From positions 242,715-306,714 of IMG/VR virus record IMGVR_UViG_3300027668_000008: DNA of 64,000 nucleotides; one strand, given 5' to 3'. Below, in pieces: positions 1-64,000 of this stretch (its first letter is position 1; each line of letters begins with the position of its first letter). Below the pieces are notes generated by a model. That model did not search any database. It was not told the origin of the DNA and worked only from the letters and a program-made list of their open reading frames with translations. A program made the translations under genes and the position numbers.

Positions 1-310
1 AAATGCCTTCATGTGAGTTCGCCACAGCCCGACTATTGGAAGTAAGTATTTTATCGCAACTCTATGGGTTCTAGTCTTTCCCACACTTACACTGATCCTA
101 CTTTCGTAGTCTATTTCCTCGTTCCGATTGAAATAGTTTTTAAGAGTTATATGCGTTTGTCATACGTTAGCAATCGTACTATACTAACCGGTGAGCCCAA
201 TTTGTTTGATGGCTTCCACACTCTGGTGTGTTGATCGGTATGTTGCGTGTGTCCCTTTACGGGTACTTTTTCCACAGTGGATAGTTAAACTGGCCCACTA
301 ACCTTATGTG
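1..310 (-). ncRNA. Candidate large structured non-coding RNA, truncated at window edge; family not identified
   Basis: No ORF in the track, richer in GC than its flanks. About 10 stems on the minus strand, including CTAC-GAAA-GTAG (98-109), CTATTTC/GAAATAG (111-117/130-136), 42-49/83-90 and 166-172/182-188 (G-U pairs only on the minus strand), plus two crossing pairings. Confidence 0.55.
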
Positions 311-346
311 CTAATTGATTTGCCATAATGATTGCTGATTTTGTGC

Positions 347-856
347 CTATGCACACAGAGTCTTAACTCTGTCTGCGTTTCTTTGAAAGAATTCTTCGAA
401 GCCTGTGATATGCCATGTTTTGTGTTTTGGGGAATTGTATGTGAATTGCCGTGATGTGATGAGTTGATGTGCGCCTGGGGTTGCTATAAATTTGCCTTTG
501 TTATTAAACTTCATTATTAAAATATTGAAGTCGCCATCATCTGCCGCGTCCATTAATTGGTCCAGCCAGTCCTCCAGCATACGAACCTTGTCGTGTGTGA
601 GCAGTTGATGAAATGGAAAGTCTTTATACGATTTACATTCCGCATTAAATTTTGGAAACGATTGTCCAGGAATAATATCTCCTTTAAATCCACGTATTTG
701 ACCTTCGTGTAATACTTCTTTACGAACAGTATTTTGTCCGCCTACATAAGCGCCTGAGCCCGGAGCTCTAATAAAAGATTCGTTGTATAAATCGGATAAG
801 AAACGTGCAACGTCTCTTTCCCAATTACTTCCTTTTGCTTTTTGCTTGTTTGGCAT
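347..856 (-). CDS. Holliday junction resolvase, Hjc-type PD-(D/E)XK nuclease
   Basis: KAKGSNWERDVA, RAPGSGA, GDI and ECK motifs; lies in the recombination gene block. Confidence 0.8.
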   Translation of the reverse strand: MPNKQKAKGSNWERDVARFLSDLYNESFIRAPGSGAYVGGQNTVRKEVLHEGQIRGFKGDIIPGQSFPKFNAECKSYKDFPFHQLLTHDKVRMLEDWLDQLMDAADDGDFNILIMKFNNKGKFIATPGAHQLITSRQFTYNSPKHKTWHITGFEEFFQRNADRVKTLCA

Positions 857-1070
857 TCTTCTTCCTATGTATGTTTAATAGTAACACCTTTTGGTGGTAC
901 TCGTCAATCTTTTTTTCTGCATAGAAAGGAAATAATGTTGGAACAAAACCGTGTATGATGCTAATGATACCTGTAAGTATCAAATCCAATCCTGCCACGA
1001 CGGCAAACTTGGTATGCTCATAATAGGTCTTTCCGGCTTCTTTTAGATGTGCCTTAATTGCCCTTTTCAT
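825..1070 (-). CDS. Small membrane-associated protein (DUF6356-like)
   Basis: HL..AG.TY.EH..FA...G......IIHG..P.LF pattern with a hydrophobic core. Confidence 0.55.
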   Translation of the reverse strand: MKRAIKAHLKEAGKTYYEHTKFAVVAGLDLILTGIISIIHGFVPTLFPFYAEKKIDEYHQKVLLLNIHRKKNAKQAKSKRK

Positions 1071-2412
1071 AGATTCCCTTTAACTTATTGATGTTCGGCT
1101 TTCCTAGAACGTTAAGCTCGATGTGTGTAACTAATTTATCCACCGATATACCGTTGTCAGCCAACTTCTGAACTAACTGTTTTACATTCACGTCTTTATG
1201 TTGCATAACCACTACAACGTGTGTCTGAGATATGCTAAACACACAACAGTATCCTTCTAACCAATTTGGTACAAGTTGTTGTGGATTGATTAGTTGGTCG
1301 TCAATTCTTATTAAGTCGCTATTGCGTTTTTCAAAATAAAATGTATCTGCGTCAGCACTTACAATATCTTGAGTAACAAATATATCTATAGATTCATCAT
1401 TAATGCTTTTGCACATATGACTACTACCTTCGATTGTAAGTATCTCATTTTCGTTAATATCGTAACTGCCTGTGTTGTCGACTATACTTCCCATTTCTTT
1501 ACTATTATACAAGTCTAAGTTGTGCTTGTCAACGACTTTATGTATTAAAGGTGGTAAACATTCAGTAAGTCCATATATTACTGCAACTTTTTCTACGCCT
1601 TGATTCTTAACCAACCTTCTAATAAACGAATTGTCTATTACACTACCGCCAGTTAAAACCCATTTAACATAATCAAAGTTACGCAAGTGTATTCCTTGCT
1701 TTGCATATGATTGAAAATGCACCGGAAAAATTAACATCATATCCGGTTTGTACTTGTCTAAATCTTCTGCGTTATAAGGATTGTCTAGTCTAGGTAGTAC
1801 AATCCGTTTACTTGAAAACAATGCAGGAAAAAAGTAAACACTGCTCACACCTAAGTGAACAATATTATGGAAAAACCAACTTGTGTTTGCTTCTTTCCAA
1901 TAAAGTCTTATACTGTCGTCTGTTGCACTCTCTACACTTTTATGAGTGTGTTGTATGCACTTAGGTACTCCAGTACTTCCACTTGTTAATGCTTCTATTA
2001 AAACTTCCGAATGATCGATGATATAAGTTTCAACACCTTCGAACATATCTTCAGTAACACTTATGTCGTCTAAATCTAAGTGAGTACAATTATCAGCATG
2101 AATAGTACATGGGTGTATACCACGTGTTATCATTGCTTTAATATTTCTACTAGATGTGTATTCATTTGTTATTTCGTGTTCTCCACTTATAACAATAATA
2201 AGTCCATAATCAATAGCCGCAAAAACACAGGCAAGGTGATGAAAGTCTTCTTGCATTGCAAGTCCAACTCTATCGCCCTTGACTAGGTTATTGTTCAAGA
2301 ACAGTTGTTGGTACCCAGAAGCAAATCGAGATAAACTCTCTTTAGTCAACTGGGTACCGTTAATTAGATCAACTATTTCAAAATTATTAGATAACTTTGT
2401 AATAGATATCAC
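1054..2412 (-). CDS. ANL-superfamily adenylate-forming enzyme (acyl-CoA synthetase/AMP-binding-like)
   Basis: P-loop TSGSTGVPK, YGLTE, TQD, KRNSDLIRIDDQLINP and C-terminal GKP; GTG start. Confidence 0.8.
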   Translation of the reverse strand: MISITKLSNNFEIVDLINGTQLTKESLSRFASGYQQLFLNNNLVKGDRVGLAMQEDFHHLACVFAAIDYGLIIVISGEHEITNEYTSSRNIKAMITRGIHPCTIHADNCTHLDLDDISVTEDMFEGVETYIIDHSEVLIEALTSGSTGVPKCIQHTHKSVESATDDSIRLYWKEANTSWFFHNIVHLGVSSVYFFPALFSSKRIVLPRLDNPYNAEDLDKYKPDMMLIFPVHFQSYAKQGIHLRNFDYVKWVLTGGSVIDNSFIRRLVKNQGVEKVAVIYGLTECLPPLIHKVVDKHNLDLYNSKEMGSIVDNTGSYDINENEILTIEGSSHMCKSINDESIDIFVTQDIVSADADTFYFEKRNSDLIRIDDQLINPQQLVPNWLEGYCCVFSISQTHVVVVMQHKDVNVKQLVQKLADNGISVDKLVTHIELNVLGKPNINKLKGIYEKGN

Positions 2413-2415
2413 AAT

Positions 2416-2592
2416 TTACATACCGTTCTTTTTTTCTTGGATCTCGGCACGTCTTGCTTTCGCAAGTTTGCCCATTTCACCTAAAGACTTACGAGCTCTT
2501 GCCGCCGCGGCTTTTACGCCTTTGGTTTCAAATGCTTCGTTTTCTTTAAGGTACGTTTCGTAGTGTACTACGATGTCATCATGTATTGCCAT
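2416..2592 (-). CDS. 58-aa basic protein, histone H1-like Hc1 family (not in ORF track)
   Basis: Hand translation MAIHDDIVVHYETYLKENEAFETKGVKAAAARARKSLGEMGKLAKARRAEIQEKKNGM; GGAG RBS upstream; KG.KAAA.RARK motif. Confidence 0.75.
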   Translation of the reverse strand: MAIHDDIVVHYETYLKENEAFETKGVKAAAARARKSLGEMGKLAKARRAEIQEKKNGM

Positions 2593-2601
2593 TTTTTTCT
2601 C

Positions 2602-4371
2602 CTATACAACGTCAATGTCGTTGTTATAACTTGTAAATCCGTTTTCTTTAATAACGGACAATATATTATTAACACGACCAGCGAGTTCGTCTCTGTGTGA
2701 TACTAACCATACAGACTTTTTTCGTTCCCTACTGATTTTTTTAAGAATAGCCAGACTGTTTTCAACACCCGAACTATCCATACCAGAATCAACTAGTTCA
2801 TCAATGAACAATAAGTTAATTGGCTGGTATAAGTTTTCCCAAACATCTCTGAACGCCCAACTTAACGAAAGTATAAGTCTGTTACGTTCACCTCTGCTTA
2901 GGTTGTCAAAATCTAAATCTCTACCATGTTCCTCTATTATTACTGTTAAATCGTTTTGGAATACAACACTGTGTGGTAATCCAATACGTTCTAAATAATA
3001 AGCAAGTCGTTTGTTTAGAAATGCTAGATTCTGATCAATTATACGTTTACGAATAAACGAATCTTTACTAGTTAAAAGTTTCATTAAAAAGTCTTGATGA
3101 TCCTTAACCCTAGTTAACTCGTTTACTGTATCGTACTTAACCTCCTCAATGCCATGTTCTTCCATTTCTTGAATTTGTTCTAGATATGGATCTTCCTGGA
3201 CTTTAAGGCTCGTTAATTCGCTTTGTAACTTGTCTAAACTAGACCTGTGGTTGTATGCATCATCTATTTTGTCATAGAATACAGTAGGTTTTGCACCTAA
3301 CTCGCCCATACTTGCTAGTTCAGATAGTAGTTCTTTCTCAGTTTTTCCATTAGTTTCTAAGACAGATACTGCTTCAGTTAATAATTCTTTTTTATCTTTA
3401 AGTATGTCTTCATGTGTATTATCGTGTAATTCCTGCCCACAAGCATAACACTTGTGTTCTTCTAAAGACTTTACTTCTTTTTCTAATTTTACTTGATTGT
3501 TAGCATAACGTGTAGACTCTGTTACAAGTCTATCTAGTTTATCCTGTAAGTCTGTAAACTTTCTTGCTTTTTCTGAATACGTTGTTATTAAGTTGTGTGC
3601 TTCTATTTCTTTTTCAATATCAACATGACTTAGTGATTCAAATGCAGATTCAATTTGCTCAACGTCCTGCGTCTTCTTGTTAATCCACATTGTGCTTCTA
3701 CGTTTGATAGCATCAATCTGTTCTCTAATCTTGTGGTTTGCATCACCGGTTGCTTTAATTCTGTATTCTTCTTGTGTGATTAAATCTTTATTAATACGCA
3801 ACTGTTCTTTTAAGGTGTCAGCCTTATCACTTAATAATGTAATACCTAACAACTGTTCAATAATAACTCGTTGTTCATTGTGCTTTAAACTTAAGAACGG
3901 TTGTGTGTAAGTATTCAGTGCAACAATATGTTTAAACATATCGTGACTCATACCTAACAAACGTTCTACTTCTTTTTGTGTTTCTCTACTGTCGCCTTGT
4001 GCAGTGTCTGATGCTTCTTGTTCAGTACCATCTACATAAAATTTTAATAAGTTAGGCTTCCTGCCACGTTCGATACGATATGATTTACCGCCTAATTCGA
4101 AGCCAACTGTAACTAGCATACTTTTGCCGTTAGTTTTGTTTACTAAATTATCTTTACGAATGTTAGTAAGTGCATTACCGTATAATGCGAAACTTAAAGC
4201 ATTGATAATAGTAGTCTTACCAGTACCATTTCTGGATCCATGGTCTCCGCCACCTGTGTCCAAGTTCTCACCTAGTACAAGTGTTAAGTCACTTCTATTA
4301 AAGTCAAGTGCTTGAGTACTGTTTCCAACACTCATGAAATTCTTAACAGTTAAGTTGTTTAGTTTAAACAT
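2602..4371 (-). CDS. gp46: Recombination nuclease ATPase subunit, T4 gp46/SbcC/Rad50-like
   Basis: Walker A NGTGKTT, coiled coil with zinc-hook CYAC, signature LSRGE, Walker B LLFIDE, H-loop VSH. Confidence 0.95.
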   Translation of the reverse strand: MFKLNNLTVKNFMSVGNSTQALDFNRSDLTLVLGENLDTGGGDHGSRNGTGKTTIINALSFALYGNALTNIRKDNLVNKTNGKSMLVTVGFELGGKSYRIERGRKPNLLKFYVDGTEQEASDTAQGDSRETQKEVERLLGMSHDMFKHIVALNTYTQPFLSLKHNEQRVIIEQLLGITLLSDKADTLKEQLRINKDLITQEEYRIKATGDANHKIREQIDAIKRRSTMWINKKTQDVEQIESAFESLSHVDIEKEIEAHNLITTYSEKARKFTDLQDKLDRLVTESTRYANNQVKLEKEVKSLEEHKCYACGQELHDNTHEDILKDKKELLTEAVSVLETNGKTEKELLSELASMGELGAKPTVFYDKIDDAYNHRSSLDKLQSELTSLKVQEDPYLEQIQEMEEHGIEEVKYDTVNELTRVKDHQDFLMKLLTSKDSFIRKRIIDQNLAFLNKRLAYYLERIGLPHSVVFQNDLTVIIEEHGRDLDFDNLSRGERNRLILSLSWAFRDVWENLYQPINLLFIDELVDSGMDSSGVENSLAILKKISRERKKSVWLVSHRDELAGRVNNILSVIKENGFTSYNNDIDVV

Positions 4372-4374
4372 TAA

Positions 4375-5388
4375 TTAAAGGTTCCTGTATATTTCCATTA
4401 AAAGATTTGGATCATATAAATCTGATTCAACTGAAGTGAGCTGAGTCATAACAATACTGTCTACACTTTCAAAGTTTATTTCTGCTTTTTCATCAAATGC
4501 TACATCAACTTCTTTTTGTTGTATAAGTGCTATTTCTCTAACATCATATTGTTCGTAAAAAGTTTCTTTAATAAAGTTTGCTTCCTCGTAACTAATGTTA
4601 ATATCTAAATTAACTCTTAGATAAGACTTAGGAAGAAGTATTCCTTGTGGGTTATCAAGTAACTGACTTAACTTTAATACTTTATACTTGGGTGCATCTT
4701 CCCACTTAACATAGTAGTGTGGAACACCCCATTCTAGTATCATTGCTCCACGATCATCATCCCAAGAGTCAGAGTAGTTATGTGGGAAAGCATTTCCGAT
4801 GTATGTAATATTACCTACTTCTTGACGCTTGTGGAAGTGACCGGTAAACATTCGTTCAATACCTTGAAAGTCTGAATGTTTAATTTCTCCATGGTCTGGC
4901 ATTTGTACCATTGCATTCATATAAAAGTTAGGAAGTTCAAAATGTCCTAACATATACTTTGCATTTAGTTTTTTAAGCGACTTATATTCGTCACCTACTA
5001 GCCATGGAACTATTGCGACATCACCTTCTGTAGTGATCTCGTCAAAAAGTCGTACATTTGGTATATGTTTTGCCCAAGTGATACTATTAAAATCTCGTTT
5101 GTCTTTGAAGTACTCGTCGTGGTTACCTGGTATGAAGATTACTTGATCAAATGCTTGACTCAGTAAAGTAATGGCTTCTACACTGTGATTCAGTGTGGCT
5201 ACATTAATACTGGCTCGTTGGTGATGCCAATCACCTAAGAACAAACAGGTTTCACAGTTTTTCTCTTTTCCTTGTTCAATTACCCACCTCACAAAGTTAA
5301 CACAATCTTCATTGTGTGTTAGACTGTTGCTTTTGTTTCCGAAGTGAATATCTGTAAAGGCAATGGCTTTCTTAAATAGATTACTCAT
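4375..5388 (-). CDS. gp47: Recombination nuclease subunit, T4 gp47/SbcD/Mre11-like
   Basis: Metallophosphoesterase motifs DIHFG, GD, GNHD and GHFH; adjacent to gp46. Confidence 0.95.
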   Translation of the reverse strand: MSNLFKKAIAFTDIHFGNKSNSLTHNEDCVNFVRWVIEQGKEKNCETCLFLGDWHHQRASINVATLNHSVEAITLLSQAFDQVIFIPGNHDEYFKDKRDFNSITWAKHIPNVRLFDEITTEGDVAIVPWLVGDEYKSLKKLNAKYMLGHFELPNFYMNAMVQMPDHGEIKHSDFQGIERMFTGHFHKRQEVGNITYIGNAFPHNYSDSWDDDRGAMILEWGVPHYYVKWEDAPKYKVLKLSQLLDNPQGILLPKSYLRVNLDINISYEEANFIKETFYEQYDVREIALIQQKEVDVAFDEKAEINFESVDSIVMTQLTSVESDLYDPNLLMEIYRNL

Positions 5389-5420
5389 GCTTTTCCTAGA
5401 TTTAAGTTACATACATTACT

Positions 5421-5449
5421 ATAATACTGTATTCTGAGAACAATGTCAA
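5421..5449 (-). promoter_or_regulatory. Sigma70-type promoter for the gp47/gp46 operon
   Basis: TTGACA (5449-5444), 17-nt spacer, TATTAT (5426-5421). Confidence 0.7.
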
Positions 5450-6294
5450 CCTTTTTTGGCGGCTTTCACTTTAGTGTTTTCATTAAACTTATCAACACGT
5501 TTTTGTTCTGCTACTGTGTCATTGGCATTTTGTCTAGTAAAACTAGGTGCTAAGTCATTCATTTCCAATATATCATCTCTAATGTTTTGGTTACGTTTTT
5601 CAATGTTTAGTACTCTTGTAAAACTATTTGTTATTGCCGCAGTATAATATGCAAACGGATTGTCTGATTTACTTTCGTCAAACTGTAGTCCTATTTGTGC
5701 TAACTGTAATAATGCTTGTCCACGCATTTCATCTACATATGTGTAACCACGCCAGTTGTATCTGTGACTGTAACGTTCACATAACATCATATACATATGT
5801 GCTAACTTGTTTGTTACTTTACCACCTGATAAACTAAAGTTGCCGTTTTCCATTCCGCCTTCCCAATGAGACTTGCCACAAATAACTAATTCGCCAGTTG
5901 CATTAAATCGCCAATGTTGGAACGGAGGAAAATTACATTTAGTGTGATGATCTGCAACTGTCTTAGGATTCTTTTTACGTTCACTGTCTGTTGGAACGTG
6001 TTCAAAAGTCATAACTCTAAAAATCAGTTCTGTTTTTTCGAATGATTTAGGATCAACATGGAAGTCTGCCATCTTTTTTCCTTTAATAGTATTATTCTTA
6101 TATCCGTTTTTTGCTATCCTATCTGCTCTATTTTGCCGAGCTTGAAGAATTGTTGCTTTTTTAATTTCCTTTTCCGAATGTAAAATAATATCGAAAATCT
6201 TTGCGTCATCATCTAAGAACGACCCAAAAGTGCTTTTAGATGTATGTATTTCTGCTAATAGGTCTCTATTGTTGAGGTAATTTCGTACTGCCAT
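5446..6294 (-). CDS. gp55: Late transcription sigma factor, T4 gp55-like
   Basis: NYLNNRDLL N-terminus; YVDEMRGQALLQL...FDESKSDNPFAYYT...NSF; T4-like position next to gp47/gp46. Confidence 0.85.
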   Translation of the reverse strand: MAVRNYLNNRDLLAEIHTSKSTFGSFLDDDAKIFDIILHSEKEIKKATILQARQNRADRIAKNGYKNNTIKGKKMADFHVDPKSFEKTELIFRVMTFEHVPTDSERKKNPKTVADHHTKCNFPPFQHWRFNATGELVICGKSHWEGGMENGNFSLSGGKVTNKLAHMYMMLCERYSHRYNWRGYTYVDEMRGQALLQLAQIGLQFDESKSDNPFAYYTAAITNSFTRVLNIEKRNQNIRDDILEMNDLAPSFTRQNANDTVAEQKRVDKFNENTKVKAAKKG

Positions 6295-6323
6295 ATTTTT
6301 GACTCCTTAAATTATATACTCAT

Positions 6324-6352
6324 ATTATACACTCGATAAATACTAATATCAA
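6324..6352 (-). promoter_or_regulatory. Sigma70-type promoter for gp55
   Basis: TTGATA (6352-6347), 17-nt spacer, TATAAT (6329-6324); GGAG RBS before the ATG. Confidence 0.65.
6336..6342 (+). promoter_or_regulatory. Late promoter box ATAAATA (T4 TATAAATA-like)
   Basis: Upstream of the first structural gene; the same box recurs before other structural genes. Confidence 0.6.
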
Positions 6353-6371
6353 GAGGAAAGATTAAATAATT

Positions 6372-7337
6372 ATGACAACTTTTAAAGACGGTATTATTTC
6401 GAGGAATGGAGTGAACTTAGGCATTCCAGACCCCACAAACACTGCTTCTGCATCAGGTACTACTCAAACTGCCCAAACCGGCAAGTTTAGTATTGCGGGT
6501 GCAACCAAGGCTTTTTCCGATAACATAGAGCAATTTGGTGCAGACTTTAAGGATATATTAGAAGATCCTAAAGGTGCACTTACAGAAATGCTTAATGGAG
6601 ATCCTGTTACTGCTAGGTTAAAAGGTGCTGGTATTGACAAAGGTGCTAATCCTAATGATAAGTTGGCAGAAATTGCGGCTTCAAGTTCGACAGTTGGCAA
6701 GAATAAAGATGATCACAGAGTAAGACTGTCTTTACCACCTGCGGCTAAAATACATTATCAAAAAGCAACAGTTCCTTATTTACTACAGCCGCTAGTTAAT
6801 ACTAATGGCGTTATCTTTCCTTATACTCCACAACTTATATTCCAGCATAATGCTGATTATAGTCGTAGCAGTCCTACACATAGTAATTATCCTCTTAATT
6901 ATTACAGTGCAAGTAATGTGAGTGACATCTCCATGTTTGGAGAGTTTGTTAGTGAGAATGGACAAGATGCAAGATATGTACTTGCAGTTATAACTTTTTT
7001 AAGAGCCGTTACTAAAATGTTTAGTAACAGTGACGACCTGGCAGGTAATCCACCACCAATCCTAAGATTAAGTGGACACGGACAATACTTACTACCAAAT
7101 GTCCCAGTAGTAGTAAACACAGTTTCGATTACTATGCCTAATAATGTTGATTATATTACTATCCCATCAGGTGGATTAAATTCACAAGGCAGAGCAATGA
7201 CAACAAGAGTACCTAAAAGTTTAGATATTAACGTTGGCTTAACACCAGTATACAGTAGAGCTCAAATGAGAACATTTGGTGTAGATAGGTTAACAAGCGG
7301 ACAATTAATTAATAGTAAAACAGGAGGATTTATTTAA
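6372..7337 (+). CDS. Baseplate/tail-tube initiator-like structural protein (gp48/gp54-like)
   Basis: GVIFPYTP and GNPPPILRLSG..LPNVPVVV motifs; directly upstream of the gp53-like gene. Confidence 0.55.
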   Translation: MTTFKDGIISRNGVNLGIPDPTNTASASGTTQTAQTGKFSIAGATKAFSDNIEQFGADFKDILEDPKGALTEMLNGDPVTARLKGAGIDKGANPNDKLAEIAASSSTVGKNKDDHRVRLSLPPAAKIHYQKATVPYLLQPLVNTNGVIFPYTPQLIFQHNADYSRSSPTHSNYPLNYYSASNVSDISMFGEFVSENGQDARYVLAVITFLRAVTKMFSNSDDLAGNPPPILRLSGHGQYLLPNVPVVVNTVSITMPNNVDYITIPSGGLNSQGRAMTTRVPKSLDINVGLTPVYSRAQMRTFGVDRLTSGQLINSKTGGFI

Positions 7338-7636
7338 TGGCTGATTACAGTGCAGATAGTCCTTACTATAAAACAGAAATGTTTGGCAATTATTTAGATG
7401 TGTTAAACCGAAGACCAATTAGTGCAAACCCACAAGACCAGCAACTAATTATAAACGCAACTTATGAATTTAGACCAGATCTGTTAGCAAGTGACTTATA
7501 CGACAATCCAAAATTGTGGTGGGTATTTGCCGCACGAAATCCAAATACAATTAAAGATCCTATATGGGATATGAAAAAAGGTTTAAGAATCTTCCTTCCA
7601 AAACAAGACAGACTGTTCAACGAACTAGGAATATAA
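7337..7636 (+). CDS. Baseplate wedge protein, gp53/LysM-like
   Basis: RPDLLASDLYDNPKLWWVFAARNP motif. Confidence 0.8.
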   Translation: MADYSADSPYYKTEMFGNYLDVLNRRPISANPQDQQLIINATYEFRPDLLASDLYDNPKLWWVFAARNPNTIKDPIWDMKKGLRIFLPKQDRLFNELGI

Positions 7637-7637
7637 T

Positions 7638-10313
7638 ATGGCGTTTCAAGACGACTTAGATAAGTTAAAGAATTTCTCCGGTGGACTGCCAACAGGCCCG
7701 TTAAAAGATTTAGCGGCTAATGGTGTAGGCTTTGCAGAAAAACTTGGCCCAGTTGTTAAGAAGATTGAAGATAGAGGAATACAAGGTATTGGTCTTGATA
7801 GTAACTTAACAGATGTTATTGAAAAAACAAAAGAACAGTTTGCGAACTCTGACGATGCAGTTTTAAACAGCGGAGCAATAAGAGAAGAAGACGGCACGGC
7901 TATTCTCGAAGCAATAAATGAGAAAGCAACAGACACATCTGTAAACAACGCAAAATCAAAACCATTACGAATTAAAGTTACTAACGGATTTTACGAACGT
8001 AAAAATGTGATGCACAGTTTAGCATCGTATACTTACAATTTTGAATTGTATATACTAACATACGAAGATTATAATCAGTTTGTAAATGATCCAACTTTTA
8101 ATATTGAAAATTCCCCACAGCGTTTATTAATTAAATCGGGTGGCGGCAATTATGCTAACAGAAATCCATTTTTTCAAACAGATTTCTTTATGGACGATTT
8201 AGAAATTGATAGTATCATTAGTCCAGGAGGCTCTAACAAAGGTGCAATTAATACAGGAGTAAGTTTTAAGATTTCAGAACCATACGGTATGACATTGTTA
8301 AACAGTTTAGTACTAGCGGCAAATCACTTTGGTGCTTACAACTATATTGAACAACCTTATTTGTTAAAAGTAATGCTAACGGGATTTGATGCCGAAGGTA
8401 GACACGTTGGTAATGCGTTTGCTGGCAAACGTACTAGATATATTCCTATTAGATTTACAGATTTTAAATTTGGTACTAGTGAACAAGGAACTACATACGA
8501 CATAACAGCAATTCCTTATCACAGTATAGGATTACAATCGATTGCGTCTACTATTCCTGTTGATATGCAAATTGAAGCAAAGACAGTGCATGACTTTTTT
8601 AACGTAGCATTAACACTTGATACAGGTAAAGAAGAACGAATACCTGCAGGACCTCCGGGTCAAACTATTATGGTACCTATAAAGCAATTAGAAAAAGGCT
8701 TGACTGGATACTTGAATAAATTAGAAGACGATCATGTAAAGTCAAAACTAAAAGCAGTACCAGACATTTATAATTTTGAAATAGATCCTGACATACTAAA
8801 GTCTAAGATTGTTTTACAAGATGTAATGGATTTAAGTAAAACAGCAAATACAAAAGATGTGGCTAAACAAGCACAACAAAGGTTTACAGATTCGTTTGTA
8901 TTTGACGAAACAACTAAAACATATAGTATAAGAGCAGGTACTAGTATTGTTAATACAATACATAGTATATTACGTTCGTGCGAATATATGACAAACCAAG
9001 TTGTAAGTGCTGACTTAAAAATTGAAGGTATGAGTTTCGAAGAATACCAAGAAGTTGCAAACAAACCTATTGACTTTTATAGAATTGTTCCTAGAATAAC
9101 ATTAGGCCCATTTGATAAAATTAGAAATCAGTATGCCAAACTTATTACATTTGTTATTAAGAAATACCAAATGCATGGTAAAGATTATGAAAACCTAGGA
9201 CAAAAACCAGTTGAATATATTTCAAAATATTATGATTATTTTTACACAGGAAACAATACAGATATTTTAAGTTTTGATATCGAGTTTAATGCGGCTTACT
9301 TCCAAACGTACACTTATAATCAAATGCAAAAAGCAGGATCATTTCCAACACCGTTAGCACAAACAAAACTTGAAGCATTACACGAAGGACAAACTGCTAA
9401 AGCAGGTAACGATCCTATAACAAAATGGACACCTTATATAAGACACGTTGTTACACAATCAGGAACAAGTAACGATATTAACGATCCACAAGTAAGTCAT
9501 AAAGCAACAACTATTGATAACTTTATGCAAAATGTATTTGATCAAGGTGCCGACTTACTACAAATGAATATGCGTATTGTAGGCGATCCAAGTTTTATAC
9601 AAAGTAAAGATTTAAGAAGTGTGTTAGTAGGAGATAGTGACGATTATTATTTGCCAGATGGAAGTTTAAATACAGATAAAGAATGGCACATATATGTTAA
9701 GTTTAGAAACCCAACCGATGTTGACGCTAGTACAGGCTTAATGAAAGGTTTTAATGTAGACGAAACAGGTAAAACTAGTGTTAGTGTGCCCAGTATTAAT
9801 GGACAATATAAAGTATACAAAGTTACTAGCAACTTTTCAGGCGGAACATTCACACAGAATTTAGAATGCGTTAGGGAACGTAAGCAAGAACTCAATGTTA
9901 TTAAAAAGAAAGATGATAACACATCTAGTAACAGAGTAGATAATTTAGAAAGTAACAACACAAATACCACACGACTAATAGGTAAAGTAGATACTAAAGG
10001 CAACAAGATAACAGAAGCTCAACGTAATATGAATATGTCTGCAGATGATTTTGAATATACACCTGACAAGTATTTGTCATCTGATGCAAGGGGCCAACTT
10101 GAAAATGGAAACGTTGATGAATTCTCAAATGTTGGACCACAAGGAATTGGCACTGAAAGCCTAACTTCGAGAGTTAAAAAAATTACGCCAGACATAGTAA
10201 AACCAGGAACAGCAGATAACTTCCAAGGTGAACACCCATTCGGAATACAAGGTGGTGACATCACACAAGAAGAATTAGACTTAGGCTGGACACAAGAGGA
10301 TTTAAGCGACTAG
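7638..10313 (+). CDS. Putative baseplate hub protein (gp27/gpD-like)
   Basis: Lies between gp53 and gp5; C-terminal part has MRIVGDP...GQYKVYKVTSNFSGGTFTQNLECVR, typical of hub proteins. Confidence 0.55.
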   Translation: MAFQDDLDKLKNFSGGLPTGPLKDLAANGVGFAEKLGPVVKKIEDRGIQGIGLDSNLTDVIEKTKEQFANSDDAVLNSGAIREEDGTAILEAINEKATDTSVNNAKSKPLRIKVTNGFYERKNVMHSLASYTYNFELYILTYEDYNQFVNDPTFNIENSPQRLLIKSGGGNYANRNPFFQTDFFMDDLEIDSIISPGGSNKGAINTGVSFKISEPYGMTLLNSLVLAANHFGAYNYIEQPYLLKVMLTGFDAEGRHVGNAFAGKRTRYIPIRFTDFKFGTSEQGTTYDITAIPYHSIGLQSIASTIPVDMQIEAKTVHDFFNVALTLDTGKEERIPAGPPGQTIMVPIKQLEKGLTGYLNKLEDDHVKSKLKAVPDIYNFEIDPDILKSKIVLQDVMDLSKTANTKDVAKQAQQRFTDSFVFDETTKTYSIRAGTSIVNTIHSILRSCEYMTNQVVSADLKIEGMSFEEYQEVANKPIDFYRIVPRITLGPFDKIRNQYAKLITFVIKKYQMHGKDYENLGQKPVEYISKYYDYFYTGNNTDILSFDIEFNAAYFQTYTYNQMQKAGSFPTPLAQTKLEALHEGQTAKAGNDPITKWTPYIRHVVTQSGTSNDINDPQVSHKATTIDNFMQNVFDQGADLLQMNMRIVGDPSFIQSKDLRSVLVGDSDDYYLPDGSLNTDKEWHIYVKFRNPTDVDASTGLMKGFNVDETGKTSVSVPSINGQYKVYKVTSNFSGGTFTQNLECVRERKQELNVIKKKDDNTSSNRVDNLESNNTNTTRLIGKVDTKGNKITEAQRNMNMSADDFEYTPDKYLSSDARGQLENGNVDEFSNVGPQGIGTESLTSRVKKITPDIVKPGTADNFQGEHPFGIQGGDITQEELDLGWTQEDLSD

Positions 10314-10314
10314 T

Positions 10315-11673
10315 ATGCCAACATTTCAACAATATATTAATAAAATCAACCCAGACTTAGATGTCAATAAAAAAGGCTCTATAGTTGACCCCGGACCGTA
10401 TGAAGCCATTATTAAAAACAACAATGACTCGAGACGTACTGGGCGTATGGATGTTTACATTGCTTCACTAGGCGGTATACCTGATGATCCGAGAAGTTGG
10501 ATACCTGTAAAGTATATGAGTCCGTTTTTAGGAACAACTGATCAAGGTTTATTAGATAAGCAAGAACAAACTGCAATGTATAGTTATGGTATGTGGTTAA
10601 CACTGCCTGATCCTGGAAGTAAAGTAGTTGTTGTCTTTTTAGAAGGACAGAGAAACAACGGAGTTATAATTGGTTCAGTAGTAGATGATGTTGCTAATCA
10701 TATGACACCTGGATTGGCTAGTAGTAAGAAGTGGCTTAAAACAGAAGAAGTAACAACATTATTTCCTACTCTAGAACCAGATACAGACTTTTTACCAGTA
10801 ACAGAATTTAATACTAAAGTTGTTAGAGATTCGAGACAAACAAATACAATTTATCGTCCTGTGAATATCGAACTTGCTAAAATTTTAAAAGCACAAGGTC
10901 TTATTGGAGATAATATCAGAGGGCAAAGTTTTAGTACTCCTCAAAGAGAAAACAATAGTCAAGTGTTCGGACTTTCAACACCGGGTAGAGGCGATAAAGA
11001 TCCAGCATCAGATCCAGCATTAAAAACAAAAATGCAAAACGGAGAAGCAACTGCTGAAGATTTACAAATTAGAAAACGTTTCCCAGGACACAGTCTTGTT
11101 TTAGATGATGGTGATTCAGAGGGTGCAAGTAAATTAGTTCGCTTACGCACAAGTACTGGACATCAGATATTAATGGACGACACAAATAACTTAATTTATA
11201 TTGCAACAAACAACGGTAATGCTTGGATAGAAATGTCTGAGCATGGTAAAATAGATATACATAGTGAAGATAGTATTAGTATACATACTGCAAAAAATAT
11301 TAATATGACTGCGGAGAAAAGTATTAACTTAGAAGCAGGCGAGAAAGTAAACATTAAATCTATGGTTGATATAAACTTGGATACAAACAACATTAATACA
11401 ATGGCACAAGGAGATACAAAAATTACTTCGGGTGCAACATCACATATTAACTCGGGCACTTCGCATTTAGAAACTGCAACTGCTATTCATATGAATGGTG
11501 GAACAGCGGCAAGTCAAGCGGCAAGGATACCAACAAACAATGTACCAACTGTTAAATTAGAAGAAAAAGAATGGATCGCAGGACCACCTAAGACTTATAT
11601 TTCAAAACGTGTACCACAACACGAGCCATGGACAGTACACGAGGACACAACCCCTGGAGCAGATGACTCATGA
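10315..11673 (+). CDS. Baseplate central spike, gp5/VgrG-like (OB fold plus beta-helix, no lysozyme domain)
   Basis: D..RTGRMDVYI, YGMW...PDPGSKVVVVF OB-fold; GHQILMDD; beta-helix repeats SIHTAKNINMTA. Confidence 0.85.
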   Translation: MPTFQQYINKINPDLDVNKKGSIVDPGPYEAIIKNNNDSRRTGRMDVYIASLGGIPDDPRSWIPVKYMSPFLGTTDQGLLDKQEQTAMYSYGMWLTLPDPGSKVVVVFLEGQRNNGVIIGSVVDDVANHMTPGLASSKKWLKTEEVTTLFPTLEPDTDFLPVTEFNTKVVRDSRQTNTIYRPVNIELAKILKAQGLIGDNIRGQSFSTPQRENNSQVFGLSTPGRGDKDPASDPALKTKMQNGEATAEDLQIRKRFPGHSLVLDDGDSEGASKLVRLRTSTGHQILMDDTNNLIYIATNNGNAWIEMSEHGKIDIHSEDSISIHTAKNINMTAEKSINLEAGEKVNIKSMVDINLDTNNINTMAQGDTKITSGATSHINSGTSHLETATAIHMNGGTAASQAARIPTNNVPTVKLEEKEWIAGPPKTYISKRVPQHEPWTVHEDTTPGADDS

Positions 11674-11786
11674 TGGGTAAATTCATCATAACAGCATTTG
11701 TTCTTGGTTTTATAATTGGGTGGATAGCCGGTGGGTTAGATACAAACATTGACCCTAATATGTTTGGTAAAGGGATAGTAGGATAA
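11670..11786 (+). CDS. 38-aa hydrophobic micro-protein (not in ORF track)
   Basis: MMGKFIITAFVLGFIIGWIAGGLDTNIDPNMFGKGIVG; ATGA overlap with the gp5 stop and TAATG overlap with the next start. Confidence 0.55.
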   Translation: MMGKFIITAFVLGFIIGWIAGGLDTNIDPNMFGKGIVG

Positions 11787-12868
11787 TGGGTATAGCCATT
11801 CACAGACACGGTGATGACAGAAGTTGTGGAGCAACAACAGTTGTTTCAAATCAAAGTACAGTTACAGCCGATGGCTCATTAGTATCTGTACAACCAGATG
11901 AAAACTCACATGGTGGCGGTCCTTTAACTTCACAAGCAAACGGTGTGTTTATTAATGACAAGTTAGTTATTAGGAACGGAGACCCAGGAGGTGCTGATCC
12001 TGTACCTGGACACGTTGCCACACCAGCATCAAGTGGAAGCGGAACTGTATTTGTTGGCTTTCCAACTGCAAGGGCATTAAGTCCTACAACTATTGCTTTT
12101 GAAATAGAAGACCAACCAACACAAACACCTATTACTGATCAACCAGACAGAGCAGAATCAAACACACCAGGTGGCGGCGCTATTGCTCCAAGAGTAGATG
12201 GTGGTCCATTTGTTAATGCAGGTGTAGAGTTTACTCCAGGCGAACCGAGTCTTTGCACAAGAACAGATATCGGAACGTTATCTGAAAGGTATGAGAGTAA
12301 TGGAGACCCTGCCGCAATAGGCAGAGATAGAACAGGTGGTTATAGTTATGGAACATATCAAATTGCAACAAAAGTAGGAACTATGAATAGTTTTATTTCT
12401 TATATGAATCAGTATCCAGATATGTATAGTCAATTACAAAGTGCAGGCGGCAACGCAGGTGCAACTAGTGGAACAACGGCATTTAAAAATACTTGGATAT
12501 CGTTAGCCGCAGATCCCCAATTTAAACAAGCACAACACGACTTCATACAAGTAACACACTATGATAAATTAGTTAAAAAAATTAAAAACGACACTGGCAT
12601 AGACATATGTGATGGAACGCATTGTAACGGGCTACAAGACGCAGTATGGAGTATAAGTGTACAACATGGTCCTGGTAGTAGAATATGTACAATAGGCATA
12701 GGTGCCGCTGGAGCAGATCCATCAGATGACGATATAATTAATGCAATTTATAACGAACGAGACAATGTTGGCAAGTATTTTCGAAGTTCGACAGCAAAAG
12801 TAAAACAAAGTGTGGCAAACAGATTTACATATGAGCGCCAAGGTGCTCTGCAAATGTGTGGAATTTAA
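11786..12868 (+). CDS. PAAR spike-tip protein fused to a C-terminal lysozyme-like peptidoglycan hydrolase
   Basis: N-terminal HRHGD..SCG...VFIND..VIRNGD...GSGTVFVG PAAR fold; Pro/Thr/Gly linker; C-terminal LSERYES.G...GGYSYGTYQI...AQHDFI...VWSISVQHG. Confidence 0.75.
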   Translation: MGIAIHRHGDDRSCGATTVVSNQSTVTADGSLVSVQPDENSHGGGPLTSQANGVFINDKLVIRNGDPGGADPVPGHVATPASSGSGTVFVGFPTARALSPTTIAFEIEDQPTQTPITDQPDRAESNTPGGGAIAPRVDGGPFVNAGVEFTPGEPSLCTRTDIGTLSERYESNGDPAAIGRDRTGGYSYGTYQIATKVGTMNSFISYMNQYPDMYSQLQSAGGNAGATSGTTAFKNTWISLAADPQFKQAQHDFIQVTHYDKLVKKIKNDTGIDICDGTHCNGLQDAVWSISVQHGPGSRICTIGIGAAGADPSDDDIINAIYNERDNVGKYFRSSTAKVKQSVANRFTYERQGALQMCGI

Positions 12869-12885
12869 AGTAGGTAAATACTAGT

Positions 12886-13263
12886 ATGGCAATATATAAA
12901 GGTTATTCATCAGTAGGTAGGAATTTTGAAGGAACTGAAATGACAGATTCTTCACTAGTTCGTGCTGATTTGTTAAATCATCTCAATACAAGACCCGGCG
13001 AACGTCTAATGCATCCAGATTTTGGTTGTTTAGTTTGGCAGTATCTTTTCGACCCATTCACTGATGGTGCTAAATTTAACATAATTGAAAACCTTCAAGA
13101 TATTGTTAAAGCAGATCCTAGAGTAGTACTCCGGGATATAGAAGTTGCTGAATTCGAACATGGTTTATCCGTATCACTAGACTTGGTATATGCAGAAACG
13201 AACGAAGTAGAGACGATGAAGGTCAATTTTGACCAACGTAACTCTTCTGCCGTTCAAGTATAA
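12886..13263 (+). CDS. gp25: Baseplate wedge/sheath initiator gp25
   Basis: DLLNHLNTRPGERLMHPDFGC...DPRV; TAAATA at 12875-12880 upstream. Confidence 0.9.
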   Translation: MAIYKGYSSVGRNFEGTEMTDSSLVRADLLNHLNTRPGERLMHPDFGCLVWQYLFDPFTDGAKFNIIENLQDIVKADPRVVLRDIEVAEFEHGLSVSLDLVYAETNEVETMKVNFDQRNSSAVQV

Positions 13264-13284
13264 TATACCCAGTTTAAAATACGA

Positions 13285-13291
13285 ATAAATA
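13285..13291 (+). promoter_or_regulatory. Late promoter box ATAAATA
   Basis: TTAAAA-NNN-GAATAAATACA context shared with 32237. Confidence 0.6.
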
Positions 13292-13318
13292 CATATAATA
13301 GAGCGTGGATATTAAATA

Positions 13319-16300
13319 ATGAGCACCAGTAAAAGACAAAATAGCCTTTTTGTATCTGAAGATTGGACTAAGATCTATCAGACATTCCGTGACGCGGACT
13401 TCCAGTCGTATGACTATGAGACGTTGCGTTCAACGATGGTTCAGTACCTACGCAATAATTACCCAGAAGATTTTAACGATTATATTGAAAGTTCAGAGTT
13501 TGTAGCTCTTATGGACTTGATTGCTTACTTTGGACAAAGTTTGGCATTTAGAGCAGATTTAAATGCAAGAGAAAACTTCTTAGAAACAGCACAAAGAAGA
13601 GACAGTGTATTACGTTTGGCAAAACTTTTAAGTTACCAACCTAAAAGAAACCAGCCAGCAAGAGGTATGTTAAAGATTGCTAACATACAAACAACTGAAG
13701 ATGTTTATGACAGTTCAGGACGTAACTTGTCAGGAAGTTTCATTGTATACAATGATAACACTAATCCAGATTATCTAGAACATTTTGCAACAATATTAAA
13801 TGCAAGTATGGCAAGTGCTCAGAGTTTTGGTAATCCTGCATTATCAAAAACATTAAGCAGTATTAAAACAGAATTATACGAACTTAACACATTACCTGAT
13901 ACTTTACCAGTATTACCATTCACAGCAGATGTGGCAGGCGAAAGTATGACCTTTGAAGTTGTTAACGGAACATTTCAAAACAAAGAATATATTTACGAGA
14001 AAAGTCCTAAACCGGGCAACACATTTAATATGTTCTATAGACAAGACGGCAAAGGTGCAAGTTCGAGCAACACAGGTTTCTTTGTATACTTTAAACAAGG
14101 TTCACTGGAATCAGTAGAATTTAATTTAGAATCTGCATTAAGCAACCGTATTGTTAGTGTAGACAAAGATGGAATTAACAATGATGACATTTGGTTATAC
14201 AATATTGATAACCTAGGAAACGTTGCTGACGAATGGACTAAAGTTCCAGCAATAACAGGTGCTAACGTAATTTACAATAGTTTAAGTGAAAACGTTCGTT
14301 CTCTTTATGCAGTTAACAGCAAACAAAATGACCAAGTAGACTTACTATTCGGTGATGGAGTATTTTCAAATATTCCAGTAGGTAACTTTAGAAGTTATCA
14401 AAGAGTTAGTAATGGTAGAACTTACAGAGTTAAGCCCAACGACATTAAAGGAATTAAACTAGATATTCCTTATGTAAGCAGAACAGGTGGCGTAGAAACT
14501 TTAACAATTGGTTTAAGTTTGCAATACACTATTGATAATGCAACTGCAAGAGATAGTATCGAAGATATTAAACTAAAAGCACCACAACAATACTACACAC
14601 AAAACAGAATGGTTAACGGAGAAGATTACAATATTTTCCCTTTAACTAACTTTAATAACATTATTAAAAGTAAATCTGTTAACAGAACAAGTAGTGGTAT
14701 TAGTAGATTCTTAGATATCAAAGATGTTACTGGAAAGTATTCTAGTACAAACATCTTTGCTAACGACGGTGCAATTTATAAAAACGAATTCTTAAACAAC
14801 AAAACTTTTAATTGGATTAATGATAACGATATCTATAATGCAATTAGAAATACTGTTGAACCAGTTTTACGAAGTAAAGAGATGGAACACTTTTACTTTA
14901 AAAACTTCTCAAAAGTTGACTTATCTTCTCTTAACAGTTCATGGACAAGAGTAAGTGTTGGATCAAATAAAAGTACAGGTTACTTTAAAGACTCGACAGG
15001 TGATGTTGCACAAGTTGGAAGTGTAAGTAGTAACAATTTACAGTATGTAAAACATAGTGGACTTGTTACATTTACTGCTCCTACCGGAAAACACTTTATG
15101 GAAAACGGCACGTTAATGACAGGAGCCGCAAGTCATCCAGGAAGTACAGATAAAACATATGCCGGTATTATTAGTATTAATAATAACGGACTGGGTTCTA
15201 ATGCAGGTAAAGTAACAGCATACACAGGTGCAGTTAGTTTAAATGAAAATATACCAACAGGTGCTATACTTAAAAATGTATTACCAAGTTTTGTATCAGA
15301 TCTACCTTCAGCAATGGAAAGTGAAATATTTACAAATATTAAACAGTATAAAAACTTTGCATTAGGATTTGATCATTTACTAGGAACATGGTACATTATT
15401 GCTAATAGAGACATCAGCACATCAAATGTATTCAACAACGGTAATGCAAAAAATACAACAAATTCAAACTTAGATGCAAGTTGGTTAGTTAAATTTACAA
15501 CTGACGGTGCAACTTATAATATTGCATACAGAGGTTTAGAATATTTCTTTAGTAGTGTAGAAGAAACACGTTTTTACTTTGATACTACAAGTAAAATATT
15601 TGACCCAGTAACAGGTTTAAGTAAAAAAGATAACATCGAAGTATTGGGTATTAACACAAAGCCAGATACAAATGATGCACTAGTAAAAACTATTCCGTTT
15701 AATGTTTATAACATTGTTACAGACACAGATGGTTATAGTGACAACACAAAGATTTTAGTTACGTTCGCTGACAACGACGACGACGGTGTTATTGACAATC
15801 CAAATGCGTTTGACGAAGTAGTAGGTGATGAGTCTGTTACACTAGCAAACAATTTAAGAAAGTTTGTATTCCAAAAACGTCAAGCAGACTATGACAACTT
15901 TAACAAATATGTAACAGTTGCAGGTTCACTTGTTAATCACGACTACAACACTAAAACAGATATTAATACTATTATTAACAGTTTAGTTACTAACACAGTA
16001 TTATATACAACCGAAGATAAAAAGTTTTATGTAGTAAAAGAAAACAACAATGTTAAATCATTAGTTGAAAGTTTAGACTACAAAGTGTACACAGGACGAG
16101 ATGGACTTAAATTCCACTATACACATAATGCACCAAACGATAGACGTATTGACCCAAGTCCAGGAAACATTATTGACATTTTTGTATTAACTAAAAATTA
16201 TAGTGATGCATATGTTCAGTATATTACTGACGCAACAGGCACAGTAGTAGAACCTACTAAACCAACAGTTAATAGTTTACGTTCGCAGTTTGGTACATTA

Positions 16301-16804
16301 GAAGGTTACAAAACATTAAGTGATGCACTTGTTTTACATAGTGCAAAGTTTAAACCATTGTTTGGTACAAAAGCAAACTCGCAACTACAAGCAGTATTTA
16401 AAGTAGTCAAGAATCCAGGCTTTAGTATTAGTGATAGTGAAATCAAAACAAAACTAGTAACAGCATTGAATGAATACTTTGCAGTTTCTAACTGGGACTT
16501 TGGAGAAACGTTTTACTTCTCAGAGTTAAGTGCATATTTGCATACTTCTCTTACACCATACTTAAACAGTGTGGTATTAGTACCTAGCGACAGTTCACAA
16601 GGATTTGGTAGTTTATATCAAGTAAGTTGTGAACACGATGAAATATTTGCCAATGCGGCAACTGTTAATGATGTACAAATTATTGACGCAATTACAGCCG
16701 CAGGTATCAAAGCAACTGGTACAGTTAACACAGGCACATCTACAACGTCAAGTATCTCACAAAGTTCAACTAATACAACTAGCTCTGGAGGCTCCGGCTA
16801 TTAA
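13319..16804 (+). CDS. Baseplate wedge protein gp6-like
   Basis: DFQSYDYETLR, FNDYIESSE..AL.D.IAY, ENFLETAQRRDSVLRLAKLLSY, FGDG, TQNRMVNGEDY; follows gp25. Confidence 0.85.
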   Translation: MSTSKRQNSLFVSEDWTKIYQTFRDADFQSYDYETLRSTMVQYLRNNYPEDFNDYIESSEFVALMDLIAYFGQSLAFRADLNARENFLETAQRRDSVLRLAKLLSYQPKRNQPARGMLKIANIQTTEDVYDSSGRNLSGSFIVYNDNTNPDYLEHFATILNASMASAQSFGNPALSKTLSSIKTELYELNTLPDTLPVLPFTADVAGESMTFEVVNGTFQNKEYIYEKSPKPGNTFNMFYRQDGKGASSSNTGFFVYFKQGSLESVEFNLESALSNRIVSVDKDGINNDDIWLYNIDNLGNVADEWTKVPAITGANVIYNSLSENVRSLYAVNSKQNDQVDLLFGDGVFSNIPVGNFRSYQRVSNGRTYRVKPNDIKGIKLDIPYVSRTGGVETLTIGLSLQYTIDNATARDSIEDIKLKAPQQYYTQNRMVNGEDYNIFPLTNFNNIIKSKSVNRTSSGISRFLDIKDVTGKYSSTNIFANDGAIYKNEFLNNKTFNWINDNDIYNAIRNTVEPVLRSKEMEHFYFKNFSKVDLSSLNSSWTRVSVGSNKSTGYFKDSTGDVAQVGSVSSNNLQYVKHSGLVTFTAPTGKHFMENGTLMTGAASHPGSTDKTYAGIISINNNGLGSNAGKVTAYTGAVSLNENIPTGAILKNVLPSFVSDLPSAMESEIFTNIKQYKNFALGFDHLLGTWYIIANRDISTSNVFNNGNAKNTTNSNLDASWLVKFTTDGATYNIAYRGLEYFFSSVEETRFYFDTTSKIFDPVTGLSKKDNIEVLGINTKPDTNDALVKTIPFNVYNIVTDTDGYSDNTKILVTFADNDDDGVIDNPNAFDEVVGDESVTLANNLRKFVFQKRQADYDNFNKYVTVAGSLVNHDYNTKTDINTIINSLVTNTVLYTTEDKKFYVVKENNNVKSLVESLDYKVYTGRDGLKFHYTHNAPNDRRIDPSPGNIIDIFVLTKNYSDAYVQYITDATGTVVEPTKPTVNSLRSQFGTLEGYKTLSDALVLHSAKFKPLFGTKANSQLQAVFKVVKNPGFSISDSEIKTKLVTALNEYFAVSNWDFGETFYFSELSAYLHTSLTPYLNSVVLVPSDSSQGFGSLYQVSCEHDEIFANAATVNDVQIIDAITAAGIKATGTVNTGTSTTSSISQSSTNTTSSGGSGY

Positions 16805-19800
16805 TGGCAAAACGTAAAACCTCAACCTTTCTCCCCAAGTGGCTACAAACAGATAAGAACAAAAAGTTCTTACATTCAACACTTGACCAGTTACTTAATT
16901 CTAAGAGTTTAGAAAGAGTAGATGGTTATGTGGGTCGTCGCTTTGGACCAAGTTACAGTATTCAAGATCCTTACTTGTCCACTGTTGGTCAGTTTAGAAA
17001 TTCGTATCAGCTCGAACCAAGTATTGTATATAAAAATATAGATGGTGAAGTACAAACACTTATAACATATGATGACTTACTTAACGGCATTAAAGACAAT
17101 GGCGGAAGAAATACTAAACATAGTAGATTGTTCGAACAAGAGTATTATAATTGGGAAGGCTTTGTTGACTATGATAAGTTAATTAACTTTGGCGAGTACT
17201 ATTGGTTACCAGCAGGTCCTGGTACTGCTAACATTTCAGCAAGTGAAGTTCCAACAACACAAGACTTTACTGTAAAAAGTAATGCAACAAATTATACACT
17301 AACACCTACATACGGTGTTACAAAGAATCCAACTATCTATTTGGTACGTGGCGGTAGTTATACTTTTGCAGTTGACCAAACTAATCCTCTATGGATTCAA
17401 ACAGAATTAGGCACAACAGGCAAAAGTGCAATTAGTTTTAATAGAAGCACAAGAGATGTTTACGGAGTTACGAACAATGGTACTTCTGATGGAACAATTA
17501 CATTCTCTATACCACGCTCAACAGACCAGGAGTTTTTTACTAAAACAGTTACTAATGTTGCTAACGTTGACTTACGTTGTACAAAATACACATACGAAAG
17601 TTTAAATGGAGCAAGTGAAGAAACAGTTAGACTAGCAGGTGGAGTTGACGGGCAGTTATATATAGAAAACAAAACTATAATATTTAATGCACCTACTACA
17701 TCTTCAACTGCATGGCCCAGCACATACAGTGACGACGACAAGTTTCAAGTATTTAGAATACTTGTAAGTGGCGGAGTAATTAGTTTACAAGGTGTTACAA
17801 GTATTGCAACAAATAACAAAGTACAAGTACAAGAAGGTAGTTTGTATAGTACTATGGAATTCTACAGAACTAGTGACGGTACATCTTTAACACAAGTACC
17901 AGCCGTAACTGCACCATTAAGCACATTTTATTATGTAGATGCTAATGACAGTAGTAAGTATGGCGAGATTAAAATACTAGATGCAACTACAAAAATTATT
18001 GATGTTACTACTGACATCATTGGTAAAAAGAATTACACTGCACCAAACGGTGTTGTACTTACTAATGGTATGCACATACAAACTGACACAACAGTAAGTC
18101 CTGTAGCATATCAAAATACAAAATATATTGTCGACGGAGTTGGAGACGGTATTATTTTAATACCACAAACTGACCACGTTGCATACGAATTAAAAACAAG
18201 CACAACAAAAGATTATATCATTAGTGGTAGAGGCAGTGCTGATAAAAATGCTTGGGCAAGAAATAATAACTGGTATCATAAAGATGTTATTATGACTACT
18301 GCAAAGTACAATAAAGAAAATGCAGTAATTGATCAAAACAATAGAGCAAAACGTCCTATTATAGAATTCAAACGCAACCTAGCAATGTTTAATTCAGGAA
18401 ACACAAATGCAGGTGGAGTTGACTTAATTGATACAACTATTACTGACGCATTAAGCAATATTAATAACGGACCTACATTTAGTATTGACGGTACAACGGT
18501 AACTAACGGGATGAAAGTTATTTTTACTGCCGACACAGATGTAGAAGTTAGAAATAAAATTTACACAGTTGAGATTGTTGACTTTCAAGAAGACAGTATT
18601 AACGAAGTTAGACTAGTGCCAAGCACAACAAATATTATTAGTAATGACCAAGTTGTTGCTAAAAATGGTGTTACACGCAAAGGTAAAACTTACTGGTTCG
18701 ACGGTGACATATGGACTTTAGCACAACAAAAAACATTTGTCAACCAAGCACCACTATTTGATGTATTTGACAGCAACGGTAAAAGTTACGGAGCAAGTAC
18801 AACTTACAAATCTTCAAACTTTGTAGGTAGTAAATTATTTGCTTACGGTTTAGGTACAGGCTCAACACTTGACACTGAACTAGGCTTTGCACTAAAGTAT
18901 AAAAACTTTAGCAACATTGGTGACATTGTTTTTGATAACAATTATAGTACTGATACGTTTACACATACATTGACTACTGGAAGTGTATCTAAAGATGTAA
19001 GTACAGGATTTGCTAAACTTACTAACAGTAGTAAAACAGTGAGTTATATCGATGGATGGACAAAGGTATTAAATGCAAGTACACAATACCAAGTTATAAC
19101 ATACATTGCTAACGGCACTGCTAAACAATTTGAAATTGGCGTTGCTCCTAAAATAGGAACACTGCCTGGTAATATTGTTTTCACAGGTAGTACAGAAATT
19201 AAAACAGGTTGGGAATATAAATTAAAAGACGGTAGACACGTTATCGAGTTTACTACTGCTCCTACATTACAAACACAGTTAACACTTAAAGTATTATCCG
19301 ATGATGCAACAGAGTTTGGTTACTACGAAGTTCCAACTAATTTAAGTAACAATGCATTTAATAAAAACTTTACTGACATTACATTAGGACAAGTTCGTAA
19401 TCATGTTAGTGAAATTATTAAAACTGTTACTGACTTCACTGGTGTATATCCAGGAACAAGTAACCTAAGAGACGTGGGTAGTGTTGGCAAATTTGCAGGT
19501 AATATTTTGCACCACTCGAGTGGATTAGTACTTCCAGGATTGTTCCTACAAGAAGATCATTTAAATATTACTAGTGCAATTAAGTATTCGTCGAGTGAGT
19601 ACACAAAGTTTAAACAGAAATTTGCATCAGCGGCTGAGACATTAGACTTAGATTTTAGTGATATTCCAACAGATGTTGATAAAATTTTAGCAAGTATTAA
19701 TAATACAAAAAGTAGTGTGTTTGCATTTTACACCAGTGACATGGTTGGACACGGTACTAATAAAAAGAATTACACTTACACTGTAATTGATAACCGAATT

Positions 19801-22800
19801 AAAAGTTATCAAATGGGAACAATATTTAATCCAACGGCTAACACTAGTCGTTCGGTACTTGTTTACATTAATGGTGTACAAGCAGTACTAGGCAAAGACT
19901 ATACGTTCAACGCAACAAGACCTGCGATTGAAATGGTCAACGAGCCAGCACTGAACACAATAATTAAAATTGTTGACTACACAAGCACAGTTGGAAATTA
20001 TATTCCAACTACTCCAAGTAAGATGGGTATGTATCCTAAGTATGAACCAATTAAGTTCACAGACGGTACTTACGCAACTGACCAAGTTATGATACAAGGA
20101 CATGATGGTAGTTTAACAAAAGCATACGGCAATGTATTAGATGATGTTATTTTAGAACTTGAAAAAAGAATATACAATAATATTAAAGCAACATACAAGC
20201 CAGATGTATTTGACGTCAATTCAGTAGTACCTGGAAAATGGCGTGATACTGGATATTCAAGAACAGAGCACCAAGTGGTGTTAAGTAGACACTTTTTACA
20301 GTGGTCAATCAAAAATAGAATTGACTGGAGTACACATACTGGTTACGACAGAGGTAACGAGTTCACGTGGAACTACAACAAGATGGCAGACAAAATAACT
20401 AAAGAAATTTTGCCAGGCGGTTGGAGAAGCATTTATAAACATTATTACGACACAGATAGACCACATACTCATCCGTGGGAGATGTTGGGCATTACTGTTA
20501 AACCAACATGGTGGGAAACATTATACGGCCCTGCTCCTTACACAAGTGGCAATACTGTATTATGGGAAGACCTACGTGACGGTAAAATTTATAACCCAAC
20601 TACAAAAACATATACTGTAAACGCAACTTACAAAAGAGCAGATTTACTAGAAATGATTCCTGTTAGTGAGAACGGTGCTTTACTCAGCCCGTGGAAGTCA
20701 CTAGCAACAGGAAGTACAGTTTACGAATTAAACGACAAATGGGCAGTAGGTGATGGCGGATCGGCTCAGCAGGCTTGGGAAAAGTCGAGTGAGTATCCGT
20801 TTGCATTACAAATTTCCAATGCAGTAATGAGACCCGGTAAATGGTTCAGTTTAACATATGACACTGATGTTGTAAAAAGAACAACAATTACAAACAACAT
20901 TGTAAGTATTAATACTAACAAGCAATTACAACGAAGCGACTTTAAAACTCCTTTAGTAGACCGAGACATTGTTAATGGATACAGTTTTTATATTGCTAAC
21001 CACTTAATATTCTTAGGTGTTGCACCAAGTGTACTACAAGATGTTATAGCAAAGGTTGATATTAATTTAGCAGTAAAGTTAAGTGGATACACAGATAAGA
21101 AATTTTTAAAGATACTTGCAGAACAAGTTAGTCCAAATGCAGTTAGTGAAAACGTTATGATCCCAGACGAGGATTATGATTTAGTTGTTACTAAAACAAG
21201 TCCAATTATTAGTGCTCCTTATAGTGGTGTAATTGTACAATCAACTGATAATGGCTTTGCAATATACGGATACAATATGAATGATCCGGTGTTTAATGTT
21301 ATCCCAAGTAGACAATCTAAAAACATTAACATACACGAAGTTTTAACTGAACGCTTTATTGAATACAAAGACATCGAAGAGGAAGTACTAACTGTCCCAT
21401 ATGGAACAGAATTAAGTACACCACAACAAGTATTTGACTTCTTGGTAAGTTATGGCAGATACTTAACATCACAAGGTTATGACTTTGATAATAATAGTGA
21501 ACAATTGGCTAGTGGTGTTGAAGTTGCTAACTGGACAATGGCTGGTAAAGAATTTGGTTATTGGGCACAACAGCAATGGGGAACAGATGCAGTTATTACA
21601 TTAAGTCCTGGTGCAAACAGATTGACCTTTAACAGAGAAGATAGTATGGTTGACAGTTTAGTTAATCACTACAATGGCAAATCAGTAATGAACCAAAGTT
21701 TTGAAAACTTAACTATTGATAAGTTTAAAACAAAACGTGAAGATGGACAATTTGAACTTATACCCGAAGCAACAGTTGGTGGTATTTTCTTTGCTAATCT
21801 TAAAACAGTACAATACGAACACACACTTGTTCTTAACAACACTACTATCTTTAATGATGTTGTATACCAGCCAGAGCTTGGTAACAGACAAAACAGATTG
21901 AAACTAGTTGGTTGGAGAACAGGAGATTGGGACGGAAGTTTAACAGCACAAGGCTTTATTCTTAACCAAGGTAAAGTTGACCTTTGGATACAAAATACAG
22001 ATTACGCAAAAGGCGAAATCATTAAAAACAACGATAAGTTGTATACTGCAAGTGAAAGTCACACAAGTGGACTATTATTTGAATATGAAAAGTGGACACC
22101 TACTGATAGTTTCAAATTAGGATTACTTCCTAACTGGGACACCTTAGGCGGATCATTTGAAACATTCTATGATACTGACACAGTGAACTTAGAAGGTGAC
22201 CAAGACAGATTTGGCAAGAGTTTAATTGGATATCAAAGTAGAGATTATTTACAGAACCTTGGACTTGATGATACTTCACAAGTAAAATTCTATCAAGGTA
22301 TGATTAAAGAAAAAGGTACAAGCAATGCTATTAATAAATTGCTTCGTGCTAAACTAGACAACACTACTTCAGATATTAATATGTACGAAGAGTGGGCAGT
22401 GCGTGTTGGTGAATACGGTGGACTTGATATTAACAAGCGGGTTGAAATGAACCTTGTTGGTGACGACATCACAGGCAATCCAACAGTAGTACACACTGTT
22501 AACAGTATTGAAGATAAAATAGAAGGCGTTAAAAACTTATTAACAACCGAGTTTCACAAAGCACCTCCGGCTATCGAAAGTACTTGGGTACCCACAAATG
22601 ATGTTGTAGGTCTTCAAGGAGAAGTATTACCTTACACAGGTTATGCTAAAATAACTGATGCAGATGCTACGTTGTTTAATATTACACAGTACGCAAACTT
22701 AGACAGCAACTTAACTTCGATGAAGATTGGTTACCACTTATACGTTGCTAATGATGACAATTTAGATTGGAATTTCTATTATTTAGATATTACAAAAGAT

Positions 22801-25800
22801 GTTGTATTAACTGCACAAGCAAGTGACAACAACACAATACTTTGGACAACTAAAGAACACCACAGTGTGTTAAAAGATGATATACTTGTTATTAAAGGCA
22901 TGGGTAATGCAAACGGTGTACACAGAGTATTGAGAACAACGGGATTAAAAAGTTTTGAAACTAACGAAACAAAAGCAGATTTAGATGCAACTGGCGAAGT
23001 AAGTGTTTTAAAATTTAGAAGTATTAGATATGCAACAAGTACAGACTTGTTAGGATATACACCTGCTAATGGTTGGAAACTTAACGACAAAGTGTTTATT
23101 GATAAAATAAGCAATGCTGGTTGGAGCGTATTCCAAAAGTCAAACGAATTTAAAAATACTAGAAACTTAATACCAAATAACTATGCTTATGTAGATGGCA
23201 AGATGGGTACTAGTATTGCAGTTAACGAAACTAAAGCACTAGGTGTATTTGGATATCCAGACTACGGAACGTATGGTGCGTTTGTTGCCTACATACCAAA
23301 CACTGAAGGATCATTAGCAGAAGCAAAAGTAATTGCTCCTCCACAAGATAACAGGTTTGCAGGTTTTGGACACAGCATAGATATTATTAACGAAGACTTT
23401 GCAGTTGCAAGTAAAACAAGTGTAGGTTGTCCAGAAGGTAACATACACATTTACAACCAAGACGGTGCAACGTACAATGTAATTTTTGCATGGTCACCTC
23501 CGAGTATAACAGGTACTTCAGACTTAAACGTTAAGTTTAGTGATGATGGAAATACATTAGTTGCAGGTGCTCCGGGTATCAGTAAAGTCTATGTCTTTAA
23601 CAAAACAACTAATACAAGTGTACTTACAACCACAGATACATTTACAGGTGATAATAGTACAGTAGCATTTACAACAGCACTAGCACAAGATGACAGTGTT
23701 GTATCAGTTGCAGGTGTTGTAAAAATACAACACGAAGATTATACACTTGCAGGAACAACATTAACATTTGTTAATGCTCCGGCAACTGATGCAGAAATAC
23801 TTGTTAAGTCAGGTCCACAATGGACATTAAAAGCGACTATAACAGGAACAGCAAGTACAGAATTTGGATTTGCACTAGATGTTGATAATACTGGATCAAA
23901 CATCATTATTGGTGCTCCAGCAGAAAACACTACATATACAAACGAAGGTGCAGTATATGTTTACAGTAAATATTCAACGACAGGATATGCACAAACACAA
24001 AAGTTTACTACTACACTTGCTAACGTAGACGGACGTTACGGTGAAAGTGTTGCTTGTAGTAAAGACTTTACAAAACTATTTGCAGGTGCTCCGGGTTGTA
24101 ATAGATTCGAAAGAGCAAGTGGGCTAGTTACTAAACATGGACTCTTAAGCACCCCAACAAGCTCACACACTGGGCCCGAGCATACAACTACTACAACTGG
24201 GTCCATTAGTATAAACGGAACAACTGTTAATATTAGTGGTATTACAGTAGATGCTATTGCTACACAAATTACAAATGCAAACATTACAAACATTACTGCA
24301 TCTGCTACTTCTAATAGATTAACTATTAAAAGTTCAGACAAAGTTAATCAACTTATTATCGTTAATATATCAGGTAATGCATTTAGTGATGTAATTGGAG
24401 ATCAATTTGGATCAGTACAAAACATTGTACAAAATGCTAAAACTGATGGACAAGAGTTTGGTAAAACTATTGCTATTAATACAACCGGTACATTACTAGT
24501 TGTAGGTGCTCCTAAGAGTATGTACAATGCGACAATGTCGTTTGATACAACGGGTACAAACTTTGATAGTAGCAGTACATTATTTGAAGATGCTACAAGC
24601 AGAGGTGGTAACGTTTATTCTTACCAAGAATTAGATAGCAGTTACATACAAACACAGAAATTTACAAATAATAACATTGATGCTGATGACCAATTTGGTA
24701 CAGCAATACAAGTACTAGACTCAAACGATATCTTTATTGGTATGCCAAATGACGACAAGTCGGGCAGTGTTACTAACACAGGTAGAGTTGTAAACTATAG
24801 TTCTTCAGAAAACGTATTTACAATCCACGAGAAAGAAGATGCGTTAGTAGACACAACAAAAATTAATCGTGTGTTTAGTTACGATAAGATTAAAAACGAA
24901 GTTATTAATTACTACGATTGGATTGATCCTATTAAAGGAAAGATATCAGGAGTAGCAGATGAAAACATTGATTACAAAACATTATGGGATCCATCTACAT
25001 ACGCAAGTGAAAACGCAACAACTTGGGGACCGGATCAAGTAGGCAAAGTATGGTGGGATTTATCCACTGTCAAATATGTTTATGCAGAACAAGGTGACTG
25101 GGCATATAGAAGTGCGTTCTGGGGAAGTGTATTTCCTGGAAGTAGTATAGATGTTTACCAATGGATCGAAAGTGATAAACTACCAAGTGCATATGATGGC
25201 ACTGGGCGAGTATATAATACTGCATTGTACACAACTGTTTCTAAAATACAAGGAACAGTAGTTAAGAATAGATACTTCTATTGGGTTAAAGGTGTACTAG
25301 ATATAGCAGAAAACAAAACTAAAAGTATTAAAGATGTTACAGACATCTTAATAGACCCACAAACGTTTGGACTAAAGTATGTAGCATTCACAGGTAAATC
25401 TGATGTTGCATTATTTAACTTTGCTTCTGACATAAAGAATTCAGGAACAATTCTTGTCGTTGACTATGATAAAACTAAAAACGATAAAATCATTCATAAC
25501 GAATGGGTGTTGTTAAAAGAGAATGTTGCAGATGCAACTCTTCCTCAAAACTTTAAGAGGAAGTTACTAGATAGTTTAGTCGGTGCTGATAGTCAAGGCA
25601 ATGCCGTTCCTGATAACTCATTAAACGCAAGTGAAAAATATGGTATACAGTTTAGACCTAGACAAAGTTTATTCATTAACAGAATGGCGGCTTTAAAGGA
25701 ATTCTTAACAACTGTTAACACAGTAATGCAAAAACAAACTGTTGCATTAACTAGAGATATTAGCGACTTGTTATTAAAAGACCCAGAACCAAAACTGGCG

Positions 25801-28800
25801 ACTGGCGACTGGAATCAAAAAGTTGCAAATAATACAGAACTAGGATTTGTTCGTGTTAAAGAAAAACAAACAGGATATAAAGTATTAGTAAGCATAGATT
25901 CAACTGTACAAAACAGATGGGCTATCTACACTTTAAAAGCAGACAACACTTGGGTACTAGATAAGTTACAAGGCTATGACGTTAGTAACTACTGGACATA
26001 TAGTGATTGGTATGCAACTAATTTTAATGCAAAAACATACATTGATTACAGTGTTGCACTTAAAAAAGATTTAGTAGACATTGTTCCGCTTACCGGGCAG
26101 ACAGTCAAAATTGAAAATGGTGGTAACTGGGAGTTATTATACTGGAGCGGAACTGAATACACAACAGTGGGTATTAAGAATGCTACAATACAAATTAACG
26201 AAGGCATTTGGAATTACCAATCAACACGTTATGGTTTCTCAACAGAAGTTTATGACTTCCAACTATTTGACCAAGAGCCACAAATTGAAACTAGAAAAAT
26301 TGTTGAAACAATACTAAACAAAATATTAATTGGTGATCTATCTCTAGCGTCTAACCAAACAGTGTTTGCAATGATATACTTTATATTAGATGAACAACCT
26401 TTTGTAGATTGGTTATTTAAAACTTCGTTCATCGGAGTTAATCATAAGATTAGAGCACTTGATGCCTTGCCATACTATCGTAAAGATAACCAAACGTATG
26501 TTAGTGACTTCATTGCTGAAGCAAAGCCTTACAGAACAAAAATTAGAGAGTATATCTTAAACTATAACAATACTGATCCTTGGACAGGAGATGTAACTGA
26601 CTTTGATGTAAGTAGTCATTACGATACAGAACTTGGTTATTACAGGAAGCCAGATGGTAATGTAGAAGGAGATAGTGACAAGTTGTCTAAGGGATTTAAC
26701 AAGCCTTGGAACGATAATCACACACATGAGATTGGTAGTATATCAGTTAACAATGGCGGATCAGGATACAACTTTGTACCAACTGTAACTATTACAGGCG
26801 GCAGTGGGTCAGGTGCTAAAGCAACTGCAACTGTTGAAAGTGGTGTTATTACTGCTATTAATGTTACTAATCAAGGTACAGGATATATTACTACACCTAA
26901 TGTTAGTATTGCTACAAGCACAGGTACAACAGCAAGTGCATACGCACAATTACGAAATTTAAAAGCACGTTCGTTTGATACTACTGTAAAGTTTGATAGA
27001 CTTGCATATACATCAAACATTAAAGAATGGGTAGCAAATACGGCATTTACTTCCGGAGATAAGATTACATATCAAGGAGAAGCATATACAGTCAATGAAG
27101 ACTTTACAAGTAGTGCAACATTTACTAGTGACAGTTTAACTGTTATATTAGATGAAACGTTTGCAAACGCAATGGATAGAACTATTGCATTCTATATGCC
27201 TACTGACAAACAACCTGCAAAAGAATTAGAAAACATTTTCTACGGAATCGATTATCCGGGTAACAGAGTTTTAGGACCAGGCTTTAATTTAAATCCAGGA
27301 ATGGATAGAGCCGGATTTGACCAAGCACCGTTTGACAACTTTGAGATAGGTGCAGAAGGTATTCCAATGGTTAGTGGAGTTGCTGACAGTCATATTAGTA
27401 GCAGGTTCGGAGATTCGTTACTAGGTACACGACCAGAAGATATTGATATTGTAGGTGGTAAGTTTGTTGACCAATACAACTCACACGCACCAGAAGAATT
27501 TATACCAGGCAGAGTATTTGATAGTTTGGATATGGAAATTTATCAAACACCTACAAGTGAGTTTGGTGGCACTGATGGATTAAGTCCAAGAATAGATGTT
27601 ATTAAACATACAGCAGATGGCACAAAAACAAGATTTAGTTTCTTAACAAGTGATGGAAAACACAATGTAAACTTATTAGTGTATACGTCACAGACAGGTA
27701 AAGTACAACCAGACGAATATGCACTTGACTTTGCAACATTTGAAATTGTATTTACAAGTGCTCCAGCAAACGGAGACATCATTGATATCATTAGTATGGG
27801 TAACAGTGGTGAGAATATGATTTTAGATTATATACTAATAGGAGACGGTGTTGATGCAAAATACAATCTTCCAATTAGTGCCAGCATTGCTCAACAGGCA
27901 TTAGTACTAGTTAATGGTGTTAAAAAAGCAAATCAAATTAACAATGTTAACTTAAGAGCAGAATTAGAATTCACAGGCGGCTATAAGCCGGCAGTGGGTG
28001 ACCACATACATATATTTGTATTCAACTTAAACCCAAGTACAAGGATTGCTTATTCACATATAGGGCAAGAGATCTTTACTATGGATGGTAGTACTAGGAC
28101 ATTTACCCTAGCGAATGAGCCTTTATACGAAGGTCCTGTTGATGCTAAAATTTATGTAGAACTAGCAGAGGAACGTCTACGTCCTGCGGTATACACATAC
28201 GCAACTGGTGACGGGACAAAGACAAACTTTGCTTTAACAGAGAATGCAGATATTGACCACGCATCGATATCGCAATCAGATGTTACAGTGTTCAGTAATG
28301 GAGCGGGAGTCGTTAGCGGCTGGACGCTTGTAGATAATGCAGGTGTCAAGGAAGTACAATTTTCTGTCGCTCCATTAAGTGGTTACAAATTAGCATTTGG
28401 TGATACTACAAATGCAGAGTACACAGTGTCGAGTACACAGATTACATTAGCAAGTGGATTAACTATTACAAGTGGAATTAAATTAAACGTAACAACGTTT
28501 AGTAGCCATAATGTTTTAGACATGACATCACAAACGTTTAAAGGTGCAACTGCTTCAGCAGTAGTATTAGCAAGTGGTTATGATAGTTCACCATTTGATG
28601 GCTCTGTGGCATTTGATACACCAACTACACAAATTATTAATACACCAACATATACATTATATAGAACACCTACAAATGCAAACTATCTGTGGGTTAGTAA
28701 AAATGGAATACGTTTAAGTGTAGGGCAAGACTTTGAAATTGAAAACGGACAACTTAAATTAATTGCAACGATTGCCGAAACAGATATTATTGTAATATCA

Positions 28801-29340
28801 CAGTTTAGTGAAAATATTATTAAACAAAGAGTTTCTTGGAAGGTATGGCAAGACATACTTGGACAAGTAAGATACTACAGATTGTGCGAAGACAATACAA
28901 CTTCATTAGCAATCGATTTAGCAAAAACAGATAAAGTTATTAATGTAGTAGACGGTAGCAAACTGGCAACACCAAACTTAAATGCTAATATTCCAGGCGT
29001 TATTTGGGTAGGTGGAGAACGTATTGTTTACTGGGAAATTGATGGAAACACTTTAAAGAATATCCACAGAGGTACAATGGGTACTGCGAGAGCATATAAA
29101 CACTATATCACAGACCAAGTAATTGACGGCAGTGAACGTCAAGAGATACTGGATGCACATAATAAGGTATGGTACACATATGGTGATACTAACACGATAC
29201 AGGATCAAACGTCTAATCAGGCTAAGTTCTTGAACGAATGCCAGGGTACAGCACCACTTGTAGCAGTAACTTTTGACCAAAGTGGAAGATATGTAGCATC
29301 TGGGTACGTTGATGAAAACTTCGTTCAAATTAACGAATAA
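16804..29340 (+). CDS. Giant (4178 aa) baseplate wedge/adsorption protein, gp7-like position
   Basis: Follows gp6; N-terminal FLPKWLQTDKNKKFL; FG-GAP-like repeats (FG....D......GAP); CBM5/12-like W.....Y..G.......LY motifs; repeated GDG...F modules. Confidence 0.7.
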   Translation: MAKRKTSTFLPKWLQTDKNKKFLHSTLDQLLNSKSLERVDGYVGRRFGPSYSIQDPYLSTVGQFRNSYQLEPSIVYKNIDGEVQTLITYDDLLNGIKDNGGRNTKHSRLFEQEYYNWEGFVDYDKLINFGEYYWLPAGPGTANISASEVPTTQDFTVKSNATNYTLTPTYGVTKNPTIYLVRGGSYTFAVDQTNPLWIQTELGTTGKSAISFNRSTRDVYGVTNNGTSDGTITFSIPRSTDQEFFTKTVTNVANVDLRCTKYTYESLNGASEETVRLAGGVDGQLYIENKTIIFNAPTTSSTAWPSTYSDDDKFQVFRILVSGGVISLQGVTSIATNNKVQVQEGSLYSTMEFYRTSDGTSLTQVPAVTAPLSTFYYVDANDSSKYGEIKILDATTKIIDVTTDIIGKKNYTAPNGVVLTNGMHIQTDTTVSPVAYQNTKYIVDGVGDGIILIPQTDHVAYELKTSTTKDYIISGRGSADKNAWARNNNWYHKDVIMTTAKYNKENAVIDQNNRAKRPIIEFKRNLAMFNSGNTNAGGVDLIDTTITDALSNINNGPTFSIDGTTVTNGMKVIFTADTDVEVRNKIYTVEIVDFQEDSINEVRLVPSTTNIISNDQVVAKNGVTRKGKTYWFDGDIWTLAQQKTFVNQAPLFDVFDSNGKSYGASTTYKSSNFVGSKLFAYGLGTGSTLDTELGFALKYKNFSNIGDIVFDNNYSTDTFTHTLTTGSVSKDVSTGFAKLTNSSKTVSYIDGWTKVLNASTQYQVITYIANGTAKQFEIGVAPKIGTLPGNIVFTGSTEIKTGWEYKLKDGRHVIEFTTAPTLQTQLTLKVLSDDATEFGYYEVPTNLSNNAFNKNFTDITLGQVRNHVSEIIKTVTDFTGVYPGTSNLRDVGSVGKFAGNILHHSSGLVLPGLFLQEDHLNITSAIKYSSSEYTKFKQKFASAAETLDLDFSDIPTDVDKILASINNTKSSVFAFYTSDMVGHGTNKKNYTYTVIDNRIKSYQMGTIFNPTANTSRSVLVYINGVQAVLGKDYTFNATRPAIEMVNEPALNTIIKIVDYTSTVGNYIPTTPSKMGMYPKYEPIKFTDGTYATDQVMIQGHDGSLTKAYGNVLDDVILELEKRIYNNIKATYKPDVFDVNSVVPGKWRDTGYSRTEHQVVLSRHFLQWSIKNRIDWSTHTGYDRGNEFTWNYNKMADKITKEILPGGWRSIYKHYYDTDRPHTHPWEMLGITVKPTWWETLYGPAPYTSGNTVLWEDLRDGKIYNPTTKTYTVNATYKRADLLEMIPVSENGALLSPWKSLATGSTVYELNDKWAVGDGGSAQQAWEKSSEYPFALQISNAVMRPGKWFSLTYDTDVVKRTTITNNIVSINTNKQLQRSDFKTPLVDRDIVNGYSFYIANHLIFLGVAPSVLQDVIAKVDINLAVKLSGYTDKKFLKILAEQVSPNAVSENVMIPDEDYDLVVTKTSPIISAPYSGVIVQSTDNGFAIYGYNMNDPVFNVIPSRQSKNINIHEVLTERFIEYKDIEEEVLTVPYGTELSTPQQVFDFLVSYGRYLTSQGYDFDNNSEQLASGVEVANWTMAGKEFGYWAQQQWGTDAVITLSPGANRLTFNREDSMVDSLVNHYNGKSVMNQSFENLTIDKFKTKREDGQFELIPEATVGGIFFANLKTVQYEHTLVLNNTTIFNDVVYQPELGNRQNRLKLVGWRTGDWDGSLTAQGFILNQGKVDLWIQNTDYAKGEIIKNNDKLYTASESHTSGLLFEYEKWTPTDSFKLGLLPNWDTLGGSFETFYDTDTVNLEGDQDRFGKSLIGYQSRDYLQNLGLDDTSQVKFYQGMIKEKGTSNAINKLLRAKLDNTTSDINMYEEWAVRVGEYGGLDINKRVEMNLVGDDITGNPTVVHTVNSIEDKIEGVKNLLTTEFHKAPPAIESTWVPTNDVVGLQGEVLPYTGYAKITDADATLFNITQYANLDSNLTSMKIGYHLYVANDDNLDWNFYYLDITKDVVLTAQASDNNTILWTTKEHHSVLKDDILVIKGMGNANGVHRVLRTTGLKSFETNETKADLDATGEVSVLKFRSIRYATSTDLLGYTPANGWKLNDKVFIDKISNAGWSVFQKSNEFKNTRNLIPNNYAYVDGKMGTSIAVNETKALGVFGYPDYGTYGAFVAYIPNTEGSLAEAKVIAPPQDNRFAGFGHSIDIINEDFAVASKTSVGCPEGNIHIYNQDGATYNVIFAWSPPSITGTSDLNVKFSDDGNTLVAGAPGISKVYVFNKTTNTSVLTTTDTFTGDNSTVAFTTALAQDDSVVSVAGVVKIQHEDYTLAGTTLTFVNAPATDAEILVKSGPQWTLKATITGTASTEFGFALDVDNTGSNIIIGAPAENTTYTNEGAVYVYSKYSTTGYAQTQKFTTTLANVDGRYGESVACSKDFTKLFAGAPGCNRFERASGLVTKHGLLSTPTSSHTGPEHTTTTTGSISINGTTVNISGITVDAIATQITNANITNITASATSNRLTIKSSDKVNQLIIVNISGNAFSDVIGDQFGSVQNIVQNAKTDGQEFGKTIAINTTGTLLVVGAPKSMYNATMSFDTTGTNFDSSSTLFEDATSRGGNVYSYQELDSSYIQTQKFTNNNIDADDQFGTAIQVLDSNDIFIGMPNDDKSGSVTNTGRVVNYSSSENVFTIHEKEDALVDTTKINRVFSYDKIKNEVINYYDWIDPIKGKISGVADENIDYKTLWDPSTYASENATTWGPDQVGKVWWDLSTVKYVYAEQGDWAYRSAFWGSVFPGSSIDVYQWIESDKLPSAYDGTGRVYNTALYTTVSKIQGTVVKNRYFYWVKGVLDIAENKTKSIKDVTDILIDPQTFGLKYVAFTGKSDVALFNFASDIKNSGTILVVDYDKTKNDKIIHNEWVLLKENVADATLPQNFKRKLLDSLVGADSQGNAVPDNSLNASEKYGIQFRPRQSLFINRMAALKEFLTTVNTVMQKQTVALTRDISDLLLKDPEPKLATGDWNQKVANNTELGFVRVKEKQTGYKVLVSIDSTVQNRWAIYTLKADNTWVLDKLQGYDVSNYWTYSDWYATNFNAKTYIDYSVALKKDLVDIVPLTGQTVKIENGGNWELLYWSGTEYTTVGIKNATIQINEGIWNYQSTRYGFSTEVYDFQLFDQEPQIETRKIVETILNKILIGDLSLASNQTVFAMIYFILDEQPFVDWLFKTSFIGVNHKIRALDALPYYRKDNQTYVSDFIAEAKPYRTKIREYILNYNNTDPWTGDVTDFDVSSHYDTELGYYRKPDGNVEGDSDKLSKGFNKPWNDNHTHEIGSISVNNGGSGYNFVPTVTITGGSGSGAKATATVESGVITAINVTNQGTGYITTPNVSIATSTGTTASAYAQLRNLKARSFDTTVKFDRLAYTSNIKEWVANTAFTSGDKITYQGEAYTVNEDFTSSATFTSDSLTVILDETFANAMDRTIAFYMPTDKQPAKELENIFYGIDYPGNRVLGPGFNLNPGMDRAGFDQAPFDNFEIGAEGIPMVSGVADSHISSRFGDSLLGTRPEDIDIVGGKFVDQYNSHAPEEFIPGRVFDSLDMEIYQTPTSEFGGTDGLSPRIDVIKHTADGTKTRFSFLTSDGKHNVNLLVYTSQTGKVQPDEYALDFATFEIVFTSAPANGDIIDIISMGNSGENMILDYILIGDGVDAKYNLPISASIAQQALVLVNGVKKANQINNVNLRAELEFTGGYKPAVGDHIHIFVFNLNPSTRIAYSHIGQEIFTMDGSTRTFTLANEPLYEGPVDAKIYVELAEERLRPAVYTYATGDGTKTNFALTENADIDHASISQSDVTVFSNGAGVVSGWTLVDNAGVKEVQFSVAPLSGYKLAFGDTTNAEYTVSSTQITLASGLTITSGIKLNVTTFSSHNVLDMTSQTFKGATASAVVLASGYDSSPFDGSVAFDTPTTQIINTPTYTLYRTPTNANYLWVSKNGIRLSVGQDFEIENGQLKLIATIAETDIIVISQFSENIIKQRVSWKVWQDILGQVRYYRLCEDNTTSLAIDLAKTDKVINVVDGSKLATPNLNANIPGVIWVGGERIVYWEIDGNTLKNIHRGTMGTARAYKHYITDQVIDGSERQEILDAHNKVWYTYGDTNTIQDQTSNQAKFLNECQGTAPLVAVTFDQSGRYVASGYVDENFVQINE

Positions 29341-29343
29341 ATA
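29337..29343 (+). promoter_or_regulatory. Late promoter box ATAAATA
   Basis: GAATAAATA overlapping the upstream stop, ahead of the fibre gene. Confidence 0.55.
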
Positions 29344-29371
29344 AACATATAAGTAGGATAACAGAAACAAA

Positions 29372-31549
29372 ATGGCAATAAAACTTCGTAGCAATAAAGC
29401 ACTACCACTAACCTTTACAGAGTTGGATGGTAACTTTACGGATCTTGATTCGAGACTGACTACTGTAGAGACGACAAACGTTACTGCGGTTAATGGGTTA
29501 TCTGGTAATATAACTATAACAACTAGTAATATTGCAGAAGGTACACACTTATATTATACTGATGCACGTTTTGATACACGACTTACTGCAAAGACAACTG
29601 ACAACTTAACTGAAGGAAGTACTAACTTGTACTTCTCAAATTCATTAGTTGATACTAGACTTGCTACAAAGTCAATTGATGCATTAACAGACGTTGACAC
29701 AACTACTGTGGCACCGACATCTTCTCAAGTATTAACTTGGGACGGATCACGATGGAAGCCAGCAACTCCTCCAGGAGCAAGTGGTGGAGAAGCAAACACA
29801 GTTTCAAATATTGGAACTGGTAAAAACTTATTCAAACAGAAGGTTGGTATTGACTTAGAGTTTAATACAATACGTTCTACAGATACTATTATTGGTATTT
29901 CACAAAACACAGGTAACAACACAGTTGACGTAGTATTTTTACCAACTAGTGATGTAAGTGTTAATACACAAAAAATTACAAACGTTGTTGATCCTACTGC
30001 GGCTCAACACGCGGCTACTAAAGCCTATGTTGATTCAGCAACAGCAGGTATTGTTACTACACAAGCAATCGCCGGCGACACTGGAACTGACAATGTTACA
30101 TTAGGCACTGACACTTTAACGTTTACTGGAACAGCAAACGAAATTGAAACTGCCGTTACTGATAATGTAGTAACTTTTGGATTACCAAATAATGTTACTA
30201 TTGGATCAAACTTAACTTTAACTGGTGCGGCTAACAATGTTAACTGGACAAATGCAAGTAACAGATTATCATTTGATGATAGTGCTCAAGCAACATTTGG
30301 TAATGCACAAGATTTATTAATTCAGCACAATGGCACACATAGTTTTATTACACACAGTGGAACAGGCAGTTTAAGAGTTCAAGCAAATACATTAACATTA
30401 GAAAATGGCACAGGCAACAATTACTTAAAAACTTACAACGGCGCACAAATTGAATTGTATCATAATGCAATTAAGAAATTTGAAACAACAGCAACAGGTG
30501 TAAAAACTGTTGGTGGAATTAATGTTAATAGTGCATACACGTTACCAACAGCAGACGGTACAGCAGGACAAGTTTTAGTAACAGACGGAGCAGGTGCAAT
30601 TACTTTCGCTACTGATTCGACAACATTATCAGGCTTAGGCATATCTGCTTCTACTACAGAAGTTAATTACACAACAGGTGTAACAAGTGCAATACAAACA
30701 CAACTTACAGCATTATCAACTAGTAAACTTGCATTAGCAGGTGGTACAATGACTGGTGCTATTGCAATGGGTACTAGCAAAATTACAGGCTTAGGTGATC
30801 CAACTGCGGCACAAGATAGTGCAACTAAAAGTTATGTTGATGCACAAGTTTCAGGACTTAGCACAACTTTAACAGTTAGTGATGGTTCAACAACAGACAC
30901 AGTTACAGTTGGAACAGATACATTAGCATTTGTAGGCGGTACAAATATTAGTACTAATACAACTGATAATACAATTACTATGGCAGTTACAGGCACAGTA
31001 GCCAATAGTACAAATGCCGTAAATGCAACAAAGATAAATATACAAGCAAGTAGTACAAACGCTAATCATTATGTGACATTCGTTAATGCTACTAGTGGAA
31101 ATTTAGATGAATACGTTGATACTAACTTAATGTATAATCCAAATTCAAATATTTTAACTGGTGGTACATTTAGTGGTACTTCAACACAGGCACAATATGC
31201 TGACTTGGCAGAGGTTTATAAACCAAATGCTATATTGTTACCTGGAACTGTAGTTGTAGTTGGCGGCGATGAAGAAGTTAGAAAATATCAACCAGGCGAT
31301 GATTATATCGCAGGGGTCATTTCAACTGCTCCGGCATATTTAATGAACAAAGATGCAGATGGTCAACCAGTTGCATTAATAGGTCGTGTACCTTGTATTT
31401 GTTCAGGAACAGTTACTAAAGGCAGTCCAGTACTTGCGATTGCAGATGGCAAAGTAAGTATGAATGGATCAGGACCTGTAGTTGGTATTGCATTAGAGAG
31501 TAGTACAGACAATGGTGATTCGTTAGTAGAAATTATGTTGAAAATATAA
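29372..31549 (+). CDS. Tail fibre protein with C-terminal intramolecular-chaperone-like domain
   Basis: LRSNK..PLTFTELDGNF N-terminus; two KIT...DPTAAQ..ATK.YVD motifs; C-terminal QYADLAE...GVIST.PAYLMN...GRVP. Confidence 0.75.
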   Translation: MAIKLRSNKALPLTFTELDGNFTDLDSRLTTVETTNVTAVNGLSGNITITTSNIAEGTHLYYTDARFDTRLTAKTTDNLTEGSTNLYFSNSLVDTRLATKSIDALTDVDTTTVAPTSSQVLTWDGSRWKPATPPGASGGEANTVSNIGTGKNLFKQKVGIDLEFNTIRSTDTIIGISQNTGNNTVDVVFLPTSDVSVNTQKITNVVDPTAAQHAATKAYVDSATAGIVTTQAIAGDTGTDNVTLGTDTLTFTGTANEIETAVTDNVVTFGLPNNVTIGSNLTLTGAANNVNWTNASNRLSFDDSAQATFGNAQDLLIQHNGTHSFITHSGTGSLRVQANTLTLENGTGNNYLKTYNGAQIELYHNAIKKFETTATGVKTVGGINVNSAYTLPTADGTAGQVLVTDGAGAITFATDSTTLSGLGISASTTEVNYTTGVTSAIQTQLTALSTSKLALAGGTMTGAIAMGTSKITGLGDPTAAQDSATKSYVDAQVSGLSTTLTVSDGSTTDTVTVGTDTLAFVGGTNISTNTTDNTITMAVTGTVANSTNAVNATKINIQASSTNANHYVTFVNATSGNLDEYVDTNLMYNPNSNILTGGTFSGTSTQAQYADLAEVYKPNAILLPGTVVVVGGDEEVRKYQPGDDYIAGVISTAPAYLMNKDADGQPVALIGRVPCICSGTVTKGSPVLAIADGKVSMNGSGPVVGIALESSTDNGDSLVEIMLKI

Positions 31550-31550
31550 T

Positions 31551-32213
31551 ATGACAAAAGATATAAAAAACAAAAAAGAAAATGAGAGTAAACAAATGAA
31601 TAAACCAGATGAAAATAGTGGAGTTCAAGTACAAGGACATATTAAAATCTTTGATCCTGAATCAGGTGAAGTATTTGTAAACAAACGTAACGCCATTCAT
31701 TATGAAAATATGAGTGAAGCATTAGCAATGAGTTTAGCGAATAAAACTAACGGTTTTGTTCACGAAATGCATTTTGGTAATGGCGGTACTAGTGTAGATC
31801 CAACAGGAGTTATAACTTATTTGCCAGCAAACAATACTGGACAAAGTGCAAATTTATATAACCCAACTTATTACAAAGTTGTGGACGATACTAGTAGTTT
31901 AAACACAGATCCAGTTAGAAACAAAATTCAAGTAAGCCATACAAGTAGTTTGGTTTACACTGATATCGTTGTAAGTTGCCTACTAGATTATGGTGAACCT
32001 AGTGGACAAGCCGCTTTCGACAACGCAAGTAACTTTGAAAGCACATATGTATTCGACGAATTAGGACTTAAATCGTGGAATGGAACAGTGGGTACGGGTA
32101 ATTTATTAACCCATGTAGTATTCCACCCAGTACAGAAGTCGTTAAACAGGTTGATTCAAATTGATTATACAGTTAGAATCCAGACTTTAACCAACCTAAG
32201 CACTATTAGTTAA
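31551..32213 (+). CDS. Conserved virion structural protein (baseplate/fibre associated)
   Basis: In the late operon; GHIKIFDP, NAIHYEN, FGNGG, FDELGL, HPVQKSLNR pattern; start may be at 31596. Confidence 0.55.
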   Translation: MTKDIKNKKENESKQMNKPDENSGVQVQGHIKIFDPESGEVFVNKRNAIHYENMSEALAMSLANKTNGFVHEMHFGNGGTSVDPTGVITYLPANNTGQSANLYNPTYYKVVDDTSSLNTDPVRNKIQVSHTSSLVYTDIVVSCLLDYGEPSGQAAFDNASNFESTYVFDELGLKSWNGTVGTGNLLTHVVFHPVQKSLNRLIQIDYTVRIQTLTNLSTIS

Positions 32214-32236
32214 TATGTGGATATATTAAAAATTGA

Positions 32237-32243
32237 ATAAATA
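32237..32243 (+). promoter_or_regulatory. Late promoter box ATAAATA
   Basis: GAATAAATACA followed by GGAG RBS and ATG. Confidence 0.6.
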
Positions 32244-32266
32244 CAATAAATTGGAGCAAAGATAAA

Positions 32267-33739
32267 ATGGCCTATACAATTAATAAAACAAGCGGAACAG
32301 TACTTGCCAGCGTGGCTGACGGTACTATTGACGGCTCAACTGCTGATTTAACGCTTATTGGAAAAAATTACAGTGGCTACGGAGATGCTTTAAACGAGAA
32401 CTTCGTTAAACTGTTAGAGAACTTTTCAAACACAACTGCTCCTAGTTCACCGCTGGCAGGTCAACTTTGGTGGGATTCAACAAACAACTTATTAAAAGTC
32501 TACACAGGTAGTACTTTTAAAACTGTTTCAAGTTCTACTGCAAGTGCGTCTGCTCCGGCGTCAGGTGTAGTAGGAGATTTATGGTGGGACACTGGCAACA
32601 GTCAGTTAAAAATTTACAATGGTGCAAGTTGGACTTTAGTCGGACCTGCATTTAGTTCAGGTGCTGGACAAAGTGGACCAGTAATTGAAAGCATTAATGA
32701 CAGCGGTGGAGATGCACATATTATCGTAAAGATAATGATAGCAGATTCTATCGTAGCAATAGTAAATAAGGACACGGCATTTACGCCAAGTCCAAGTATT
32801 GCAGGATTTACAAGTATTGCGCCAGGATATAACCTGAGCACAGGTGTAGCAAATAATAAAATTAACGGAACAGCAACAGATTCAGATGCATTAGGTGGTC
32901 AAGCGGCTACTAGTTATCTACGTTCAGATGCTAATGATACCTCTTCGGGTACATTGGGTATTTTAAACGACAGTGGAATCAGTGTTGGTATTGACAGCGA
33001 TTTAACGTTGACAGTAAGTGGAAATGATGTTACAATTAAAAATATAACTTCCGATGGAGATTTAATTCTCGGTGTTAATGATGGTGGTACGCCTAAAGCG
33101 GCTGTTACTATTGATGGCGCAACAGGAGAAGTTTTATTGTTAGCAGTTCCAACAAGTGCATTAGGAGTTGCAACTAAAGGCTATGTTGACAGTGTCCTAA
33201 GTGGCTCTGGAACATTAGCAAGTGATGGTAGTACTGCATTAGCAGGCGACTTATTACCTGATGCGAATAACACAAGAGATTTAGGTTCTTCAGGAACCAA
33301 ATTTGCACAAGTACACGCAACGACCTTCCACGGAGAAAGTACATCGGCACAGTATGCGGATTTGGCGGAGCGTTTTGCTTCTGATAATTCATATGCCCCA
33401 GGTACAGTTGTCGAACTTGGAGGAGCTCAAGAGATTACACGAGTAAGTGAAGAACGCTCAAGTAAGGTGTTTGGTGTTATCTCAACAAGACCAGCGTACT
33501 TAATGAACGCAGGTGCAGGTGATGAACATACACACCCAGCAGTTGCTATTCAAGGTCGTGTGCCAGTTACTGTAATAGGTACAGTTACAAAAGGCGATAG
33601 ACTAGTAAGTGCAGGAAACGGAATCGCAAGAGCAGGTTCTTCGAGTGAAATTAGTGCGTTTAATACCATTGGTAGAGCACTTGAAAATAAATATACTGAA
33701 GACGAGGGAACTGTAATGGCCTTTGTTAAAGTAAACTAA
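32267..33739 (+). CDS. Tail fibre/baseplate fibre-like protein with C-terminal chaperone-like domain
   Basis: LIGKNYSGYG..LNENFVKLLENF; two GQ/DLWWD...LK.Y.G..W/F repeats; C-terminal QYADLAE domain paralogous to 29372. Confidence 0.7.
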   Translation: MAYTINKTSGTVLASVADGTIDGSTADLTLIGKNYSGYGDALNENFVKLLENFSNTTAPSSPLAGQLWWDSTNNLLKVYTGSTFKTVSSSTASASAPASGVVGDLWWDTGNSQLKIYNGASWTLVGPAFSSGAGQSGPVIESINDSGGDAHIIVKIMIADSIVAIVNKDTAFTPSPSIAGFTSIAPGYNLSTGVANNKINGTATDSDALGGQAATSYLRSDANDTSSGTLGILNDSGISVGIDSDLTLTVSGNDVTIKNITSDGDLILGVNDGGTPKAAVTIDGATGEVLLLAVPTSALGVATKGYVDSVLSGSGTLASDGSTALAGDLLPDANNTRDLGSSGTKFAQVHATTFHGESTSAQYADLAERFASDNSYAPGTVVELGGAQEITRVSEERSSKVFGVISTRPAYLMNAGAGDEHTHPAVAIQGRVPVTVIGTVTKGDRLVSAGNGIARAGSSSEISAFNTIGRALENKYTEDEGTVMAFVKVN

Positions 33740-33765
33740 TTAACTATAATTTAGGGGATATATAA

Positions 33766-34683
33766 ATGACATATAGTTCAGGCAATACAATTTTAGCCGC
33801 AGACTACAACTCTTTCGTAAGTACAATTAATACCGTGATCGGTAACAGTGCATCTTATAAAAGTGGTTCAGGCTACGGACAAAGTTCAATTGCAACAGTA
33901 AGTGCGTCAGCAACTATTGGTGCAAGTGAATGGGGAACATTAATGACAGCGGTAACAAACGCCGCAACACACCAGGGAACATCAATTAATATTGGTAGTA
34001 ACCCAAGTACAAGTGATACTATTGAAGCATTAGATGGTTCAACATCAGGTTCAGGAACACTTAATTTAAGTACAGCAGTTTCTAACGTTAGTTCAAATGC
34101 TAACAACGTAGATGCTTCACAACAAACTACAGTAGCAGGCGCGGCAGTTTCATCAAGATCAGGTACATGGGGTAACCCATCCGTTGAAACTATCAACGCA
34201 GAAGTTTATTCACAATTTTCTTCACAGGCGGCTTTAGATGCTTTCTTTAATACTGGTGGAGAAATTCACTTAACTTTCCAACACGCAACTGGATCAAGTG
34301 CTCAAGACGTTGACTGGAGAGCAATTTTCTCTACTAAAGTAGGAACATTGAAATTACAAAAAACTTCAATGGCTCGTACTGGTTCAGGTGGAACTTTTGC
34401 GGCATTTGGTTATACTTCATTAACTAGTTCTTACCAAAACATATTTACTGGTACTAACATTGGTGGCGGCGCATATGCGGCGAACGATATGACAGTAACA
34501 GCAAAATTAGACGAAACTAACCACAGAATATACTTTGTTATTACACTAGTTGACCAAGCAACAGCGGTTGCTCCAAGTAATGCAGATACAGTTCAGGCAG
34601 GAACAGCAGTTTCTATAGGTTATAGAAAGAGTACAGTATATTCTCCGGCTACTCCAACGAACGTACAAGTAGACTCATTTTAA
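33766..34683 (+). CDS. Ser/Thr-rich virion structural protein
   Basis: Y..G..I.A.DYN, GYGQ and FFNTGGEI motifs; last gene of the late block; highly biased codon usage. Confidence 0.55.
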   Translation: MTYSSGNTILAADYNSFVSTINTVIGNSASYKSGSGYGQSSIATVSASATIGASEWGTLMTAVTNAATHQGTSINIGSNPSTSDTIEALDGSTSGSGTLNLSTAVSNVSSNANNVDASQQTTVAGAAVSSRSGTWGNPSVETINAEVYSQFSSQAALDAFFNTGGEIHLTFQHATGSSAQDVDWRAIFSTKVGTLKLQKTSMARTGSGGTFAAFGYTSLTSSYQNIFTGTNIGGGAYAANDMTVTAKLDETNHRIYFVITLVDQATAVAPSNADTVQAGTAVSIGYRKSTVYSPATPTNVQVDSF

Positions 34684-34712
34684 TTATTAGGTAAAAAAAC
34701 TTAATAATTAGA

Positions 34713-34741
34713 TTGACATTCGATCCCCTATCATATAAAAT
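34713..34741 (+). promoter_or_regulatory. Sigma70-type promoter heading the biosynthetic cluster
   Basis: TTGACA (34713-34718), 17-nt spacer, TAAAAT (34736-34741). Confidence 0.7.
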
Positions 34742-34781
34742 AGTAGAGTAGTTAGTAAAACAATTACTCTACTATTTTTTA
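34737..34781 (+). terminator. Long hairpin plus T-run, probable terminator of the structural operon
   Basis: AAAATAGTAGAGTAGTT / AATTACTCTACTATTTT inverted repeat ending in a T tract; a second AT-rich inverted repeat at 34681-34710. Confidence 0.55.
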
Positions 34782-34793
34782 ATAGGAAACACA

Positions 34794-35156
34794 ATGAATA
34801 ATCTAGACACAATTTTCGATAAATCAAAGTATATCGCAGTTCAGCAAAACCAACTGCAACTTCTAAAAGAACTTATCAAAGAGAAGCTCACCGTTGGTCA
34901 CCATGGCGGACTGTTTTATATTAACAGTGAGCTTTTAAACTTTTTAGACTTACTAGAACGTTCAGACTATGACTCAGCAGTTGTAGACGACATGAACGGC
35001 AATCCCACTGAAATTCCAAACGTAAAAGAATTTAAAGCAACCTGCATGGAAAAGTATGCTCAAGAGCAGAACAATGCACTAGCAGAAATAAGACGACTAC
35101 GAAAAGCAAGGACAGTTCAAGAGTTAGTACAGTATGACTTCAACGAAGAAAACTAA
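34794..35156 (+). CDS. Hypothetical protein
   Basis: AGGA RBS; GGLFYIN.EL and DD.NGNP motifs; first gene after the promoter. Confidence 0.6.
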   Translation: MNNLDTIFDKSKYIAVQQNQLQLLKELIKEKLTVGHHGGLFYINSELLNFLDLLERSDYDSAVVDDMNGNPTEIPNVKEFKATCMEKYAQEQNNALAEIRRLRKARTVQELVQYDFNEEN

Positions 35157-35970
35157 TGGAATTCTTCTCTTTGCAAAAAACAATAAAGACTTTAATTATA
35201 TAAAACAAGCACAAGTCTCGGCTATGTTAGCCAAGCATTATCTAAATGTTCCTGTAGCAATAGTAACAAGTGTAGATGAATGTTCAGAAGACCTTTCGAT
35301 GTTTGATGTCGTTATTGATTGGAAAGCAAAAGTAGAAGAAATAAACCTCAGACCAATGTACGTGGACGGTAAGTTCAAGCCCGTGCAATGGCATAATCTC
35401 GATAGACTAACTGCATATGAGTTATCTCCTTTCGACGAAACAATCCTAATAGACACAGACTACTTAATACAAAATGATGTGTTAAACGCAGTATGGGGTA
35501 ATATAGAACCTATGCTAATGAATACGCATACACGGATACCTGCTAAACATCAACAACACGTTTACGAACTTGTTGTACAAGACGGTTTCCCTAAAGTACA
35601 TTGGTTTACAGTTATGTACTTTCGTAAGTGTCAAGCAACTGAAGATTGGTTTAATGTTGCAAAGTATGTTAGAGAGAACTACGACTTTTATAAAAATACA
35701 TTTAGAATTCCGTATCAATACTTTCGTAATGATATAACTGCCGCGATTGCAAGTCATTTAATTGGCGGCTTTAGAGATGACTATATTAAACCTTTGCCTA
35801 TTAGACAGATCAATAGTTTTAATATGGAAAAGATATTGCAGGTTAAAAAAGATTCAATACTAATAGAAACAGAAACAATACCAGTACTAATGAAGAATAC
35901 AAATGTACATATGCTGAATAAACAATCCATTGAAGAACACTACGATACATTTATGGAGATATATTCATGA
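35134..35970 (+). CDS. Glycosyltransferase-like protein (GT-A fold)
   Basis: SPFDETILIDTDY DxD motif; W.TVMYFRK; RND. Confidence 0.65.
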   Translation: MTSTKKTNGILLFAKNNKDFNYIKQAQVSAMLAKHYLNVPVAIVTSVDECSEDLSMFDVVIDWKAKVEEINLRPMYVDGKFKPVQWHNLDRLTAYELSPFDETILIDTDYLIQNDVLNAVWGNIEPMLMNTHTRIPAKHQQHVYELVVQDGFPKVHWFTVMYFRKCQATEDWFNVAKYVRENYDFYKNTFRIPYQYFRNDITAAIASHLIGGFRDDYIKPLPIRQINSFNMEKILQVKKDSILIETETIPVLMKNTNVHMLNKQSIEEHYDTFMEIYS

Positions 35971-36830
35971 GCAGAGGTTATTTTACATTCGCACAGTATA
36001 GTGAAAAGTTTGGGGACTATCCCCGAATGGCATATGCATTAGCATTAAGCCTTAAAGCAAGTCAAACAAAAGGGCCCAGTGACTTAACTGTCGGTATGAC
36101 AGAGGACGATTTGAAAAAGTTACCTAAGCATTATCTCGATGTTTTTAACGTAGAGATTATCCCCTGGACAGACGAAGCAATAATGCACAACTGGAAGTTG
36201 CAAAATGAGTGGAAGGCTTATCATATGACCCCGTATGATGAAACTATTAAACTCGATGCAGATATGCTCTTTACTGTTGACGTGGACTACTATTGGGAAA
36301 TAGCGAAAGCAAGAAACTTTCCGATAGCAGTCTGCGACACTATACATACTTTTAGAGATGTTGTAGGAGATGATTCATATTATAGACAAGGGTTTAAAGA
36401 TAATCAATTCTATAATGCCTACAGTGCTTTAACTTACTTTGCTAAAAGTAACGAAGCATTAACGTTCTTTAATCAAGTAGAAGACATTTATAGACATTGG
36501 GACAAATACGCAAACAACTTTATGCGAATTAATCCCAATGAAGTTGCATACACTGATGAAGTGTATGGCATGGCTATTAGATTACTAGGGTGGCAAGACA
36601 AAGTCAGACCACCAAAGTCATTTAGTTTTGTACATATGAAAAGTAAATGTCAAGGACTATTGGATTATTCAATAAGAGATGAGAACTGGACAGATTATTT
36701 AGACGGACAATATAATGAAGAAGGTATGTGGATTAATAACTATTACCAAACAAAGCCAGTGCATTATGTAATGAAGTCTTGGTGTACAGATGAATTAATT
36801 AAAACACTAGAAAAACAAGCAGGAGTATAA
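35967..36830 (+). CDS. Glycosyltransferase-like protein (GT-A fold), paralogue of the upstream gene
   Basis: TPYDETIKLDADM DxD motif; YSALTYF; TD; FVHMK. Confidence 0.65.
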   Translation: MSRGYFTFAQYSEKFGDYPRMAYALALSLKASQTKGPSDLTVGMTEDDLKKLPKHYLDVFNVEIIPWTDEAIMHNWKLQNEWKAYHMTPYDETIKLDADMLFTVDVDYYWEIAKARNFPIAVCDTIHTFRDVVGDDSYYRQGFKDNQFYNAYSALTYFAKSNEALTFFNQVEDIYRHWDKYANNFMRINPNEVAYTDEVYGMAIRLLGWQDKVRPPKSFSFVHMKSKCQGLLDYSIRDENWTDYLDGQYNEEGMWINNYYQTKPVHYVMKSWCTDELIKTLEKQAGV

Positions 36831-37399
36831 TGTCAGACTTTACAGATTTATCATTTAACCAGTTAATGGAAGAACACTTTGGTGCATTAAAACCGCAACA
36901 GCCTGAGACTAAGTTTTATCTATGGTTTGATTTGTTTGGTAAGATATTAACTATGTCTAATCAAACACAAGAGGAAATGAAGGACGAATCCTTTATTAAC
37001 ATTAGTAAAGAACAGTTTTTAGAGTTGCAAGATGTAAACTTAAATAACTTTATTGTAGATAAAGAAACAGAAACAATAGTCGATATCAGTGCCTCGTTTG
37101 CTAATAATAATTCTAAGTTAAATAAAATCGACCCTACGTTATGGAACAAAGATCGTTTAGTAACACTACAGTTTAATAAAGAAACAAGAACATTAAAAGT
37201 TAAAGTTAATACTATGTTACCTGCTAAAAGAAAATTATGGGTTGTTCCAAAAGGTAATTATATGATTATACTTGCTGAACTTGAATTGCATTCTGCAGTT
37301 GAAGAAGATATACACATTAAAGAATATAAAAACATTGATAGTATTGAGATTGTCACAGAGTCGGACTTGAATATCTTTACTGCTTTTAAGGAACTATAA
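36830..37399 (+). CDS. Hypothetical protein
   Basis: TAATG coupling with the upstream gene; no recognised motif. Confidence 0.6.
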   Translation: MSDFTDLSFNQLMEEHFGALKPQQPETKFYLWFDLFGKILTMSNQTQEEMKDESFINISKEQFLELQDVNLNNFIVDKETETIVDISASFANNNSKLNKIDPTLWNKDRLVTLQFNKETRTLKVKVNTMLPAKRKLWVVPKGNYMIILAELELHSAVEEDIHIKEYKNIDSIEIVTESDLNIFTAFKEL

Positions 37400-37400
37400 T

Positions 37401-38336
37401 ATGAAACAAACTTATCCAATGAGTGACTTCGACGTTGTATACATTAGTTATGACGAACCTAACGCAGAGAAGAACTGGGCAGACTTGTTAAGCAAGTGTC
37501 CATGGGCAAAACGTGTACAAGGTGTTAAAGGCTTTGATGCGGCACATAACGAAGCAGGCAGAATTGCAACCAAACGTCGACTAGTTACAGTAGACGGTGA
37601 CAATATAGTACACGCAGACTTCTTTAAACAAACTATTGAGATTGACGAAGAAGAACAAGCAGACTATATCTTTAGTTGGTGTGGACATAATATTATTAAT
37701 AGTTTAGCATACGGTAACGGCGGACTTAAACTATGGCCCAAGCACATTATTGAAAACATGAACAGTCATGAGAATGATGCAAGTGAAGACGGTGCTCATA
37801 GTGTAGACTTTTGTTGGATGCTAACGTATTACCAGATGGCAGATACATTTAGTGATGTATGTATTAACGCAACGCCTGAACAAGCATACAGAGGCGGCTT
37901 TAGAGAAGGTGTCAAGATGAGTTTAGATAAAGGTATACTTCCTCCACGTAACAAATTCCTAACACAAAATCATATAAAGAACTTACAACGTTTAAGTGTT
38001 TGGTGTAGTGTTGGTGCTGATGTGGACAACGGTGATTGGGCCTTACTAGGGGCCAGAGAAGCCGTATGCTTAACGAACTTAGATGATTGGGATCATACTC
38101 ACATCGCGGACTATGAATATATGCAACCGTTTGTTAAAGATAAATTAATTGCATATGCTGATACAGATAAACGTCAACAAGCATTTAAACACTTTGGTGA
38201 CAGATTAAGAAATGAACTACACTTTAGAGTTGCTGACTTGGATGCAGATGCAAGTATATGGTTTAAAAGTGTTTATCAAAACCCAAAACGTTTTGGCGTA
38301 ATGATAACAGAACAAGAAGCAGATAAAAAGAAATGA
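37401..38336 (+). CDS. Glycosyltransferase-like protein (GT-A fold)
   Basis: DVVYISYDEPNA, GVKGFDAAH, VDGDN (DxD), YGNGGLKL, GFREG.K; paralogue of 55208. Confidence 0.6.
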   Translation: MKQTYPMSDFDVVYISYDEPNAEKNWADLLSKCPWAKRVQGVKGFDAAHNEAGRIATKRRLVTVDGDNIVHADFFKQTIEIDEEEQADYIFSWCGHNIINSLAYGNGGLKLWPKHIIENMNSHENDASEDGAHSVDFCWMLTYYQMADTFSDVCINATPEQAYRGGFREGVKMSLDKGILPPRNKFLTQNHIKNLQRLSVWCSVGADVDNGDWALLGAREAVCLTNLDDWDHTHIADYEYMQPFVKDKLIAYADTDKRQQAFKHFGDRLRNELHFRVADLDADASIWFKSVYQNPKRFGVMITEQEADKKK

Positions 38337-38788
38337 TTCGTATAGCACACAGAGGTAACACAACAGGTCCTAATCCGTTAATGGAAAACAAACCTGAGTA
38401 CTTGCTACAAGCAGTTAACGATGGGTACGACTGTGAAGTTGATGTATGGCTTATAGATAATGAGATTTGGTTAGGGCATGACAGACCGGATTACAAAGTT
38501 GACAAAGAGTTTATCAGCAATCCAAGATTTTGGAATCATGCAAAGAATTTAAATGCATTACACTATATGTTAGAAAACAACATACATTGTTTTTGGCACG
38601 AGGGCGATGAGAGAACTCTAACTAGTAAAGGATACATATGGACGTACCCTTATAAAGAAGTAACTGAGAAAAGTATTATTTGTTTACAGCACGAGTTAGA
38701 TGTTGCTCCACAAGGGTGTTTAGGTATATGCTCCGATTGGCCTAACGATCAAAATGACGTTCACAACATCGAAGGATACCCTGTATGA
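38333..38788 (+). CDS. Short glycerophosphodiester phosphodiesterase (PLC-like) family protein
   Basis: IAHRGN, EN, EVDVW, LGHD and ICSD motifs. Confidence 0.75.
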   Translation: MIRIAHRGNTTGPNPLMENKPEYLLQAVNDGYDCEVDVWLIDNEIWLGHDRPDYKVDKEFISNPRFWNHAKNLNALHYMLENNIHCFWHEGDERTLTSKGYIWTYPYKEVTEKSIICLQHELDVAPQGCLGICSDWPNDQNDVHNIEGYPV

Positions 38789-39033
38789 AAATAAGATACT
38801 ACAAAGATATAGATGGTTTCAGATGGATAGGGTTTCTACTTGCAATGGCAAGTGCGTTTATACTATCCGGAGGTGATGCACATTTACAATGGGCTGGCTG
38901 GGGAATTGCTTTAGTTAGTTGTAGTATATGGGTATACATTGGATACCAGGATAGAGACACACCGAGAACATTAATGGAACTCATGTATTTAATATTAGCA
39001 ATACGTGGAGTTTGGAATTGGATTGGAGTATAA
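38785..39033 (+). CDS. Small three-helix membrane protein
   Basis: Three hydrophobic segments; ATGA coupling. Confidence 0.6.
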   Translation: MKIRYYKDIDGFRWIGFLLAMASAFILSGGDAHLQWAGWGIALVSCSIWVYIGYQDRDTPRTLMELMYLILAIRGVWNWIGV

Positions 39034-39034
39034 A

Positions 39035-39772
39035 ATGAAAATAGCAATCTGCCTAAGCGGACAATTAAGATCAAGTTGGAGAAAATGTATTCCAACATTT
39101 AAAGATATATTTAAAGAACATGAGGTACATTATTTTGGACACACATGGAAAACTAGAAGTGCTCCTAATTTTGTTAAAGTAACAAAAGGGATTAGTGACG
39201 TCGAAGAAGTTACAAACAATGAAGTACAAGAACTTCGTAGAGAACTTCCTGGTATTAATTTACTTGTACAAAAAGATATCGAATTTGAAGCAGGGCTTGA
39301 CCAAGCATTACATGATGTAAATTACCAAAGTCAATTCTATGGTGTAAAGGTAGCGGCACACTTAAAAAAGAGATACGAAATAGAAAACAATAGTAACTTT
39401 GATTTAGTTGTTAGATTACGTTGGGACACCATGTTTGATGAAGATTGGCAAGTACCTGAACCTAAGAAAGATACACTACAAGTTATACACTTAGGTTTCG
39501 AACAAGGTAATCACAGAAGTCGTTGTGGAGACTTATACTGGCAAGGACCAACAGATGTATATGATATTGCTTGTGATTTTTACAGTCACTTTCACAGACA
39601 TCCTAAAGAGTTTTTTGAAATGCCAGAGATGTTACACTACGGACCTGAACACGTTTTTATGTATTACTTAAAAGAATGTAACTTAAACTTGGAACAAATA
39701 TTTCCACCAATTAAGTTAGTTAGACCTAAACAAGAGCATATGACAGGCGGAGGCGATTATGAAACACTTTAA
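39035..39772 (+). CDS. Putative glycosyltransferase-like protein (KIAICLSGQ.R family)
   Basis: MKIAICLSGQLR, F.HTW, FDLVVRLRWD; start corrected to ATG 39035. Confidence 0.55.
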   Translation: MKIAICLSGQLRSSWRKCIPTFKDIFKEHEVHYFGHTWKTRSAPNFVKVTKGISDVEEVTNNEVQELRRELPGINLLVQKDIEFEAGLDQALHDVNYQSQFYGVKVAAHLKKRYEIENNSNFDLVVRLRWDTMFDEDWQVPEPKKDTLQVIHLGFEQGNHRSRCGDLYWQGPTDVYDIACDFYSHFHRHPKEFFEMPEMLHYGPEHVFMYYLKECNLNLEQIFPPIKLVRPKQEHMTGGGDYETL

Positions 39773-40523
39773 TACAGATACCGAACGTACTGCAATATGT
39801 TTTAGTGGCGAACTTAGAACTTTTAAAGTTGCGATGCCACGTATACTTGATTACTTTAGAGATACACCTGCAGACATTTATTGCCACACATGGACAACTT
39901 CCGGTGATAAACTTCATAAGAAACAAGACTTTGATTTACTAGAGGAAATGATTGATAACAGTGTACATAACTTTGTTGATATGGAATATCAAACATCTAT
40001 TAATCATGCAGGACCGTTTGGCAATATGCTTTACAGCATACAAAAGGCTAATTTTAATAAGTGTAAAACAGAAGTACGCAATAACTTTAGATACGACAAA
40101 GTAATTAAATGTAGGTACGATATGCTAGTGCCAAGTGGAAAAACATTCGGCAATAGACAAATAGAAGATAGAAGTATATACTACAGTATTGGCAACAGAG
40201 GATTAGTACCTAACGACTTTGGCAAGCATGGATTAAGTGATATTATATTCTGGGGCGACAGTCCTAGTATGGATATTGCTTGTGATACATATCGTTATTA
40301 TAATTGGGAAACATTCCCTCTAGCACTTAAACTGCAAAGTGGTTACACAATAGATCCAGGTGATAGTATGTTAAGTCCGGGTACATTAATATACCAACAA
40401 GCATTGAAACGAAATATTAAAATGGTACAAATTGTTCCACAGTTAATGGAAACACTTTGGAGAACCAATGTAGAAGATTTAGATCCAGATATACAATTTA
40501 ATGAAATAAAGGCGGCTTATTAA
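39759..40523 (+). CDS. Putative glycosyltransferase-like protein, paralogue of the upstream gene
   Basis: TAICFSGELR, YCHTW, YDKVIKCRYD, DIIFWG. Confidence 0.55.
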   Translation: MKHFNTDTERTAICFSGELRTFKVAMPRILDYFRDTPADIYCHTWTTSGDKLHKKQDFDLLEEMIDNSVHNFVDMEYQTSINHAGPFGNMLYSIQKANFNKCKTEVRNNFRYDKVIKCRYDMLVPSGKTFGNRQIEDRSIYYSIGNRGLVPNDFGKHGLSDIIFWGDSPSMDIACDTYRYYNWETFPLALKLQSGYTIDPGDSMLSPGTLIYQQALKRNIKMVQIVPQLMETLWRTNVEDLDPDIQFNEIKAAY

Positions 40524-41395
40524 TGCACCTATTAACAACAGGAGACAGTTGGACATTCGGAAGTGAGATACGTGACCCTGCTTTACCAGACACCGTAAGT
40601 GATTGGGATCCAGAGAATAATGAATACCGTATTCCTAAAATATGGCCTACTATGTTAAAAGATATGATTAAGGCAGATGACCTTACTAACATATCTTATC
40701 CAGCGGCAAGTAATGACAGGATCGTAAGAACAACAATGAGTTGGATTACTGAAAACTATATTAAGCCAGGATTAAAACCGGAAGGTGAACTATTTGTTGT
40801 AGTAGGATTAACAAGTCCTGAACGTAAAGACTTTTATTACAAAGATCCAGTAGATGAACATAACGGGTCTGGTTGGACTACTATATGGCCCAATCAAACT
40901 AACCACCCATATATGCAAAGAGGTATGCAACCTTTCTTTGATAACTACCGGATGTATTTGTGGAACGAAGAAGAATACATTAATCGTTATGTACAGCAAG
41001 TACTACAACTAGAAAACTTTTTTAAAGTACACAACATTGACTATATGTTCTTTCAAGCATTTTATAATGTAGACGACACGCAAATATCACAATGGGAAGA
41101 TAAAAACTACGTTAATAGTGAAACAGAAAAGATGACTGTTGGTAATGCTGACCCTCGTTGGAACTTTCATTACAACGGACAAAATGATGGCTGGTTGTGG
41201 GAACAAGTAGACAGTAAGAGATTCTACGGAAAAGATACTGCTCCGCATAGTTTCCATAGTTACATCACTGCACAGGATGTAACAGAATATAATACAAAAG
41301 TTATAACTGGTATGCACCCCAATCAGTATGGGCATATGTTATGGGCTAGAGAACTTAATAGATTCATAAGAGAGAATAAAGTATGCGAAATTTAA
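40523..41395 (+). CDS. SGNH/GDSL-fold protein
   Basis: GDSWTFG block I, ASNDRI, HPNQYGH block V. Confidence 0.7.
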   Translation: MHLLTTGDSWTFGSEIRDPALPDTVSDWDPENNEYRIPKIWPTMLKDMIKADDLTNISYPAASNDRIVRTTMSWITENYIKPGLKPEGELFVVVGLTSPERKDFYYKDPVDEHNGSGWTTIWPNQTNHPYMQRGMQPFFDNYRMYLWNEEEYINRYVQQVLQLENFFKVHNIDYMFFQAFYNVDDTQISQWEDKNYVNSETEKMTVGNADPRWNFHYNGQNDGWLWEQVDSKRFYGKDTAPHSFHSYITAQDVTEYNTKVITGMHPNQYGHMLWARELNRFIRENKVCEI

Positions 41396-42171
41396 TTATA
41401 ACTTGTGGAGATAGTTTTAGTAACGGCAGTGGGTTACCTGACCATGATTCATTTGAGAAGAGTTTCGGTGGACTAACTGCTGAGTATAAAAATGTAGAGC
41501 AAAAGGTATTAGGCAGAAGTGGTTGTTGTAACTTTACTATTTGGTTACAAGTTAAACACGCAGTTGAGCGAATGACTGTGGGCAACAACAAACCTTTTGT
41601 TATTATTAGCATGACTAATGCGGCTAGGACAATTTGGTTTAAGCCTGGGCAACAAAAGCCTATGGGAACAGAACCAACAATACAACATTTAAATTATGAA
41701 GACTATCCGCCATACGACAGGTACACACCTGCAGAATATAGAAGACCTATTCCTGTTACAACTGATAATAGTATGCAAAGTGAAACACTACAAAACTTAG
41801 ATAGTTTTTTTGATAGAGATGTTAAGGCAAAATGGGCACAATTTGAAAGACATGAACCAGATGCACGTCTAAGAGTATTAAGGGATTGGGTAGCAGACTT
41901 TTTTAGTTTTGATGTTAAGAATGAATACGACATTGGTATACTTGCACAAGCACATTTGTTAATGCGTACTAACGGCATACCACACGTTTTTATGGGACAC
42001 CAACCAGACTTCGAAAGACTTGTACCTGAAGAGAATTATGCAAACGTTGACTGGGGATATTTTAGTCAAACATACCCTGACACAAGAAACACAGGACATT
42101 GCGATTACGAAGGACATAGACAAGTATTTGAAATAATAAAACCCAAAGTAGACTTTCAATGGCATCGCTAG
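41383..42171 (+). CDS. SGNH/GDSL-fold protein
   Basis: GDSFSNG, GCCN, GHCDYEGH. Confidence 0.65.
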   Translation: MRNLIITCGDSFSNGSGLPDHDSFEKSFGGLTAEYKNVEQKVLGRSGCCNFTIWLQVKHAVERMTVGNNKPFVIISMTNAARTIWFKPGQQKPMGTEPTIQHLNYEDYPPYDRYTPAEYRRPIPVTTDNSMQSETLQNLDSFFDRDVKAKWAQFERHEPDARLRVLRDWVADFFSFDVKNEYDIGILAQAHLLMRTNGIPHVFMGHQPDFERLVPEENYANVDWGYFSQTYPDTRNTGHCDYEGHRQVFEIIKPKVDFQWHR

Positions 42172-42920
42172 TATATAATAAAAATAATCCACAACTGCTA
42201 GAAGACGAAGACGCAGGACAAACTGTTAAGTATCACAGTAGTGATAGTGAGGAATTATATAACAAAAGTGTTGCAGACAATTGGCGTTGGAAAGATGTAA
42301 ACATTGATTACACATTTAATAGTCTTGGTTACAGAACAAAAGAACTTGCAGAATTAGACAAAGACTTTTTACTAACCTTTGGTTGTAGTTACACTGAAGG
42401 TATTGGATTACCTAACAAAAGTATATGGCCCACCAGGCTTGCAAAAGAATTAAATTTAGATTTATACAATGCCGGTAAAGCCGGAAGTGGATTAGACATT
42501 TGTTATTATAATGCATTACTATGGAAGCAACACAAGTTACCATTACCAACACAGGTTGTATTACAGTTACCCGAGCCAACAAGAAAGAGTTGGGGTACTA
42601 CTGAAGACAATGGCATTAGATTAGATGTTAGCAACGGCAGACAAGATGATTGGTGGAAACTTTATCTAACATCAAACGGAGAAATGAATATTAATAATAT
42701 AGCATGGTACCTAGGCTTTAACAATATATGGCAAGCACTAGGTGTTCCTGTTTTAAATATCACTTGGTCACCTTTTCCACATTTAGAGAACTTAGAGTTT
42801 CCATTGCACTATGCCAATATTAAAAGTGATGACTCATTACTGGCTAGAGATAATATGCACAGTGGACCAGAGTGGCATATAAATATTACCAAACGATGCA
42901 AGGAACTATTATGTCAATAA
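42159..42920 (+). CDS. SGNH/GDSL-fold protein
   Basis: FNSLGYR, FGCSYTEG, NAGKAGSG, ARDNMHSG. Confidence 0.7.
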   Translation: MASLVYNKNNPQLLEDEDAGQTVKYHSSDSEELYNKSVADNWRWKDVNIDYTFNSLGYRTKELAELDKDFLLTFGCSYTEGIGLPNKSIWPTRLAKELNLDLYNAGKAGSGLDICYYNALLWKQHKLPLPTQVVLQLPEPTRKSWGTTEDNGIRLDVSNGRQDDWWKLYLTSNGEMNINNIAWYLGFNNIWQALGVPVLNITWSPFPHLENLEFPLHYANIKSDDSLLARDNMHSGPEWHINITKRCKELLCQ

Positions 42921-43666
42921 AAACATTATATGCCAACGGAGATAGTTGGACATTTGGACAAGAACTTAAAGATGACATAGCAGATCATTTAGATTACAAG
43001 TTTTATAATACTTGGCCCTGGCACGTTGCACAAGAATTAAACATACCTCAGGTTGTAAATGAAGGACTAGGTGGCGGAAGTAATGACAGAATATTCCGTA
43101 AAACAATAGATTTTGTTAGAAACTATACAGGTAATCCAAAAGAACTATTAGTTATAGTTGCTTGGACAACATATGAACGTGTTGAAATTCCTATTAATGT
43201 TAAACGTAAACACGACAATGGTTATACACAATGGGAAGACGATAGCAACGAGTATGTTAGTGTACTACTGAATAGTCCTATTACAACTAAAACCGGCAAC
43301 AACGACACTGACAGGTTGTTACAAGATTATCATAAGAATCTTACAGTGCTGAATTCAAGTAAGGTAAATAGTATTAAGTTCTTTAACTTACAATGGTTGT
43401 TAAAACAAGTTTGCGAAAACTTAGGTGTTCATTTACAACAAGTATATGCACTAGACAATCCTGAATTTGTAGTAGGTAGTCCCGAAGCAAATAACAAATG
43501 GTTGGATGCAATATCCCCATACCCAGTTAGTTTCAACAGACAACTGATGCAATATGAACATCTTAAGGATGTAAGAGCTCCTGGCAGACACCCCAATGAA
43601 CTAGGACACAAAGAACTTGCAAACACCCTTGTTGCATATTTGCAACATCACATAAACATAAATTAA
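42911..43666 (+). CDS. SGNH/GDSL-fold protein
   Basis: NGDSWTFG, GGSNDRI, HPNELGH; start corrected to ATG 42911. Confidence 0.7.
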   Translation: MSIKTLYANGDSWTFGQELKDDIADHLDYKFYNTWPWHVAQELNIPQVVNEGLGGGSNDRIFRKTIDFVRNYTGNPKELLVIVAWTTYERVEIPINVKRKHDNGYTQWEDDSNEYVSVLLNSPITTKTGNNDTDRLLQDYHKNLTVLNSSKVNSIKFFNLQWLLKQVCENLGVHLQQVYALDNPEFVVGSPEANNKWLDAISPYPVSFNRQLMQYEHLKDVRAPGRHPNELGHKELANTLVAYLQHHININ

Positions 43667-43679
43667 CGGAATTCATAAC

Positions 43680-43802
43680 ATGAAACTTTTAAAGAAAATT
43701 AAACGATGGTTTAATGACATAGTGTATCGAATTAAACTTGAACGTGCTTATCGTAAAAAACTAAAAGAAATAAAGAAAAAAGATCCATACATATACAAGT
43801 AG
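43680..43802 (+). CDS. 40-aa basic micro-protein ending DPYIYK (not in ORF track)
   Basis: MKLLKKIKRWFNDIVYRIKLERAYRKKLKEIKKKDPYIYK fills the gap between two coupled genes. Confidence 0.65.
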   Translation: MKLLKKIKRWFNDIVYRIKLERAYRKKLKEIKKKDPYIYK

Positions 43803-43809
43803 GAAATCA

Positions 43810-44532
43810 ATGAACATTATAATCGGAATGGCAGGCGCAGGTAGTAGATTTACTAAAGCCGGTTACTCAGTACCAAAGCCGTTAGTTAGAGTTGGTAGTA
43901 CTACAATGATACAAAGCTCAGTAGAGAGTTTAGGTATCGATGGTAACTATACCTTTGTAGTTCAAGAAGAACACATGAACGATTATCCTTGGCTCGAAGC
44001 ACATTTAAAAAGTTTAGCAAACACTGTTAACATAGTTACACTAGACCATGTTACAGAAGGAGCCGCTTGTAGTTTACTACACGCAAAAGAATTTATAGAC
44101 AATGACGAACCTTTAATTAGTATCAATAGTGATCAAGTAACACATTGGGACAGTTCATTGTTCTTAGAAAAATGTCGACTCGAGCCCCACGTGAGCTGGG
44201 TAATGACCTACCCACATGACCATATCAAACATAGTTTTGTTAAAGTCAATGACGAAGGGCACATAATAAAAGCCGCAGAGAAAGTTGCAATTAGTAACGA
44301 AGCAACTGTTGGCTTATATCATTGGAGTAAAGGAAGTTTATTTGTTCAAGGTGCGGAACAAATGATAGAAAACAATGAGAGACATAATAACGAATTTTAC
44401 ATAGCACCAATATACAATTATACTTGTAAAGACAATGTGGTTAAACCATATAAAGTATCAGCAGAAAACTTTAGCCCTGTCGGCACTCCAGAAGACTTGA
44501 CTGCCTATCATAACAAGTGGTGGAAGAAATGA
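43810..44532 (+). CDS. Sugar-phosphate nucleotidyltransferase
   Basis: MAGAGSRF...PKPL, TEGAA, NSDQ, AEK, EFYIAP, GTPEDL. Confidence 0.85.
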   Translation: MNIIIGMAGAGSRFTKAGYSVPKPLVRVGSTTMIQSSVESLGIDGNYTFVVQEEHMNDYPWLEAHLKSLANTVNIVTLDHVTEGAACSLLHAKEFIDNDEPLISINSDQVTHWDSSLFLEKCRLEPHVSWVMTYPHDHIKHSFVKVNDEGHIIKAAEKVAISNEATVGLYHWSKGSLFVQGAEQMIENNERHNNEFYIAPIYNYTCKDNVVKPYKVSAENFSPVGTPEDLTAYHNKWWKK

Positions 44533-45224
44533 TTAATTGTTTATATGCAAATGGCGACAGTTGGACTGAAGGAGACGAACTAGGTTTACCTTATAGTGAT
44601 AACACACCTACATACAGATTACAAAACAGTTGGCCCAAGTTACTTGCAGATAAGTTACAAGTACCAGCAGTTGTAAATGAAGCAATCCGTGGAACAAGCG
44701 GAAGTAGAATAGCAAGACGCACTACACGTTTTATGCGTGAGTGGTGTAACAAGCACCCAGGTGCTGAATTACTTGTAGTTGTTTGTTGGACTACATTTGA
44801 ACGTGACGAACTACCGATTGATTGGCAAGGCGCAAAGTACATTCCCTATCATAACGTATGTTATAACATACCAGGTCATATACCAGGTAAGGACGAATTA
44901 AATGTTGATCCATTGTTAGTTGATACAATTAATAAAATGCATAAGCAGTATACAACAACACTAGGAAGCGAAAGTAGAAAGCAAATGCAATTCGAACGTA
45001 TGTGGAACTTGCAACAAATTGCAAAAAGTTTAAACGTAAAGTTAGTACAAACGTTTGCATTAGACGAACCTGGTGAAGATTGGAATAAAGATGTTAATTA
45101 CATTACACCAAGTTTCATTGATATGACCAAGAGTCAAGGTTGGACTTGTGGCACAGGTGGACATACATTAGAGGAAGGACATAAAGGATGGGCAAACTAT
45201 CTGTATCAAACGATAAATGGTTAG
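44529..45224 (+). CDS. SGNH/GDSL-fold protein
   Basis: NGDSWTEG and GHTLEEGH; start corrected to ATG 44529. Confidence 0.65.
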   Translation: MINCLYANGDSWTEGDELGLPYSDNTPTYRLQNSWPKLLADKLQVPAVVNEAIRGTSGSRIARRTTRFMREWCNKHPGAELLVVVCWTTFERDELPIDWQGAKYIPYHNVCYNIPGHIPGKDELNVDPLLVDTINKMHKQYTTTLGSESRKQMQFERMWNLQQIAKSLNVKLVQTFALDEPGEDWNKDVNYITPSFIDMTKSQGWTCGTGGHTLEEGHKGWANYLYQTING

Positions 45225-45472
45225 GGTGGGATTACCCAATCGCACTTGTTGCCTGTAATGGTAGAACTATATTACAGAGAACACTTGAAGTGGGAAACTT
45301 CGATACTGTAATATTAGATAACGAATTAGTACTTGATTATCCTGAACTAACCGATATGTGTAAAGTTTACGTTAATGAAGTTAAGTTTATGGATGTACAC
45401 GATCCCGATATGCTTATAGTTAATACACCAAAAGAGTTATATGAATATAACTTGTTAGAGGAACATAAATGA
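45188..45472 (+). CDS. Hypothetical protein resembling a miniaturised nucleotidyltransferase
   Basis: PIALVACNGRTILQRTLE and VNTPKEL resemble the two ends of NTP-transferases. Confidence 0.4.
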   Translation: MGKLSVSNDKWLGWDYPIALVACNGRTILQRTLEVGNFDTVILDNELVLDYPELTDMCKVYVNEVKFMDVHDPDMLIVNTPKELYEYNLLEEHK

Positions 45473-45798
45473 AGAAATTTAAACTAGATGATATGAAAGG
45501 TGGCTGGTTCGTAGGAGACTTTGAACCCACTGCTTTTAAGGCAAACTTTGAAGTAGGTATCCATCGCCATAAGAAAGGTGAGTTCCATCAGGATCACTTT
45601 CATAAAAAAGGTACAGAAATTAACTGTATGAGAAAAGGTAAAGTAAAAATTAACGGAGAAGTATTCAGCGAAGGGGATATTTTTATTCTGTATCCTTACG
45701 AAGTTAGTCAAGTGGAATACTTAACAGACGTGGAATTAACAGTAGTTAGAGATATTTGTGACACAGATGACAAATATATGTTTGACATTAAACAATAA
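45469..45798 (+). CDS. Cupin-fold protein
   Basis: GWFVGDFEP, HFHKKGTEIN, GDIFILYP. Confidence 0.7.
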   Translation: MKKFKLDDMKGGWFVGDFEPTAFKANFEVGIHRHKKGEFHQDHFHKKGTEINCMRKGKVKINGEVFSEGDIFILYPYEVSQVEYLTDVELTVVRDICDTDDKYMFDIKQ

Positions 45799-45815
45799 AG
45801 AAGGTACAATACATT

Positions 45816-46952
45816 ATGCTTGATATATACGTGGACGGAGTAGATCCTAAGGAATACTTCACAGTAACATACAAACTAGAAGGTAACGACTTAAACAAGG
45901 CGGCATTTGGATTAGCAGTCGGGCAAAGTGTAGGTAACCCTAGTGTGAGAAATGAATATGAAACTCCGGAATTGATTAGTCAATACTCGGCGAAGATTAT
46001 TGGACAGCCGGCAGACTTCATAGGCAAGAGTGCAGGCATTGTAAAAATTGCATGGCCATATAGAATTATCGATTGGGAAACTGATGGTATATCACAATTA
46101 CTGTGTGTGCTAATGGGTGGACAAATGGACATTGATTATATTCACAGATGTGAATTGTTAGACTTGGATATCGACTTTGCATTATGTGATGCAGTAGCAC
46201 CACGTTACGGATTGTCAGGTATGAGAGAACTAACAGGTAATTACAACAAGCCACTGCTAGGCAGTATTGTTAAACCTAAAACAGGACTAACAGAGAAGGC
46301 ATTAGTAGAAATTGTTACTGCTTTTGTTGAAGGCGGAGTTGACTTTATTAAGGAAGATGAGATAATGGCAAACCCGGCTTGTTTGCCCCTTAAGACACGC
46401 ATAGACGTCATACAACGGGTTCTAGCAGGAACAAACATTGTATACTGCTATTGTATCAATAGTGATCCTTTACATTTATTAGATAGAGCTAAAATGGTTG
46501 CAGATGGCGGCGGCAATGGTGTACACGTTAACTTCTGGAGTGGACATGGATCATATAAAAGTATTAACAAGTTAAACTTACCTTTGTACATACATTATCA
46601 AAAGTCAGGCGATAAAGTAATAACTAGTACAAAGAATGCATACCGTATTAGTTGGTATGTGTTATGTAAGTTGGCAAGTATCTGTGGAGTGGATACAATC
46701 CATACAGGTATGTGGGGCGGGTATTTAAGTGATGATGAAAACGAACTAAAGAGCACAATGCATATGTTAAGTGGTAACAATGTAGTGCCTGCTTTAAGTT
46801 GCGGTATGACAGCAGAACTTATACCAGAAATAACAAGACGCTTCGGTGTCGACTATATGGCAAACGTTGGTGGAGCAATTCACGAACACCCAGATGGTAT
46901 GAAAGCCGGAGCTCATAAATTAAGAAAAGCAATAGATAGTGTAACTAGATGA
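45816..46952 (+). CDS. RuBisCO-like protein (form IV)
   Basis: GQSVG, KPKTGL, GGVDFIKEDE, GVDTIHTG, SCG, GGAIHEHPDG..AGA. Confidence 0.9.
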   Translation: MLDIYVDGVDPKEYFTVTYKLEGNDLNKAAFGLAVGQSVGNPSVRNEYETPELISQYSAKIIGQPADFIGKSAGIVKIAWPYRIIDWETDGISQLLCVLMGGQMDIDYIHRCELLDLDIDFALCDAVAPRYGLSGMRELTGNYNKPLLGSIVKPKTGLTEKALVEIVTAFVEGGVDFIKEDEIMANPACLPLKTRIDVIQRVLAGTNIVYCYCINSDPLHLLDRAKMVADGGGNGVHVNFWSGHGSYKSINKLNLPLYIHYQKSGDKVITSTKNAYRISWYVLCKLASICGVDTIHTGMWGGYLSDDENELKSTMHMLSGNNVVPALSCGMTAELIPEITRRFGVDYMANVGGAIHEHPDGMKAGAHKLRKAIDSVTR

Positions 46953-47116
46953 TTATAGATAAAAAAGATAAGAAAGATTATACAGCACCGACACCAGCAG
47001 AGCTTCAACGAAAACTCGACGAGCGAATGAAAAAGTTCTTAGACAAGGGAGGCAAAGTTGAAAAACTTGACCCAATGAAACCTACAAAGGAACAAATCAA
47101 GAGTTGGACAGTGTAG
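46949..47116 (+). CDS. 55-aa protein with SutA-like RNAP-binding motif (not in ORF track)
   Basis: MIIDKKDKKDYTAPTPAELQRKLDERMKKFLDKGGKVEKLDPMKPTKEQIKSWTV; overlaps both neighbours. Confidence 0.55.
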   Translation: MIIDKKDKKDYTAPTPAELQRKLDERMKKFLDKGGKVEKLDPMKPTKEQIKSWTV

Positions 47117-47814
47117 TGATTAACTATGTGTTTGATGTAGACGGCACACTTTCATACAGTAGAGAAGTTATGCCTCCTCATTTTAGGATCTGGTTTTTAA
47201 ACTGGATGAAAGGCAAGAATGTCTTTATTGTTACAGGTAGTGATAGACCTAAAACAATAGAACAGATTGGACACGAGATTGTAGACAACTGTGCTATGGT
47301 ATTCCAATGTGCTGGTAACAGTGTATGGCGTAATGGTATCGAAGTTGCTACTAGTAGTTTAAACGCTCCTGCAGATATGGACACATGGTTAGAAGCACAA
47401 GTAGACTTTAGTAAGTATCCACACAAGTACGGACACCACATTGAAAAGAGAGCAGGGCTAATAAACTTTAGTACTGTAGGACGTAATGCAGTAGGACCTG
47501 AACGTGACCATTACTTTAATTGGGATTGTAAAGAACAAGAACGTGTTAGTATATGTGAACACTTTAATAAAACTTTCCCAGGCTTTGAAGCAGAGCTAGG
47601 TGGGAACACAAGTATCGATATACATTTAAAAGGCAAGAACAAAGCACAGGTGTATGACATTATAGGATCGCCTATGGTGTTCTTTGGAGACAGAATTCAT
47701 GTTAATGGTAACGATAAACCACTAGCGGATAAAATGATACACCCACAGGATAAGTGGCATCAAGTCGATGGACCTTATACAACAGAAGACATACTTAAAA
47801 AAGATTATTCCTAA
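47116..47814 (+). CDS. HAD IIB phosphomannomutase-like enzyme
   Basis: FDVDGTL, VTGSD, IEKRAGLINFS..GRNA, GG..SIDI...GKNK, FFGD....GND; probable GTG start at 47116. Confidence 0.8.
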   Translation: MINYVFDVDGTLSYSREVMPPHFRIWFLNWMKGKNVFIVTGSDRPKTIEQIGHEIVDNCAMVFQCAGNSVWRNGIEVATSSLNAPADMDTWLEAQVDFSKYPHKYGHHIEKRAGLINFSTVGRNAVGPERDHYFNWDCKEQERVSICEHFNKTFPGFEAELGGNTSIDIHLKGKNKAQVYDIIGSPMVFFGDRIHVNGNDKPLADKMIHPQDKWHQVDGPYTTEDILKKDYS

Positions 47815-49172
47815 TGGACTTTATTGGCGCGAACCCACATGAGATGAAAGCAAAACTGAATGCAGTAGGACCTGGATTCTGTTTAGCCAAGTGGACACAA
47901 CTTACACTTAACTTACAAAATGGAACTGCACACAGTTGCCACCACCCACCAGTACATCAAGTACCTGTAAACGAAATTAAACTAGACCCTAGTTCATTAC
48001 ATAACTCCATTTATAAAAAACAACAACGTAAAGAAATGCTCGAAGGTGGTAGACCTAAAGAGTGTGATTACTGTTGGAGAGTTGAAGATGCAGATCCAAA
48101 TGCGTTAAGTGACAGACATTTAAAGAGTGCATTTAGTTGGAGCAACAAACACTTTGATACAATTAAAAACAATGATTGGAGTACAAACTTTCAGCCTAGT
48201 TATGTAGAAGTAAGTTTTGGATATGCTTGTAATTTTAAATGTATGTATTGCAGTCCTGCTATTAGTAGTTCATGGATGAAAGAAGTAAAACAACATGGCG
48301 GCTTTGGAACATCGGACAATTACAATGATATTAAATGGACTGAACGTCAAGGCAGAATGCCTATACCAGAACGAGAACATAATCCATATGTAGAAGCATT
48401 TTGGGAATGGTGGCCCGACTTGTATCCAGCCTTACATACATTCCGTGTTACAGGTGGCGAGCCACTTATGAATAAGAACACATTCAAGATGATGGATTGG
48501 ATTATTAATACTGAAACACCAAACACAAATTTGTTGTTAGGTATTAACAGTAACTTCTGTGTAGAGGATAAACTGTTTGACAGATTTATAGATAGATCAA
48601 AGCAAGTATTAGCAAGTGGCAAAGTTCGTAAACTAGAAGTGTACACAAGTGCAGAAGCATTTGGTAACAAAGCAGAATACATTAGAACTGGATTAGATTA
48701 TAAAAAGTTTATGAAGAATGTAGACTTTGTTTTAAATGAATTTAAAGACGAGCCCAATTTTAGTATTACATTTATGTGTACTTACAATGCATTAAGTGTT
48801 ACAACATTCAAAGACTTCTTAATAGACTTAATTGAATTAAGAAAAACATACGGTAGAGATTGTATGTATATCGATATACCTTTTCTTAGGTATCCAGAGA
48901 TGATGGATGTTAAAGTGCTTGACGATAGTTTCGAAAAGTACATGACCGACACTGTAACATATATGGAACAAAATGAATCTGAAGGATTGATGCATAGTAG
49001 TGAAACAGATAAACTAAAGCGTATTATAGAATACTGGCGTAGTCAACGTACAGTAGATCACACTAATCATAGGAAGAACTTTAAAGTATACACTGCAGAA
49101 CTAGATACACGCAGAAATACAGTGTTCGCTGATGTTTTCCCCGAATATATGCAGTGGTTCGATGCAATTTAA
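47814..49172 (+). CDS. Radical SAM enzyme with N-terminal twitch-like auxiliary Fe-S domain
   Basis: CNFKCMYC, TGGEP; N-terminal FCLAKW...SC...CDYC. Confidence 0.85.
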   Translation: MDFIGANPHEMKAKLNAVGPGFCLAKWTQLTLNLQNGTAHSCHHPPVHQVPVNEIKLDPSSLHNSIYKKQQRKEMLEGGRPKECDYCWRVEDADPNALSDRHLKSAFSWSNKHFDTIKNNDWSTNFQPSYVEVSFGYACNFKCMYCSPAISSSWMKEVKQHGGFGTSDNYNDIKWTERQGRMPIPEREHNPYVEAFWEWWPDLYPALHTFRVTGGEPLMNKNTFKMMDWIINTETPNTNLLLGINSNFCVEDKLFDRFIDRSKQVLASGKVRKLEVYTSAEAFGNKAEYIRTGLDYKKFMKNVDFVLNEFKDEPNFSITFMCTYNALSVTTFKDFLIDLIELRKTYGRDCMYIDIPFLRYPEMMDVKVLDDSFEKYMTDTVTYMEQNESEGLMHSSETDKLKRIIEYWRSQRTVDHTNHRKNFKVYTAELDTRRNTVFADVFPEYMQWFDAI

Positions 49173-50379
49173 CACAATTTATATAAATAACATTAGTAAA
49201 GAAATAGATCAGAGTATTGTTGATGCAATATCAACTACAAGCCTGTTAGATCAATCTAACAACTCTGACACAATCCCAGACAGAGTACATTCTCTAATCA
49301 CAAACACTGGGACAAAAAATCCGTATTTTATATTAAATGGACCTTGTAAATGGTTCGCATCTTGGTCGGATACACGGATTAACTTCTCTCGTCATACAGA
49401 GGTATACTTCTTTTTATACGAAGTATTAACAGTATGGCAAAATCACTCCAGATATAATTGTCCAGTGGGTAGTATAGAAAAAGACTGTATAATCAATGAA
49501 TTCGAAATGATCGATACATGGTGCAAGAAGCACAACGTTAGTAAGTATAAAATATTTACAAATGAGTATCGCATGAAAGAACAATTACAGCAAACGAAAT
49601 ACGCCAACTGGGCAATATATCCTTTAGACACATTCTCATTAAGTTATAGTTCTCATAAAAAGCAACCTAGTCAAGGTGCTCCTGAGGAAATCAAACACAA
49701 ATTAAATTGCTTTACATACCGCTGGGATCAACATAGACATTCTGCAGTAGCAATTCTTCACGACATTATGCCTGAGGATAGTGTCATGACACACTTTCAC
49801 AATACAGATGATTGTGTATTAAAATATCCTTTAGACAACAGCAAGTACTTCGAATCTTATACTAGAGGTTGTAACGACCTTATGAACCATTTACCTTTAG
49901 TAGTTGATGAACCAATTGAAACAAAAGTAGTTAGTATGAGAGATTGGCTTAACCCAAGTACAGGAACAATAAATAATATAGGTACAGTTGATCCACTAGA
50001 AAACTTATACTGGAATTCATTTGCTAGTGTAGTGTGTGAAACAAACTATGAATATCCTTGGGGTCAGATTAGTGAGAAGACTATTAACCCAATGAAACAG
50101 GGATCGCCTGTACTACTGTTAGCAGGTCCACACAGTTTAGAACTATTGCAACAATGGGGACTGAAAACATTCCACGAATTTTGGGACGAAGGTTATGACA
50201 ATGAACTGGATCCTGTCAAACGTATGGATAAGGTATTTGATATCGTAACAGACATCAGTAACTTATCATACCATGAGTTAGAAGTAATAAAGAAACATAT
50301 GAAACCCTTACTTGTACACAACCGTAATTTAATACGAACAGGTGAGATGCGAAATAATATTATAAAGGCACTACAATGA
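49162..50379 (+). CDS. Hypothetical protein with glycosyltransferase-like C-terminus
   Basis: VVCET...ISEKT..P...P......L..L...G.KTF..FWDEGYD; start probably ATG 49162. Confidence 0.45.
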   Translation: MQFNTIYINNISKEIDQSIVDAISTTSLLDQSNNSDTIPDRVHSLITNTGTKNPYFILNGPCKWFASWSDTRINFSRHTEVYFFLYEVLTVWQNHSRYNCPVGSIEKDCIINEFEMIDTWCKKHNVSKYKIFTNEYRMKEQLQQTKYANWAIYPLDTFSLSYSSHKKQPSQGAPEEIKHKLNCFTYRWDQHRHSAVAILHDIMPEDSVMTHFHNTDDCVLKYPLDNSKYFESYTRGCNDLMNHLPLVVDEPIETKVVSMRDWLNPSTGTINNIGTVDPLENLYWNSFASVVCETNYEYPWGQISEKTINPMKQGSPVLLLAGPHSLELLQQWGLKTFHEFWDEGYDNELDPVKRMDKVFDIVTDISNLSYHELEVIKKHMKPLLVHNRNLIRTGEMRNNIIKALQ

Positions 50380-51518
50380 ATATAGGTTGGTTTGGATTAG
50401 GAAAACTTGGAATGATCAGTTCCGAGATGCTAGTTAGTAAAGGACATACAGTTACAGGGTATGACACAAAAGAACGCACTAGTGAGCTTGTACGAGTGTC
50501 TAAGACACCGGAAGAAGCAGTTGTAGGACAGGACTTTGTTTTTGTTGCAGTACAAACTCCACACGATAAAGACTATGGTGGAGAGAAGCCTATAACACAT
50601 TTACCAAACAAAGACTTTGGTTTAGATCCTGTTAAAGAATGCTTAAAAGAAATTAACAAATATGCAACAGAAGATACTATTGTTGTATTAATTAGTACAG
50701 TGTTACCTGGTACTACACGCAGAGAGTTTGCGAACTTGTTAGACAAAGCAAGATTAATTTATAACCCGTACTTAATTGCTATGGGTACAGTTGCATACGA
50801 TATGGTAAATCCAGATATGGTTATCGTAGGAGGCAACAGACCTAACGATACTGATGCACAAGCATTAGTAAACTTTTATAAAACAGTAATGGAGAATGAT
50901 CCACATTATAATATTGGAACATGGGAAGAAGCAGAAGCAACAAAGATATTTTATAACACCTTTATTAGTGCGAGGTTGAGTCTAGTTAATATGATTCAAG
51001 ACGTTGCCCAAAGTGTAGGTAATATGAATGTCGATGTTGTAACTAATAGTCTGAGTAACGCAGGACAACGTATAACCAGTGCCGCTTATATGAAAGCAGG
51101 CATGGGCGATGGCGGTCCTTGTCACCCTAGAGATAATATTGCATTAAGACATCTTGCAGAAAGATTGGATCTAGGTTACGACTTGTTTGACGCCATTGCT
51201 AAAAGTAGAGAAGTACAAGCCGAACGTATGGCAAAAGATATATTAAGGTATGGAAATGAAATTGCATTTACGAGCGATACATATAAGCCAGGAGTAGAAT
51301 ACACTGACGGATCCTATGCTCTACTAGTACAACATTATATTAAAAACATGGGTGGGACTATTACTAATGGACCAGCAAAGGTTCTAGTAATAACTCACCC
51401 TGTTGATACAATTGAGTTACCAAGACAAACAGAAATAGTATTTGATCCATGGAGACAGTTTATGACCATTGGACACCACGGAGTGAAAGTTATTCATTAT
51501 GGAAACACACGAGCTTAG
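50376..51518 (+). CDS. UDP-glucose/GDP-mannose dehydrogenase family protein
   Basis: GLGKLG, VAVQTP, STVLPGTT, YNP, K..YN, GDGGPCHPRD, DPW. Confidence 0.85.
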   Translation: MNIGWFGLGKLGMISSEMLVSKGHTVTGYDTKERTSELVRVSKTPEEAVVGQDFVFVAVQTPHDKDYGGEKPITHLPNKDFGLDPVKECLKEINKYATEDTIVVLISTVLPGTTRREFANLLDKARLIYNPYLIAMGTVAYDMVNPDMVIVGGNRPNDTDAQALVNFYKTVMENDPHYNIGTWEEAEATKIFYNTFISARLSLVNMIQDVAQSVGNMNVDVVTNSLSNAGQRITSAAYMKAGMGDGGPCHPRDNIALRHLAERLDLGYDLFDAIAKSREVQAERMAKDILRYGNEIAFTSDTYKPGVEYTDGSYALLVQHYIKNMGGTITNGPAKVLVITHPVDTIELPRQTEIVFDPWRQFMTIGHHGVKVIHYGNTRA

Positions 51519-52023
51519 TCCTCTAGAGTATCATACTATAGAACTTGATCCTGTTTGGGAGACAAGTGACTTCGATCAATTTGAATATAAACGAAATGAA
51601 TACGGAGACATGGAGCAACTAGCGAAATGGAAGACTGCTGGACATACACATAATAACTTTACTGGTATGATGTTTAATGATCAGTTAGCAATTCCACAAT
51701 GGGCAAAAGACATTGGTAAAATATTAGATTGGAAAGACTGCGGTTTTACATTCTACAAGATGACAACGGGCGACATACTGCCGCCACACGCAGACCATTA
51801 CAACAAGTATAAAGAACTTTTTGGTATTGAGTCTAGCGATGATGTGTTACGTTGTTTAGTATTCTTGGAAGACAAAAAACAAGGGCACATATTTGAAATA
51901 GACCAGTACAGTATGAACTGGCACAAAGGAGGTGCCGTACTATGGAGAGGAAGAGTTCCACATAGTGCAGGTAACATAGGTTATGAATCAAGATACACAT
52001 TACAAATTACAGGACATTATTAA
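51499..52023 (+). CDS. 2OG-Fe(II) oxygenase-like protein
   Basis: LPPHAD (HxD), PHSAGN and RYTLQITG. Confidence 0.7.
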   Translation: METHELSPLEYHTIELDPVWETSDFDQFEYKRNEYGDMEQLAKWKTAGHTHNNFTGMMFNDQLAIPQWAKDIGKILDWKDCGFTFYKMTTGDILPPHADHYNKYKELFGIESSDDVLRCLVFLEDKKQGHIFEIDQYSMNWHKGGAVLWRGRVPHSAGNIGYESRYTLQITGHY

Positions 52024-52681
52024 ACTCGACACACTAGAGTTGTTGCGTGAATATGGTGTTAGTTGGAATAGTCCATACGACATTATACTAGAATTTGAAA
52101 GACGTTTAGCAACGTTCACAGGATCACCGTATGTAGTAACAACAGACTGTTGCACTCATGCACTTGAGTTATGCATACGTTGGTACAGACAACGACATCC
52201 AAGTCGTGTTCCGTCTATTACTATACCGGATCAAACATACCTTAGTGTTCCAATGATGTTGCAAAAGGTTGGAGCATCATTTACTATATCTGATAAAGAA
52301 TGGATAGGTGAATACCAACTAGGACAGTTGCCTATATATGATAGTGCAAGACGATTACAACACAATATGTATGAAGAAGATACCTTTAAATGCTTGAGTT
52401 TCGGACACGGAAAACCGTTGACAATCGGCAAAGGAGGTGCTATAATATTAGATAATAGAGAAGCCTACGACTGGATGATTCGTGCTAGATACGATGGTAG
52501 AGACCTTAACGTGTCTCCCTGGGATAAAGAGCAATATGAAACAGTAGGTTACCATTACTATATGTCGCCAGAACAAGCGGCAGTTGGTATTGTAAAATTA
52601 GATGAGTACAAAGATACTGCACCAATAAAAGTAAAGTATCCGAGTATTACAAAATGTTTTAAGATGGGGAATAATACATGA
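51983..52681 (+). CDS. DegT/DnrJ/StrS PLP-dependent sugar aminotransferase (short form)
   Basis: FERRLATFTG...DCCTHALEL, TY.S, DSA, CLSFGHGKPL..GKGG. Confidence 0.8.
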   Translation: MNQDTHYKLQDIIKLDTLELLREYGVSWNSPYDIILEFERRLATFTGSPYVVTTDCCTHALELCIRWYRQRHPSRVPSITIPDQTYLSVPMMLQKVGASFTISDKEWIGEYQLGQLPIYDSARRLQHNMYEEDTFKCLSFGHGKPLTIGKGGAIILDNREAYDWMIRARYDGRDLNVSPWDKEQYETVGYHYYMSPEQAAVGIVKLDEYKDTAPIKVKYPSITKCFKMGNNT

Positions 52682-53682
52682 TTATAGAATCGCATAATGA
52701 ATGGGATCCATTAAAGAAGGTTGTACTAGGTGATGTGCATGGAGCAAGATTCCCAAAGTATGATGACGTATTTAATGAAGTTGCAAAACACAGTAAGTGG
52801 ACAGAGTCGGCACAGCCACTAGGACCAATTAATCAAGACGTACTAGACTTAACAGACCATGAACTCAGAGAGTTTGAAAATGTGTTAACAGAGTTAGGTG
52901 TCGAAGTGTTACGTCCGAGGCAGTTAGACTTTCAACAAACAGTACACGGTTATAGATACTTTGCAGATGGTATGTATAATTATTGCCCACGTGACATTAT
53001 ACTTGTTGTAGGTAATACAGTAATTGAAACTCCTGTATTGTTTCACAGTAGGTTTCACGAAACAGAAGCATATAGAGATATTAAAAACAAGGCTATGGCT
53101 TCAGGAGTTAAATGGATTAGTGCTCCAAGACACGCACTACCAGTACACGAAGTATTTGAGAATGGAAAACTTACAGAGAAGACTCCAATCTTTGATGCGG
53201 CTAACGTAATGCGTTTTGGTAATGACTTGTTGTACTTAAAAAGTCAAACAGGTAATGCCGCGGGTGCTCAATGGTTAAGTACAGTGCTTGGTTCAGAATA
53301 TACAGTTCACATATGGGAAGATGTTTATGCGTTTGCACACATTGATAGTACTATTGCGGCACTGAATGAATCGACATTATTAATTAACAAACAACGAGTT
53401 AAGCCTTCACAGTTACCAACGTTTTTGAAAAAGCACAAACGTATCTGGGTTGACAGTGTAGAGGACATGGAGTTTCATAAATATCCATATGCTAGTAACT
53501 GGATTGGAATGAATGTGTTAAGCATTGATCCTAAAACAGTTGTCGTCGATCCTAGACAAAGAAAATTAATTAAAAAGTTAGAGAAAGCAAAGTTCGAAGT
53601 AGTACCTGTACAACTTACACACAGTCGTACACTAGGCGGCGGACATCATTGCGTTACATTAGATTTGGAGAGGCGAGCATAA
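52678..53682 (+). CDS. Amidinotransferase (glycine/inosamine-phosphate amidinotransferase family)
   Basis: SHNEWDPLK.V, CPRD, FDAAN, TGN..G..W, HIDST, GGGHHCVTLDL; Asp-His-Cys triad present. Confidence 0.9.
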   Translation: MIIESHNEWDPLKKVVLGDVHGARFPKYDDVFNEVAKHSKWTESAQPLGPINQDVLDLTDHELREFENVLTELGVEVLRPRQLDFQQTVHGYRYFADGMYNYCPRDIILVVGNTVIETPVLFHSRFHETEAYRDIKNKAMASGVKWISAPRHALPVHEVFENGKLTEKTPIFDAANVMRFGNDLLYLKSQTGNAAGAQWLSTVLGSEYTVHIWEDVYAFAHIDSTIAALNESTLLINKQRVKPSQLPTFLKKHKRIWVDSVEDMEFHKYPYASNWIGMNVLSIDPKTVVVDPRQRKLIKKLEKAKFEVVPVQLTHSRTLGGGHHCVTLDLERRA

Positions 53683-55208
53683 TGTTAACACTTGGAGTAG
53701 CGGCTGGCTTCCATGATGCAGGATTGGCAGTTGTAGATGATGGTGAGATTGTTTTTGCTGGACACAGTGAACGTTACAGTAAACAAAAACACGACAAAGA
53801 TTTACATATCGACATTGTTAAAAAAGGTTTAAGTTATGGAACACCAGACGTTATAGGTTATTACGAAACACCTTGGCTTAAAAAGACAAGAGAATTATAT
53901 GCAGGACAAGGATTCTTTGGAGACCGAAGTAGTGCATGGACAACTAAAGGTGCTCTTAAGAATCAATTTACTTTTTTGAAAACAGGATTAGCGTCCGGAC
54001 AAGAAACAAAGTTGTTACCTAACACAAAAATTGAAACATACAGACACCACCACAGTCATGCGGCGGCAGGATTTCAAACAAGTCCATTCGATGATGCAAC
54101 AGTTGTTGTTATAGATGCTATAGGTGAATGGGAAACTATTACTATATGGCACGCCGAGTATGATAGTAATATGAAAGCAACGTATAAGAAGTTGTGGAGT
54201 CAAAAGTATCCACACAGTATTGGATTATATTACAGTGCTATGACACATCGACTAGGCTTACGTCCATTAGATGAAGAATATATTATGATGGGTATGGCTG
54301 GTTGGGGAGAACCTAAACACCACGACGAGATTTATGATGCACTACTGCACGATGACGCAACAGGCAGACTTGCACACAACTTACACATTGGTGTCGACGA
54401 AGACTTTCTTAAAGATGCAAATGAATATGACATAGCCGCAAGTGCTCAGTCAGTTGTAGAGAAAATGATCGACAACGTTATGGCAAGAGCAAGAGGATTT
54501 AATAAGAGTCGCAATCTAGTTTACATGGGCGGCGTTGCTCTTAACTGTTTATACAACCGTAACTTAGGTAAGTTCTTTGATGACATTTGGATTATGCCCA
54601 ACCCAGGAGACTGCGGAAGTGCATTAGGTGCCGCGGCATTGGCATACGGAGGCAAACTTCGTTGGGAGACTCCATTCTTAGGTACGCCTATTGTTGGTGC
54701 GTATCCAGTTGATGACCTTATTGATGAACTACAAACTAATAAGATTGTAGGAGTAGCAAGTGGTAAAGCAGAGTTTGGCCCACGTGCATTAGGTAACAGA
54801 AGTTTATTAGCAGATCCACGTGGTCCTGAGATTAAAGATAAAGTAAATGATATTAAACGTAGACAAAAGTTTAGACCATTTGCTCCGTTAATATTAGAAG
54901 AACACGTTAATGAATATTTTGAAATGCCAGAAAACTTACCTACTAGTCCTTATATGCAAGTAGTTGCAAAGTGTAAGAGACCAGAAGACTTTCCGGCAAT
55001 CATACACGTTGATGGAACTAGTCGTGTACAAACCGTAAGCAAAGACTTCCCAAGTGGTATTAGAGACCTTTTAGAAAGATGGTATGTACTTACAGGTTGT
55101 CCTATATTATTAAACACAAGTTTAAACATCAGAGGCGAGCCTATGGTAGACACTAGATTAGATGCAGACAGGTTCGAAGCAATGTACGGCGTTAAGGTGT
55201 GTAGTTAA
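53682..55208 (+). CDS. O-carbamoyltransferase (NodU/CmcH/TobZ family)
   Basis: HDAG, ERY, HHHSHAA, DAIGE, GGVALN, EFGPRALGNRS, FRPFAP, LNTSLN; start ATG 53682. Confidence 0.92.
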   Translation: MLTLGVAAGFHDAGLAVVDDGEIVFAGHSERYSKQKHDKDLHIDIVKKGLSYGTPDVIGYYETPWLKKTRELYAGQGFFGDRSSAWTTKGALKNQFTFLKTGLASGQETKLLPNTKIETYRHHHSHAAAGFQTSPFDDATVVVIDAIGEWETITIWHAEYDSNMKATYKKLWSQKYPHSIGLYYSAMTHRLGLRPLDEEYIMMGMAGWGEPKHHDEIYDALLHDDATGRLAHNLHIGVDEDFLKDANEYDIAASAQSVVEKMIDNVMARARGFNKSRNLVYMGGVALNCLYNRNLGKFFDDIWIMPNPGDCGSALGAAALAYGGKLRWETPFLGTPIVGAYPVDDLIDELQTNKIVGVASGKAEFGPRALGNRSLLADPRGPEIKDKVNDIKRRQKFRPFAPLILEEHVNEYFEMPENLPTSPYMQVVAKCKRPEDFPAIIHVDGTSRVQTVSKDFPSGIRDLLERWYVLTGCPILLNTSLNIRGEPMVDTRLDADRFEAMYGVKVCS

Positions 55209-55879
55209 TGTTTGATATTATTTTTATGAGTTATGAAGAACCTAATGCAGATAAGCATTGGGATTTAGTTAAGAAGAAGTTTCCGTGGGCAAGACGAAGC
55301 CACGGAGTAAAAGGATTACCAACTGCACACCAGGCGTGTGCAAAGATGGCTCGTACTGAAATGTATTATGTTGTCGAAGGTGACAATCATATTACAGAAG
55401 ACTTCGATCCAAGTTTTAAACCAGACAAGTACGGCAAGGATGCAGTATATGTATACCGAGCTCGTAACAGTGTTAATGACTTAGTTTATGGTTACAGTGG
55501 TATTAAATTATTCCCTACACAAAAGGTATTAGACGTTGATGTAGAAACAGTAGTAGACTTTACAACTGCTATTAGTACAAAGTTTGTACCTTACCCTGTT
55601 GTAGGAAGTATAGTACATTACGATACTGATCCTTTCAATACATGGAAGGCGGCATTTAGAGAGTGTACTAAACTAACAAGTAAGATTATACCTGGACAAA
55701 AGAACGACGAAGACGATGCCAGACTCAAGGTATGGACTACTGTTGGCAACGGACTATACGGTGACTACAGTACTGCTGGTGCAAGAGCAGGAGCAGAGTA
55801 TGGTAAGAACAATAACGATTACACAAACATTAATAATTGGGAATGGTTAAAGGAAAGATTTGAACAAAAAACAAATTAA
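55208..55879 (+). CDS. Glycosyltransferase-like protein, paralogue of 37401
   Basis: DIIFMSYEEPNA, GVKG...AH, VEGDN, YGYSGIKL, AFREC.KL. Confidence 0.6.
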   Translation: MFDIIFMSYEEPNADKHWDLVKKKFPWARRSHGVKGLPTAHQACAKMARTEMYYVVEGDNHITEDFDPSFKPDKYGKDAVYVYRARNSVNDLVYGYSGIKLFPTQKVLDVDVETVVDFTTAISTKFVPYPVVGSIVHYDTDPFNTWKAAFRECTKLTSKIIPGQKNDEDDARLKVWTTVGNGLYGDYSTAGARAGAEYGKNNNDYTNINNWEWLKERFEQKTN

Positions 55880-56567
55880 CTTTGTAGACGATAATGATTT
55901 ATTTGGTCGTATCGGTTTACTTACAGGCGATACATTATTCAACGACTTGCGTAAAGCGAGTGATAACTTAAACGCAGACTTTACCGATGCGTTAAGTTGG
56001 GGACAATTAAAAAGCAAACGTTGGTTAGTAGACGAGCTAGTTCGTACAGGTGAAGAATTAAGAACTGTATTTGTCTTAGGAGGATGGTACGGTACGTTAA
56101 GTGCTATGTTGTTTAATACTAATATGGTTATTCATTACATAAGAAGTTTTGATATAGACGAAGGATGTCAACCTATTGCTGATGCAGTTAATAATACCCA
56201 TGTACAAAACAACTGGAGATTCAAAGCAGTTATAGAAGATATGCATAATATAAACTATGACGCACACACTTGGAGTTGTTGGAGTACTAAAAATAATCGT
56301 TTAAGTTTTCCAACTACAGATAGACCCAATACAATTATCAATACCAGTTGTGAGCATATAGAAAACTTTAGTGAATGGTATGCAAAAATGCCTAAAGGTA
56401 AATTACTTGTATTGCAAAATAATAATTACAGTGAATTAGAAGAACACATTAATTGTGTTAACAGTGTAGAAGAGTTTGCTGAACAAACACCTATGAAGAA
56501 TGTTTTATTCTCAGGTGAACTAGACGTAGGCAAATACAAAAGGTATATGCGAATTGGAATTAGATAA
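55860..56567 (+). CDS. Class I SAM-dependent methyltransferase-like protein
   Basis: VFVLGGWYG motif I, SFDID motif II, INTSCEH. Confidence 0.65.
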   Translation: MNKKQINFVDDNDLFGRIGLLTGDTLFNDLRKASDNLNADFTDALSWGQLKSKRWLVDELVRTGEELRTVFVLGGWYGTLSAMLFNTNMVIHYIRSFDIDEGCQPIADAVNNTHVQNNWRFKAVIEDMHNINYDAHTWSCWSTKNNRLSFPTTDRPNTIINTSCEHIENFSEWYAKMPKGKLLVLQNNNYSELEEHINCVNSVEEFAEQTPMKNVLFSGELDVGKYKRYMRIGIR

Positions 56568-56775
56568 ATTATCTATTAGAGAACTACAGACAGAATCCGC
56601 TAGGGCTCTGGCTACTATGGATGCTACAAGTGTAAACATTCATCAGTTCAATAAACAAGCACATCATAATAGTTGGAACTGGTACAAAGCAGTTATCAAT
56701 TGGTATGTAGAACAATACGGCGACTTGCCTAGCAAGGTTGGCCCGGGTATGAAAGTCGAACTTAAATGTCAATAA
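56554..56775 (+). CDS. Hypothetical protein
   Basis: Overlaps both neighbours; TTG start. Confidence 0.5.
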   Translation: MELDKLSIRELQTESARALATMDATSVNIHQFNKQAHHNSWNWYKAVINWYVEQYGDLPSKVGPGMKVELKCQ

Positions 56776-56993
56776 AAATAATAAAATATGCTAGTGCCTG
56801 TTTTATTTTATTAGCAATGGTATTTCATGTTGCAGGTATTACACCTTGGAACAGTATACTACAAATGATAGGAGCAAGTGGTTGGATATATGTAGGCTAC
56901 AAATGGAAAGAGAAGGCTCTTATACTTAACTTCCTTCCACAATTTTTTATAATTATTCCAATGTTAATTTGGATATACTGGATAGCACAATGA
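56766..56993 (+). CDS. Small membrane protein
   Basis: Three hydrophobic segments; W.YVG..W pattern resembling 38785. Confidence 0.6.
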   Translation: MSIKIIKYASACFILLAMVFHVAGITPWNSILQMIGASGWIYVGYKWKEKALILNFLPQFFIIIPMLIWIYWIAQ

Positions 56994-57736
56994 AGATAAC
57001 AATAGCAGGATTTGGATATGTAGGTAAAGCAGTTGATATGTTCTTAAAACAATATCATACAACTCATGTAGTAGACCCAGCATTTAGATTAGATAAGTTG
57101 ACAGACATTAAACCAGATGCTATAATAATATGTGTAAGTACACCCCAAGGTGAAGATGGTAGTTGTGATGTTAGTAACGTATTAGATGTTTTAAATGACG
57201 TAAACAAACACACTCCTGTTTTAATTAAGAGTACAATTAGTCACGAAGGGTGGCTAACAATTAAAGAAGCACACCCGGACAAACAGATATGTTTTAGTCC
57301 AGAGTTTTTAAGAGCCAAGACTGCAAATCAAGACTTCGCAGGCATGGACATAATGTATCTAAGTAACGAACACTCTGTGTTCTGGTGTAACTTATTTTAT
57401 GCAATAAGACCTGACTTAACTTTTAAAGTTGGAACAGTAGAAGAATTAATAATTACAAAGTATATGCGTAATAGTTTCCTAGCAACTAAGGTTAACTTCT
57501 TTAATCAAGCATTTGATTTATGCCAGGCACTAGGCATTAACTTTGAAACTGTCAGACAATTTGTAACTGACGATAGTCGTATTGGAAGTGGACACACCAA
57601 AGTAACTGAAGACAGAGGATTCGGTGGGCATTGTTTTCCTAAAGATACAAACGCAATAATCAAAACTGCACAATTCAAAGGAGTTGATTTAAGTATCATC
57701 AGAGAAGCAGTAGAGTACAACAATAGGATCAAGTAA
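56990..57736 (+). CDS. UDP-glucose 6-dehydrogenase family protein lacking the C-terminal domain
   Basis: GFGYVG, CVSTP, IKST, SPEFLR, KY.RN.FLA.KV.FFN, D.RIG, GFGGHCFPKD; start ATG 56990. Confidence 0.85.
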   Translation: MKITIAGFGYVGKAVDMFLKQYHTTHVVDPAFRLDKLTDIKPDAIIICVSTPQGEDGSCDVSNVLDVLNDVNKHTPVLIKSTISHEGWLTIKEAHPDKQICFSPEFLRAKTANQDFAGMDIMYLSNEHSVFWCNLFYAIRPDLTFKVGTVEELIITKYMRNSFLATKVNFFNQAFDLCQALGINFETVRQFVTDDSRIGSGHTKVTEDRGFGGHCFPKDTNAIIKTAQFKGVDLSIIREAVEYNNRIK

Positions 57737-57737
57737 T

Positions 57738-58064
57738 ATGCTAGTAAATATAAATGACATTGGTGGATTAGTTATTAAAGACAATGAAACTTATACACTA
57801 AAAGACAATACTACATTAAATAATTTAGTTGTTAGTTCAACTGACTTAAAGCCTTATAAAAGCACTAACGGACATAGCCATGCAGGACAAGAAGAAGTAT
57901 ATTACTTTGTAAAAGGTTCGGGCACTATGTTCTTAAACAATGTACCTCGCTTTGTAACTGCAGGTGACGTTGTATTAATTGAAGATGGAGTACATCACAG
58001 AGTAACTTGCGGTCCTGAAGGACTATACTTTGTTTGTGTGTTCGACGGAAAGCGAAACCACTAA
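57738..58064 (+). CDS. Cupin-fold protein (sugar isomerase-like)
   Basis: GHSHAGQEEVYYFVKGSG...GDVVLIEDGVHH. Confidence 0.8.
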   Translation: MLVNINDIGGLVIKDNETYTLKDNTTLNNLVVSSTDLKPYKSTNGHSHAGQEEVYYFVKGSGTMFLNNVPRFVTAGDVVLIEDGVHHRVTCGPEGLYFVCVFDGKRNH

Positions 58065-58228
58065 TGTTTAAATGGTACGACTACTTGAGCATTTACTGGC
58101 ACAGTAAATTATTACACACAGGAATAGTAATGTGGATGCATGGTAGTTGGTCAGGTTTGCCTATAGTGATTAGTACATGGTGGACTTGGAGAGTATACGA
58201 AGAAGTAAGAAGGAAATCACTATTATGA
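58064..58228 (+). CDS. Small Trp-rich hydrophobic protein
   Basis: TAATG and ATGA coupling on either side. Confidence 0.5.
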   Translation: MFKWYDYLSIYWHSKLLHTGIVMWMHGSWSGLPIVISTWWTWRVYEEVRRKSLL

Positions 58229-58668
58229 AAACAGGAATAACATTTAGTACATTTGATTTACTACACGCAGGTCATGTTGCAATGCTTCGTGATGCTAAAC
58301 AGCAATGCGATTATCTTATTGTAGGCTTACAAAGTGATCCAACACTTGATAGATTTACTAAAAACAAACCTACACAAACAATGTTTGAAAGATACCTACA
58401 ACTTAAATCAGTTAAATATATTGACGAAGTAATTCCGTATCAAACTGAACAAGACGTAGAAGACATTCTCGAAACATTAACACCCAACATACGAATTATT
58501 GGCGAAGAGTATAAAGAAATGGACTTCACTGGTAGAGATATTTGCAAACGGTTGGACATTATGTTATACTTTAATAAACGAGAACACAGGTTCAGTACAA
58601 CTGACTTGCGTGATAGAGTATGCACGGCACAACAACAACGGGAAGAATACCCTTTCGATATTAAATAG
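58225..58668 (+). CDS. Cytidylyltransferase, glycerol-3-phosphate cytidylyltransferase (TagD)-like
   Basis: FDLLHAGH (HxGH), ER, R.HRFSTT; start ATG 58225. Confidence 0.85.
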   Translation: MKTGITFSTFDLLHAGHVAMLRDAKQQCDYLIVGLQSDPTLDRFTKNKPTQTMFERYLQLKSVKYIDEVIPYQTEQDVEDILETLTPNIRIIGEEYKEMDFTGRDICKRLDIMLYFNKREHRFSTTDLRDRVCTAQQQREEYPFDIK

Positions 58669-58677
58669 GAAACATAA

Positions 58678-59763
58678 GTGTATAAGATAACAGACATAGA
58701 CACAGTGCATTTAGAGATTACGCAGAAGTGTCAAGCGGCTTGTCCTATGTGTGACCGTAACATGAACGGAGAAGGCATTAACCCTCATATTAATTTAGAT
58801 GAGTTAACACTAGAAGATGTTAAAAAGATATTTACTATTGATTTTGTTAAGCAACTAAAGTCAATGTTTATGTGTGGCAACTTAGGTGATCCTATTGTTG
58901 CTACTGATACACTTGAAGTATTTAAATACTTTAGAGAACACAATCCAGACATTTGGTTAAGTATGAATACAAATGCAGGAGCACAAAAGGAACAATGGTG
59001 GCAGGAGTTAGCACAAGTGTTTGCTAATAAAGGTCATGTTATCTTTAGTGTGGACGGATTAAAAGACACAAACCATTTATACAGACAAGGTGTTAGTTGG
59101 AATATTGTTGAACGCAGTATGAGAAGTTTCATTAGTGCAGGCGGTAAAGCACGTTGGGACTTTTTAATATTCGAACATAACCAACATCAAGTAGACGAAG
59201 CACGGGCCATGGCAGAGAGTATTGGCTTTGAAAGTTTTGTTAGTAAGAAGACAGGACGATTTGTAACTGCAACTACTGAAAAGAAAGACGAACACCAAGC
59301 AAAGAATCGAAAGGGCGAAGACAGTACAGCACTAAAGAAACCTGACGATAAATATTTGAACAACGCATTAAAACAACAAGACGACTTAGTCAACAAACAC
59401 GGTAGTATGGATCAGTATTATGATACTGCAAAGATTATTTGTAAGGTTTCAAATAAGACTACCCGAAGTTTATATATTAGTGCCGAAGGGCTGGCACTTC
59501 CTTGTTGCTGGACTGCTGGACGTATGTACAAGTGGTGGCATAAAGATCCTAAAAAGGAAGAACCTATTTGGGACTTCATTGAACGTGCAGGTGGCAAAGA
59601 TAAAGTAGATGCCAGGCACGGGTTAAGCAAAGTGTTTGACACAGGTATATTCAACGACATCGCTAACAGTTGGAGTAAGCCAAGTTGCAAAGATGGGAAG
59701 TTAAAAGTTTGTGCTATGAAGTGCGGAGCAGAGTTCGATCCATTTGCGGAGCAGTTTAAGTAA
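58678..59763 (+). CDS. Radical SAM enzyme with C-terminal SPASM/twitch-like domain
   Basis: CQAACPMC, CGNLGDP, FSVDG; C-terminal C..PCC...C...C. Confidence 0.85.
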   Translation: MYKITDIDTVHLEITQKCQAACPMCDRNMNGEGINPHINLDELTLEDVKKIFTIDFVKQLKSMFMCGNLGDPIVATDTLEVFKYFREHNPDIWLSMNTNAGAQKEQWWQELAQVFANKGHVIFSVDGLKDTNHLYRQGVSWNIVERSMRSFISAGGKARWDFLIFEHNQHQVDEARAMAESIGFESFVSKKTGRFVTATTEKKDEHQAKNRKGEDSTALKKPDDKYLNNALKQQDDLVNKHGSMDQYYDTAKIICKVSNKTTRSLYISAEGLALPCCWTAGRMYKWWHKDPKKEEPIWDFIERAGGKDKVDARHGLSKVFDTGIFNDIANSWSKPSCKDGKLKVCAMKCGAEFDPFAEQFK

Positions 59764-60920
59764 TGAAAAAATTTGTTTATGTAGAAGATATTAAACGTAT
59801 TGAGTTTGGTATTACTAGTCTGTGTAATGCAGGTTGTCCAATGTGTGCAAGACATATTGATGGAACTAGTATTGTTAAACCAGACTTACCTATGCGAAGT
59901 ATATCAATCGATGACTTTATAAAAATTACAGAAGACATAGGTCCACATACAAGAAAGATCAACTGTAACCTTTGTGGTACAATTGGTGATCCTATAGCAC
60001 ACCCGCAGATAGAAAAGATAATTAACTACGGTGCAGAGAACTATAAAGTTGTTACTCTTGACACTAACGGTAGTTTAAGAGATACAAAATTTTGGACTCG
60101 GTTAGGTGAAAAACATCAACAGGTTATTAAACAAGGTAATGGCAGACGAGGTATAGAAGTTAACTTTAGTATAGATGGTTTAGAAGATACTAATCAACTA
60201 TATCGTATTAACACAGACTACAATAAGATTATAGAGAACGCAACAGCATTTATTAACGCAGGTGGCAAGGCTATATGGAAGTTTATTATATTTGAACACA
60301 ATCAACACCAAGTTAACGAAGCAAAACAAAGAGCTGATGATATGGGCTTTACAGAATTCTCGACACTAGTAAGTAGCAGGTTTAGATTAAACACAGGCGA
60401 AGCAGTTAGTGTAGATAGTTATAAGAAGAAAGTGAATGCACCAAGTCGTGAGAAAGTAGAACAAACTCAAGACAAGCAATTCAACCTTAAAGCAAGTGAT
60501 AAGTACAGTAACAAAGAAGTTGCAGACTGGTATATCAAATTTGCTAAACCAGGCAATCAAGAGAAAGAACTAGCAGAAGCAACATATGACATTAACTGTA
60601 AGAGTATTGATAAAGGTTACTTGTACATAGACGAAGTTGCTAGGCTCTGGCCTTGTTGTCACTTTCACGGTGGACTAACAGGACACACGTTTAGAAGGTT
60701 CTGGGCAGACATTGAAAAGCAGTATGGTAAAGACTTTAACAGTTTACGAACAAGCACAATAAACGAACTATTAGATCACGAGTACTTTAAAGAGTATCTT
60801 CCTAATAGTTGGACCAATCCACAAGAATACAAACTTTGTAAGAAGTGTGTTCAAGTGTGTGACAAAAACAAAGGCATGAATAAAGATGCACAACAAAAGG
60901 CATATACGGAACTAAGATGA
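59763..60920 (+). CDS. Radical SAM enzyme with C-terminal SPASM/twitch-like domain, tandem paralogue
   Basis: CNAGCPMC, CGTIGDP, FSIDG, FEHNQHQV shared with the upstream gene, PCC...CVQVC. Confidence 0.85.
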   Translation: MKKFVYVEDIKRIEFGITSLCNAGCPMCARHIDGTSIVKPDLPMRSISIDDFIKITEDIGPHTRKINCNLCGTIGDPIAHPQIEKIINYGAENYKVVTLDTNGSLRDTKFWTRLGEKHQQVIKQGNGRRGIEVNFSIDGLEDTNQLYRINTDYNKIIENATAFINAGGKAIWKFIIFEHNQHQVNEAKQRADDMGFTEFSTLVSSRFRLNTGEAVSVDSYKKKVNAPSREKVEQTQDKQFNLKASDKYSNKEVADWYIKFAKPGNQEKELAEATYDINCKSIDKGYLYIDEVARLWPCCHFHGGLTGHTFRRFWADIEKQYGKDFNSLRTSTINELLDHEYFKEYLPNSWTNPQEYKLCKKCVQVCDKNKGMNKDAQQKAYTELR

Positions 60921-62338
60921 AAAATAAATTACCAAGTAAAACATTTTGTGCTCTACCATGGATGCACTTGTCAAGTAGACCTAACGGACATATGAGAGTA
61001 TGTTGTACTGCTAATGCTAGTAGTGTGCAAAGTGCAGACTCGAGTATTAAAGCAGGAGGTGGCGAAGTTGGCGTACTAAAGAACGACGATGGTAAACCAG
61101 CAAACTTTAATACCACAAGTTTAAAGGAAGCATGGAACAATAGTTATATGCGTAATGTAAGACTGCAAATGCTTGCCGGTGAAAAGCCTGCTAGTTGTTT
61201 AAAATGTTTTAAGGAAGAAGATGCCGGACACGCCAGCAAACGTATGTGGGAAACAGAGTACTGGGGTAATAGATTTAACCTAGAAGAGATTGTTGCAGAG
61301 ACAACAGCAGATGGTAGTGTACCTCCTAAGATTCGTTACATTGATTTGCGTATGGGTAGCAAGTGTCAACTTGGTTGTGTTATGTGTAGTCCACATGATA
61401 GTAGTGGCTGGGTTAAGGATTGGAAGAAGATGTATCCTACACTAGAGAATGCTAAACTTAAAAACAGTATGCAATGGGATAGTAAAGGACAAGTAGACGG
61501 TGCTACATACAATTGGCATATGAAGAACCCAAAGTTTTGGGAAGAGTTGTATGAACAAATTCCACATATGTATCAGTTATACTTCGCAGGCGGTGAAAGT
61601 ACTGTTATCGAAGAACACTACACACTGTTAGAAGAAGTTGTACGCAGAGGATACGCACATAAAATTGAATTACGTTACAACAGTAACGGAGTAGAGATGC
61701 CACAAAGACTATTTGACTTATGGGACAAGTTTAAACGTGTTCGTTTTCATTATAGTATTGATGCGGCAGGTGAACAAAATGATTATATTCGTTACCCTAG
61801 TGTATGGGAACACCAAGTAAAACAATTTCATTTACTAGATAACACTGGACCTAATGTAGAAGTTACTACTGCTACAACTATAATGGCATTAAACATTTAT
61901 TATATTCCAGAGTTTCTTAAATGGAAACTAGCACAAAACTTTAAAAAGATTAATATATGGCCCTTAGGAGCAGGAGGTATTAATATGCACTTTGCTTATT
62001 GGCCACCACAACTAAATGTTAAAGTATTACCACTCGAGTTTAAAGCAGAAGTTACACGCAAGTATAAAGAAGAGTTTATTCCTTGGATGAAAGAAAACTG
62101 GCAACAGTTTACTGGAGTTGAACAAGCAGGTGTTGATTATGATACTTGGTTAGACAGTACATACGGAGTTAAACGTTTTGAGAATCTAGTTAACTTTATG
62201 AATGCAGAGGACTGGAGTGAACGTTTACCTGAGATGAAAGAATGGGTAGAGAAACTAGAACAGCATCGTGGACAAGACTTTGCTAAAGCATTTCCTGATA
62301 TGGTTAACATATTCGACAGCATAGAACATAAGGAGTAA
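60917..62338 (+). CDS. Radical SAM enzyme with N-terminal twitch-like domain
   Basis: FCALPW..VCC...CLKC, CQLGCVMC, AGGE, SID, YIRYP. Confidence 0.85.
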   Translation: MKNKLPSKTFCALPWMHLSSRPNGHMRVCCTANASSVQSADSSIKAGGGEVGVLKNDDGKPANFNTTSLKEAWNNSYMRNVRLQMLAGEKPASCLKCFKEEDAGHASKRMWETEYWGNRFNLEEIVAETTADGSVPPKIRYIDLRMGSKCQLGCVMCSPHDSSGWVKDWKKMYPTLENAKLKNSMQWDSKGQVDGATYNWHMKNPKFWEELYEQIPHMYQLYFAGGESTVIEEHYTLLEEVVRRGYAHKIELRYNSNGVEMPQRLFDLWDKFKRVRFHYSIDAAGEQNDYIRYPSVWEHQVKQFHLLDNTGPNVEVTTATTIMALNIYYIPEFLKWKLAQNFKKINIWPLGAGGINMHFAYWPPQLNVKVLPLEFKAEVTRKYKEEFIPWMKENWQQFTGVEQAGVDYDTWLDSTYGVKRFENLVNFMNAEDWSERLPEMKEWVEKLEQHRGQDFAKAFPDMVNIFDSIEHKE

Positions 62339-62544
62339 TCTAAGTTGATAAAACAAGGATTCATTAAGGCAATAGTAGTACTAGTACCAACGTACTTAAC
62401 AGCCTACATAACTGACAAAATGATATATGTTATACCAATGTTAGCCGCAGTATCTTTTATTGCCGCTGGTTTATTTCCAATTACAGATAAACGAAGAATA
62501 GACGACGACAGTTATTCAAAAGACATAGAACATAAAGAGTAATC
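62320..62544 (+). repeat. 21-bp direct repeat (62320-62340 and 62524-62544)
   Basis: CATAGAACATAAGGAGTAATC vs CATAGAACATAAAGAGTAATC, one mismatch. Confidence 0.85.
62345..62542 (+). CDS. Small two-helix membrane protein
   Basis: Two hydrophobic segments; GGAG RBS supplied by the first repeat copy; TTG start. Confidence 0.55.
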   Translation: MIKQGFIKAIVVLVPTYLTAYITDKMIYVIPMLAAVSFIAAGLFPITDKRRIDDDSYSKDIEHKE

Positions 62545-62548
62545 CAAC

Positions 62549-62668
62549 ATGAAAGAAATAGATTTAATTGCAGTGGGCATTGCTATGGCAATTATAGTTA
62601 TAGTACTAGTAATGGGTATAGCAAGTTTTGTACAGGATATAATATCATATTCGGATATAATGCTATGA
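62549..62668 (+). CDS. 39-aa single-helix membrane micro-protein (not in ORF track)
   Basis: MKEIDLIAVGIAMAIIVIVLVMGIASFVQDIISYSDIML; ATGA overlap with the next gene. Confidence 0.5.
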   Translation: MKEIDLIAVGIAMAIIVIVLVMGIASFVQDIISYSDIML

Positions 62669-62886
62669 AAACACAAGACGATATTGATGCATTTAACAAA
62701 CGCAACAATCCAATAGCAGATAGACGCATACGAGATAAACGTATTAATAGATTTGAAGTAATTGATGAAACAGGTAGAGTTATAGTCAAGCATGGAGTAA
62801 GTGTTGAACTGAACTATCAAGACGATGGGCAAACATTAAAAGTGTTTCTAAAGGATATTAAACTTAGAGGTCATCATGAAAGTTAA
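62665..62886 (+). CDS. Hypothetical phage protein
   Basis: RFEVIDETGR...QDDGQTLKVF; coupled to neighbours. Confidence 0.6.
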   Translation: MKTQDDIDAFNKRNNPIADRRIRDKRINRFEVIDETGRVIVKHGVSVELNYQDDGQTLKVFLKDIKLRGHHES

Positions 62887-63403
62887 AATAGGCACATACC
62901 CAACACACAGGTTTTATCATAACTGGTTGTACAACTTGTTTGGTTACAGTACACAACAACATATTAAAGTTAAAATAGATCCATGGGACACATGGAGTAT
63001 GGATCATACCCTTGCTCCTATCATTCACCCTATGTTGGTTCAATTAAAAGAAACTAAACATGGTGCTCCAAATGTAGACACTGCTGATGTACCCAAAGAA
63101 CTTCGTGCTACTAAAAAACAACTAGACGCATATGGTAAAAAGGGTGATGTTGATCCTCATTACTTTAAGCGTTGGGATTGGGTATTAGACGAAATGATCT
63201 GGGCGTTTGAACAGAAGTGTCGTGATGATTGGGCAGGTGACTATTACGAGTATAGAGAACTAGGTCCGGAAGAAGACAAAGGCGACAATCTATTTGGATT
63301 GAAACTTGTATGGGAAGACCGTGAAGGACAACAAGCACATCAACTACGAATGACCAACGGGTTTAAACTATTTGGAAAGTACTATCAGAACCTATGGGAT
63401 TAA
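62876..63403 (+). CDS. Conserved hypothetical phage protein
   Basis: IDPWDTWSMDHTLA.II.PML.QLK..KHG...W.WVLDEMIWAF...GF.LFGKYY..LWD. Confidence 0.7.
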   Translation: MKVKIGTYPTHRFYHNWLYNLFGYSTQQHIKVKIDPWDTWSMDHTLAPIIHPMLVQLKETKHGAPNVDTADVPKELRATKKQLDAYGKKGDVDPHYFKRWDWVLDEMIWAFEQKCRDDWAGDYYEYRELGPEEDKGDNLFGLKLVWEDREGQQAHQLRMTNGFKLFGKYYQNLWD

Positions 63404-63509
63404 ATTGGGGCGGAGTACACTGCTGGTCTGTCTGACGAAGACGTCGGTAAAGCCATTTTTAACGAATGTAATACAACCATTTAAAACACTTTAAACAAAG
63501 GAGAAAGAT

Positions 63510-63692
63510 ATGAAACTGAGAACAACAAAAATAATTGAAACTACTAGTTATGCTGTAGAGCTGTGGGAAAATGGTGTACTACTTGAAACTCGCAGTTGTA
63601 CTAACCACAGTCGTGCTTATGCTGAAAGTATTGAGGAAAACTTTATTAATGGTGTAATTAATCCTGAGCAACTACAACTCCAATTTGATTAA
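63510..63692 (+). CDS. Hypothetical protein
   Basis: AGGAG RBS, 60 aa. Confidence 0.55.
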   Translation: MKLRTTKIIETTSYAVELWENGVLLETRSCTNHSRAYAESIEENFINGVINPEQLQLQFD

Positions 63693-63877
63693 CAAGCATC
63701 AAGGGTGTAGTAAAAACCCATAAAAATTCTGTAGCAAATTTTTTAAAAAGCCCAAGTATAAATTGTATGAAAGTTTTACTAGTGTATGCAGTACTAGAGT
63801 TGTAGTGCAGTATTACATAAACATATTGAAAGTGTTGCTTATAGTATACATTGTACATTATAAGTAACATTCCAAAT

Positions 63878-63926
63878 TATATACAATACTATATAAACAC
63901 AGTATGATATATGCAATACTATATAA
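63878..63926 (+). repeat. 19-bp direct repeat in AT-rich non-coding region
   Basis: TATATACAATACTATATAA (63878-63896) and TATATGCAATACTATATAA (63908-63926). Confidence 0.7.
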
Positions 63927-64000
63927 TCATATTGTACTCGAAAGAGTGCATACTGTAGTAGTGACTACGTCTACTATAGTACAGGTTTAATACGTTACTA

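What the first reader, a model, noticed from the sequence alone, without database searches (positions are those of the whole stretch)
50376..56567. Aminoglycoside-like cassette: dehydrogenase, 2OG oxygenase, DegT, amidinotransferase, carbamoyltransferase, GT, methyltransferase
Seen: seven consecutive overlapping genes with intact catalytic motifs (PLP Lys in SFGHGK, Asp-His-Cys triad, HHHSH metal site). Known: oxidation, then DegT-family transamination, then amidino transfer is how streptidine guanidino groups are made (StsC/StrB1). TobZ/NodU enzymes O-carbamoylate sugars, and a phage carbamoyltransferase acting on 5-hydroxymethylcytosine has been described. Inference: the product is a guanidino- and carbamoyl-bearing (possibly methylated) sugar, a cationic decoration unusual for a phage. 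The DegT protein is only about 230 aa and lacks the usual C-terminal domain.
Basis: partly seen in the sequence, partly recalled or inferred. Interest (0 to 1): 0.78.

Follow-up and report, generated by a model that had tools for sequence, protein, structure and literature searches.

The report
Phage guanidino-sugar tailoring gene island
A large marine phage carries a conserved, phage-specific gene set that most likely builds an unusual positively charged (guanidino, sometimes carbamoylated) sugar and attaches it to a still unknown target, a chemistry not yet shown for any virus.

Summary
The seven + strand ORFs at 50376-56567 are real and conserved. Four identities hold by sequence: NDP-sugar 6-dehydrogenase, short DegT (PLP lysine kept, C-terminal third absent), StrB1-type amidinotransferase (E 1e-82 to PDB 1bwd) and NodU/TobZ-type carbamoyltransferase. 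The 2OG oxygenase rests on an invariant HxD...H/Arg signature. The 'GT' and 'methyltransferase' have no sequence match and rest on fold only.

The cassette is not a unit of its own. It is a slice of a nucleotide-sugar island of about 27 kb behind the tail-fibre genes of a roughly 350-kb marine jumbo myovirus. Of 82 viral loci, 53-60 share a phage-specific core: a GT-B glycosyltransferase (49132-50379, outside the finding), the dehydrogenase, the 2OG oxygenase and the amidinotransferase. None of 80 bacterial loci has it. Short DegT, carbamoyltransferase, GT-A-like protein and methyltransferase form an accessory set.

The genome has no cyclitol synthase, ThyA-type hydroxy(methyl)ase, TET/JBP or C5-methylase.

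Best reading: a pathway making a guanidino-bearing, optionally carbamoylated or methylated, nucleotide sugar that phage glycosyltransferases put on a macromolecule. The acceptor is unresolved. Virion or host envelope is favoured; DNA is not excluded. It is not an aminoglycoside cluster.

The parts
43810..44532 (+). sugar-1-phosphate nucleotidylyltransferase (island member, outside the finding)
   Evidence: PF00483 E 2e-10; GlmU/RmlA-type NCBIfam hits
45816..46952 (+). divergent RuBisCO-like protein, first gene of the block syntenic in relatives
   Evidence: PF00016 E 4e-35; far below the form III cut-off; nearest PDB 2cwx E 4e-33; syntenic in L002-L011
47104..47814 (+). HAD-type phosphomannomutase-like protein
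   Evidence: PF03332 E 9e-20
47814..49172 (+). twitch-domain radical SAM protein
   Evidence: NF033640 328 bits, cut-off 170
49132..50379 (+).
   Evidence: No Pfam match. AF2 model pLDDT 71, pTM 0.78. VIA Z 11.4 to the phage HY126 DNA glycosyltransferase, 10.5 TarM, 10.1 T4 BGT, 9.6 FUT9. Foldseek hits are all GT-B. Present in 58 of 82 amidinotransferase loci.
50376..51518 (+). NDP-sugar 6-dehydrogenase (UGDH/GMD family), core
   Evidence: PF03721 and PF00984 above cut-offs; phrog_9148 E 3e-82. The catalytic Cys region GGPCHPRD aligns with GGSCFQKD of UGDH. Present in 63 of 82 loci.
51499..52023 (+). small (174 aa) Fe(II)/2OG-oxygenase-like cupin, core
   Evidence: Weak PF05118 and PF05721 hits. 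H97, D99, H155 and R165 are invariant in 22 homologues. Present in 70 of 82 loci. Directly upstream of the amidinotransferase in 45 loci, with a 4-nt overlap in 28.
51983..52681 (+). short DegT-family PLP enzyme (accessory set)
   Evidence: PF01041 E 3e-18, profile positions up to 239 of 360 only. D120, S139, F140, K144, G151 and G152 are invariant. 39% identical to S-SCSM2R ORF305. Present in 27-28 of 82 loci.
52678..53682 (+). StrB1-type L-arginine amidinotransferase, core
   Evidence: PDB 1bwd E 1.4e-82 over residues 2-332; AGAT, SxtG and HsvA about 1e-45. Triad residues invariant. More than 576 viral contigs. Forms a clade with Actinomycetota StrB1.
53679..55208 (+). NodU/CmcH/TobZ-family O-carbamoyltransferase (accessory set)
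   Evidence: PF02543 E 3e-42 and PF16861 E 9e-52; phrog_1601; NovN, GdmN and TobZ E 1e-36 to 3e-49. Present in 11 of 82 loci, all of which also have the short DegT.
55208..55879 (+). GT-A / nucleotidyltransferase-fold protein with conserved acidic motif (accessory set)
   Evidence: No sequence family. At least 554 unannotated homologues. AF2 pLDDT 91. Foldseek hits are GT-A enzymes and sugar nucleotidyltransferases. VIA Z 10.8 to IspD over residues 1-138 and about 9.2 to GT2 synthases over all 223. D59 invariant.
55860..56567 (+). probable class I SAM methyltransferase (accessory set)
   Evidence: No sequence family. The Atlas model of a near relative matches class I methyltransferases at TM 0.6-0.77. 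Present in 17 of 82 loci, all with the short DegT.
56554..56993 (+). two small ORFs (73 aa; 75-aa DUF6552 membrane protein) conserved behind the cassette
   Evidence: Syntenic in relatives; PF20189 E 3e-8
56969..57736 (+). second, C-terminally short NDP-sugar dehydrogenase
   Evidence: PF00984 E 3e-23 and PF03721; TIGR03026 E 2e-37
57738..58064 (+). small cupin
   Evidence: PF07883 E 2e-9
58177..58668 (+). RfaE-domain-II / TagD-like nucleotidylyltransferase
   Evidence: PF01467; TIGR02199 E 4e-21, TIGR01518 E 6e-18
58678..62338 (+). three radical SAM (twitch/SPASM) genes
   Evidence: PF04055 and PF13186; NF033640 423 bits for 60917-62338

Best explanation
The cassette is part of a phage-encoded nucleotide-sugar tailoring and glycosylation island.

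Shown:
- The genes are intact, conserved and co-directional.
- Their families are an NDP-sugar 6-dehydrogenase, a small Fe/2OG-oxygenase-like cupin, a short DegT PLP enzyme, a StrB1-clade amidinotransferase, a TobZ/NodU O-carbamoyltransferase, a GT-A-like protein and a class I methyltransferase-like protein.
- A GT-B glycosyltransferase lies directly upstream. Sugar-activating enzymes (a PMM-like mutase and two nucleotidylyltransferases), a second dehydrogenase and four radical SAM enzymes lie around the cassette.
- Dehydrogenase + 2OG oxygenase + amidinotransferase (+ GT-B) is a phage-specific, translationally coupled core. The DegT, carbamoyltransferase, GT-A-like protein and methyltransferase are an accessory set that travels with the DegT.

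Inferred:
- A hexose phosphate is activated to an NDP-sugar and oxidised at C6 by the dehydrogenase.
- The 2OG oxygenase performs a further oxidation or hydroxylation of the sugar.
- An amino group, made by the short DegT where it is present or supplied by a host amino sugar where it is not, receives an amidino group from L-arginine through the Cys325 thio-uronium intermediate. The products are ornithine and a guanidino sugar.
- In this phage the sugar or glycan is further O-carbamoylated (carbamoyl phosphate + ATP) and methylated.
- The GT-B and GT-A-like enzymes transfer it to a macromolecule. The position behind the tail-fibre genes, and the apparent lack of the starting bases needed for DNA glycosylation, point to virion proteins or the infected cell's envelope glycan as acceptor. 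This step is unresolved.
For: - Family assignments.
- Catalytic residues conserved.
- Fold assignments: GT-B for 49132-50379, GT-A-like for 55208-55879, methyltransferase-like for 55860-56567.
- Synteny from the RuBisCO-like gene to the radical SAM genes in 10 related contigs.
- Co-occurrence in 82 viral loci: dehydrogenase + 2OG in 60, plus GT-B in 53. The 2OG gene is directly upstream of the amidinotransferase in 45 loci, with a 4-nt overlap in 28. All 11 carbamoyltransferase loci, all 17 methyltransferase loci and 14 of 15 GT-A-like loci also carry the short DegT.
- None of 80 bacterial amidinotransferase loci has these partners.
- The phage amidinotransferases form their own clade and group (96/93) with the Actinomycetota StrB1 clade rather than with the Dap/NRPS-context clade.
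- Synechococcus phage S-SCSM2R carries short DegT + radical SAM + GTs + 2OG + amidinotransferase together.
- A short DegT sits in a plain glycan cluster of a Flavobacterium phage.
- The genome has no ThyA-family gene, TET/JBP or C5-methylase. A 99%-complete relative with the core has no ThyA-family gene.
- Tail-fibre and baseplate genes lie directly upstream.
- Patchy matching contigs occur in four marine metatranscriptomes.
Against:
- The amidino acceptor is unknown. Relatives at 42-45% identity in Proteobacteria sit with SbnA/SbnB-like and NRPS-like genes and probably act on an amino acid, so homology alone does not prove a sugar acceptor.
- A UGDH-type enzyme gives a carboxylate, not a keto sugar, so the source of the amine is unexplained in the 55 loci without a DegT.
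- The short DegT lacks the domain that normally helps bind the nucleotide sugar.
- The GT-A-like protein matches cytidylyltransferases as well as it matches GTs.
- The 2OG assignment rests on motif conservation and sub-threshold Pfam hits.
- The best structural matches of the GT-B are phage DNA glycosyltransferases.
- The genome record is only 87% complete.
- The RNA evidence could be DNA carry-over.
Confidence: 0.5

Rival explanations
1. DNA hypermodification. The GT-B enzyme glycosylates a base in phage DNA with the sugar made by the dehydrogenase module. The amidino, carbamoyl and methyl groups decorate that DNA-bound sugar or base and protect the genome from nucleases.
For: - The best structural matches of 49132-50379 are phage DNA glycosyltransferases: the HY126 transferase from a phage with arabinosylated 5hoC DNA at Z 11.4, T4 beta-GT at 10.1 and T4 alpha-GT at 9.7 (PMC13326640).
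- A member of the carbamoyltransferase family acts on 5hmC in DNA (PMC8670742).
- 2OG oxygenases and PLP enzymes occur in known base-hypermodification pathways (own knowledge).
- The record is only 87% complete.
Against: - All known routes to a glycosylatable pyrimidine need a ThyA homologue, or a C5-methylase plus TET/JBP. None is found in the 307-kb record.
- ThyX, the ordinary dTMP route, is present.
- A 99%-complete 344-kb relative with the core lacks a ThyA-family gene. Only 3 of 10 large relatives have one.
- The Z margin over non-DNA GT-B enzymes (TarM 10.5, Gtf3 9.8, FUT9 9.6) is small.
- In PMC8670742 the DNA-type carbamoyltransferases co-occur with ThyA homologues, whereas those beside glycosyltransferases came from unmodified contigs.
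Confidence: 0.17
2. Small-molecule product. The genes make a free guanidino metabolite: an aminoglycoside-like antibiotic, a guanidinoacetate/creatine-like compound or a guanidino amino acid. It would act on competitors or on host metabolism. The neighbouring sugar genes would then be a separate function.
For: - StrB1 homology.
- Amidinotransferase plus carbamoyltransferase recalls bluensidine (own knowledge).
- The S-SCSM2R authors call the homologues 'antibiotic synthesis genes' (PMC12801897).
- Ocean viral AMG surveys report creatine-pathway genes (PMC11360552).
- Bacterial relatives lie in NRPS-type clusters.
Against: - No myo-inositol-1-phosphate synthase or 2-deoxy-scyllo-inosose/DHQ synthase in the genome.
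- No NRPS, SbnA or SbnB partners in any phage locus.
- Tight operonic coupling to an NDP-sugar dehydrogenase and a glycosyltransferase fold in most loci.
- The match to StrB1 (E 1e-82) is far better than to glycine amidinotransferase (1e-45).
- No exporter or resistance gene was noticed, although this was not searched systematically.
Confidence: 0.15
3. Loose collection. The seven genes are unrelated auxiliary genes that merely sit together in a hypervariable island. The amidinotransferase, carbamoyltransferase and sugar enzymes do not share a substrate.
For: - The island lies in the hypervariable host-recognition region typical of T4-like marine phages (PMC7029224).
- Radical SAM genes are inserted or lost between relatives.
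- The carbamoyltransferase is a common stand-alone phage gene (phrog_1601; hits in pelagiphages).
Against: - The non-random co-occurrence and fixed order of dehydrogenase, 2OG oxygenase and amidinotransferase, with overlapping stop and start codons, across phage loci whose amidinotransferases are only about 40% identical to the window's.
- The accessory genes occur almost only where the short DegT is present.
Confidence: 0.12

Closest known systems
StrB1 (scyllo-inosamine-4-phosphate amidinotransferase) and the streptidine/bluensidine branch of streptomycin and bluensomycin biosynthesis
   Same: - Full-length homology, E 1e-82, the same Asp/His/Cys catalytic residues, and the same clade region in the tree.
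- A DegT-family PLP enzyme and, as in bluensomycin (own knowledge), a NodU-type carbamoyltransferase lie beside it.
   Different: - No cyclitol synthase.
- The DegT is a truncated form.
- The conserved partners are an NDP-sugar 6-dehydrogenase, a small 2OG oxygenase and a GT-B enzyme, which the actinomycete clusters do not use for streptidine.
- None of the 80 bacterial loci has these partners.
Arn pathway of lipid A modification (Ugd, ArnA, ArnB, ArnC; own knowledge)
   Same: It begins with a UDP-glucose 6-dehydrogenase, passes through an oxidised intermediate to a DegT-family transamination, and ends with a cationic sugar placed on a macromolecule by a GT-A enzyme. ArnC is among the fold matches of 55208-55879 (Z 8.9).
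   Different: - No ArnA-type SDR decarboxylase or formyltransferase was recognised among the island proteins scanned.
- A 2OG oxygenase sits in its place.
- An amidinotransferase would turn the amine into a guanidine.
- This is resemblance of logic only, not homology of the whole pathway.
Phage DNA glycosylation and carbamoylation systems: T4 alpha/beta-GT, RB69/HY126 arabosyl-5hoC (PMC13326640), 5hmC carbamoyltransferase (PMC8670742)
   Same: - The compact GT-B fold is closest to these transferases.
- The carbamoyltransferase belongs to the same family.
- Phage-encoded sugar activation genes lie beside the transferase.
   Different: - The ThyA-homologue hydroxylase or hydroxymethylase that defines those systems is absent here and in a complete relative.
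- None of those systems has an amidinotransferase or an NDP-sugar dehydrogenase (one search found neither term in the arabinosylation paper apart from a HAD misnomer).
'Antibiotic synthesis genes' of Synechococcus phage S-SCSM2R (PMC12801897)
   Same: Homologues of the short DegT (39%), the 2OG oxygenase (26%) and the amidinotransferase (36%) lie clustered with a radical SAM gene and glycosyltransferases.
   Different: - S-SCSM2R lacks the dehydrogenase, the carbamoyltransferase and the two unnamed proteins in that cluster.
- Its amidinotransferase belongs to a separate phage clade.
- The paper gives annotation only, with no function test.
LPS-like / glycosyltransferase genes in the host-recognition cluster of pelagimyophages and cyanomyophages (PMC7029224)
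   Same: The position behind the tail-fibre genes is the same. So is the presence of UDP-glucose 6-dehydrogenase, rfaE-like, radical SAM and glycosyltransferase genes. The authors propose modification of the host surface.
   Different: - That work does not mention an amidinotransferase (no 'arginine' hit).
- The present phage is a roughly 350-kb jumbo phage nearest to Rak2/Atu_ph07-type phages (36% baseplate wedge identity), not a pelagimyophage.

Membership tests
Amidinotransferase (pentein superfamily; StrB1/AGAT type) | Full-length sequence homology to characterised amidinotransferases | tested here: met
   1bwd E 1.4e-82 over residues 2-332; AGAT, SxtG and HsvA about 1e-45
Amidinotransferase (pentein superfamily; StrB1/AGAT type) | Catalytic Cys nucleophile with His and Asp residues | tested here: met
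   D106, D173, H221, D223 and C325 invariant in the alignment. They fall in the CPRD, FDAAN, HIDST and HC stretches matched to StrB1.
Amidinotransferase (pentein superfamily; StrB1/AGAT type) | Arginine-dependent amidino transfer to inosamine phosphate or another amine | not testable with these tools
   Needs an enzyme assay
Aminoglycoside / aminocyclitol biosynthetic cluster | Cyclitol-forming enzyme (myo-inositol-1-phosphate synthase or 2-deoxy-scyllo-inosose synthase) | tested here: not met
   No PF01658 and no PF01761 match in the 307-kb record. The record is 87% complete.
Aminoglycoside / aminocyclitol biosynthetic cluster | Full-length StsC/BtrS-type DegT aminotransferase | tested here: not met
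   Only a 232-aa form covering Pfam profile positions up to 239 of 360
DegT/DnrJ/EryC1/StrS sugar aminotransferases | PLP-binding Lys in the SF...K motif, Asp for the pyridine N, Gly-rich loop | tested here: met
   K144, S139, F140, D120, G151 and G152 invariant in 17 sequences; PF01041 E 3e-18
DegT/DnrJ/EryC1/StrS sugar aminotransferases | Two-domain fold-type I architecture of about 360-400 aa | tested here: not met
   The family core is about 195 aa and ours is 232 aa. The C-terminal third is missing.
NodU/CmcH/TobZ O-carbamoyltransferases | Both Carbam_trans_N and Carbam_trans_C domains above the curated cut-offs | tested here: met
   146 and 176 bits against cut-offs of 24 and 27; NovN, GdmN and TobZ E 1e-36 to 3e-49
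5hmC DNA carbamoyltransferase system (PMC8670742) | Co-occurring ThyA-family dCMP hydroxymethylase | tested here: not met
   No PF00303 match in the genome; ThyX present instead
UDP-glucose/GDP-mannose dehydrogenase family | NAD-binding and central domains, catalytic Cys | tested here: met
   PF03721 at 65 bits and PF00984 at 58 bits. The Cys in GGPCHPRD aligns with the UGDH Cys.
UDP-glucose/GDP-mannose dehydrogenase family | Score above the NCBIfam subfamily cut-off and a recognisable C-terminal nucleotide-sugar-binding domain | tested here: inconclusive
   TIGR03026 scores 139 bits against a cut-off of 190. No PF03720 hit was listed.
Fe(II)/2-oxoglutarate oxygenases | HxD/E...H iron triad and a basic residue for the 2OG carboxylate | tested here: met
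   H97, D99, H155 and R165 invariant in 22 homologues
Fe(II)/2-oxoglutarate oxygenases | Significant match to a curated family or solved structure | tested here: inconclusive
   PF05118 18.3 bits (cut-off 22.6), PF05721 16.9 bits (cut-off 22). The profile against PDB gives AtsK at best, E 0.08.
GT-A glycosyltransferases (for 55208-55879) | GT-A Rossmann-like fold with a DxD-type motif | tested here: inconclusive
   The fold matches GT-A enzymes. IspD-type cytidylyltransferases score as high, Z 10.8. D59 is invariant, but the family's first Asp is Glu here.
GT-B glycosyltransferases (for 49132-50379) | Two Rossmann-like domains matching solved GT-B enzymes over the whole chain | tested here: met
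   115 chains at Z 8 or more, all those listed being GT-B. Foldseek probability 1.00. Model pLDDT is only 71.
Class I SAM methyltransferases (for 55860-56567) | Rossmann-like methyltransferase fold and a Gly-rich SAM motif | tested here: inconclusive
   Only the Atlas model of a near relative was compared, TM 0.6-0.77. There is no Pfam or PDB sequence hit. The sequence shows VLGGWYG followed by an acidic FDID.

The most novel reading that the evidence does not exclude
Marine jumbo phages share a phage-specific four-enzyme module: NDP-sugar dehydrogenase, small 2OG oxygenase, StrB1-clade amidinotransferase and a compact GT-B transferase. The module would make a guanidinylated sugar and install it on phage DNA or virion proteins. 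That would be the first guanidino-glycan or guanidino DNA hypermodification known in any virus. This phage would extend it by carbamoylation and methylation.
Probability: 0.3. Interest if true: 0.85.

Novelty: new variant of a known kind. Interest (0 to 1): 0.62.

Why it matters
Phage-encoded sugar islands are usually set aside as 'LPS-like' auxiliary genes. Here, one of the best-defined enzymes of antibiotic biosynthesis is part of a module with a fixed gene order. The amidinotransferase is found in more than 576 viral contigs, and about 7,000 protein clusters match it. The association with its partner genes is found in none of the 80 bacterial loci examined.

If the product is a guanidino sugar on virions, the host envelope or DNA, it would add a new cationic modification to phage biology. 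That would bear on host recognition, superinfection exclusion or evasion of nucleases. It would also provide new enzymes (a minimal DegT, a sugar-directed amidinotransferase) for glyco-engineering.

The finding also corrects a published reading of the homologues as 'antibiotic synthesis genes'.

Tried and rejected
- **Sequence-family searches for the unnamed genes.** Pfam, PHROG, NCBIfam and PDB sequence searches for 55208-55879, 55860-56567 and 49132-50379 found nothing. Scanning all 30 members of the 49132-50379 family against Pfam gave no consistent family. I had thought the TEK-like motif pointed to a GT10 fucosyltransferase. That stays a lead only: FUT9 scores Z 9.6, below the phage DNA glycosyltransferases.
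- **2OG profile against PDB.** The best match was AtsK at E 0.08.
- **Short-DegT profile against one full-length DegT (hhalign).** The alignment was weak but consistent in register.
- **Complex prediction of a short-DegT dimer with PLP.** The job was counted but not folded. It gives no evidence either way.
- **T4 late promoter motif TATAAATA.** Two matches against 8.8 expected, so it gives no timing information. The general sigma-70 scan found fewer sites than in shuffles.
- **The look-up of encoding contigs on bacterial amidinotransferases.** It failed because the exact gene products were not on record. I clustered the neighbourhoods myself instead.
- **The neighbours c19 and c20 of the distant loci.** I considered them part of the module and rejected this. 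In this genome their homologues lie about 170 kb away from the amidinotransferase.
- **Cyanophage or pelagimyophage identity.** Rejected. There is no psbA, and the nearest baseplate wedge proteins are from Rak2/Atu_ph07-type jumbo phages.
- **A 710-aa dehydrogenase in L030/L031 as a fusion with the GT-B domain.** Rejected. It carries an unrelated insertion of about 350 aa.

Full report
**Observation**

The window is the last 64 kb of a 306,714-bp viral record. CheckV puts its completeness at 87%. The seven ORFs named in the finding are all present on the + strand with overlapping or abutting ends. The carbamoyltransferase ORF is listed from a TTG at 53649. The ATG at 53679 (MLTLGV...) is the likelier start and overlaps the preceding stop by 4 nt.

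The same genes, in the same order and with the same lengths, recur in ten IMG/VR contigs at 50-100% protein identity. At least 14 marine DNA runs from several studies hold 66-100% of the sampled words of the stretch. Four metatranscriptome libraries hold short matching contigs scattered over all seven genes. DNA carry-over in those RNA libraries cannot be excluded.

**What each gene is**

- **50376-51518** is a member of the UDP-glucose/GDP-mannose dehydrogenase family. PF03721 and PF00984 score above their cut-offs, and phrog_9148 gives E 3e-82. Its GGPCHPRD segment aligns with the catalytic-Cys segment of solved UGDHs. It falls below the NCBIfam subfamily cut-off.
- **51499-52023** hits Asp_Arg_Hydrox and PhyH only below threshold. 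In 22 homologues H97, D99, H155 and R165 are invariant. This is the iron triad and 2OG-binding arginine of 2OG oxygenases.
- **51983-52681** matches DegT (E 3e-18), but only up to profile position 239 of 360. It belongs to a family with a core of about 195 aa. In that family the PLP lysine (K144), the SF motif, D120 and the GG loop are invariant. Members occur in S-SCSM2R, in two huge uncultured phages and in a Flavobacterium phage, where the gene sits in an ordinary glycan cluster. The conservation argues that the short form is functional.
- **52678-53682** aligns end to end with Streptomyces StrB1 (1bwd, E 1.4e-82). The match is much better than to glycine amidinotransferase, SxtG or HsvA, which score about 1e-45. 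The catalytic Asp/His/Cys residues are invariant.
- **53679-55208** has both carbamoyltransferase domains and matches NovN, GdmN and TobZ. The HHHSH stretch aligns with the His motif of NovN.
- **55208-55879** has no sequence family, but at least 554 unannotated homologues exist. A confident model (pLDDT 91) has a GT-A-type nucleotide-binding fold. In the second-look alignment, IspD-type cytidylyltransferases (Z 10.8, N-terminal 138 residues) score as high as GT2 synthases (Z about 9.2, all 223 residues). 'Glycosyltransferase' is therefore plausible but not settled.
- **55860-56567** is supported as a class I methyltransferase only through the Atlas model of a near relative (TM 0.6-0.77).

**Surroundings**

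The cassette is a slice of a long co-directional array. Baseplate and tail-fibre genes lie at 7638-34683, including a 4178-aa ORF. They are followed by:

- about ten ORFs of 190-310 aa with few matches. They include a paralogue of the GT-A-like protein (37401-38336). Two of them, and the 235-aa ORF at 44517-45224 further on, match DUF6071; the last also has a weak SGNH-hydrolase hit;
- a sugar-1-phosphate nucleotidylyltransferase (43810-44532);
- a divergent RuBisCO-like protein (45816-46952);
- a PMM-like mutase and a twitch radical SAM protein;
- a 415-aa protein at 49132-50379;
- the seven genes of the finding;
- two small ORFs, one of them a DUF6552 membrane protein;
- a second, short NDP-sugar dehydrogenase, a cupin and an RfaE-II/TagD-like nucleotidylyltransferase;
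- three more radical SAM genes.

The 415-aa protein has no Pfam match. Its model (pLDDT 71, pTM 0.78) is a GT-B glycosyltransferase. Every listed match is GT-B. The best are the phage HY126 glycosyltransferase (Z 11.4), TarM (10.5), T4 beta-glucosyltransferase (10.1), Gtf3 (9.8), T4 alpha-glucosyltransferase (9.7) and FUT9 (9.6). One 788-aa uncultured-phage protein, named as carrying a UGDH N-terminal domain, matches this model. This hints at a fusion of the two functions. I could not inspect it further.

**Comparative genomics**

A profile search of IMG/VR found more than 576 viral stretches encoding a relative of the amidinotransferase. I clustered the ORFs of 82 loci. The counts are:

| Gene or combination | Loci (of 82) |
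|---|---|
| 2OG oxygenase | 70 |
| Dehydrogenase | 63 |
| GT-B family | 58 |
| Dehydrogenase + 2OG oxygenase | 60 |
| Dehydrogenase + 2OG oxygenase + GT-B | 53 |
| Radical SAM | 36 |
| Short DegT | 27-28 |
| Methyltransferase-like | 17 |
| GT-A-like | 15 |
| Carbamoyltransferase | 11 |

- The 2OG gene lies directly upstream of the amidinotransferase on the same strand in 45 loci. The two overlap by 4 nt in 28 of them.
- Every locus with the carbamoyltransferase or the methyltransferase-like gene, and 14 of 15 with the GT-A-like gene, also has the short DegT.
- About ten of the 82 loci are close relatives of the window. The carbamoyltransferase association therefore rests on that clade plus two distant loci (L055, L070).

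The cassette thus joins two parts. One is a widespread core: GT-B, dehydrogenase, 2OG oxygenase and amidinotransferase. The other is an accessory tailoring set centred on the short DegT.

The carriers are large phages. By CheckV, relatives of 344 and 354 kb are 99% and 98% complete. The baseplate wedge of this phage is nearest to those of Rak2, Atu_ph07 and SCTP-2-type jumbo phages, at 36% identity. There is no psbA.

**Bacterial relatives**

Eighty bacterial loci hold amidinotransferases 39-45% identical to this one. None has the dehydrogenase, the 2OG oxygenase, the GT-B or any other gene of the island within 8 kb.

In most Proteobacteria and Acidobacteria the neighbours are a PALP enzyme, an ornithine-cyclodeaminase-like protein, a 1,400-aa adenylation-PCP protein and a phosphopantetheinyl transferase. 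The PALP/cyclodeaminase pair resembles SbnA/SbnB. This is an amino-acid/NRPS context.

In a maximum-likelihood tree:

- The phage enzymes with the dehydrogenase context form one clade (support 99/99).
- That clade groups (96/93) with a second phage clade that includes S-SCSM2R, and with the Actinomycetota, Bacillota and Chloroflexota clade that contains the Streptomyces StrB1 genes.
- The whole group stands apart from the NRPS-context clade.

So the StrB1 likeness is real. The wider family nevertheless accepts very different amines, and the acceptor cannot be read from homology alone.

**Tests of the DNA-modification reading**

The published 5hmC carbamoyltransferase co-occurs with ThyA homologues. 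Carbamoyltransferases next to glycosyltransferases came from unmodified contigs (PMC8670742). The arabinosyl-5-hydroxycytosine systems, in which the HY126 phage is studied, also start from a ThyA homologue (PMC13326640).

The present record has no ThyA-family gene, no TET/JBP and no C5 DNA methylase. It does have ThyX. Among ten large relatives with the core, three have a ThyA-family gene. The 99%-complete one has none. The DNA reading is therefore disfavoured. It is not excluded, because the record is incomplete and the GT-B fold is closest to DNA glycosyltransferases.

**Tests of the aminoglycoside reading**

The genome has no inositol-1-phosphate synthase and no DHQ/2-deoxy-scyllo-inosose synthase family gene. 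There is no full-length StsC-type aminotransferase. The cluster should not be filed as an aminoglycoside cluster. The same applies to the 'antibiotic synthesis genes' label given to the S-SCSM2R homologues (PMC12801897).

**Most likely mechanism**

Shown: the families, the conserved catalytic residues, the operon-like coupling and the phage-specific association.

Inferred:

1. The phage activates a hexose phosphate with the mutase and a nucleotidylyltransferase.
2. The dehydrogenase oxidises it at C6.
3. The 2OG oxygenase modifies the sugar further.
4. An amine is provided by the short DegT, or by a host amino sugar where the DegT is absent.
5. The amidinotransferase converts the amine to a guanidine at the expense of arginine.
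6. In this phage, carbamoyl and methyl groups are added.
7. The GT-B and GT-A-like enzymes transfer the product to a macromolecule.

The island lies directly behind the tail-fibre genes. The pelagimyophage literature reads similar islands as host-surface modification (PMC7029224). Together these make virion proteins or the envelope of the infected cell the favoured acceptors.

Weak points:

- A UGDH-type enzyme does not create the keto group a transaminase needs.
- The source of the amine is unexplained in the 55 loci without a DegT.
- The short DegT lacks the domain that usually helps hold the nucleotide sugar.

I put 0.5 on this reading, 0.17 on DNA hypermodification, 0.15 on a free small molecule and 0.12 on an unrelated collection of genes.

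**Novelty**

Phage sugar islands are known, and so is each enzyme family. The fixed association of a StrB1-clade amidinotransferase with an NDP-sugar dehydrogenase, a small 2OG oxygenase and a compact GT-B enzyme appears uncharacterised. It is widespread in marine jumbo phages and absent from the bacterial loci examined. The only mention I found is the annotation in the S-SCSM2R paper. I rate it a new variant of a known kind, with interest 0.62.

Noticed in passing
window 45816-46952 (+): A divergent RuBisCO-superfamily protein of 378 aa is encoded in a phage sugar island and is syntenic in all close relatives. PF00016 gives E 4e-35. It scores 152 bits against a 497-bit cut-off for form III. 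The nearest solved structure is Pyrococcus form III (2cwx, E 4e-33), followed by RuBisCO-like proteins. By eye the KPK and K-E-D-E active-site stretches are kept. It probably acts as an enolase/isomerase-type enzyme on a sugar phosphate.
   Followed up: partly
window 52418-52446 and 57098-57126 (+): Two perfect extended -10 sigma-70 promoters (TTGACA-N14-TGN-TATAAT) lie inside coding sequence. One is 232 nt upstream of the amidinotransferase start, inside the short DegT gene. The other is inside the second dehydrogenase gene. None occurred in 100 shuffles. An exact match is kept only in the identical contigs, not in relatives at 77-93% identity.
   Followed up: partly
G000:C1:94914-96152 (-), outside the window: A second, longer (412 aa) AGAT-like amidinotransferase keeps the Asp/His/Cys residues. 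S-SCSM2R also has a second 'glycine amidinotransferase', which its authors detected in the virion proteome.
   Followed up: partly
window 16804-29340 (+): A single 4178-aa ORF lies directly after the baseplate wedge gene. It is presumably a giant fibre or baseplate-associated protein.
   Followed up: no
window 35134-45224 (+): An array of about a dozen ORFs of 150-310 aa, most without any family. It includes a paralogue of the GT-A-like protein (37401-38336, HMM E 4e-43) and three DUF6071 proteins (40523-41395, 42872-43666, 44517-45224). The last of these has a weak GDSL/SGNH hydrolase hit. These may be glycan O-acyl esterases or transferases.
   Followed up: partly
window 47814-49172, 58678-59763, 59763-60920, 60917-62338 (+): Four radical SAM genes of the twitch/SPASM type lie in one sugar island. 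Copies are gained and lost between close relatives. Their substrates are unknown.
   Followed up: no
L098-L171 (bacterial loci), e.g. L141:4000-14000: In many Proteobacteria and Acidobacteria the StrB1-like amidinotransferase sits in a conserved cluster with a PALP enzyme, an ornithine-cyclodeaminase-like protein, a 1,400-aa adenylation-PCP-hexapeptide protein, a PPTase and an S41 peptidase. The PALP/cyclodeaminase pair resembles SbnA/SbnB. This suggests an uncharacterised guanidino-diaminopropionate-type product.
   Followed up: partly
L030:4570-6702 (-) and L031:3485-5617 (-): The dehydrogenase homologue is 710 aa long because of an insertion of about 350 aa between residues 197 and 550. This could be an intein or an inserted domain.
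   Followed up: no
G000:C1:110184-111008 (-) and 188633-189373 (-), outside the window: Two longer paralogues (274 and 246 aa) of the small 2OG oxygenase occur elsewhere in the genome (HMM E 1e-16 and 1e-13). They may correspond to the 'aspartyl/asparaginyl beta-hydroxylase' reported as core in pelagimyophages.
   Followed up: no
window 56766-56993 (+): A 75-aa membrane protein (DUF6552) with apparently three hydrophobic helices is conserved right behind the cassette. If the glycan is exported, this could be a small flippase-like component.
   Followed up: no
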